IMG/VR virus record: IMGVR_UViG_3300028805_000002
Reading direction: 5' to 3' (one strand)
DNA from: an uncultured virus (IMG/VR IMGVR_UViG_3300028805_000002)
Taxonomy: Duplodnaviria; Heunggongvirae; Uroviricota; Caudoviricetes
DNA: 20,000 nucleotides
Shown here: positions 1 through 20,000 of the stretch, piece after piece
Layout: each line of letters begins with the position of its first letter
Position numbering within the stretch: position 1 is the stretch's first letter
The notes under the pieces: model-generated
Told to the model about the DNA's origin: nothing
Seen by the model: the letters and a program-made list of their open reading frames with translations, nothing else
The model's database searches: none
Program-made: the position numbers and the translations under genes

Positions 1-18
1 TTGATGGCGCGTTCTATC

Positions 19-162
19 TTACCTCTTCCCATATATGCACTCCCTGGTAAGATACTGGCGAGTGCCCGGGACAATCTTCAGACAGGTCTGAAGTCCGTTT
101 CTCTTAATGAGTTCCCGATACGGAATCTTGTATGTGATTGTGGATTTTGCTGTGTTGGTCAT
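19..162 (-). CDS. Small hypothetical protein, 47 aa (MTNTAKSTITYKIPYRELIKRNGLQTCLKIVPGTRQYLTRECIYGKR)
   Basis: Translated by hand (below the ORF-track cutoff). ATG at 162-160, strong SD AGGAGGA (complement of 172-178), TAA at 21-19. Confidence 0.55.
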   Translation of the reverse strand: MTNTAKSTITYKIPYRELIKRNGLQTCLKIVPGTRQYLTRECIYGKR

Positions 163-225
163 AGTGTAATTTCCTCCTAGGGGATATTTACTTCCCTATT
201 CCTATCTTCCCATTTATATGTTCCC

Positions 226-264
226 ATACAAAACACTCCCTTGCCTGTATAGGCTGAGGGAGTG
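226..264 (-). terminator. Probable intrinsic terminator (or processing hairpin) downstream of the 167-aa gene
   Basis: Stem CACTCCCT(234-241)/AGGGAGTG(257-264) with inner GCCT/AGGC, followed on the - strand by TTTTGTAT. Confidence 0.5.
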
Positions 265-370
265 CTGAGTTGTGCGCTTTAAAGTGCCCAGTTGCGTGTC
301 GCGTGTTTATGCGGGTTCACGCGTTTCCGTTCTGTCTACCGTATGGTGTCTTCCCGTATGAGGCTATGCC

Positions 371-874
371 TCAGAATCCTAAGACCTCTGCAACACCGTC
401 CCAGTTCTCTACCTTGAGGGCATATTCATTTGCCCAACCCTCGTGATGTTCCCAGTCGGAGCGTGTAGCCTTGAGTTCCTTGCCAGGGAAAACCCAGGCG
501 CCGTCCTTGAGCGGTCTGATACGAGCGTAGGCTGTCTTGTCTCCCTCTACCTTAGAGATGAGGATGTGTCCCTTCGCGTTTGTTCTGAAGATGTACTTGT
601 CCTTCGGGATGTCTGCTAAGAAGGCGTCGGCAGTGGGGTGCTTGCGTTCCTTCTTCTCTGCGGGTGCTTCCGGTGTCGGCTCTGCAGGTGTCTGTTCTGC
701 GGGAATCTCTTCCTGAGTCTGTTCTGCGAGTGCCTTCTGTTCTGTCTGATATGCTTCAAAGATAGGCATAAAGTCAACTTTGGGCATCTGTTCTGTCTTG
801 CCGTCAACTATGCGGGCAAAGTATGTCTTGTGATTTGTCTTGTATTCTGTGCCGTTGTATGTAAACTGTGTCAT
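371..874 (-). CDS. Hypothetical phage early-type protein, 167 aa, two domains joined by a Pro/Glu/Ala-rich linker
   Basis: ORF track gives 371..946. The real start is most likely ATG at 874 (MTQFTYNG), preceded by SD AGGAGGA (882-888). Linker EIPAEQTPAEPTPEAPAEKK. No family recognised. Confidence 0.8.
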   Translation of the reverse strand: MTQFTYNGTEYKTNHKTYFARIVDGKTEQMPKVDFMPIFEAYQTEQKALAEQTQEEIPAEQTPAEPTPEAPAEKKERKHPTADAFLADIPKDKYIFRTNAKGHILISKVEGDKTAYARIRPLKDGAWVFPGKELKATRSDWEHHEGWANEYALKVENWDGVAEVLGF

Positions 875-956
875 AATAAAATCCTCCTGTGATTTTGTAA
901 AATTGATTTTTTGATGTGGTGCAACTGAACACTTTAACGCGCACAACTCAGTGGCG

Positions 957-1365
957 CACGTTTTCGAGTGCTTTACTTTTGCGCATTGTTATATGCGCTT
1001 AGAAGTACAGGTCATCGTGTAAATCTTCGTGTAATTTGCGCGCGCTTGTAATTACGATTGTGTCGTTATACTCATCATTGACGCAAGTACGATAGAATAA
1101 GAAGAAATCATCAAATTCGGCACAATGTGAATTGAGTTCTGTAATACAGTCAAATATTATCTTTTCGATATTTTCAAATTCGCTGTAAAAGTCTTTATTG
1201 ATACAGCACAAAAAAGCATTACAATTTATCGCTTCATCAAATTGTGCTAAATTGTATTTTTCAAGAATTGAATAGTAGAGTTCATAATTTTTTGTCATTG
1301 TCTTTTATCTCACTTTCATTAGATTTTTTGAGACAATGCGCAAAAACAAAACACTCGAAAACGTG
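957..1365. repeat. 33-bp inverted repeat pair (957-989 / 1333-1365) enclosing the 99-aa ORF
   Basis: CACGTTTTCGAGTGCTTTACTTTTGCGCATTGT vs ACAATGCGCAAAAACAAAACACTCGAAAACGTG: 30/33 complementary. All 3 mismatches are G-T/G-U on the - strand. Confidence 0.95.
999..1298 (-). CDS. Small acidic, Cys-containing hypothetical protein, 99 aa, lacking Gly, Pro and Trp
   Basis: A 300-nt ORF in otherwise stop-rich AT-rich DNA. GG-free SD-like GAAAGTGAG (1316-1308) before the ATG. About 20 D/E vs 7 K/R, and 6 Cys. Confidence 0.7.
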   Translation of the reverse strand: MTKNYELYYSILEKYNLAQFDEAINCNAFLCCINKDFYSEFENIEKIIFDCITELNSHCAEFDDFFLFYRTCVNDEYNDTIVITSARKLHEDLHDDLYF

Positions 1366-2301
1366 ATATTTTGCGCGATATTTTGCACTTTGCATACATT
1401 TTGCGCTTAGATAAAATCAATTATCTAAGAATAGAGCGCGCACTTATAAAATACAGATAGACTTTCAAATTTACTCTAACAAACAATAGTGTTTGAGTGC
1501 ATTTCACAGCGTAGTAATGAACAAGACTTCAATACAACTATGCAACAAGTATATTGTCGTTCGCGTTTACTAATAATTCGCGCATAGTGTTTTTCTACTA
1601 TTCGCACTATTTCACAACAGTGCTATTTTATGACTGTTTATAGCAATAAACTCAAAAATCAACTAATTTTATAGTTAGTATTCACATACTAATAACTATT
1701 ATGCAATTCGTTTATCTAGTGAATTATAACAGCACTCGATTATAATAATCACGTACTATATTATTACACTTTACTATCAACACAGCGCAAACGATTAAAT
1801 AGTTAAGTCTTGTTTTAGAATGATTATATTGTCGAACTAAAGTGTTAAATAATGCACATTACAAGTTACTTTGAGTGTAAGACAATACACTACACAAAAT
1901 ACTTTTATTAGTTTTTTCTTTTGTGTTTTACGTTTTATCACGTTCTAAAACAGTGTCACTAATTACTTAAAAGAAACACAGTGTATTTTTTCAAGTATCA
2001 TTCACTAAACGCGTAAAAGACTAGTGATTTTTATCTGTATTTATTTGTCAAGTTACAGTGTTATTACTTAAAGTATTCGCAACAACTTTTTAGCACTCAT
2101 TACGCGTTAACTCGATATACTCGAATAATACGTTATACTTCAGCGCAAGAACTATAAACAACTAGTGATTATAGAGAACGTATGACTAACTTGTGTATGC
2201 TTGCTAGTTCGTTCTTTTGTTATGCATAGAGTAACGCTTATTAAACGATATTTCAATACAACTTTTGACTTATTTGTTCGATAACGAACAAAAACACGTC
2301 A
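1121..2301. other. GG/CC-dinucleotide-free tract
   Basis: Read base by base: last GG at 1119-1120, next GG at 2302-2303; no CC on the + strand between 888 and 2738. Confidence 0.9.
1460..2300 (-). ncRNA. Candidate large structured non-coding RNA or ssDNA element (unassigned)
   Basis: No convincing ORF. Nested helices 1520-1529/1805-1814, 1557-1565/1786-1794, 1619-1630/1725-1736, 1884-1891/1980-1987, 1915-1922/1969-1976, 1924-1930/1946-1952, 2104-2113/2229-2237. Confidence 0.35.
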
Positions 2302-2352
2302 GGTTGTTCGATAAATACATTAAAACAATAATAATTTATCATTATTCGATAA
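2274..2352. repeat. Three copies of TT(G/A)TTCGATAA; the first also forms the hairpin TTTGTTCG-ATAA-CGAACAAA
   Basis: Copies at 2274-2284, 2304-2314 and 2342-2352. Confidence 0.7.
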
Positions 2353-2409
2353 ACGCTATATAATATGCTTATTATATATAATAAATACGCGTATGCGCAT
2401 GGGGTAATA

Positions 2410-2430
2410 TGATAATGATTATCATTTTCA
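2410..2430. promoter_or_regulatory. Fur-box-like operator
   Basis: TGATAATGATTATCA (2410-2424) is a perfect 7-1-7 TGATAAT-N-ATTATCA. 2411-2429 matches the classical GATAATGATAATCATTATC at 17/19. Confidence 0.6.
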
Positions 2431-2626
2431 AATTCATACATTAGTCTAGTTAGTATCTTTATATAACAGATTATTAGTGTATAGCGCTGTAACGCTCATA
2501 TTTAACGTATAACGCGCTCTAGCACTTATACACAAGAATTTATATTCACAGCGCACGAGCGCGTCACAGATCAAATTTAAAATTTAAGTTAGCACGCATA
2601 TACAAGCGCATACACACGGGCATATT

Positions 2627-2656
2627 TATACGCACGCGCGCGCGCGCACGTACACG
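2627..2656. repeat. 30-bp perfect alternating purine-pyrimidine tract containing (CG)6; Z-DNA-prone
   Basis: TATACGCACGCGCGCGCGCGCACGTACACG. Confidence 0.85.
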
Positions 2657-2817
2657 GGATTCTCGAACTCTTACGTCGAACTTTGTAGACAAGTATGCGC
2701 GGTGCTTGAAAATAGAGGGGATTGGGCATAAAAGTAATCCTAGAGGTGGGTAGGTCGAGTGTGGTAGTAAGGTCGTTCAAGAACGACAGGAAAGGCGTGG
2801 AAAATTAAAAGTAAAAT

Positions 2818-2838
2818 TGAGAATGATTATCATTTTCA
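2818..2838. promoter_or_regulatory. Second Fur-box-like operator, upstream of the morphogenesis operon
   Basis: TGAGAATGATTATCATTTTCA, 20/21 identical to 2410-2430. Confidence 0.55.
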
Positions 2839-2868
2839 GTTTCAAGGTCGAGGTTTGTAGACAAAGTC

Positions 2869-2898
2869 TTGACTAATAGTAGGAGTATGTGTTATTTT
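2869..2898 (+). promoter_or_regulatory. Putative sigma-A promoter for the rightward operon
   Basis: TTGACT (2869-2874), 18-nt spacer containing TG, then TATTTT (2893-2898). Confidence 0.35.
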
Positions 2899-3016
2899 GT
2901 ATATGTAATTGGAGAGATACAATGTTATCGAGGGTCTCTTAGTAAGTCGCCGCAGGGCGCAGGAACGACGGGTGATTAACAGTATATCTTTAGTTATAGA
3001 AGGATAATATAAATAT

Positions 3017-3277
3017 ATGGAAAATGAAACACTAGCAACTGAAATGTTGCACGAACTGAAATCGAATGGCCGAAGGTGGTTTATAGCATTTCTAGTCGTT
3101 CTAATGCTTTGGTTTGCTACTATCGGTGCGTTTCTTTGGTATATCTCTTTGCCCGTGGACGAAACTTCGGTGGAACAGTATGCCGAAGGCAACGACAATT
3201 CTTTTGTTGGTATAGGTGATATGAATGGCGGCGTATCAGAAAGTTACAAGACGCAGGAGAGCACTTCGCAGTCGTAA
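3017..3277 (+). CDS. Small single-pass membrane protein, 86 aa
   Basis: Hydrophobic stretch WFIAFLVVLMLWFATIGAFLWYI after RR; AAGGA SD upstream; first gene of the operon. Confidence 0.75.
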   Translation: MENETLATEMLHELKSNGRRWFIAFLVVLMLWFATIGAFLWYISLPVDETSVEQYAEGNDNSFVGIGDMNGGVSESYKTQESTSQS

Positions 3278-3302
3278 GTCAACCCGTAGAAGGAGACACT
3301 AA
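3225..3302 (+). CDS. Arg-rich 25-aa peptide (MAAYQKVTRRRRALRSRKSTRRRRH)
   Basis: Translated by hand. SD AGGTGA at 3214-3219, ATG at 3225, TAA at 3300-3302, 2 nt before the next ATG. 10 Arg, 2 Lys, no acidic residues. Confidence 0.5.
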   Translation: MAAYQKVTRRRRALRSRKSTRRRRH

Positions 3303-3304
3303 TT

Positions 3305-3622
3305 ATGGCAGCGGCTGGTCAAACACGTACTATCAAAAAGTTACAACAGGCTCTCCAAATGGAAGGAGAGTTAATTCTTATCTCTACTTCTCAATTCTTT
3401 AGTTTGGAAAAGCAGACCACTGTAACAAGATACCACGTTAAGAAACAAGTTCAATCAGGTGAGAAGTATAAGTCTTCTCAGGTTGAACTTTTTTCTTCTT
3501 GTTCACAAATCCAGATTACTCTCTTTTTAAGAGATTATTATTACGAGATTAAAGGATATGAGGTGCCGCAGGATAATCCTTATTGGTTAGCGGCAAAGAA
3601 GAAATATTTTGAGGAGCATTAA
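3305..3622 (+). CDS. Hypothetical phage protein, 105 aa
   Basis: ORF with AAGGAG SD, tightly packed before terS. Confidence 0.8.
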   Translation: MAAAGQTRTIKKLQQALQMEGELILISTSQFFSLEKQTTVTRYHVKKQVQSGEKYKSSQVELFSSCSQIQITLFLRDYYYEIKGYEVPQDNPYWLAAKKKYFEEH

Positions 3623-3624
3623 GT

Positions 3625-4143
3625 ATGGCTGAAAAGAAGAAGAAACCGGGTTATGGTGGAAATCCTAAAGGGTCTGAATATAAACTCTCTATCAGAGAGC
3701 AAAAGTTCGTGTCTCTCTATTTAGAGTACGGTGACCCGAAGAAAGCAGTTGTTGAGGCAAAGTTCAATACTACTGCACCTAGTCAGTACGCTAAGAAACT
3801 CTTGGCTAAGCCGAAAATTCAAAGAGAGATTGCATCACAAATGGAACTCTTTAGAAATGAGTGTATCGCCAGTTCGCAGGAGATTATGAACTTCTACACT
3901 CTCACAATGCGTGGAGAAGTTAAAGACCAGTTCGGTCTTGACGCTACTCTTTCTGACAGACTTAAGGCGGCTGATGCGCTCGCTAAGAGACAGATTGACG
4001 CCAGAGCACTTGCAGAGAAGGCGAGTGACAATGAGTTTAAGGTTACACTTACTTGGGGTGCACCTGCTACTCCTGAGCCTAAACCTGAAGAAGATTTAGA
4101 TGACACCGCTGATGAAGAGGAAGACATAGATGCCGAACAGTAA
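3625..4143 (+). CDS. terS: Terminase small subunit (Terminase_2 / SPP1 G1P-like)
   Basis: N-terminal HTH pattern LSIREQKFVSLYL...AVVEAKF...LLAKPKIQREI and the IAS.QEIM.F.T..MRGEVKDQFGLDATLSDRLKAA..LAKR segment; lies upstream of terL. Confidence 0.9.
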   Translation: MAEKKKKPGYGGNPKGSEYKLSIREQKFVSLYLEYGDPKKAVVEAKFNTTAPSQYAKKLLAKPKIQREIASQMELFRNECIASSQEIMNFYTLTMRGEVKDQFGLDATLSDRLKAADALAKRQIDARALAEKASDNEFKVTLTWGAPATPEPKPEEDLDDTADEEEDIDAEQ

Positions 4144-4525
4144 ACACATCATTATAGACGATAAAGAATATAAGGTGCCTATCGTTGAGTTACAGCGAAA
4201 GGGCGATATTCTTGACTTGACTGCGAACAGAACAGAGGATGGTGTTCTTCACAGAGATGTTATAGGTACATACTATAACTACACGCTTACAATCGGAATT
4301 ATTAACGACCCAGAGTTGTATGAAGAGTTGTGGAACGTCTTAACTGCACCCGTGGCAAGTCACTGGATAGAGTTGCCACACGACCACGTGAGATTTGAAG
4401 GCTACTTCGGTAGTTGTAAAGATAATATTCAGATGATAACAGAAGATGGCTATAAGGCAAAAGGACTGTCTTTCAATCTTGTTGCCACTAGAGCCGCAAG
4501 GACGGCAGTAAATGGCGGTAATTAA
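4130..4525 (+). CDS. Distal-tail (Dit/DUF6711-like) protein, in an atypical position between terS and terL
   Basis: Motif ANRTEDGVLHRDVIGTYYNYTL...YEELWNVLTAP...GLSFNLVA resembles the small beta-rich proteins that normally follow the tape measure gene. Overlaps both neighbours by 14 nt. Confidence 0.6.
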   Translation: MPNSKHIIIDDKEYKVPIVELQRKGDILDLTANRTEDGVLHRDVIGTYYNYTLTIGIINDPELYEELWNVLTAPVASHWIELPHDHVRFEGYFGSCKDNIQMITEDGYKAKGLSFNLVATRAARTAVNGGN

Positions 4526-5771
4526 CGTAAACTTACAAGAATGTATCATACCTATGTATAAAGAAGTGCTCCAAGATGTCTTGGAGCATAAACATACTCA
4601 CTTTATTTTTCCTGGCGGAAGAGGTAGTTGTAAATCTTCTTTTGTAGGCATAGCAATACCTCTTGTACTTGTGAATAATCCGACAGTACACGCAGCCTGC
4701 TTCAGAAAAGTAGGAAATACTATTCAAAACTCTATCAGAGCACAAATTGAGTGGGGAATTTACAAATTAGGTATGCAGGACCTGTTTAATATACCTGCCT
4801 CATACGCAAATCCGATAACTTTTAAGCCTACTGGACAAAAAATCTACTTCTTAGGTCTCGATAAACCAGCAAAAATCAAGTCAATTAAGCCAAAATTCGG
4901 CTACATAGGCATTACTTGGTTCGAGGAGTTGGACCAATTCGCTGGCGAGAATGAAATTCGTACTGTAACACAGTCTACAATGCGTGGTGGCGATAAATAT
5001 TGGGACTTTAGAACATTCAATCCGCCGATTTCAAAGAATAATTGGGCAAATATGTATGCAGATAAGGCCGCTATTTACTCTAAAAGTAGTCTTGTTACCC
5101 GAAATACGTATCTTTCAGTACCGCCAGAGTGGCTTGGACCACAGTTTTTTGAAGAAGCGGAAGAACTTAAAGTACTTAATCCACGCGCTTATGAGCACGA
5201 ATATCTTGGAGTTGCTACAGGAACGGGCGGAGATGTCTTTGAAAACGCCTGTGAACTCGATATGTCAGGTATGATTGACAACTTCGACCATATCTATAAC
5301 GGAATTGACTGGGGTTTTGCAAGAGACCCGTTCAGATTTGTTCGTATGCACTTTGACGCAAGAAAACTCGACCTATATATCTTTGACGAGTTTTCTACCT
5401 ATAAGACACGTAACGAGGACACTTTCCACAGACTATATGATGAAGAGTGCAAAATATCCCGAGACGAATTGGTAACAGCCGATAGTGCGGAAGAAAAATC
5501 TGTTGCAGACTTTAGGGCGTATGGTGCGTTTATCAGACCTGCTAAGAAAGGTCCTGACAGTGTTCGTTATGGAATTAAGTGGTTACAGGGACTTAGACAC
5601 ATCTATATAGACAAAAAACGCTGTCCTGAGACGTTTTATGAGTTCATAAACTATGAATATGAGCGAGATAAGGACGGAAACTTCATTAGTGCGTACCCCG
5701 ATGCAGACAATCATAGTATCGACGCGGTACGCTATGCACTGGAAAACTACTGTAACCGCAGAGGAACATAA
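4512..5771 (+). CDS. terL: Terminase large subunit, PBSX/SPP1 family (headful type)
   Basis: Walker A GGRGSCKS, Walker B WFEE, TFNPP coupling motif, nuclease motifs GIDWG and DADNHSIDAVRYA. Confidence 0.97.
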   Translation: MAVINVNLQECIIPMYKEVLQDVLEHKHTHFIFPGGRGSCKSSFVGIAIPLVLVNNPTVHAACFRKVGNTIQNSIRAQIEWGIYKLGMQDLFNIPASYANPITFKPTGQKIYFLGLDKPAKIKSIKPKFGYIGITWFEELDQFAGENEIRTVTQSTMRGGDKYWDFRTFNPPISKNNWANMYADKAAIYSKSSLVTRNTYLSVPPEWLGPQFFEEAEELKVLNPRAYEHEYLGVATGTGGDVFENACELDMSGMIDNFDHIYNGIDWGFARDPFRFVRMHFDARKLDLYIFDEFSTYKTRNEDTFHRLYDEECKISRDELVTADSAEEKSVADFRAYGAFIRPAKKGPDSVRYGIKWLQGLRHIYIDKKRCPETFYEFINYEYERDKDGNFISAYPDADNHSIDAVRYALENYCNRRGT

Positions 5772-5786
5772 TTTAGGCTTTATCCA

Positions 5787-5815
5787 TTTACTTCTATCTA
5801 CAAAAGTTATAGAAT
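5787..5815 (+). promoter_or_regulatory. Sigma-A promoter giving a predicted leaderless mRNA for the DUF4417 gene
   Basis: TTTACT (5787-5792), 17-nt spacer, TAGAAT (5810-5815). +1 falls at about 5822, the A of the ATG; no SD upstream. Confidence 0.55.
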
Positions 5816-5821
5816 TATGAT

Positions 5822-6439
5822 ATGAGCGAGATGTTAAACCTGCTAACTATGGCGTTTGACGGTGTTGGTGAGTACAACATACCGCAAATTAAGCCAGTTA
5901 CTGAACTCTATGTCAAAGATTGGATAGGGTTTAACTTCGTAGCGTCCACAAGAAAGCAACGAGAAATCACAGGCGTACATTTTTACATAGACGATTATCA
6001 ATTTGAGCGTGTTTGGAACTTTCCTTGGCGCTTTTCCAAGACTTTTAACGAGTTCGGAGCGATAATGACGCCCGATTTCTCAACTTATCTTGATTTTCCT
6101 AAAGCAGTTCGCATATTTAACCACTATCGTAAGCATTGGTGTGGCGCTTATTGGCAAGAAATGGGCGCAACAGTCATTCCTACGATAGAGTGGGGCACTG
6201 AAGAGGACTATTCTTGGTGTTTTGATGGTGAACCAGAAGGAGGAATAGTGGCTGTTTCTAATGTAGGCATTATGCGAAGTAAAGAACTGCGTGAAAATTA
6301 TATGAAAGGCTACAAAGAGATGCTTACAAGACTTCAACCAAAGGAAGTTTTAATGTTTGGGCATATCTTTGATGATTATCCTGGTCCTGTTCATTACATT
6401 CACTATCAGCAAGCAAAGGGTGAACAAGGAGAAGAATAA
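5822..6439 (+). CDS. DUF4417 family protein
   Basis: Signature motifs HFYIDDYQFERVWN, TPDFSTYLDFP, HWCGAYWQ, VIPTIEWG, CFDGEP, VAVS. Confidence 0.9.
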   Translation: MSEMLNLLTMAFDGVGEYNIPQIKPVTELYVKDWIGFNFVASTRKQREITGVHFYIDDYQFERVWNFPWRFSKTFNEFGAIMTPDFSTYLDFPKAVRIFNHYRKHWCGAYWQEMGATVIPTIEWGTEEDYSWCFDGEPEGGIVAVSNVGIMRSKELRENYMKGYKEMLTRLQPKEVLMFGHIFDDYPGPVHYIHYQQAKGEQGEE

Positions 6440-6774
6440 TGGCGAACAAGGCAAGATACTACGGATTGGCAAAAACAGAGCAAAAAGATATGAAAAAGAG
6501 AGCGTCAGAGACCCCGTTTATTAACGTCGAGGAACTTACGCCGTGGACTGTTTACTCTGTTTTAGCACTTTATCCAACAATAGATGCGTCCTCGTCTCAG
6601 ACAGCAACACGCAGAATGAAGGAAGAACTGATAAAAAACGGGTTTAATGGTAAAATAGAAGTGAATGGTAGCAGTATTTCAGACGGCACAAACACTTATG
6701 TTTTAACTAAAACCAGTTCTAATGGCATAATGATAGTAAAGGAAACACACGAAGAAAAGAGACGTAAGAGGTAA
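6439..6774 (+). CDS. Hypothetical basic protein, 111 aa
   Basis: TAATG stop/start overlap with the DUF4417 gene; AAGGAG SD. Confidence 0.75.
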   Translation: MANKARYYGLAKTEQKDMKKRASETPFINVEELTPWTVYSVLALYPTIDASSSQTATRRMKEELIKNGFNGKIEVNGSSISDGTNTYVLTKTSSNGIMIVKETHEEKRRKR

Positions 6775-6777
6775 AAT

Positions 6778-8556
6778 ATGAGCGTATGGTCAACTATAAC
6801 AGAAAAGGTAAAGGGGATTATAACTAAAATGATTGGTAGACAAGACATTGAAGAAGTATTGAGAGTAAAACCCGCAATTTCTAACGAAATGGTGCAGGCC
6901 ATTGAGTTATGGTCGGCTATGTATGAGGGAAGAGCGCCGTGGCTCAAAGAGCCAACAAAAGATGACCCGTCAGCAGTTAAATCGTTAGGATTACCTCAAC
7001 TTATTGCGAGTGAAAAAGCGAGAACGGCGCTTATTGAGTTCGAGAGTGAAATTACAACACCTATTCTCGATAGCGAGCCTGCTACTCCCAACTATCTGAA
7101 CAAGGATAATGTAGGAACAGACGGTCAACCCGAGCCGATGGTATCTACACCTCTTGTTATGAAGGATATTCCTAAGGGTAGTACAAAAAGAGCACAGTTT
7201 CTTAATAAACAGTATGTAAAACTCAAAGAGGCACTTCGTATTCAACTTGAGTACGGTATTGCAAAGGGTGGACTTGTTGTTAAGCCCTACATAATTAAGC
7301 ATAACAATCAGACGCTTCATCAAGAAACAGATATGATGACAGGTGAAAAGAGTCAAGACGAGAGCGACACTGGTTATGAGTTCGAGTTTGACTACATTCA
7401 GGCAAACGAGTTCTATCCTCTCGCATTTGACGGAAGCGGAAAGATGACTGAAGCCGCCTTTATTCAGCGAAAGGTAGATAAGGACATTATTTACAGCCGT
7501 CTTGAATATCACAAGTTGGAAGATAACACTGTTACAGTTATAAACAAGGCGTTTAAGGCAAACTCTCGTTCTATGAAGGCGGACTATCTTGGAGAGGAAA
7601 TTCCGCTTACAGATGTTCCAGAGTGGGCGATGCTCTCAGCAGAAACGAAGATTGCCAATGTAAATCGTTTGCTTTTTGCGTACTTTAAGATGCCTGAAGC
7701 AAACACGATTGATACACACAGTCCTCTTGGTGTAAGTGGCTTTGATAAAGTTAAGAGCCTTATAGCGGAAGCCGATAGACAGTATTCAAGACTTCTTTGG
7801 GAGTTCGAGGGTGGCGAACTTGCTATTGATATTGATAGAAACGCGCTGACTTGGCTTGAAGACCCGAAGAATCCTGAAAGCGGTCACTCTGTTATGGGAA
7901 CATTACAGAACAGGCTTTATCGTAAAGTTGACCTTAATGAAGACAATACGTATGAAGTTTTCTCTCCTACACTTAGAGACCAGTCGATTATAAACGGACT
8001 TAACTGTATCTTAATGAGAATAGAAGACGGCGCTGGAATTTCTCGTGGCACTCTTTCTGACGTTGTAAGCGAGGCTAAGACCGCGACAGAGTTAAGAATG
8101 TTGCGTATTAGAAGTTATGAGACCAACGCACACATACAGAAAGCCACAGAGAAGATGCTTAGAGACGTTATATATGTAATGAATGTCTACTGTGACCTTT
8201 ACAAAATTACAGAAGAGGGCGAGTATGAGGTATCATTTGAGTGGGATGACAGTATTTTGAGCGATAGCGATACGGAACTTACAAAGAGAATGATACTTAT
8301 GCAGAATGGTCTTGCTGGTAAGGTTGAAACTCGTATGTGGTACTTTGGCGAAACAGAGCGTCAGGCAAGAGAGGCACTTATCAAAATTCAGCAAGAAAAT
8401 CTTGAGGCTGTTCAGCAGAATGTTGCCGAAATGGAAATACTCGGACAAACACCAGAAAGTCAAAAGAACGAAAGTCCAAAAGCACCCAACAATAACAACA
8501 ACAATAACAGCAACAATAATTTTAAGAGTGGTGACAATCAATATAGCAACAAATGA
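6778..8556 (+). CDS. Portal protein (A118/SPP1 Gp6-like)
   Basis: 592 aa after terL; motifs YFKMPEANTIDTHSPLGVS, QYSRLLWEFEGGE, KTATE, VSFEWDDS. Confidence 0.92.
   Translation: MSVWSTITEKVKGIITKMIGRQDIEEVLRVKPAISNEMVQAIELWSAMYEGRAPWLKEPTKDDPSAVKSLGLPQLIASEKARTALIEFESEITTPILDSEPATPNYLNKDNVGTDGQPEPMVSTPLVMKDIPKGSTKRAQFLNKQYVKLKEALRIQLEYGIAKGGLVVKPYIIKHNNQTLHQETDMMTGEKSQDESDTGYEFEFDYIQANEFYPLAFDGSGKMTEAAFIQRKVDKDIIYSRLEYHKLEDNTVTVINKAFKANSRSMKADYLGEEIPLTDVPEWAMLSAETKIANVNRLLFAYFKMPEANTIDTHSPLGVSGFDKVKSLIAEADRQYSRLLWEFEGGELAIDIDRNALTWLEDPKNPESGHSVMGTLQNRLYRKVDLNEDNTYEVFSPTLRDQSIINGLNCILMRIEDGAGISRGTLSDVVSEAKTATELRMLRIRSYETNAHIQKATEKMLRDVIYVMNVYCDLYKITEEGEYEVSFEWDDSILSDSDTELTKRMILMQNGLAGKVETRMWYFGETERQAREALIKIQQENLEAVQQNVAEMEILGQTPESQKNESPKAPNNNNNNNSNNNFKSGDNQYSNK
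8488..8520 (+). repeat. (AAC/AAT)n trinucleotide run encoding the portal's poly-Asn tail
   Basis: AACAATAACAACAACAATAACAGCAACAATAAT = NNNNNNNSNNN. Confidence 0.8.
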
Positions 8557-9740
8557 TTACCGATGAACAGATAGAGGACATCATATTTAAGTACACAAGT
8601 CGGCAAGACGAGTTCAATATGTCTGTAATAAATGTTATTGCAGACAGACTGGCTCATATTGCCGATTTTGATGCACTTAACACGATGGACAGTGTTACGG
8701 TACGCATTAAAGATATTAAGAAACTAAAGGAACTTCACGCTGAATATAGAAAAAGTCAGAGCAAGCACCTGAAAGATACGTTGTGGTGGATTGCTGTCGT
8801 TGTGTATTTAGAAAGTCTGAAGTTTTACGAGGTTAAGACAGAACTTGAAATGAACAAGGCATTGATGCGTGCAATAGAGGATATAACCATAGACGCGCAA
8901 AAAAGCCTTGATAAGGTCTTATCGCACCCTGCCATTGTAATGCGCGATTTAAAGTCTCCTGTCGTTCTTAAAGCCTACAATTTAGAGCAAGCATATAATT
9001 CAATACTTCAAGAGGCCGTATCGTACAGTAATGTATCGAAAGAGTTACGGGACATAGCGTTAAAACGCACAGAAACGCAGTTATTTGACAGCGGCGTGCG
9101 ATATATGACAAATGTATCATCTGACAGCGTAAAAGACACTGTAAGCGCAAATAACACGATTAGAATGAGTGTGTTAGATAGCATTAAAAATCTGATAAAT
9201 AAAATGCAAGAAATTATGGGCAAGCAGTTTGGTGCTGATGCGGTAGAACTGTCTGCTCATATCTATCCTGCACCAGACCACGCACCTGCTCAAGGACATC
9301 AATTTTCTCTTAAAGAGGTCGAAAAGATGCAGAGTGGTATGGATTTTGAAGACTTGCAAGGTCATAGTTACATCGGGTTTGAGCGTAATATTGGGGAGTG
9401 GAATTGCAGACACTATTTTATGCGTATAAAGAAGGGCACATCTCCAACTTATACGCAAGAGCAATTAAACAAGATATTAGAGGATAATGAGCGCGGTTAT
9501 ACTGATGAACAAGGAAAACACCGCACGTTATACGAGTGTACACAAGTTCAGCGCAGATATGAACGAGAAATCAGAAAAGCAAAAGAAAAATACCTGTATG
9601 GCAAAACACTAAACGACCAAATAATGATGTCGAGAGCCAGAAACAGGGTGGGTGTATTAACAACGCAGTATAAACAATTCAGCAAAAAGTGTGATATTCC
9701 CGCAAAACTTGAAAGAATTAGGGTGAAATATTATAAGTAA
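8553..9740 (+). CDS. Minor capsid protein (Phage_min_cap2 / head morphogenesis family)
   Basis: Follows the portal with an ATGA overlap; motifs ELSAH..PAPDHAPAQG, WNCRH, YECTQVQRRYEREIRKAK. Confidence 0.88.
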   Translation: MITDEQIEDIIFKYTSRQDEFNMSVINVIADRLAHIADFDALNTMDSVTVRIKDIKKLKELHAEYRKSQSKHLKDTLWWIAVVVYLESLKFYEVKTELEMNKALMRAIEDITIDAQKSLDKVLSHPAIVMRDLKSPVVLKAYNLEQAYNSILQEAVSYSNVSKELRDIALKRTETQLFDSGVRYMTNVSSDSVKDTVSANNTIRMSVLDSIKNLINKMQEIMGKQFGADAVELSAHIYPAPDHAPAQGHQFSLKEVEKMQSGMDFEDLQGHSYIGFERNIGEWNCRHYFMRIKKGTSPTYTQEQLNKILEDNERGYTDEQGKHRTLYECTQVQRRYEREIRKAKEKYLYGKTLNDQIMMSRARNRVGVLTTQYKQFSKKCDIPAKLERIRVKYYK

Positions 9741-9742
9741 TG

Positions 9743-9771
9743 TTGACATTTGCGCCTATATATTATAATAT
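9743..9771 (+). promoter_or_regulatory. Sigma-A promoter for scaffold/capsid genes
   Basis: Consensus TTGACA (9743-9748), with TATAAT at 9764-9769 (15-nt spacer) or TAATAT at 9766-9771 (17-nt spacer). Confidence 0.6.
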
Positions 9772-9780
9772 GGAAGTATG

Positions 9781-9803
9781 AAATTGAGAATTGTTCTCAA
9801 TTT
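9781..9803. promoter_or_regulatory. Palindromic operator (Fur-box-like) just downstream of the promoter
   Basis: AAATTGAGAA-TTG-TTCTCAATTT; the core TGAGAATTGTTCTCA resembles the sites at 2410 and 2818. Could instead be a weak terminator hairpin. Confidence 0.45.
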
Positions 9804-9950
9804 TTATGGCTCCTAACGATAATACAGGCAATACGCCTTTATTATATTGTCTCGTTCCAGACATTTAAACAGGAACACAATCAACGCAGACCGCGACTGC
9901 GACATTATAAATAAAGCGGATATAAAAGATTGTTTTAGGAGGAATTTTTC

Positions 9951-10634
9951 GTGAACATCAAAGAGATTTTTGACAAGGCAGAGAACGGCACTTTAACTTT
10001 TGAACAGTTTGAGGCAATCGCTAAAGACGGTGGTGCGAAGTTTACCGACCTTTCTGAAGGCAAGTACGTCAGTAAGTCAAAGTATGACGATGATATTGGT
10101 GCTAAAGACACTTCCATCACACAACTTAATGACACTATCGCACAGAGAGATAAGGACCTTGGTGACTTGCAGACAAAGTTAAAGGAAGCAGGAACTGACA
10201 CATCGAAGTTAGCCGATTTACAGGCAAATTTTGACTCTTTGCAGAGTAAGTACACCGCAGATATGCAGGCTTATCAACAGCAACTTGCTGACCAAAAGTA
10301 TGAGTTTGCAGTTAAGGAGTTCGCTAACGGCAAGGAATTTACGAGTCAGGCGGCTAAGAGAGATTTTGTTAGGTCTTTGTTAAGCGAAAAGTTGAAGATG
10401 AAGGACGACACTATCATAGGTGCAGAAGACTTCGTTACTGCTTATACAAAGGACAACGAAGATGCTTTTGTAACTAAGAAAGAGTCCAACGAACCTGGAA
10501 CTCCTAATAACGGAAGTAACCAGGGTAAGCCACAATTCGTGAGTACGACACCAGGTACTACTCCGAAAAAGACACCTACATTGACAGAGTTAATGAAGGC
10601 GGCAAATGAAAACCCTGGTACTCAAATATTGTAA
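9951..10634 (+). CDS. Capsid scaffolding protein (Phage_GP20-like)
   Basis: GTG start with AGGAGGA SD; GKYVSKSKY motif, coiled coil, Pro/Gly-rich C-terminus; directly precedes the major capsid gene. Confidence 0.88.
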   Translation: MNIKEIFDKAENGTLTFEQFEAIAKDGGAKFTDLSEGKYVSKSKYDDDIGAKDTSITQLNDTIAQRDKDLGDLQTKLKEAGTDTSKLADLQANFDSLQSKYTADMQAYQQQLADQKYEFAVKEFANGKEFTSQAAKRDFVRSLLSEKLKMKDDTIIGAEDFVTAYTKDNEDAFVTKKESNEPGTPNNGSNQGKPQFVSTTPGTTPKKTPTLTELMKAANENPGTQIL

Positions 10635-10666
10635 AAACAAGACATTGAATTAAGGAGGAAACAAAA

Positions 10667-11881
10667 ATGTCGGAAGTTTTTAACGCTAAGATTTTTAATG
10701 GCGAAGTATTCCAGAAGTACGTTGACCGTATTCCTAATACCAAGTTAAACGAACTCATTAAGTCCAGAGCAATCGTTCAGAGACCTGACCTTGCATCTGC
10801 AATGGCTGACCAGGCTGGTGGAAACTACATCACAACACCTCTCAAGGGTCTTATCAGTGGTTCTGTTCCGCTCAACTATGATGGTGAAACAAACATTACT
10901 GCCAACTCTACAAAGACATTCTCTCATTCAAGAGTTGTTATAGGTCGTGCTAATGCTTGGACAGAGAGAGACTTCTCCTATGACATCACAGGCGGTGTTG
11001 ACTTTATGGAGAACATCGCACAGCAGATTTCAGAGTATTGGGACGAAGTTGACCAAGATACACTCGTTCATATTCTTAATGGTGTATTCAATATGTCTGA
11101 CGCTAAGGGTCAAGAGTTCGTACAGACACATACCTATGACGTAACAGCCGCTACAAACAGCGAGGGTGTTGTTGGTTATATGGACGGTACAACGCTCAAT
11201 ACTGCTATTCAGAGAGCGTGCGGTGACCATAAGGGTAAGTTCTCTATGGCAATTATGCACTCTTTCGTTGCTACAAACCTCGAGAACCTCAAGTTGCTCG
11301 TTTATCTCAAGTATAACGATGCTAACGGTCTTCAGAGAGACCTTTCCATCGGTACGCTCAATGGTAGACTCGTAATGGTTGATGATAGTATGCCTACTGC
11401 TGAGGACGAGTCCACAGCAACATACACGAAGACATCTGACCAGGCTGTTGTTGCAGGCAAGACATATTACACACGTTCTGGTTCTTCTCCGAACTATGTA
11501 TACACACCTGTTGCAGAGCCTGCCGATGCTAACATCGGTTCTTACTATGAGAAGACCGCCGCTGGTAAGATTGCATACACAACTTATGTATTTGGCGACG
11601 GCGCTATCGAGTATACAAACTGCGGTGCTAAGGTGCCTTATGAAATGAGCCGTGACCCTATGACAAATGGTGGTCAGGACACTCTCTATGCACGTCAGAG
11701 AAAGTGCTTCGCTCCTTACGGCATCTCTTTCACAAAGGACACAATGGCAAGTCTTTCTCCTACGGATGCTGAACTTGAACTCGGTGCTAACTGGGAACTC
11801 GTAAACAGCAAGGAGGCTAACGGCAAGCAGTATATCAGCCTCAAGGCTATCCCGATTGCAAGAATTATCTCTCTCGGCTGA
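10667..11881 (+). CDS. Major capsid protein with an inserted Tyr/Thr-rich module
   Basis: FNAKIFNGEVF start; motifs GRANAWTERDFS, MHSFVATNLENL, TLNGRLVMVDD, RDPMTNGGQDTL; strong AAGGAGG SD. Confidence 0.93.
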   Translation: MSEVFNAKIFNGEVFQKYVDRIPNTKLNELIKSRAIVQRPDLASAMADQAGGNYITTPLKGLISGSVPLNYDGETNITANSTKTFSHSRVVIGRANAWTERDFSYDITGGVDFMENIAQQISEYWDEVDQDTLVHILNGVFNMSDAKGQEFVQTHTYDVTAATNSEGVVGYMDGTTLNTAIQRACGDHKGKFSMAIMHSFVATNLENLKLLVYLKYNDANGLQRDLSIGTLNGRLVMVDDSMPTAEDESTATYTKTSDQAVVAGKTYYTRSGSSPNYVYTPVAEPADANIGSYYEKTAAGKIAYTTYVFGDGAIEYTNCGAKVPYEMSRDPMTNGGQDTLYARQRKCFAPYGISFTKDTMASLSPTDAELELGANWELVNSKEANGKQYISLKAIPIARIISLG

Positions 11882-11925
11882 TGGGATTTTAAGTTAAACA
11901 CTAGAGATATTAAGGAGGGTTTCAG

Positions 11926-12360
11926 ATGGTTTACTACTTAACGTATGACGAGTATTCAGATATGGGTGGTACACTTGACGAAACCCTCTTTGATACTCTT
12001 AGACTTGACGCACAAGGTTATATTGACTGGTATACGTTCAATCGTCTTTGGAAAGAAGAGTGGCGCACAGAAGAGATTATGGAACGTGTTAAGATTTGTA
12101 TGTATCAACTCATTGGATTGGTTGCTACAAAGGCAAATCTTATCACACCCCAAACAAATTCTGCTGGTATCAACATCAATGCACAAGTATCACAGCAATC
12201 TAACGATGGTGTCTCAACTACATACGGCGTATTAAGCGGAGAACTTCTGTTTACACACGCAAAGAAAGAGATAGAGGACAGCATCAATCGTTATCTTGCA
12301 GGCGTTATGAACAGTGCTGGACGCAAGTTACTGTATAGAGGTTTATATCCTAATGAGTAA
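11926..12360 (+). CDS. Head-tail connector (adaptor, SPP1 gp15-like)
   Basis: Motifs YLTYDEY..MGG, IDWYTFNRL, SQQSNDGVSTTY, LLYRG; follows the capsid gene. Confidence 0.8.
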   Translation: MVYYLTYDEYSDMGGTLDETLFDTLRLDAQGYIDWYTFNRLWKEEWRTEEIMERVKICMYQLIGLVATKANLITPQTNSAGININAQVSQQSNDGVSTTYGVLSGELLFTHAKKEIEDSINRYLAGVMNSAGRKLLYRGLYPNE

Positions 12361-12817
12361 TTTTCCGTTTGCTTGGTGGGACAAGACGTTGACAATCTAT
12401 AATCGAATTGTTGACCCAAATACTCAACGAGTTAGTTGGCAAAGAACAGTTGTTAGAAACTGTTTTTGGAAATATGTCAACAATATCTATAATATGGGTA
12501 GATACGGAATGTCCTCTCTGGGTATTCGTGTAGAGACAAAAGACATCATTTGCAGAATACCTAAAGATAAGCGTTTCGTTGACAAAAGAGCGTGGAAGTC
12601 TCTTGATGATAAGACAGGCCACTTTACTCTTGGTAATGGTGATATAATTATCTTAGGTGAAGTGCAGGATGTTATTGACGAGTATACAGCAGGACAGCGT
12701 TCTACTGATTTACTCGCAAAGTACAAAGAAGAGGACGCGTGTCTTGAAGTTGATACTTATGTCGATAACGTACAGACAGGTGTAGGCTTAGAGCATTACA
12801 GAGTAATAGGTAAGTGA
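12353..12817 (+). CDS. Head-closure / head completion protein
   Basis: Start placed at ATG 12353, overlapping the previous gene. Motifs TLTIYN...WQRTVVRNCFW, FTL..GDIIILGEV, LEHYRVIGK; synteny. Confidence 0.7.
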   Translation: MSNFPFAWWDKTLTIYNRIVDPNTQRVSWQRTVVRNCFWKYVNNIYNMGRYGMSSLGIRVETKDIICRIPKDKRFVDKRAWKSLDDKTGHFTLGNGDIIILGEVQDVIDEYTAGQRSTDLLAKYKEEDACLEVDTYVDNVQTGVGLEHYRVIGK

Positions 12818-12818
12818 T

Positions 12819-13523
12819 ATGGCTAACGGAATAATGTATCACGTACAGGTAACTAACGGTGTAAAGAAGTGGGGTGTTGATTGGACAGACTCGCTTCAGT
12901 TTTTAACCTGTAAAACACATATGACTGATTTAGCCAAAGGCTATCGTTACTATATCAACAAATATGTGCCTAAAAAGAGCGGACGTCTTCGTAGGTCGGC
13001 AAGACCAAAAGGCACTACTGACGGGGCCGCATCTGGTTCAGCAAGAGTGTATTGGGGTCAGACATCAAAGACAGAGAAGTACGCACACTATCAGTTTGTT
13101 GGTGATGTGTACTCGCCTAGCAAGCCTGTGTTTTTAAAGAATGGCAAACAGATTGGCTGGGTTTCACCGAAAGGTAAAAAGAAAGTTCTTTCAAGTCCCG
13201 TAAGAAAACTCGGAGAAGGTACACCGTACACGTACACTGTACGCAATGGACTTGTAAAAACACCGATGGGTTACAAGTTAGTCAAAGGAGACTTTGAAGT
13301 AACAGTTAAGGGCTATACCACAAAAGGCACTGGCTACAACTGGATTCAGAGATTTCACGATGATAATGGAGACTTCGGAGAAAAGGCGATTAACATACGT
13401 GCTGGTAGATATATGTATGAGAAGTTCTGTAATGAACTTCACAAACACGATAAATCGGTACGTGCAAGAGGCGGCTACTCAATTTTAAGAAGTTGGAATC
13501 AGATTAAGAATAGAGTTGATTGA
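12819..13523 (+). CDS. Neck / minor capsid protein (Minor_capsid_2 / HK97 gp10-like position)
   Basis: Motifs YVPKKSGRLRRS and YAHYQF; basic protein; synteny. Confidence 0.7.
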   Translation: MANGIMYHVQVTNGVKKWGVDWTDSLQFLTCKTHMTDLAKGYRYYINKYVPKKSGRLRRSARPKGTTDGAASGSARVYWGQTSKTEKYAHYQFVGDVYSPSKPVFLKNGKQIGWVSPKGKKKVLSSPVRKLGEGTPYTYTVRNGLVKTPMGYKLVKGDFEVTVKGYTTKGTGYNWIQRFHDDNGDFGEKAINIRAGRYMYEKFCNELHKHDKSVRARGGYSILRSWNQIKNRVD

Positions 13524-13524
13524 T

Positions 13525-13998
13525 ATGGATAAAAACAAGGCTACATTAGATTTTCTTGCTACTTATTCAGGTATGGCGACAAGCCCTATCTTTGTCAACT
13601 TTATGAACGCAAAAGATGATGATGTTCAGTTTTTAACCGCGTCAAATGACGTTGCAACACAGCGTCCTTTTATAGATGGAAGTGTAATGAAGCAATACAC
13701 ATTCTCTCTAATTATAACCAAGACCGTAACTGATATGCCTATTGCCAAAGACATTATGACTAATGAAAACATTGACGATATAGCAGACCTTCAGAAATTT
13801 ATGGATTGGGTTAATGAACAAGGAGAAAACAACATTTTTCCTGATTTTGGAGAGTTGTGTGAGATTGAGAAAATGTACACAACATCAGAGAGTCCCGATT
13901 TAACGGGCATTAACACAGAAGTCAGTCCTGCTCTCGCTCTGTATAGTATGGAGATTAGGATTGATTATATAGACTATTCAAAAGTTATTTGGTCATAA
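13525..13998 (+). CDS. Tail terminator / tail completion protein (putative)
   Basis: Precedes the major tail gene; motifs FIDGSVMKQYTF, FMDWVNEQ..NNIFPDFG, YSMEIRIDY. Alternative TTG start at 13516. Confidence 0.65.
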   Translation: MDKNKATLDFLATYSGMATSPIFVNFMNAKDDDVQFLTASNDVATQRPFIDGSVMKQYTFSLIITKTVTDMPIAKDIMTNENIDDIADLQKFMDWVNEQGENNIFPDFGELCEIEKMYTTSESPDLTGINTEVSPALALYSMEIRIDYIDYSKVIWS

Positions 13999-14016
13999 GA
14001 AAGGAGAAAGAAGTTT

Positions 14017-14682
14017 ATGGCTATTAACAAGTTTAACCTTAATCTCCATCAGAGAGCAGAAAGAAAGTTGCTCATTACCGTTGCTGAGTGGAGGGACAAC
14101 GATAGCGGTAAGTTGTACGTTCTTCAGGACAAGGAGCCTGGAGATTGGGACACAAAGTACACTGAGTATTACACGAAGAGCAACGACACATACTCTCCTG
14201 TAACTGGTGATACTGCACCTGCTTGGGCAGCATCCACATACTACACAAGAGTTAATCGTGAAATTCTTGGTCGTAGAACAGAGGACTCTTCTATTGAGTA
14301 CAACGCTGATATTGAGACAACCACAGATATTCTCGGTATCAACTACACAGACCTCAACAGAACACAGCCTCAGCAGGACTTCGACCCGTATCTCATTCTC
14401 GGTGGCTCTTTGCTTGGTGAGAAGTTGAACGACATTCGTAAGAGAAACGCACTCACAGAGTTGTCCGACTTTACTCTTTACGTTATTACAGCGTTTGTTG
14501 GTGATGCAGAGAACGGCTATGAGGCAGAGCGTCATTCAGGTTGTACAATCACATACAACTCTATCGGTGGCGATGCAAACGTAAATATGCCTATATCCGC
14601 ATATTTCTCTAACAATCTCACAAACGGCGTTGTTGATAAGTTGTCAGACGATTTCACATTTACGCCCGATGTTAATGTATAA
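14017..14682 (+). CDS. Major tail (tube) protein with an inserted Tyr/Thr-rich module
   Basis: Motifs ILGRRTEDSSIEYN.DIETTTDILG and SIGGDANVNMPI; strong GAAAGGAG SD; synteny. Confidence 0.85.
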   Translation: MAINKFNLNLHQRAERKLLITVAEWRDNDSGKLYVLQDKEPGDWDTKYTEYYTKSNDTYSPVTGDTAPAWAASTYYTRVNREILGRRTEDSSIEYNADIETTTDILGINYTDLNRTQPQQDFDPYLILGGSLLGEKLNDIRKRNALTELSDFTLYVITAFVGDAENGYEAERHSGCTITYNSIGGDANVNMPISAYFSNNLTNGVVDKLSDDFTFTPDVNV

Positions 14683-14736
14683 TTGAGTTATGAACTCCTG
14701 TGCGCTGGATGTTCCTCGCACAGGAGCATACTCAAT
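14682..14736 (+). promoter_or_regulatory. Long hairpin between the major tail and chaperone genes
   Basis: CTCCTGTGCG(14695-14704)/CGCACAGGAG(14717-14726), extended by TATG/CATA and ATTGAG/CTCAAT; no U-tract. Confidence 0.7.
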
Positions 14737-14752
14737 ATTACAGGAGGTATTT

Positions 14753-15268
14753 ATGATAGACGATTCCATTAAGAAAGACACAGAGCAAGTTGTAGACCAG
14801 GAGATTACAGACGTAAATCTTGGCTTTGTTGAAAAGAAGAAGTTTAGAATTAGTGGAGATAGTAAGCGTATTCTGGAACTTAATGTTTCAGACCTTAATA
14901 TCTTATCAAGACTTAAGGTAGGTTATCCCAAACTCAATACGTTGTTTGACGAAGCACAGAAGAAGATTTCAGAGATTCCTGATGATTTATCTAAGGAAGA
15001 ACTCATTGGAGAACTTGCGGATAGACTGACTGAAATTGACAGGGATATGCGAGAGACCATCGACTATATCTTTGATACAAACGCTTCAGAAGTGTGCGCT
15101 CCATCAGGAAATATGTATGACCCTGTTAATGGACAACTTCGTTATATGCGCGTACTCGACACTCTGACAGAATTATATACTAACGGTTTACACGCAGAGT
15201 TCGACAAGATGAAGAACAGGGTTGAGAAGAGAGCAGAAAAGTACACCAAGAAAAGAAGTAAGAAGTAA
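14753..15268 (+). CDS. Tail assembly chaperone
   Basis: Start at ATG 14753 after CAGGAGG; helical acidic protein between the tail tube and Gp15-like genes. Confidence 0.75.
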   Translation: MIDDSIKKDTEQVVDQEITDVNLGFVEKKKFRISGDSKRILELNVSDLNILSRLKVGYPKLNTLFDEAQKKISEIPDDLSKEELIGELADRLTEIDRDMRETIDYIFDTNASEVCAPSGNMYDPVNGQLRYMRVLDTLTELYTNGLHAEFDKMKNRVEKRAEKYTKKRSKK

Positions 15269-15852
15269 TGTATGAATTACCGACAACAGTAACGATAAAT
15301 GACACAATCTACCACATACAAGATAATGGCGATTATCGTATGGTGTTAGATTGTTTTAGCGTTCTTAACGATATTGAGTTGTCGGAAAACGAGAGAATAG
15401 TTACATTTCTTCTAATCTTTTATGAAGACTTTAACGAAATAGAGGACGTGCTGTCATTAGACCAAGAAACACTCGGAGAACTGATAGATAGCGCGTTCTT
15501 ATTCTTTAACTGCGGACAGACGCAGACACCGGGAAAGACAGACTATAAGACAATAGACTGGGAACAGGATGCGCAACTAATCAGTTCTGCTGTGAACAAA
15601 GTTGCAGGCAAAGAAGTAAGAGCCGAGACATACTTACACTGGTGGACATTTATGGGATATTTTAACGCTATCGGTGATGGTGCGTTAGCCACAGTAGTAG
15701 GTATAAGAAGTAAAATCGCGAAGGGAAAGAAACTCGAAAAATACGAAAGTGAGTTTAGGCGTGACAATCCTCAATACTTTAATTGGGATAAGCGTACTTT
15801 ACAACAAAAAGAAGATGACGAGTTACTTAATCAACTCTGGAATAAGGAGTGA
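15268..15852 (+). CDS. Gp15-like (A118 Gp15 family) tail assembly protein
   Basis: Motifs YELPTTVTIN, DYRMVL, DWEQDAQLI, YLHWWTFMGYF; TAATG overlap with the upstream gene. Confidence 0.85.
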   Translation: MYELPTTVTINDTIYHIQDNGDYRMVLDCFSVLNDIELSENERIVTFLLIFYEDFNEIEDVLSLDQETLGELIDSAFLFFNCGQTQTPGKTDYKTIDWEQDAQLISSAVNKVAGKEVRAETYLHWWTFMGYFNAIGDGALATVVGIRSKIAKGKKLEKYESEFRRDNPQYFNWDKRTLQQKEDDELLNQLWNKE

Positions 15853-15857
15853 GCGGT

Positions 15858-18800
15858 ATGGCTGACGAGACTGTTTCTTTTACAATAAACGCCGATACTA
15901 AACCAGCGGGAAAAGCCTTGCTGGAGTTATCTCGTCTTATAAATAAGGCGATTACAGCCGACACTTCTGGTGCAGATAAAAAGATAGTAGCACAACAGCG
16001 CGAATACAAAAAACTTGGCGCAGAAGTTAGAAGTGTCTTTAAAGATATTAAGCGATTAAATGACGCTGACAAGAGCAAGGGCGGTAAAGTACAACTGCCC
16101 TTTAATCAGTATGCGGCTAATGAAAAGAAAATCGCGGAATTAGAAAATAAGCAAGCAACGATAACGGACACAAAAGAACTTGCCCGTGTTAATGCTGAAC
16201 TTAAAAAATATAAAGAAGCCAACGCAACAATGGACAAGTATGCCGAGCAAGCATTAAAGCAAATCCTCGGCACAGAAAAGACCATAGTCGCGGACGAGAA
16301 GTCCATTCTTGGCATAAAAACAGAGACAGCCAATAAGACGCAAGAAACGGCTAATGCTGAAAACAATCTTGTAAGCGCATCAGACAAGGCAAATCACAGT
16401 ATGGCTGAAACAGCGACTAACGCTCAAAAGGCGAGAGACGCGCTTAAAGATGCCGAGAATAAAACGAACACCGCGGGGGCGAACAGTCTTGACGTACAGG
16501 CAGAAGAGACTGAAAGACACTATCGTGAAATTCGTGAACAAGTCGCACGTATACTTTCTGATGTTGGTAAACTTGAAACGAGTATGCGAATAACTCCCGC
16601 GGACAACGACCTTGTTGAACTGATAAGACGTTATAGGGAGTTACAGGAACTTAAAAAGTCAGTAGAAAAACTTGGAATGCCGCGTGCAACTGATGCCGCA
16701 TACGGTACAATATTACGTTTGCTTGAACAAGTAAACACACAAATAAAGACGTATAAGTCCAATCTAAAGGGAGTGTCAGAAGAACAAGCCAAAGTTGCAA
16801 AGTCGGGTGCAAAATTAAAGTCTATGCCTTCTTTGTTATCCACAATCAAAAAGGGTTTTAAAGACTGGCACAAAGACACTACAAAGATTAGACAATCATT
16901 TGACAGTATGGCAAAGTCTATGAGGGCTAATCTGAAGCACTTAATTACGAGCATTACTAAGTATGTTCTTGGCTTTAGAAGTTTGTTCTTCCTAATTCGT
17001 AGATTACGTAAGTATATAGGAGAGGGCATCAAGAATATGGCTCAATTTAACGATGGAAGTAACCACGTTAATGCGAGCATCACCAGATTGCTTTCTTCTC
17101 TCTTGTATCTGAAAAATGCGTGGGCAACAGCGTTCTCGCCTATCTTACAGTTTGTTACTCCGTGGTTAGAGGCGCTTATTGATAAGATTGCTGAAGTAGG
17201 AAATGCGTTCTCACGTTTCTTAGGAAGTTTGCTCGGACAGACACAGGTATTTCAAGCAGTCAAAGTTAAGGCCGCAGATTACGCCGATGGTCTTGATAAT
17301 GTTGGTGGTAGTGCCAGTGGCGCCGCAGACAAGACAAAGAAGTTGACAGATAGACTTGCCGCATTTGACGATTTGAATGTGCTTGGTGTTGACAAGGACC
17401 CTGACAAGACTGGACGCGGTGGCGGCGGTGGTGCTGGAGACAAATATACACCTAATCCTAATGATATGTTTAAACTTGTGTCTGTTGCGGACACAGTTAA
17501 ACAGAAACTTGCTGAGATGTGGGCGAAGGCAGACTTTGAAGACCTCGGATATTCTCTCGCACAGCAACTAAAAATGGCTTTGTTAGACCTCAACTCAAGA
17601 TGGCCTGAGATTAAAGATACGGCAGAAAAAGTTGGGCGTAGTTTTGGCACATTTTTAACTGGTATTTTCTCCGATCCGAGTGTGTTTGCAGAACTCGGAA
17701 CGGCTGTTGCTGAAGGACTTAATACTATTGGAAGAGCAATCGAGGGTTTCTTTGATACCTATCAAAAGGGAAGTATTGGAACATCTATTGCAGAATACTT
17801 TAACGGCTTGTTCAGCAACATAGACTGGAATACGGCAGGAAAAAATGTTGGAAGTGCGTTGACAACCCTTTTTACTGAAATATCTTCGTTTTTTGAAAAT
17901 TTGGATTATGACGAATTACAGAAGTCGCTTACTGACTTCTTCTCTGGAATAGATTGGGGAGAAGTTATTGGAAGTGGCATACGTGCTGTATTATCTTCGA
18001 CATTTGGAATCACGAAGATTGCATCTTCTATCATAATTGGACTGTCTGATGCGATTAACAATACAGATTTTAATGAACTTGTTTCAGATATAGAAGAGGC
18101 TATAAAGCAGATTGACCCGGAAGAACTTGTTGATACACTTGCGACATTCATTGAGTCAGTAGCAAAGAGTTTAGGCGCAAGCGCAAAACTCATAGGTGCG
18201 ATTGCAGTTGCTATATTTAATCTCATTAAATCAGGCGTAGAGGAAATGACAACTACGTTTATGGAAGCCAACGACATTGATGAAGACACGGAAGATATAG
18301 GTGGAAAAATCGTAGCGGGAGTTCTTCAAGGAATAACTTGGGCGATGGAAGGTATCGGTGAGTGGGTTTCTACGAACTTTATCGAGCCTTTTGTTGCGGC
18401 AGTAACTGGTAAAAATGGATTTGATATGCACTCTCCTTCAAAAGTGTCTGAACAGTGGGGTGTTTGGATTGTTGAGGGTTTAAAGAACGGAATAGCAAGC
18501 ATAATTGAGACAGTTATGGAGCCATTTACAAAACTTCAAGGAGACCTTGCTACTAAGTGGACAGAGATTAAGATTTCTGCTTCAGAGAAGTGGACAGAGA
18601 TTAAAGATAAGTTAGGCGAGAAAGCAAACGATATTAAGAGCAAGTTGTCTGAAGTATGGACAAACATTAAGGGTGACGCCGCTACTGCTTGGGTTATGTT
18701 GCGTGTGTCTGCCGTTGATGCGTTCAATCAACTCAAAGAGGCTCTGAAGAAACCAATTAACGGTGTTATCTCTGTTGTAGAGAGTATGGTAAACAGAATT

Positions 18801-19208
18801 ATAGACGGAATTAACAGCATTGTTACAAAGATAAACACTATTCCTGATATTAAGTTTACTAACCCGTTCACTGGCACAGACTATAAGTTAGGCTTTAGTA
18901 TTCCTAAACTGTCTAACATCTCTATTCCTAGACTTGCCCAGGGTGCAGTCATACCTCCTAACAGAGAGTTTATGGCAGTGCTTGGTGACCAGTCTCACGG
19001 CACTAACGTCGAGGCACCTCTTGATACTATTAAGCAAGCAGTTGCAGAGGTTTTGGCTAACAATGGCAATTCAGAAGTGATACAATTATTACAGCAGTTG
19101 ATAACAGTTGTTGAGCGCAAAGAATTGACTATCGGTGATAAGGAAATAGGCAAAGCAAATGCGAGATATGTCAATCAACAAAGATTGATTAGAGGTACAA
19201 GTTTCTAA
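15858..19208 (+). CDS. Tape measure protein (about 1116 aa)
   Basis: Long helical protein with LAAFDDLNVL, 11-residue Trp repeats (KWTEIKISASE/KWTEIKDKLGE) and C-terminal IPRLAQGAVIPPNREFMAVLGDQ. ATG 15858 has AAGGAG at 8 nt (ORF track begins at GTG 15849). Confidence 0.93.
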   Translation: MADETVSFTINADTKPAGKALLELSRLINKAITADTSGADKKIVAQQREYKKLGAEVRSVFKDIKRLNDADKSKGGKVQLPFNQYAANEKKIAELENKQATITDTKELARVNAELKKYKEANATMDKYAEQALKQILGTEKTIVADEKSILGIKTETANKTQETANAENNLVSASDKANHSMAETATNAQKARDALKDAENKTNTAGANSLDVQAEETERHYREIREQVARILSDVGKLETSMRITPADNDLVELIRRYRELQELKKSVEKLGMPRATDAAYGTILRLLEQVNTQIKTYKSNLKGVSEEQAKVAKSGAKLKSMPSLLSTIKKGFKDWHKDTTKIRQSFDSMAKSMRANLKHLITSITKYVLGFRSLFFLIRRLRKYIGEGIKNMAQFNDGSNHVNASITRLLSSLLYLKNAWATAFSPILQFVTPWLEALIDKIAEVGNAFSRFLGSLLGQTQVFQAVKVKAADYADGLDNVGGSASGAADKTKKLTDRLAAFDDLNVLGVDKDPDKTGRGGGGGAGDKYTPNPNDMFKLVSVADTVKQKLAEMWAKADFEDLGYSLAQQLKMALLDLNSRWPEIKDTAEKVGRSFGTFLTGIFSDPSVFAELGTAVAEGLNTIGRAIEGFFDTYQKGSIGTSIAEYFNGLFSNIDWNTAGKNVGSALTTLFTEISSFFENLDYDELQKSLTDFFSGIDWGEVIGSGIRAVLSSTFGITKIASSIIIGLSDAINNTDFNELVSDIEEAIKQIDPEELVDTLATFIESVAKSLGASAKLIGAIAVAIFNLIKSGVEEMTTTFMEANDIDEDTEDIGGKIVAGVLQGITWAMEGIGEWVSTNFIEPFVAAVTGKNGFDMHSPSKVSEQWGVWIVEGLKNGIASIIETVMEPFTKLQGDLATKWTEIKISASEKWTEIKDKLGEKANDIKSKLSEVWTNIKGDAATAWVMLRVSAVDAFNQLKEALKKPINGVISVVESMVNRIIDGINSIVTKINTIPDIKFTNPFTGTDYKLGFSIPKLSNISIPRLAQGAVIPPNREFMAVLGDQSHGTNVEAPLDTIKQAVAEVLANNGNSEVIQLLQQLITVVERKELTIGDKEIGKANARYVNQQRLIRGTSF

Positions 19209-20000
19209 TGTATCATTTTGAGACACAGGCAGAAGACCTTGCTTATAAAACGGCAATAAGGAAAGCGAGCAGACCGTACAACACAGTGTACGGAACGCTC
19301 ACTTTTCCTGATAACACAACTATGCCTATTACGGACAGCATTATTCCTTCAAACTCACTGTCAATAAGTCGCCAGTGCATTGACGATGATGAATTGATGT
19401 TTGGTGGTGTATTTTCTAGTGTGCTCAAAATATCTCTTTTAACAGACTTAGAGAGATATGCGTTTTATGGTGCAAAGATTGAACTCACATTCAAGATTGA
19501 AGTTGAAGAAGATACATTCTTAGAAGTTCCTCTTGGTGTGTTTACAGTTGCAGATGCAGAGAGACCGACTGACAGAGTTACACTTACTTGCTACGATAAT
19601 ATGACCATACTTGATAAACAGTTGGGTGGAGCATTTATCACTGGCACTCCTTGGGAGGTATTTCAGGTTGTATCACAGATTACAGAGATACAACTTGGAT
19701 TTACTGAAGAAGATTTAACAGCATTTCCTAACTATACATATCAATTAGACGCCACAGAAGAGCGTGGAATACACACGTATAGAGATGTTGTTAAAGAGAT
19801 ATGTCAACTGTTAGGCTGTTTTGCGTATGCTGATAGAGACGGCAGTTTACAGATAAAGGGATTTTCACTCGTTTCAGACACATCACTTACACGTGGAGAT
19901 TGGTATACTCTGTTGCCAGCAGATTATACGTGTAAGTATGTTGGAATTTCGATTTCAAGTTTATCTGGTACATATTCAGCACACACAAGCGGTTTACTTG
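19208..20000 (+). CDS. Tail tip / baseplate hub-like protein (runs off the window end)
   Basis: ATG overlaps the TMP stop (TAATG). Open frame MYHFETQAED...ELMFGGVFSSVLKI...EVPLGVFTV...VTLTCYDNM, typical of tail-tip proteins after the TMP. Missing from the ORF track because it has no stop in the window. Confidence 0.8.
   Translation, partial: MYHFETQAEDLAYKTAIRKASRPYNTVYGTLTFPDNTTMPITDSIIPSNSLSISRQCIDDDELMFGGVFSSVLKISLLTDLERYAFYGAKIELTFKIEVEEDTFLEVPLGVFTVADAERPTDRVTLTCYDNMTILDKQLGGAFITGTPWEVFQVVSQITEIQLGFTEEDLTAFPNYTYQLDATEERGIHTYRDVVKEICQLLGCFAYADRDGSLQIKGFSLVSDTSLTRGDWYTLLPADYTCKYVGISISSLSGTYSAHTSGLL

Follow-up and report, generated by a model that had tools for sequence, protein, structure and literature searches.

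In the window, by which we mean the whole 20,000-nucleotide stretch of DNA that was analysed, a zone adjoining the DNA-packaging genes of this gut phage contains no CC on the + strand and, throughout its core, neither GG nor CC. The GG/CC-free zone is real and extreme, and the ban overrides protein composition, synonymous codon junctions and the ribosome-binding site. We tentatively prefer, with less than even confidence, the explanation that purifying selection keeps an accessory early expression cassette out of reach of a GG reader that is strand-specific and linked to the expression of the cassette. No published account of such a zone was found in the literature.

Extent and strand asymmetry of the GG/CC ban

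1121-2301 (unstranded): core without GG and without CC, 0 found against about 51 expected
888-2738 (unstranded): whole + strand CC-free domain, equivalent to a GG-free minus (leftward) sense strand, CC 0 against about 51 expected
883-887 (minus strand): GGAGG ribosome-binding site of the 167-aa gene, first sense-strand GG past the zone
371-874 (minus strand): conserved, leftward 167-aa gene with normal GG/CC, adjoining the cassette, 31% identity to a 184-aa protein of L083 (E 8e-16)

The longest run free of both dinucleotides in the 20-kb window is 1183 bp (flanking GG at 1119 and 2302), followed by one of 215 bp, and the longest + strand run free of CC is 1853 bp (bounding CC at 886 and 2739), followed by one of 288 bp. 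With a base content of 16.2% C and 13.1% G, the core is expected to contain 30.9 CC and 20.3 GG and shows none of either. The initial annotation had reported both intervals as free of these words, which was borne out by the counts, and its rough estimate of 40-50 GG plus CC by chance was about right (computed 51.6). It had also described flanks that use GG and CC freely, in agreement with the observed/expected counts of positions 1-887 (CC 62/53, GG 47/54.5) and of positions 2800-20000, called normal (CC 383/555, GG 781/898), and had placed the left boundary at the Shine-Dalgarno sequence of the 167-aa gene, where the edge is indeed CCTCC on the + strand. A normal GG/CC level inside the zone, the outcome it had named as speaking against its claim, is the opposite of what the computed counts show. 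Across 174 loci, comprising 1.99 Mb of phage and metagenome DNA, the best random run contains at most 11 expected sites, and the zones hold 45-103. The 17-nt start-site motif matched 59 unrelated loci, none of which has a zone, and these were used as background only.

The ban differs between the strands. CC is absent from the + strand in three phages, namely the window, L083 and L006 (0 found against 51.5, 75.9 and 63.4 expected, respectively), over a CC-free span of 1812-1952 bp, whereas + strand GG is reduced yet present (18, 8 and 22, respectively; about 44 are expected in 888-2738 of the window). In L006, the complementary word, CC on the sense strand, is not absent but five-fold depleted. 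The L090 locus, which has + sense ORFs, shows neither GG nor CC, so strand preference is not discriminated there. Since the three asymmetric loci share one architecture, a rule that follows the sense strand is inseparable in them from one that follows a fixed orientation towards the packaging genes. The asymmetry does not fit a symmetric duplex reader, such as an NGG PAM or a palindromic restriction site; the first model of the initial annotation, a first-entering leader invisible to GG/CC-reading defences, fares badly in so far as it relies on a reader of this type.

The GC content is 29% in the core against 41% in the remaining window. Both CG (42 observed, 25 expected) and GC (40 observed, 25 expected) are in excess in the core, most of which is already accounted for by a model that forbids just GG and CC, and AGC-containing words are enriched in the zone. 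In three non-coding zones AG, GA, CT and TC reach 0.55-0.8 of the same model, GA/TC being the most depleted of the allowed steps. C-to-T deamination at CC was rejected, since CT, TC, AG and GA are the rarest allowed steps and not the commonest. Short palindromes are retained in the core (GCGC 8, CGCG 6, ACGT 7 and TCGA 7), and general invisibility to restriction was rejected because the zone abounds in these words and in CTAG. Phased bent DNA and decayed coding sequence were rejected as well, since the zone shows neither a 10-11-bp nor a 3-bp periodicity. No tRNA and no tandem arrays of note were detected.

Coding sequence, borders and RNA of the cassette

999-1298 (minus strand): 99-aa ORF of the cassette, a conserved gene, without Gly, Pro or Trp, with three homologues at 65-75% identity
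1288-1346 (minus strand): conserved translation-initiation element, inverted repeat I6 (1288-1303 / 1331-1346), in which the start-codon region pairs with the upstream arm
1299-2207 (minus strand): leader or non-coding part poor in ORFs, longest ORF at most 43 aa, represented in RNA libraries
2612-2740 (plus strand): conserved right border block with GGGCAT and GGGATT motifs, the first TTTGTAGACAAGT box (2682-2694) and a candidate leftward promoter
2628-2656 (unstranded): perfect alternating purine-pyrimidine tract of 29 nt, CG/CA type, listed as I9 among the inverted repeats
2854-2898 (plus strand): second TTTGTAGACAAAGT box and rightward packaging-operon promoter (TTGACT, 18 nt, TATTTT), conserved in L004, L006, L007 and L083

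The initial annotation had noted an embedded ORF without Gly, Pro or Trp and with a GG-less Shine-Dalgarno sequence, and both are confirmed in the 99-aa ORF and in its ribosome-binding site GAAAGTGAG (1309-1317), which lies in the loop of inverted repeat I6. The three 99-aa homologues contain no Gly and no Trp, and two of them have one Pro each. Taken together, the five zone ORFs contain 0 Gly, 0 Trp and 4 Pro in 537 codon positions (532 residues and five stop codons); for comparison, the share of Gly in the structural proteins is 6.3%. The ban also acts at synonymous sites, as codon junctions of the type xxG-Gxx are found in 0 of 148 cases against 23.1 expected from the phage's own codon usage, and those of the type xxC-Cxx in 4 of 60 against 8.2 expected. 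The ribosome-binding sites of the neighbouring genes are GGAGG or AGGAG, unlike GAAAGTGAG, a motif that recurs in L006, L004 and L083. The initiation element, with 86% identity to L083 over 58 nt, is one of just two conserved parts of the zone. The general inference of the initial annotation, a selected and sharply bounded ban to which both coding sequence and ribosome-binding site yield, holds. The 99-aa protein gave an AF2 model with a pLDDT of 78.5 and no family or fold match in Pfam, PHROGs, PADLOC, Atlas or Foldseek, nothing was found for the zone ORFs in Pfam, PHROGs and PADLOC, and no Pfam family was found for the 167-aa gene product. A single weak PADLOC row for an L006 ORF (E 4.5e-4) was not trusted.

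The first sense-strand GG past the ORF stop is found after 111, 91 and 66 nt in the three phages, and in the window it is the GGAGG of the next gene. At the other end, minus-strand TTACTT (2733-2728) and TATTTT (2710-2705), separated by 17 nt, form a possible leftward promoter on the basis of their sequence. Sense GG occurs 25-50 nt downstream of this putative promoter in the conserved right block of L006 and L083, and the + strand CC-free domain continues for some 500 bp beyond the right end of the last zone RNA contig (2207); the right edge therefore marks where the variable region stops and is no mapped start of a transcript. In L083, longer alternating purine-pyrimidine tracts are found at about 5030-5170.

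The zone is present in RNA libraries. Metatranscriptome X3 contains a contig identical to the window at 1008-2207 (depth 47.8), and X4 contains identical contigs at 954-1329 and 1375-1968 (depth 10-13). Contigs of the 167-aa gene region (287-918) reach depths of 82 and 72 in X3 and X4, and late genes show depths of 2-6, with the DNA run X1 flat at 37.5. The depth of the zone is 10-20 times that of the late genes, as given by contigs of one sample that carry one depth figure each, without strand or ends. Another RNA-library contig starts at 2918, near the rightward packaging-operon promoter. No RNA contig covers 2208-2917, a gap that is only compatible with a divergent promoter region and proves nothing. 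Adapter letters at the contig ends 287, 918 and 954 are a hint of discrete RNA ends. Read pile-ups marking genome termini were not seen in the contig-level data.

About 0.9-1.1 kb without ORFs and abundant in RNA libraries could be a large structured non-coding RNA, with helices of A-U, G-U and alternating GC pairs, of which the ban would be a by-product. The leader has many inverted repeats and folds with a z-score of -3.6 in the minus sense against -0.7 in the plus sense. However, in L083 both strands of one segment fold alike (z -5.6 and -5.3), which points to DNA palindromes, and in the other segment neither strand stands out. No Rfam family was found, the sole match in positions 1-4000 being at chance level (E 0.68), and there was no match to ROOL or GOLLD. 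The lack of sequence conservation between zones means that covariation cannot be shown, and the rule extends to ORFs and synonymous sites. In addition, we know of no RNA architecture that demands the absence of GG, and we regard this reading as very unlikely indeed.

A mutational origin would dispense with selection against GG itself: GG would be lost faster than it is gained, through damage that accompanies transcription and is strand-specific or through an enzyme that attacks GG where the non-template strand is exposed. The stricter strand would then be the one that does not serve as template in a highly expressed unit, the zone is AT-rich and diverges very fast, and CG, GC, AC and CA lie above AG, GA, CT and TC, as expected of the residue of transversions at GG/CC. 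This is nevertheless very unlikely. It would take an implausibly strong and precise pressure to leave 0 of 50-76 expected words in three lineages and to keep a conserved, folded protein free of Gly and Trp; the adjoining 167-aa gene has even higher RNA depth and normal GG/CC, the edges of the zone are sharp, and forbidding GG and CC by itself predicts most of the CG/GC excess.

Relatives, and possible defence evasion or DNA modification

5822-6439 (plus strand): DUF4417 gene, between the large terminase and portal genes (E 8.5e-53)

Among 12 close relatives with at least 1 kb of upstream DNA, three have a long zone at the equivalent place and seven have none. These zones follow the same GG/CC rule with non-homologous central sequences: homology is limited to the two ends, and 8- or 10-mers are shared between the central parts no more often than between shuffled sequences. 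No zone is present in G001, a complete close relative whose packaging module is the same and which assembles as a permuted or overlapping linear record. The zone is thus not common to all relatives with the same packaging and entry apparatus, and its absence from G001 indicates that an accessory cassette carries the ban, which this lineage does not need for DNA entry. In the phage collection there was no DNA match to the zone or to the whole window, and the sole match in the genome collection, one Leptospira locus, was spurious. In viral contigs, the exact 45-nt zone pattern gave 0 matches, and no relatives were detected with the 167-aa, 99-aa and TerS proteins or with the 167/184-aa alignment.

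The zone lies directly upstream of the packaging control region, with hypervariable small ORFs before a conserved gene as in known anti-defence loci. Such a location would suit evasion of defence at the DNA level, in which an anti-defence cassette by a pac/cos end is purged of a word read by the defence, at an orientation-dependent cost; we consider this explanation unlikely. The word could belong to a CC or GG PAM or to an asymmetric site of the Type III sort, or its reader could be a nuclease that enters at the DNA end, and a Type I Cas3, for example, would run one way from the PAM, into the genome or off the nearby end. Cas3 is directional, and NAG and NGA are weak PAMs. A single reader with two severities would explain one strict and one leaky strand, the reduction of AG, GA, CT and TC in the three non-coding zones is in line with it, and the phage is strongly shaped by defence avoidance (observed/expected AGCT 0/61, CATG 0/61, GATC 1/61). 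However, targets left in the rest of the genome would be lethal all the same, and a purge confined to 1-2 kb therefore needs extra assumptions; G001 does without the zone, the retained GCGC, CGCG, ACGT and TCGA do not leave the zone generally invisible to restriction, and T5 first-step-transfer DNA has normal GG/CC.

As far as the available text of the reports goes, word avoidance in the T5/BF23 first-step-transfer region and in the Autographiviridae leading region (PMC12455610, PMC10644984) is confined, as in the zone, to a short, variable, early region near a genome end or packaging genes, and in Autographiviridae restriction motifs matter solely in this first-injected region. GG and CC are likewise avoided inside the zone yet present elsewhere in the genome, as the leading-region model requires. 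The systems described in those portions concern 4-7-bp restriction motifs of one host, whereas the zone bans a dinucleotide in a strand-specific manner and loses Gly, Trp and the canonical ribosome-binding site; the close relative G001 without a zone and the normal GG/CC of the T5 region are further differences. PAM depletion has also been reported in phages (PMC4246573, PMC12174588), and GG and CC are the cores of common PAMs, with a host reader held responsible. In the available parts of those reports, depletion is mild and genome-wide. Either strand can present a working PAM, whereas the purge of the zone is total, local and asymmetric.

The second model of the initial annotation, modification of GG with DUF4417 as a candidate enzyme, fared worse than the general inference. 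In its favour, the predicted DUF4417 structure (pLDDT 84.8) does resemble TGT/DpdA guanine transglycosylases in its modelled fold, its three best structural matches being ArcTGT (Z 10.5), DpdA (Z 9.6) and QTRT2 (Z 9.5), against Z 8.8 for the best unrelated TIM barrel, and Foldseek gave no match at E <= 0.001. The DUF4417 profile found no TGT by sequence, and in the 493 phage records that place the domain next to terminase genes it carries the label nuclease or hypothetical. The co-occurrence with DUF4417 that the initial annotation had proposed to look for was not seen: the zone is absent from the three complete DUF4417-bearing genomes (G001, A25 and MM1) and from 70 more distant loci (L011-L080) within their available flanking DNA, so a link between DUF4417 and the zone is not supported. 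Protection of GG/CC sites by modification is further disfavoured by a genome-wide purge of CCGG (3 observed/29 expected) and GGCC (8/29).

Known phage systems use contexts of 2-3 nt, and in the available portions of the respective reports these are GA and GGC in CAjan (PMC7544227), GA in iggy (PMC10484667), GpC[C/T] (PMC8256090) and NTC/NTG (PMC13229309). It would be conceivable, although improbable, that the phage modifies GG/CC-type sites, by DpdA-like exchange or by hydroxymethyl-pyrimidine glycosylation, and that the cassette can be read from incoming DNA only if it stays unmodified, one strand strictly so. G001 encodes two TET-associated glycosyltransferases (TAGT), a ParB-like protein and nucleotidyltransferases, and the depletion of GA/TC in the non-coding zones, together with the fold of DUF4417, recalls DpdA systems, where an enzyme reads a G-purine context. 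However, glycosyltransferase-bearing G001 is itself among the genomes without a zone, and its scans gave no match to TET (PF12851) or C5-methyltransferase (PF00145) at E <= 1 and no preQ0 genes (FolE, QueC/D/E) among 55 ORFs of at least 100 aa (E 0.001) or among ORFs re-scanned at E 1. GpC[C/T] is not avoided in the zone, given its excess of GC and of AGC-containing words, and the 167-aa neighbour gene is rich in GG/CC and yet has the top RNA depth. The DpdA reports, in the portions available, describe no modification-free zone.

Possible readers of GG and their significance

Under the preferred explanation, selection against a word whose reader is tied to expression, the zone would be an accessory, hypervariable early expression cassette. 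On one side it would adjoin the conserved region that controls the packaging operon, and on the other the first leftward gene that is conserved. Transcribed leftward, it would comprise about 0.9-1.1 kb of leader with few ORFs, a conserved hairpin at the start site whose ribosome-binding site lacks GG, and a single ORF, small and variable. Purifying selection would keep GG fully off the sense strand, that is, CC off the would-be template, and the complementary word largely off. The strand-specific ban, its end 66-111 nt past the ORF stop and the abundance of the RNA in vivo suggest that the reader acts in connection with cassette expression. It might read the transcript, in which case the 30S subunit or a RegB-type endoribonuclease would recognise a Shine-Dalgarno-like word that contains GG. 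Alternatively, it might read one DNA strand, through a strand-specific nick or lesion at CC that would block RNA polymerase only if it lies in the template. Neither the 20 kb nor G001 yielded a candidate reader, whether RNase or nickase.

A two-letter ban that removes Gly and Trp from proteins and replaces the Shine-Dalgarno core implies a reader of very low specificity and very high cost per site, and to our knowledge no such reader has been known for early regions of phages. The asymmetry narrows the search to directional processes, namely transcription, translation of the transcript, strand-specific nicking and directional nucleases. If the reader were a host defence it would be a new one, and if it were the ribosome or an RNase it would represent an unrecognised mode of early gene expression. 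As the cassettes are variable, early and accessory, like anti-defence loci, the rule might allow loci of this type to be found in uncultured phages from sequence alone. A broader reading, which we hold to be rather doubtful, is that phages and hosts are engaged in a widespread and undescribed layer of conflict: a factor would recognise bare GG on one strand of early phage DNA or on its transcript, and phages of unrelated lineages would write whole early cassettes (leaders, ribosome-binding sites and Gly/Trp-free proteins) without GG. If so, the strand asymmetry would be a first handle on the reader, which would be directional and tied to expression.

Strand-biased avoidance has a reported parallel in T7 and EcoP15I, where an asymmetric Type III site is said to be tolerated in one orientation only; that case concerns one 6-bp site over a whole genome, whereas here a dinucleotide is avoided in a 2-kb cassette. 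The T4 endoribonuclease RegB cleaves GGAG in early mRNAs, and the likeness lies in GG-containing Shine-Dalgarno words that would decide the survival of a transcript. The comparison differs in that a RegB-like gene was detected neither in the 20 kb nor in G001, and in that the loss of CC would not be accounted for: the absence of CC from the sense strand of the window and L083 cores as well, and its depletion in L006, speaks against a ban on GG acting purely at the RNA level.

Extent and surroundings of the GG/CC-free cassette

The window contains 855 GG and 446 CC in 20 kb, with 40% GC. A recount over the window reproduced the coordinates and GG/CC counts of the initial annotation, which had placed a zone without plus-strand CC at 888-2738, with a core lacking both GG and CC at 1121-2301. 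The longest GG- and CC-free run has 1183 bp (1119 to 2302; runner-up 215 bp), and the longest plus-strand CC-free run has 1853 bp (886 to 2739; runner-up 288 bp). Within 1121-2301, no CC and no GG are found against 30.9 and 20.3 expected from composition; C (16.2%) and G (13.1%) are not rare there, and both CG (42 against 25 expected) and GC (40 against 25) are in excess. The left flank, 1-887, is ordinary, with 62 CC against 53 expected and 47 GG against 54.5. In a background of 174 loci (1.99 Mb scanned), the most extreme chance run corresponds to 11 expected sites, while those of the window correspond to 52.

Genes around the zone
371-874, minus strand: 167-aa gene, with a GGAGG site in front
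999-1298, minus strand: 99-aa ORF, its first 59 codons within the core
Right of the zone: 86-aa membrane-like ORF
Right of the zone: conserved 105-aa ORF
3625, right of the zone: TerS
4512, right of the zone: TerL
5822-6439, right of the zone: DUF4417 gene
6778, right of the zone: portal, then head genes

As the initial annotation stated, the left edge coincides with the site where ribosomes bind ahead of the 167-aa gene, the embedded 99-aa ORF encodes no Gly, Pro or Trp, and GAAAGTGAG serves as its ribosome-binding site. From 1299 to about 2700, all ORFs have at most 43 aa except a 62-aa frame at 2253-2441. Searches found no tRNA in the zone surroundings, no Rfam family match at the zone and no tandem-repeat array of note. 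Further right, an AAT/AAC-rich low-complexity stretch (8487-8520) at the portal to minor-capsid junction differs in length between runs (6-nt deletion, alternative inserts), and unrelated contigs also match there.

A maximum-entropy model forbidding only GG and CC, used as null for dinucleotides, accounts for much of the CG/GC excess (34 predicted, 42 and 40 in the window). Across three non-coding zones, GA, AG, TC and CT are at 0.55-0.8 of this model and CG/GC are 1.2-1.6-fold above it. C-to-T deamination at CC was rejected, as it would give the opposite pattern to the low GA, AG, TC and CT. We consider a mutational origin of the gap very improbable. The zone shows neither helical nor codon periodicity, and inverted repeats are frequent in it. 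Compared with shuffles, folding of the window gave z of −3.6 for the minus-sense RNA and −0.7 for the plus sense; in L083, a relative with a zone, both strands are alike in one segment (−5.6 and −5.3) and neither is notable in the other, which argues that the fold signal mostly reflects DNA palindromes. That the gap is a by-product of structured RNA, as the minus-sense value might suggest, is the least probable of the readings considered.

Zones in relatives and their conserved borders

No sequence similar to the zone or the window was found in the annotated phage collection. Relatives were obtained through DUF4417 in viral contigs (195 of 197 candidates confirmed, the best 80 taken) and through alignment of the 105-aa protein in metagenome contigs (28 loci). 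Close relatives were those with a 105-aa protein at least 62% identical; 12 had at least 1 kb upstream. Three of these 12 show a long zone in the same place: L083, with 1668 bp without GG or CC (103 expected); L006, with about 1.7 kb strongly depleted, including runs of 465 and 433 bp; and L090, with 649 bp from the contig start without GG or CC (45 expected). Two others have only a short AT-rich GG/CC-poor stretch (L004, 265 bp at the contig start; L007, about 500 bp). No zone was found in the remaining seven (L086, L089, L091-L094 and L107) or in ten more distant relatives (L096-L100 and L102-L106). The cassette is accessory and variable. Zone-less relatives show instead a GG/CC-enriched stretch just upstream of the 105-aa gene (e.g., 54 against 33 per 200 bp; L089 1100-1500, L091 5300-5700, L092-L094 1100-2300), a different insert in the same hot spot.

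Zones resemble one another only at their ends, where the small ORF has its start-site element and where the right border block lies. In the central kilobase, shared 8-mers and 10-mers do not exceed the level of dinucleotide shuffles, and sequence comparison detected no kinship among the small zone ORFs; thus, what is conserved is the rule rather than the sequence. The next leftward gene is conserved between phages (31% identity, E 8e-16).

The start-site element precedes otherwise unrelated small ORFs (window 1288-1346, minus strand; L083 ~3824-3881; L006 ~1325-1345; L004 1-25). In it, a 7-bp stem would join the start-codon region to an upstream arm, leaving a GG-less ribosome-binding site in the loop, and the element may be a translational switch. 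At the right border, two conserved TTTGTAGA(C/T)AA(A)GT boxes (2682-2694 and 2854-2867, separated by ~170 bp) and two copies of a palindrome-like word, AATGATTATCATTTTCA (2412 and 2823), flank the packaging-operon promoter. Conservation of the boxes and words extends to L004, L006, L007 and L083; they likely serve as regulator or terminase sites. On its right side, the sense-GG-free domain stops at the first TTTGTAGA box of this control region. Perfectly alternating purine-pyrimidine tracts of CG/CA type (window 2628-2656, L083 ~5030-5170), which by composition would be Z-DNA-prone, separate the leftward unit from the divergent rightward one.

Strand asymmetry and coding sequence

Each GG and CC position was listed in the window, L083 and L006. 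The plus-strand CC-free spans are 1853, 1952 and 1812 bp, respectively, with no CC against 51.5, 75.9 and 63.4 expected; in the same intervals, plus-strand GG amount to 18 of 43.8, 8 of 54.8 and 22 of 56.5 expected. Since the small ORF lies on the minus strand in all three, this is an absolute ban on sense-strand GG, while for sense CC only the window and L083 cores are wholly free. The ban is directional and inherent in the cassette. The zone ORFs of L090 lie on the plus strand and both words are missing there, which leaves a sense-strand rule indistinguishable from a fixed-strand rule. The asymmetry does not fit symmetric duplex readers (either-strand PAM, palindromic sites) of the kind proposed in the initial annotation. 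The sense-GG-free domain stops 111, 91 and 66 nt past the ORF stop in the three phages, and the first sense GG in the window is the GGAGG of the 167-aa gene. In L006, plus-strand GG (at 1412, 1972, 2086, 2113, 2184 and other positions) occur mostly in one oriented word, found five times as ACGGAT(A/T); GGAT is present in about 11 of 19 GG clusters, ATCC/GGAT is the most enriched 4-mer (7 against 0.5), and the word is probably an oriented protein-binding site.

Five zone ORFs (537 codon positions including stop codons) encode no Gly, no Trp and four Pro, compared with 6.3% Gly, 1.2% Trp and 3.2% Pro in structural proteins. Codons before a G-starting codon end in G in none of 148 cases, with 23.1 expected given the amino acids present and the codon usage of the phage, and C|C junctions number 4 of 60 against 8.2 expected. 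This deficit at codon junctions shows that the rule acts on synonymous positions as well, meaning on nucleic acid. The sequence of the 99-aa ORF identifies it as a real gene: three homologues have 65-75% identity with conservative changes, all three without Gly or Trp and two with one Pro each. Its protein model is confident (pLDDT 78.5) and gave no structural match.

Expression, base modification and candidate readers

Contigs identical to the window were found in the metatranscriptome runs X3 and X4, from one sample of one study; the runs with matching contigs are labelled sheep gut metagenome.

RNA contig depth (contigs are strandless, with a single depth figure each)
287-918: 82 in X3, 72 in X4
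1008-2207: 48 in X3
954-1329 and 1375-1968: 13 and 10 in X4
2208-2917: no RNA contig in X3 or X4
2918-3670: 10.6 in X3; 2942-3255: 8.45 in X4
Most late-gene contigs: 2-6 in X3, 2-6 in X4

The DNA run X1, a possible source of the window, is flat over it (depth 37.5), and RNA-library depths that differ 10-20-fold along one phage genome are unlike contaminating DNA; the cassette appears highly expressed. At exactly 287, 918 and 954, RNA contigs run into sequencing-adapter letters; these places may represent discrete RNA ends, of a 630-nt mRNA of the 167-aa gene and of a cassette RNA ending past the 99-aa ORF. The contig start at 2918 fits a predicted rightward promoter (TTGACT at 2869, 18 nt, TATTTT ending 2898). 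A putative leftward promoter lies in the conserved block (TTACTT, 17 nt, TATTTT, minus strand 2733-2705), with a candidate counterpart in L006 (TTACTT, 16 nt, TATAAT). Because sense GG occurs soon downstream of it in L006 and L083, the zone's right edge cannot be taken as a mapped start site.

We rank first, tentatively, an expression-linked reader, whose target would be GG in the transcript or else template-strand CC; its main weakness is that a second reason is needed for the loss of CC. An orientation-dependent defence reader at the DNA level, set against an anti-defence cassette near the packaging end, ranks second and is rather unlikely; it would fit the directional ban, but a local purge leaves the rest of the genome unprotected. 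T4 RegB, the T7/EcoP15I strand bias, Cas3 directionality and weak NAG/NGA PAMs are background to such readers. The obvious analogue, T5 first-step-transfer DNA, differs from the zone in its normal GG/CC content.

A modification-free zone, third in order and ahead of mutation and RNA structure, is improbable. The initial annotation had, in one of its two models, linked the zone to GG modification with DUF4417 as candidate enzyme; this link did not hold, as none of three complete DUF4417 genomes has a zone anywhere (the close relative G001, 72,967 bp, CheckV 100%; Streptococcus phage A25; and MM1; largest expected-in-run value 9.4). DUF4417 loci L011-L080 show none within the 5-20 kb examined per locus. 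DUF4417 is present in 493 phage records, which annotate it as a nuclease or as hypothetical; it mostly adjoins terminase genes or the end of the genome. Its model (pLDDT 84.8) is a compact TIM-like barrel without a Foldseek match. In an all-against-all structural search, the best match was archaeosine TGT (ArcTGT; Z 10.5, rmsd 3.3, 175 aligned), followed by the DNA preQ0 insertase DpdA (Z 9.6) and QTRT2 (Z 9.5), with generic TIM barrels at 8.8 or less. A search with the DUF4417 profile found no TGT by sequence, and the papers retrieved that mention DUF4417 do not state this fold likeness, which is a lead and no explanation of the zone.

G001 has at 13.7-24.2 kb, beside a family A DNA polymerase, a likely DNA-glycosylation module: two TET-associated glycosyltransferases, a 133-aa ParB-like protein, a 401-aa ORF without family, a Caps_synth-like glycosyltransferase and two nucleotidyltransferases. 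Searches of G001, which carries this module yet lacks the zone, gave no match to TET or C5-methyltransferase.

Literature searches on DUF4417, PAM depletion, GpG/CpC avoidance in bacteriophage, first-step transfer and DpdA sequence context gave no account of a GG/CC-free zone. The nearest precedents are restriction-motif absence limited to a leading region (PMC12455610) and motif-specific base modification (PMC8256090, PMC13229309, PMC7544227).

Short palindromes are almost wholly purged from window 2801-20000 (observed/expected: AGCT 0/61, CATG 0/61, GATC 1/61, CCGG 3/29, CTAG 8/61, GGCC 8/29), and much alike from G001 (CTAG 1/245, GATC 2/245, AGCT 5/245, CATG 20/245). This genome-wide purge is classical restriction-site avoidance, unusually strong; the lineage thus relies on site avoidance, CC/GG-containing sites included.

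What the first reader, a model, noticed from the sequence alone, without database searches (positions are those of the whole stretch)
887..1456. A gene held in the loop of a long imperfect stem that ends at the next gene's RBS
Seen: nested complementary blocks 957-989/1333-1365 (30/33), 938-943/1372-1377, 919-924/1383-1388, 914-917/1396-1399, 901-910/1413-1422 (10/10), 892-900/1444-1452 (8/9) and 887-890/1453-1456. The 343-nt loop holds the 99-aa ORF and its SD. The base of the stem abuts the AGGAGGA SD of the 167-aa gene. All three mismatches in the 33-bp core are G-U/G-T on the - (coding) strand, which points to single-strand folding rather than a dsDNA protein site. A competing local hairpin (CTTAGATAA/TTATCTAAG, 1406-1429) overlaps one arm, so it could act as a switch. 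Inference: an RNase III-processed or circularising mRNA cassette (compare T7 early or rRNA processing stems), an Frpo-like ssDNA structure, or an exchangeable cargo slot in a large structured RNA.
Basis: partly seen in the sequence, partly recalled or inferred. Interest (0 to 1): 0.8.

Follow-up and report, generated by a model that had tools for sequence, protein, structure and literature searches.

The report
Phage genes each enclosed by pairing repeats
In a rumen phage and three of its relatives, the first two or three genes of one operon are each enclosed by their own 25-34-base inverted repeat, most likely RNA stems that cut or stabilise each message separately.

Summary
The 33-bp core repeat (957-989/1333-1365, 30/33) around the 99-aa gene is real. 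The outer "nested blocks" that were said to extend the stem to the next gene's ribosome-binding site pair no better than shuffled sequence.

The repeat is not alone. A second one (265-295/921-951, 28/31) encloses the 167-aa gene and lies 5 nt from the first. Three related phage contigs carry 2-3 abutting gene-enclosing repeats at the same place, giving 10 cassettes in 4 phages. Arm sequences differ between cassettes. They also differ between homologous cassettes of different phages, yet each pair stays about 90% complementary.

No recombinase was found, and there are no target-site duplications and no shared arm motif. In metatranscriptome contigs from another study, 3 of 4 coverage holes fall on repeat arms. 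Two contig ends that carry adapter sequence lie 3 nt either side of one arm.

Best reading (about 0.5): per-gene long-range RNA stems in a polycistronic early transcript that act as double-strand-specific processing or stability elements.

Weak points:
- The G·U bias towards the gene strand is only 14:6 (p = 0.058).
- RNA strand and exact ends are not established.
- Inversion could not be tested on reads.

This is a new variant of a known kind.

The parts
1333..1365 (-). 5' arm (in gene-strand sense) of cassette B, the repeat around the 99-aa gene
   Evidence: Pair probability is about 1 in the minus-strand ensemble. It is missing from RNA-run X4 contigs (gap 1330-1374) but spanned by X3 contig 1008-2207.
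957..989 (-). 3' arm of cassette B
   Evidence: It begins 9 nt after the stop codon. X4 contig 954-1329 keeps it and ends with adapter sequence at 954. It is missing from X3 (gap 919-1007).
999..1298 (-). 99-aa ORF (p99), an acidic orphan protein and the cargo of cassette B
   Evidence: No Pfam or PHROG family. Only 3 homologue clusters at 65-75% identity, and 1 representative in 1.84 billion. AlphaFold model pLDDT 78.5; no Foldseek PDB match at E <= 0.001.
1299..1332 (-). 5' UTR of p99 with an SD-like GAAAGTGAGAT (1317-1307). Conserved with the first cassette of L094, although the ORFs differ.
   Evidence: local alignment: 49 identical positions in 58 columns, including two 2-nt gaps. ORFs unrelated by BLASTP (E 0.085) and by hhalign (probability 1.3%).
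921..951 (-). 5' arm of cassette A, the repeat around the 167-aa gene. It lies 5 nt from the 3' arm of cassette B.
   Evidence: 28/31. Absent from both RNA runs (X3 gap 919-1007, X4 gap 913-953). Adapter-bearing contig ends lie at 918 and 954.
265..295 (-). 3' arm of cassette A
   Evidence: By record length, RNA contigs would end inside it at about 274 (X3) and about 291 (X4), assuming they stay colinear beyond the laid stretch.
371..874 (-). 167-aa ORF (p167) with SD AGGAGGA at 884-890, the cargo of cassette A
   Evidence: No Pfam or PHROG family. A homologue at 31% identity (E 8e-16) sits in the second cassette of L094.
952..956 (.). 5-nt linker between the two stems
   Evidence: In the relatives the equivalent gaps are 0, 2, 3, 4 and 12 nt.
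19..162 (-). 47-aa ORF (p47), the third gene of the operon. Its homologues sit inside cassettes in L084 and L094. Here the would-be partner arm lies beyond the window start.
1366..2211 (-). AT-rich, ORF-poor stretch upstream of the first cassette that is present in RNA-library contigs; presumed leader of the leftward transcript
   Evidence: contigs 1008-2207, 1375-1968 and 2051-2211; nothing at 2212-2917. Minus-strand fold z is -3.1 against -1.0 for the plus strand, from 20 shuffles.
1406..1429 (.).
   Evidence: It forms in the folds of both strands. No evidence of function.

Best explanation
The first genes of the phage's leftward operon of small accessory genes are transcribed as one RNA. 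That operon diverges from the terminase and structural operon. In the RNA, each gene, with its ribosome-binding site, is enclosed by its own 25-34-bp near-perfect long-range stem. Each stem is formed by a cassette-specific inverted repeat, and neighbouring stems abut (0-12 nt apart).

These duplexes are long enough to be substrates of the host's double-strand-specific RNase III. I infer that they define processing and stability units: the polycistronic RNA is cut at or beside the stems into single-gene messages whose ends are held in a duplex. This resembles the way the flanks of 16S and 23S rRNA are paired and cut.

The inner part of the first stem plus the 5' UTR is conserved between two phages while the ORF inside is unrelated. 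The unit therefore also behaves as a slot in which cargo genes are exchanged.

Shown:
- the repeats, their recurrence and their placement;
- the divergence of arm sequence with complementarity retained;
- presence of the region in RNA libraries, with holes at the arms.

Inferred:
- that the stems form in vivo;
- which nuclease cuts and where;
- the effect on expression.
For: 1. Recurrence. Ten gene-enclosing inverted repeats occur in 4 phages: the window (2), L084 (3), L078 (2) and L094 (3). All are on the operon strand at the promoter-proximal end and all abut. Their scores are 17-24. Block-shuffled copies of about 250 kb gave 1-5 hits at score >= 14 per replicate.
2. The arms share no common sequence or terminal motif. 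The p167-type cassettes of the window and L094 have proteins 31% identical. Their arms share only a TGTGCGC core, and the rest differs yet pairs within each phage.
3. In the cases resolved, the arms lie outside the ORF and its ribosome-binding site: 8-99 nt after the stop and 14-46 nt before the start.
4. In folds of the whole arrays on the gene strand, every stem forms, with mean pair probability 0.84-0.98. Duplex energies are -27 to -50 kcal/mol.
5. Mismatches: 14 are G·U on the gene strand against 6 on the other strand. The gene-strand duplex is the more stable in 6 of 10 stems, equal in 1 and less stable in 3.
6. RNA-library contigs come from one sample of another study and are 100% identical to the window. 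They cover 300-2211 and 2918 onward but not 2212-2917. Three of their 4 internal holes lie on arms (X3 919-1007; X4 913-953 and 1330-1374; the exception is X4 1969-2050). Contig ends at 918 and 954 run into adapter sequence, meaning they are molecule ends 3 nt either side of arm 921-951. The DNA run is continuous across the region.
7. No intrinsic-terminator-like site lies on the minus strand between 1365 and 265.
8. Long-range intramolecular duplexes across hundreds of nucleotides are documented RNase III targets in Bacillus subtilis mRNAs (PMC11780869; abstract and passages read).
Against: - The strand test is weak. The 14:6 split gives a one-sided p of 0.058, and in L094 the other strand is favoured in all three stems. 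Eight of 28 mismatches are non-wobble, and the overall spectrum looks close to neutral.
- None of the 10 stems has a bulge or indel. That also fits homogenisation of the two arms at the DNA level.
- The two adapter-bearing RNA ends lie just outside a duplex, not inside it with a 2-nt stagger as classical RNase III cuts would.
- Each arm is present in at least one RNA run, except 921-951.
- The evidence is contigs from a single sample. Strand, true ends and library chemistry are unknown. A duplex-sensitive library step could create the holes.
- The design was seen in only 3 of the 10 related contigs that extend 3 kb or more upstream.
Confidence: 0.5

Rival explanations
1. The same RNA stems form but are not cut. 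They act as insulators or stabilisers. Possible roles are to fold each cistron independently of the long structured leader, to hold the 5' and 3' UTR together (as in B. subtilis hbs mRNA), or to block exonucleases.
For: The in-silico stems are the same as in the main reading. A 14-bp 5'/3'-UTR interaction that modulates RNase Y cleavage is documented for hbs (PMC5737220, abstract read). X3 contig 1008-2207 and X4 contig 954-1329 run through intact arms.
Against: From recalled knowledge of RNase III, duplexes of 25-34 near-perfect base pairs are expected to be cut by it in almost any bacterium. RNA contig holes and adapter-bearing ends sit at the arms.
Confidence: 0.15
2. DNA-level switch. Each cassette is an invertible segment, flipped by homologous or site-specific recombination between its own arms, which turns single early genes off in part of the phage population.
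For: The arm length (25-34 bp) and loop size (317-707 bp) are typical of invertons (recalled). Stems without indels at about 90% identity fit concerted evolution of the arms. Unique arms would prevent recombination between cassettes. The complete relative encodes RecA and RecU. Putative viral invertons have been reported (PMC13501310, passages read).
Against: - No serine or tyrosine recombinase was found among 83 of the 122 called ORFs scanned in the complete relative G001, nor among 16 window ORFs.
- No arm motif is shared between cassettes.
- Mismatches sit in the middle of the arms.
- All 10 cassettes have their main ORF in the operon's direction.
- The DNA run gives one continuous contig with no joints, though contigs hide minority forms.
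- Inversion does not explain the holes and ends seen in the RNA libraries.
Confidence: 0.12
3. Module-boundary relics. The repeats are by-products of how accessory genes were inserted or swapped (cassette ends used in recombination between phages) and have no role in expression today.
For: The cassettes lie in the variable part of the genome. p99 and p167 are absent from 5 related phage records. A relative in run X5 diverges just upstream of the p167 gene. The window and L094 share the UTR and inner stem but not the ORF.
Against: - There are no target-site duplications (flanks printed) and no transposase.
- Each repeat occurs only as one pair.
- The repeats persist around homologous genes whose proteins have diverged to 31-64% identity, while the arm sequences have changed. 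Retention that long needs selection or continual homogenisation.
Confidence: 0.15
4. Paired protein-binding sites that loop the DNA around each gene.
For: Short motifs recur in the region: CACTCGA 4 times and GCGCAAAA 4 times.
Against: Every cassette has different arms. One protein could not read them all, and ten different proteins are implausible.
Confidence: 0.03

Closest known systems
RNase III processing stems that enclose 16S and 23S rRNA in the rRNA operon precursor (PMC6582327, abstract seen in search listing)
   Same: Sequences flanking each unit of a polycistronic RNA pair over hundreds to thousands of nucleotides. Each unit sits in the loop of its own stem, and the stems follow one another along the transcript.
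   Different: Here the units are protein-coding genes with their ribosome-binding sites in a phage operon. The stems are near-perfect and unbranched. Cleavage is not shown.
Long-range intramolecular duplexes cut by RNase III in Bacillus subtilis mRNAs (PMC11780869, abstract and passages read)
   Same: [quoted passage not shown]
   Different: Those are scattered single sites in cellular mRNAs. They are not arrays of abutting stems that each enclose a whole gene, and the passages I read describe none that enclose a gene. The host here is unknown.
RNase III sites of the phage T7 early region
   Same: A phage early polycistronic transcript is cut into single-gene mRNAs whose ends carry stem remnants that stabilise them.
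   Different: T7 sites are local hairpins between genes. Here the two halves of each stem lie on opposite sides of the gene, so the 5' and 3' ends of one message would pair with each other.
ORF-bearing intervening sequences of 23S rRNA, for example Coxiella burnetii (PMC4990558, abstract seen in search listing; earlier findings e1-1503900 and e1-940277)
   Same: A small gene sits in the loop of a stem formed by the ends of an insert, and RNase III excises the insert.
   Different: The cassettes here are not in rRNA. Their cargo is not an S23p four-helix-bundle protein (no Pfam hit). The arms are unique sequences, not heptamer arrays.
5'/3'-UTR pairing in single bacterial mRNAs: hbs of B. subtilis (PMC5737220, abstract read); icaR of S. 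aureus (recalled)
   Same: The two untranslated ends of one cistron pair with each other and change how ribonucleases act on it.
   Different: Those duplexes are about 14 bp, occur in one gene and overlap a cleavage site or SD. Here the duplexes are 25-34 bp, do not touch the SD, and repeat gene after gene.
Invertons, DNA segments flipped between inverted repeats (PMC13501310, passages read)
   Same: Inverted repeats of similar length flank segments of a few hundred bp.
   Different: No recombinase was found, there is no shared repeat consensus, whole genes rather than promoters are enclosed, and no flipped form was seen (contigs only).

Membership tests
RNase III processing stems (rRNA-operon or T7-early type) | A duplex of about 20 bp or more formed by sequences flanking the unit | tested here: met
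   Ten stems of 25-34 bp, 86-96% complementary, -27 to -50 kcal/mol, mean pair probability 0.84-0.98. In silico only.
RNase III processing stems (rRNA-operon or T7-early type) | Both arms lie on one transcript | tested here: inconclusive
   RNA-library contigs cover 300-2211 with holes, and no minus-strand terminator-like site lies between the arms. No single contig spans both arms of a pair, and the strand is unknown.
RNase III processing stems (rRNA-operon or T7-early type) | Staggered cuts inside the duplex that depend on RNase III | tested here: inconclusive
   Adapter-bearing RNA ends at 918 and 954 lie 3 nt outside arm 921-951, not inside it. Enzyme dependence is not testable with these tools.
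RNase III processing stems (rRNA-operon or T7-early type) | Pairing conserved while sequence changes | tested here: met
   Homologous cassettes of the window and L094 have largely different arms that remain complementary within each phage. There are too few sequences for a formal covariation test.
Inverton (recombinase-driven invertible segment) | Site-specific recombinase encoded nearby or in the genome | tested here: not met
   No resolvase/invertase or tyrosine recombinase among 83 of the 122 called ORFs scanned in complete relative G001, which carries two cassettes. None among 16 window ORFs. The remaining G001 ORFs and the rest of the window's own genome were not scanned.
Inverton (recombinase-driven invertible segment) | Both orientations present in sequencing reads | not testable with these tools
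   Only contigs were available. No joints were reported at the arms, and the DNA contig is continuous.
Inverton (recombinase-driven invertible segment) | Repeats of one system share a recognisable consensus | tested here: not met
   Arm sequences differ between all cassettes except for short GC-rich cores.
TIR transposon / MITE | Target-site duplication next to the terminal repeats | tested here: not met
   The 8-nt flanks printed show no direct repeat for any of the 7 pairs listed there. The three L094 pairs were not inspected for this.
TIR transposon / MITE | Several copies with the same terminal repeats, and a transposase somewhere | tested here: not met
   The arm pattern occurs only as its own pair in the window. 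No exact match in viral contigs. No transposase; the IstB-like hit sits with the DnaB/primase replication genes.
Integron-like or Xer-type cassette array | Integrase, and junction sites that are local imperfect palindromes with a shared consensus | tested here: not met
   No integrase. Each junction consists of two unrelated arms whose partners lie on the far sides of the neighbouring genes.
ORF-bearing rRNA intervening sequence | Inserted in rRNA and carrying an S23p-family ORF | tested here: not met
   No rRNA or other Rfam family in 1-4000. No Pfam family for p99 or p167.

The most novel reading that the evidence does not exclude
A family of rumen phages packages its first early genes as modular, self-closing 'panhandle' messages. 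Each gene is flanked by a private stem that excises it from the polycistronic RNA and keeps its two ends paired. The conserved inner stem plus 5' UTR forms a standard slot into which unrelated cargo genes are swapped between phages. In the form hinted at by run X4, the 5' arm is cut off on both sides and could stay annealed to the message's 3' end as a protective clamp acting in trans.
Probability: 0.2. Interest if true: 0.8.

Novelty: new variant of a known kind. Interest (0 to 1): 0.66.

Why it matters
If the stems work as proposed, this is a compact way for a phage to set the fate of each early message separately from a single promoter. It extends the rRNA-operon logic of enclosing each unit in its own stem to protein-coding genes.

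It would also give a sequence-independent signature, abutting private inverted repeats around small genes, for finding early or accessory gene modules in uncultured phages. A natural design for insulated, exchangeable expression cassettes would follow.

The claim is directly testable with end-mapping RNA-seq, RNase III digestion and compensatory mutations.

Four full-text searches found no description of gene-enclosing stem arrays in phage operons. The library lacks most subscription journals, so an older description cannot be excluded.

Tried and rejected
Searches for related DNA
- The window's own genome is not held.
- No DNA match in GenBank phages for 1-3300, and no tblastn match for p99.
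- Loci encoding p99 relatives were sought in viral, genome and metagenome contigs, and loci encoding p167 relatives in viral contigs. None was found. Covariation within the p99 cassette itself is therefore untested.
- The exact arm pattern has 0 hits in viral contigs.
- A 17-mer palindrome search gave 71 loci, mostly chance. Four of them (L011, L052, L060, L066) proved to be relatives.
- The two-copy TTTGTAGATAAAGT pattern and the p47 alignment each found only the L084 contig again.

Annotation
- Rfam found nothing but a sub-threshold miRNA hit, and there are no tRNAs.
- p99 function: no family, no remote homologues, and no structural match at E <= 0.001.

Readings tested and dropped
- Arms as promoters: by my reading of the sequence there is no -10-like hexamer at the right distance from the ends at 918 and 1329, and the arms share no motif.
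- All-against-all duplexfold of intergenic segments in G001: energies tracked segment length and were not interpretable, so this was dropped.
- A more sensitive scan that allowed G·U pairs found no further cassettes downstream in the operons. The genes there are packed with gaps mostly under 30 nt.

Other
- Runs X5-X11 hold only small shares of the stretch. X5, when laid, is a relative that shares 411-889 and 2560-3300 only. No claim about habitat is made from these runs.
- Earlier-findings look-ups by place and by sequence returned nothing.
Full report
**Setting**

The window is part of a tailed phage genome. On the plus strand from about 3017 lie two small conserved genes, then small terminase, large terminase, a DUF4417 gene, portal, minor head protein, scaffold and major capsid.

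On the minus strand lie three small genes:
- p99, 1298 down to 999;
- p167, 874 down to 371, with AGGAGGA at 884-890;
- p47, 162 down to 19.

Between the two gene sets lies an AT-rich (26-33% GC), ORF-poor stretch of about 1.7 kb. No whole genome is held for the window. Runs that hold the sequence are labelled sheep gut metagenomes.

**The observation**

The 33-nt inverted repeat 957-989/1333-1365 is real. It is 30/33 complementary, and 0 of 200 shuffles gave two matches. Its three mismatches are transitions that read as G·U on the gene strand.

The further nested blocks exist as strings but are not more than chance. Pairing between flanks 887-956 and 1366-1456 gains -4.9 kcal/mol, and shuffles average -4.9; 143 of 300 shuffles do as well. 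With wider flanks, z is -1.5. Four of the six blocks have pair probabilities of 0.05 or less. The claim that the stem's base reaches the next gene's ribosome-binding site therefore falls.

Whole-region fold z-scores (-3.1 on the minus strand, -3.8 on the plus strand) reflect the core repeat and do not pick out a strand.

**The repeat is one of a series**

My own scan for inverted repeats found a second pair, 265-295/921-951 (28/31). It encloses the p167 gene and its ribosome-binding site, and it ends 5 nt from arm 957-989 (confirmed with the repeat finder).

Relatives were found through the large terminase (21 loci) and through the 105-aa protein (18 metagenome loci). They show the same design at the same place, the promoter-proximal end of the operon that diverges from the terminase operon:
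- L084: 63-87/465-489, 490-514/832-856, 859-890/1386-1417.
- L078: 6022-6048/6605-6631, 6635-6660/7225-7250.
- L094: 4258-4285/4652-4679, 4684-4717/5425-5458, 5471-5504/5867-5900.

This makes ten cassettes in four phages:
- arms are 25-34 nt;
- 267 of 295 positions are complementary;
- loops are 317-707 nt;
- gaps between neighbouring arms are 0-12 nt.

Block-shuffled copies of all sources gave 1-5 repeats at my score threshold of 14 per replicate, against scores of 17-24 for the cassettes.

The design is not universal. It was seen in 3 of the 10 related contigs that extend at least 3 kb upstream. The others either lack it or have other kinds of repeat.

Further down the operons no more cassettes were found even when G·U pairs were allowed. 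The genes there are packed too tightly to hold arms.

**What the cassettes hold**

Each loop holds one or two small ORFs on the operon strand. Where the start is clear, the 5' arm ends 14-46 nt before the start codon and upstream of the ribosome-binding site. The 3' arm begins 8-99 nt after the stop.

Gene content is partly shared between phages. p47-type genes sit in cassettes of L084 and L094. A p167 homologue at 31% identity (E 8e-16) sits in the second cassette of L094.

p99 is an orphan:
- no Pfam or PHROG family;
- three homologue clusters at 65-75% identity;
- one representative among 1.84 billion;
- a confident alpha/beta model (pLDDT 78.5) without a structural match at E <= 0.001.

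p99 and p167 are absent from five related phage records, three of which are at least 90% complete.

**Arm sequences differ but stay paired**

No two cassettes share arms, and no terminal motif is common to them. The one exception is a short TGCTTGTGTG core shared by two L094 cassettes.

In the homologous p167-type cassettes of the window and L094, the arms share only a TGTGCGC core. The remaining roughly 20 positions differ yet are complementary within each phage. The proteins have diverged to 31% identity, so unconstrained non-coding sequence would have randomised. The repeats have therefore been kept, either by selection for pairing or by continual homogenisation of the two arms.

In the first cassette, the window and L094 share the inner 13-14 bp of the stem and the whole 5' UTR down to the start codon. 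That alignment has 49 identical positions in 58 columns, including two 2-nt gaps. The ORFs inside have no detectable similarity at the DNA or protein level.

**RNA or DNA?**

*For RNA*
- The stems form in every gene-strand fold.
- Each cassette has private arms, which suits base pairing and not a shared protein site.
- The arms avoid the ORF and the ribosome-binding site.
- No minus-strand terminator-like site lies between them.
- Mismatches favour G·U on the gene strand, 14 against 6, with 8 non-wobble.
- Gene-strand duplexes are more stable in 6 stems, equal in 1 and less stable in 3.

The strand bias is only suggestive (one-sided p = 0.058). L094 goes the other way in all three stems. A coding-strand C-to-T mutation bias could contribute to the bias (inference).

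*RNA-library evidence*

The most direct hint comes from two metatranscriptome runs from one sample of a different study. Their contigs match the window without a single difference.
- They cover 300-2211 and 2918 onward but nothing in 2212-2917. Uniform DNA carry-over would not look like that.
- Three of the four internal holes lie on repeat arms: X3 919-1007; X4 913-953 and 1330-1374. The exception is X4 1969-2050.
- The contig ending at 918 and the contig starting at 954 both run into sequencing-adapter letters, as expected for real molecule ends. Together they bracket arm 921-951 by 3 nt on each side.
- The DNA run is one continuous contig across the region.

Limits of this evidence:
- contigs cannot give strand or level;
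- there is one sample only;
- a duplex-sensitive library step could create the holes;
- the ends lie beside, not inside, the duplex;
- each arm except 921-951 is present in at least one of the two runs.

*Against a DNA switch or a mobile element*
- The complete relative G001 (72,967 nt, carrying two cassettes) encodes a replisome, RecA, RecU and glycosyltransferases. No serine or tyrosine recombinase, transposase, reverse transcriptase, RNase III or RNA ligase was detected in the 83 of 122 called ORFs that I scanned.
- No target-site duplications flank the arms.
- All ten cassettes point the same way.
- Inversion itself could not be tested, because only contigs could be laid.

**Mechanism proposed**

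The leftward transcript starts near 2211, the upper limit of RNA coverage in both runs. No convincing sigma-70 promoter was identified there. It runs through an 850-nt structured leader and then through the cassettes.

Each gene's flanks pair into a 25-34-bp duplex. From recalled knowledge of RNase III, duplexes of that length and perfection should be cut by it. PMC11780869 shows that long-range intramolecular duplexes are its natural mRNA targets in B. subtilis.

Cutting at or next to the stems would release single-gene messages with paired ends, giving them individually set stability. This is inferred and not shown. A non-cleaving insulator or stabiliser role is the nearest rival; hbs is a precedent (PMC5737220).

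**Comparison with known systems**

The logic is that of the rRNA operon, where each unit sits in the loop of its own processing stem, and of ORF-bearing rRNA intervening sequences. It also parallels T7 early mRNA processing, but T7 uses local hairpins (recalled).

The feature does not meet the defining features tested for invertons, TIR elements, integron-like arrays or rRNA intervening sequences (see membership table).

Four full-text searches found no description of gene-enclosing stem arrays in phage operons. The library lacks most subscription journals.

**Verdict**

The core observation is right, and the extension of the stem to the next gene is wrong. The feature is larger and more regular than reported. 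I rate it a new variant of a known kind, with about 0.5 confidence in the RNA-processing reading and about 0.65 that the stems act at the RNA level in some way.

Noticed in passing
window 900-2700: The AT-rich, ORF-poor region is studded with GC islands. GCGC occurs 27 times against 7.9 expected from dinucleotides. CpG and GpC observed/expected ratios are about 1.9-2.0, against about 1.0 in the rest of the window. L084 and L094 have a comparable GCGC-rich, ORF-poor stretch at the same place, judged by reading their sequence.
   Followed up: partly
window 1366-2211: This stretch has no credible ORF, yet it is present in RNA-library contigs at depths similar to the p99 gene. The minus strand folds better than shuffles (z -3.1; -204 kcal/mol) while the plus strand does not (z -1.0; -161 kcal/mol). 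It may be a long structured leader or a non-coding RNA. No Rfam family matches.
   Followed up: partly
window 2401-2700: This has the strongest local fold signal of the region on the minus strand (z -4.1 to -4.4 in 200-nt windows). It includes an alternating CG run at about 2631-2650. It lies in the part with no RNA-contig cover (2212-2917).
   Followed up: no
window 2410-2436 and 2818-2844; L011 4024-4057; L060 5755-5788; L052 1587-1619: A 27-34-nt element built around the palindrome AATGATTATCATT occurs twice upstream of the structural operon. In three relatives it occurs again inside the head-gene region. It may be an operator or another protein site.
   Followed up: partly
window 2675-2692 and 2847-2864; L084, L094, L096, L097 (two copies each); L066, L073, L106: TTTGTAGAYAAAGT is conserved in the close relatives, usually as two copies 166-172 nt apart just upstream of the first rightward gene. 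A sigma-70-like site (TTGACT, 18 nt, TATTTT with TG) lies at 2869-2898, and the RNA contigs of the rightward side begin at 2918 and 2942.
   Followed up: partly
L110-L113 (record G001, the complete relative): The related phage encodes two TET-associated glycosyltransferase-family proteins plus nucleotidyl- and cytidylyltransferase-like proteins. These sit next to its own DNA polymerase A, DnaB, primase, clamp and clamp loader, RecA and RecU. This suggests hypermodified DNA and a virulent lifestyle; no integrase was found.
   Followed up: no
window 5822-6439: A DUF4417 gene (PHROG annotation: nuclease) sits between the large terminase and the portal gene.
   Followed up: no
L082 2236-2299, 2370-2419, 2670-2707, 3331-3393, 4138-4172: A more distant relative carries a 35-63-nt, very AT-rich element in several inverted copies. 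This is a different kind of repeat from the private gene-enclosing pairs.
   Followed up: no
L094 7075-7099 / 7346-7370: A further 25-nt inverted repeat (CGCACGCACACACACGCATATATAA) lies in the ORF-poor region of L094, and weak inverted repeats are in excess there (13 against 0-3 in shuffles).
   Followed up: no
window 300-918 versus 954-2211 (run depths): In both RNA runs the contig over the p167 gene has a higher depth figure (82 and 72) than the contigs over p99 and the leader (48, and 10-13), although p167 lies further from the presumed promoter. Contig depths are a poor measure, so this is only a hint of differential stability or an internal start.
   Followed up: no

Follow-up and report, generated by a model that had tools for sequence, protein, structure and literature searches.

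What could lead a phage to keep G and C in one of its expression units but hardly ever place two of either side by side, even at the cost of amino acids in the encoded protein? The question arises near the left end of a 20,000-nucleotide stretch of DNA from an uncultured member of the Caudoviricetes (IMG/VR record IMGVR_UViG_3300028805_000002), the whole of which we call the window. An initial annotation had drawn attention to a leftward ORF of 99 amino acids (gene 1) that lacks glycine, proline and tryptophan, the three residues whose codons all contain GG or CC. It had proposed that the acidic product either disables a defence targeting GG/CC or allows the expression of modified DNA, and these two options are still the two leading readings of the locus.

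The phage is a Firmicutes-type siphovirus. From 3017 rightwards the window carries a head and tail module (terminases, portal, capsid and tape measure, assigned with PHROGs), small leftward genes lie before 1300, and the large terminase subunit (TerL) is 46-48% identical to those of Blautia and Clostridium phages. The runs that contain the stretch, two of DNA and two of RNA, are all labelled sheep gut. No host was found via genome scans or spacers, and 401 genomes of one family gave no spacer-like match among the matches listed; names on binned contigs were not counted as host evidence. Within the structural module, an AAC repeat at 8487-8520 encodes a poly-Asn run at the portal C-terminus and gave spurious short matches in the 401-genome scan, and a 205-aa gene between terL and portal (5822-6439) matches phrog_8680 and the nuclease family phrog_940.

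A local and strand-biased purge of GG and CC

Across 887-2400 the + strand holds no CC and five GG, whereas 2,000 base shuffles give 70.2 +/- 7.2 such steps with a lowest value of 44. Between the steps at 1119-1120 and 2302-2303 neither word occurs at all, and on its left the tract begins exactly where gene 2 has its GGAGG ribosome site. Over 2700-20000, by comparison, the observed/expected ratios are 0.69 for CC and 0.87 for GG. The two words are locally purged and common elsewhere in the window, which is the local pattern of a site-free region of the T7/T5 type. Furthermore, CG and GC are enriched about 1.8-fold in the tract. The two letters are thus retained without being doubled, and the composition of the tract is not mere A+T richness.

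The proposal that a constraint at the DNA level shapes the protein is borne out by these statistics (5 steps against 70 expected) and by a control set of 772 ORFs of at least 80 amino acids from 17 related records, in which seven lack both glycine and tryptophan and six of the seven sit in GG/CC-poor tracts. The purge described for the ORF itself is strong but not total, as two coding-strand CC steps remain at 1010-1011 and 1119-1120. Moreover, the residual steps are unevenly distributed between the strands. In the tracts of the window and of two related loci (L045 and L005), the + strand retains one CC against 24 GG (binomial 3e-8, or 0.003 without L005), and coding-strand CC in 887-2400 stands at 5 against 31 expected. 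The coding strand thus excludes GG, whereas it tolerates CC at a reduced level. The near-absolute loss of coding-strand GG accounts for the disappearance of glycine and tryptophan, and the milder treatment of CC for the exceptions seen with proline. We conclude that the GG/CC-free expression unit is real, that it is conserved and that its purge is biased between the strands. Its constraint is a matter of observation, and the reader of the two words and the task of the protein are matters of interpretation.

In the upstream region of the unit (Table 1), no ORF over 43 amino acids, no convincing sigma-A promoter and no Rfam match was found. Contigs from the RNA runs, which show neither strand, level nor ends, are absent over 2212-2917. 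The right tract boundary is conserved in the two related loci and is, on sequence grounds, a candidate packaging or end signal. The motif TTTGTAGACA occurs twice in this part of the window (2683-2692 and 2855-2864), with close variants at both places in L045 and L005, and is a candidate packaging or late-promoter signal. There is also a 27-nt element whose palindromic core we take to resemble a Fur box. It is present in two copies, one inside the tract (2410-2436) and one just ahead of the late promoter (2818-2844), and similar copies exist in L003 and L002.

Table 1. Features of the leftward unit and its surroundings, in window coordinates
Feature	Coordinates	Strand	Remarks
Gene 3	19..162	-	47 aa; 64% to L045 and 41% to L005 over 41-44 residues
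Stem 2, 3' arm	265..295	-	Gene 2 looped out; RNA contig ends at 287 and 291 (one sample)
Gene 2	371..874	-	167 aa; normal GG/CC content; GGAGG ribosome site
GG/CC-purged tract	887..2738	.	+ strand CC absent for 1,852 bp
Stem 2, 5' arm	921..951	-	31 nt, 90% complementary; two G.U and one mismatch; starts 5 nt past stem 1
Stem 1, 3' arm	957..989	-	Pairs with 1333-1365; gene 1 looped out
Gene 1	999..1298	-	ORF; six relatives at 64-85%; AlphaFold2 pLDDT 78.5; covered by RNA-run contigs
GG-less ribosome-binding region	1299..1323	-	Core AAAGTGAG at 1309-1316; nearly identical in L045, core common to L005
Stem 1, 5' arm	1333..1365	-	33 nt, 91% complementary to 957-989; 3/3 mismatches are G.U in the leftward RNA
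Upstream region	1366..2250	-	About 0.9 kb, GG/CC-free; RNA-run contigs reach 2207-2211
Right tract boundary	2480..2740	.	68-74% matches to L045 and L005, same position
Terminase small and large subunits	3625..5771	+	PHROGs; head/tail module starts here, adjoining the tract

Classical restriction-site avoidance as the cause of the tract is rejected. GATC, AGCT and CATG are near-absent outside the tract too (1/53, 0/45 and 0/50, with GCWGC at 3/21), and such a window-wide loss is what restriction avoidance would be expected to produce. GG and CC, unlike these words, are purged in the tract only. Sites of the classical kind are missing throughout the window, and within the tract GCGC and CGCG are even enriched. 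Palindromes that contain GG or CC are reduced and not purged (GGCC 8/33, CCGG 5/23), a pattern that is also seen in relatives without tracts. Likewise, synonymous depletion of GG/CC outside the tract is mild and is also found in tract-free relatives. The window strongly avoids GCWGC, GANTC and CTAG as well; the avoided set varies between relatives and might serve as a host fingerprint.

Gene 1 and its product

To judge from its relatives, its ribosome site and its confidently predicted fold, gene 1 is a real gene. Its product does lack glycine, proline and tryptophan throughout its 99 residues, an outcome expected by chance with a probability of about 1e-5 when residue usage is taken from 20 window ORFs (5,433 residues). 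The family consists of four clusters with seven sequences in all, which are 64-100% identical to the gene 1 product and have a common start and stop region. Their alignment contains an in-frame two-codon indel, and length is otherwise conserved. If the missing residues reflect the constraint, homologues should lack them too, and this holds for glycine and tryptophan (absent in 7/7) but not for proline, one of which is present in three of the seven.

The acidic composition reported earlier is confirmed (20 D/E vs 7 K/R, 6 Cys and 18 Phe+Tyr), and the protein has a pI of 4.26 and a charge of about -13. The motif LHEDLHDD, described as its C-terminus, is present, but the actual end is LHEDLHDDLYF, three residues further on. 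Small size and strong acidity are features of DNA mimics, and the protein indeed combines them, with a net D+E-K-R of 13 in 99 residues. This net acidity is matched by 12 of 213 small ORFs of related phages, which places gene 1 in the top 6%.

The suggested likeness to Ocr, Arn or anti-CRISPR (Acr) proteins did not extend to recognizable relationship, as no match to any of them appeared in sequence searches (PHROGs, Pfam, PDB) or among the matches listed in fold searches. AlphaFold2 models the protein as an alpha/beta fold whose best structural match, among those listed, is a HAD-family protein (Z 6.0, rmsd 4.2, 85 aligned), which is a generic alpha/beta resemblance. No clear match is among those listed from the fold and Atlas searches, and a profile search yielded, apart from the representative of the family itself, no more than two weak matches in very long proteins. 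DNA of gene 1 relatives was not found in viral/metagenome contigs or in five related records. New Acr families usually have no match to known ones. The protein could act like an acidic inhibitor, and it cannot be classed as an Acr, Ocr or Arn. More generally, the glycine-free proteins of such tracts offer natural examples of folds that do without this residue.

Gene 1 had also been put forward as the first protein of the leftward unit. This is probably so, but an ORF of 62 amino acids at 2253-2441 might precede it. That ORF, on the - strand, has no glycine or tryptophan and two prolines, the codons of which coincide with the GG steps of 2302 and of 2401-2403. A ribosome-site match was looked for and not found, and if the ORF is real, it would lie ahead of gene 1. 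Contigs from two RNA runs of one sample span gene 1 (1008-2207 and 954-1329), with strand and level not readable and DNA carry-over possible.

Ribosome site and gene-enclosing stems

The first genes of the window, L045 and L005 have a common GG-less ribosome core. GG is present within 20 nt ahead of the start of gene 2 and of 15 of 20 window genes. A search of viral contigs for the ribosome-site pattern gave no match. The protein encoded by gene 2 is 31% identical to its L045 counterpart and has no family match at E<0.01. No aca-type helix-turn-helix gene was seen beside gene 1 within the window.

Both gene 1 and gene 2 are enclosed by paired arms (Table 1), and in the predicted fold of the leftward RNA, stem 1 forms 36 continuous pairs, as in the long stems cut by RNase III-type enzymes. 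Gene-enclosing arm pairs are also found in relatives, with three each in L045 and L005 and two in L006. Across nine arm pairs, a count that leaves out one gapped L006 pair, there are 26 mismatches. Of these, 13 are G.U on the coding strand, five are G.U on the opposite one, every one of them in L045, and eight are G.U on neither. The RNA contig ends (287/291, 912/918, 954, 1329 and 1375) lie near the arms and mostly not inside them, three carry adapter remnants, and one contig of the same single sample crosses the 5' arm of stem 1. With end-paired stems of this kind, stable mRNAs of one gene each could be released by an RNase III-type enzyme. The idea that the repeats flank an invertible DNA segment has no support, given zero strand-switching joints among those listed.

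RNase III reportedly processes the early mRNA of phages T7 and SP82, and there, as here, long stems are located between consecutive early genes. Unlike in those phages, each stem of the present unit encloses an entire gene, which resembles the arrangement in pre-rRNA. Successive stems are arranged head to tail, and their cleavage is a prediction.

Tracts in related phages

Among 20 related loci anchored on a 105-aa gene, two (L045 and L005) have a long tract in the same place. The tract of L045 extends over 1,667 bp with zero GG/CC, and that of L005 has no CC and 15 GG in 1,751 bp. The CC-free spans measure 1,852, 1,951 and 1,811 bp in the window, L045 and L005, respectively, although their DNA is alignable in short blocks only. 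Short A+T-rich depletions are present at the position in L016, G001, L003 and L048. Nothing comparable is present in the remaining related loci, several of which are rich in CC at this position. A more distant phage contig of 75 kb (G009, TerL 66%) has at the corresponding position a tract of 1,377 bp with a single GG/CC, which contains two main genes of 118 and 153 amino acids, each without glycine, proline and tryptophan and each with a GG-less ribosome site, as well as hairpin terminators. The limits of this tract fall about 60 bp ahead of a perfect TTGACA-17-TATAAT promoter and about 30 bp past the last terminator, and the roughly 700 bp directly upstream of the unit are GG/CC-rich.

The proteins encoded in these tracts are diverse. 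The first gene of L045 specifies an acidic protein of 105 amino acids that, together with five relatives, has no glycine, no tryptophan and one proline. The slot in L005 is filled by a basic protein of 132 amino acids (no glycine or tryptophan, three prolines; 20 D/E and 25 K/R), that of G009 by a protein of neutral charge, and the 153-aa family of G009 lacks glycine, proline and tryptophan in 5/5 members. Thus, the tract genes differ among the window, L045, L005 and G009, yet every one is without glycine and tryptophan. Homology between gene 1 and the first gene of L045 is not established (hhalign probability 3%, E 0.015). The two protein models have a similar predicted order of secondary-structure elements and many top structural neighbours in common, all of them generic (best Z 6.0 and 8.2). 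DNA of relatives of the L045 first-gene family was not found in the contig search. In the first 100,000 of the 103,299 bp of SSU5 there is no long tract (longest 153 bp), and DnaB and RecA are the sole genes that this portion has in common with G009.

Several other features of the related contigs were recorded. The residual GG runs of L005 (860-2620) are all followed by A, six of them as ACGGAW, and this set is possibly an oriented binding site. Away from the terminase, G010:C56 has a non-coding GG/CC-free stretch of 317 bp and a second stretch, covering the start of a gene, in which one strand is free of GG (30136-30454 and 48502-49016), which are possibly tract remnants. Near-identical strong sigma-A promoters, one per small early gene, are present in G009 (L105, 4100-12500) and contain GG, unlike the tract promoter. 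On the - strand of L045 (1-1829) there is an unannotated gene pair, by eye an AAA ATPase and a vWA partner, that is also found in G006.

What might read GG and CC

Our best explanation, which we hold to be evenly balanced between right and wrong, is that gene 1 is the payload of a target-free unit and that its product disables a host factor that reads GG/CC. Specifically, the host factor would recognise GG/CC on incoming DNA, and because the words are too common to be removed genome-wide, they would be cleared just from the unit that needs to be expressed first. The gene 1 product would then disable the factor, and the remainder of the genome could be read. Clearing the first unit alone is sensible for a two-letter word if the product neutralises its reader. 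Long tracts at one position despite diverged DNA and different genes count for such a target-free unit, and the match of the G009 tract to a unit running from promoter to terminator counts for its being an expression unit. The patchiness of the trait among close relatives (2/20) is as expected under host-specific pressure. The tract statistics, the confinement of the GG/CC purge to the tract and the small size and acidity of the gene 1 protein also speak in favour. Furthermore, the purge ends at the ribosome site of gene 2, apparently in the same unit, which suggests that the constraint lifts once gene 1 has been made.

The likeliest reader, which we name tentatively, is a CRISPR-Cas system whose PAM consists of two letters (NGG for type II or CCN for type I-B), in which case the unit would be PAM-free and would carry a new anti-CRISPR. 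The two-letter targets known to us are PAMs. Type I-B systems of Clostridium use a CCN PAM, and strand preferences are given as template strand for type II and coding strand for type I-B (PMC8482600, in the part available). The few residual CC on the + strand (1 vs 24 GG) agree with the side that these preferences predict, a fit made after the fact. Type II-A spacers come from first-injected ends (PMC6546361, in its accessible part), spacers are directed against acr genes more than expected (bioRxiv 10.64898/2026.10.15.759504, likewise), and site-free early regions have been proven for type I restriction-modification in the first-injected DNA of T7-like phages (PMC12455610, likewise). No genome end was found in the contigs; the position beside terS suggests that the first-injected genome end may be near the tract.

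Several findings count against the counter-defence reading. Gene 1 has no homology or fold match to anti-defence proteins, the protein in the slot is basic in L005 and neutral in G009, the approximately 700 bp right upstream of the G009 unit are GG/CC-rich, and TTC, the type I-C PAM, is not depleted (52 vs 49.5). The CRISPR version is weakened in addition by the absence of a host and of a spacer match in 401 genomes (among the matches listed). The terminase resembles those of small clostridial phages. Under headful packaging, the DNA to enter first would vary, and avoiding sites in a single location would count for less, which would weaken the argument from first injection.

An undescribed defence as the reader within this scheme is unlikely. 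We consider somewhat less unlikely a proposal framed more broadly, that GG/CC on incoming DNA is read by a widespread and undescribed factor that belongs neither to CRISPR nor to the classical restriction enzymes and whose preference for one strand is linked to transcription. In response, unrelated phages would have recoded one unit in an alphabet of 17-18 amino acids, and the 99-aa protein would be the inhibitor of this factor.

A serious competitor, if on balance improbable, is that the phage modifies its own DNA at GG/CC and that the first unit stays unmodified, either because host RNA polymerase is impeded by a mark on the template strand or because marked DNA is cleaved by a modification-dependent nuclease. 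Gene 1 would make the modified rest readable or block the nuclease. A template strand without CC suits a bulky mark on C, and the coincidence of the G009 tract with a transcription unit is in keeping with this. G009 also has two TAGT glycosyltransferases with a ParB-like gene, a dGTP diphosphohydrolase-like protein and a PAPS-reductase-like protein, G001 has a larger glycosyltransferase cluster, and GGCC and CCGG are reduced, unlike the purged GATC, AGCT and CATG. However, the palindrome pattern is also present in tract-free relatives, TAGT is found in five of seven long related records of which G009 alone has a long tract, and the cultured TAGT phages c5 and jlb1 are without one (longest 90 and 128 bp). 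Among 54 of the 78 ORFs of G009, the other 24 being structural-region or opposite-strand frames, there is no C5 methylase, TET, hmC synthase or deazaguanine gene. Moreover, phage TET methylases prefer GpC (PMC8256090, as far as its available text goes), yet GpC is enriched in the tract.

The gene survey behind this comparison covers G009 and relatives, with the window's own replication and modification genes lying outside it. By itself TAGT is not a predictor of tracts, to judge from c5, jlb1 and the related records. The enzyme adds a second glucose on hmC (PMC13390438, in the part available). Beside the DNA polymerase of G001 (L035, 257-9660) there are genes for a DXD glycosyltransferase, nucleotidyltransferases, an unassigned 401-aa protein and a TAGT / ParB-like / TAGT series, and no TET or hmC synthase among the ORFs scanned.

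It is quite unlikely that the purge has some other origin and that gene 1 simply encodes an early regulator, or a protein for host takeover, of the ordinary kind and unconnected with a GG/CC reader. The filling of the slot by unrelated acidic, basic and neutral proteins would be in line with this, as would the short non-coding GG/CC-poor stretches that L016, G001 and G010 have without such a gene. Nevertheless, the purge stops straight after gene 1 even though gene 2 is apparently in the same unit, and three of the five gene families found in tracts are acidic.

A constraint at the RNA level, by which the first mRNA avoids a GG-cutting ribonuclease such as RegB, is very unlikely. Coding-strand GG is all but absent in four phages, ribosome sites included, and 13 of the 18 wobble-type stem mismatches favour the leftward RNA strand. 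However, a GG-specific RNase would not require coding-strand CC to be down as well (5 vs 31 expected), and the purge in G009 includes the promoter, which is untranscribed. Finally, a chance frame in low-GC DNA, with its composition a by-product of A+T richness, is hardly credible, since the family may number seven known sequences only but is conserved in length (apart from an indel of two codons that keeps the frame), in sequence (64-85% identity) and in its ribosome site, and has a confident fold, in a tract where CG and GC are enriched about 1.8-fold.

Implications and comparison with known systems

A purge that removes glycine, tryptophan and even the GG of ribosome sites implies a strong, as yet unnamed pressure on the phage DNA that is expressed first. 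If the reader to be disabled by a target-free unit is CRISPR-Cas, then an untargetable anti-CRISPR unit would represent an undescribed escape strategy, and scans for GG/CC-free islands would provide an annotation-free route to inhibitors. If instead a new defence or a DNA modification is involved, gene 1 and the genes swapped in relatives would lead directly there, and if an undescribed GG/CC-reading factor exists, the 99-aa protein would be a handle for finding it. We found no published description of a PAM-free or GG/CC-free phage region, or of a PAM-free acr unit, in a search that covered mainly papers available without subscription.

The gene 1 protein is presumably comparable to AcrIIA4 in being a protein of about 100 amino acids, acidic, alpha/beta and early, from a Firmicutes-type phage. 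It is unlike Acrs of this type in having no sequence or fold match and no aca gene seen beside it. Mild genome-wide PAM depletion in phages (PMC4246573, in its available part) resembles the present case as selection against PAM words and differs in that the loss here is near-total and confined to one unit. For plasmid leading regions, the accessible portion of PMC13478746 describes no consistent motif depletion. The TAGT-family glycosyltransferases of the relatives recall hypermodification by C5-methylase, TET and glycosyltransferase (PMC8256090, in the part available), but methylase and TET are absent among 54 of the 78 ORFs of G009, and GpC is enriched here.

T7-like and T5-like phages, with Ocr (gp0.3) as first product, have site-free regions that are injected first (PMC12455610, in the part available), and these differ from the present tract in several respects. 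The purged word has two letters here instead of 4-13, so amino acids and the GG of ribosome sites are lost, the purge is strand-biased, first injection is presumed, and the protein has no homology to Ocr. What the systems share is a target word that one early region lacks and the rest of the DNA contains, a first-encoded protein that is small and acidic, its first place being probable here, and a region that adjoins the packaging genes.
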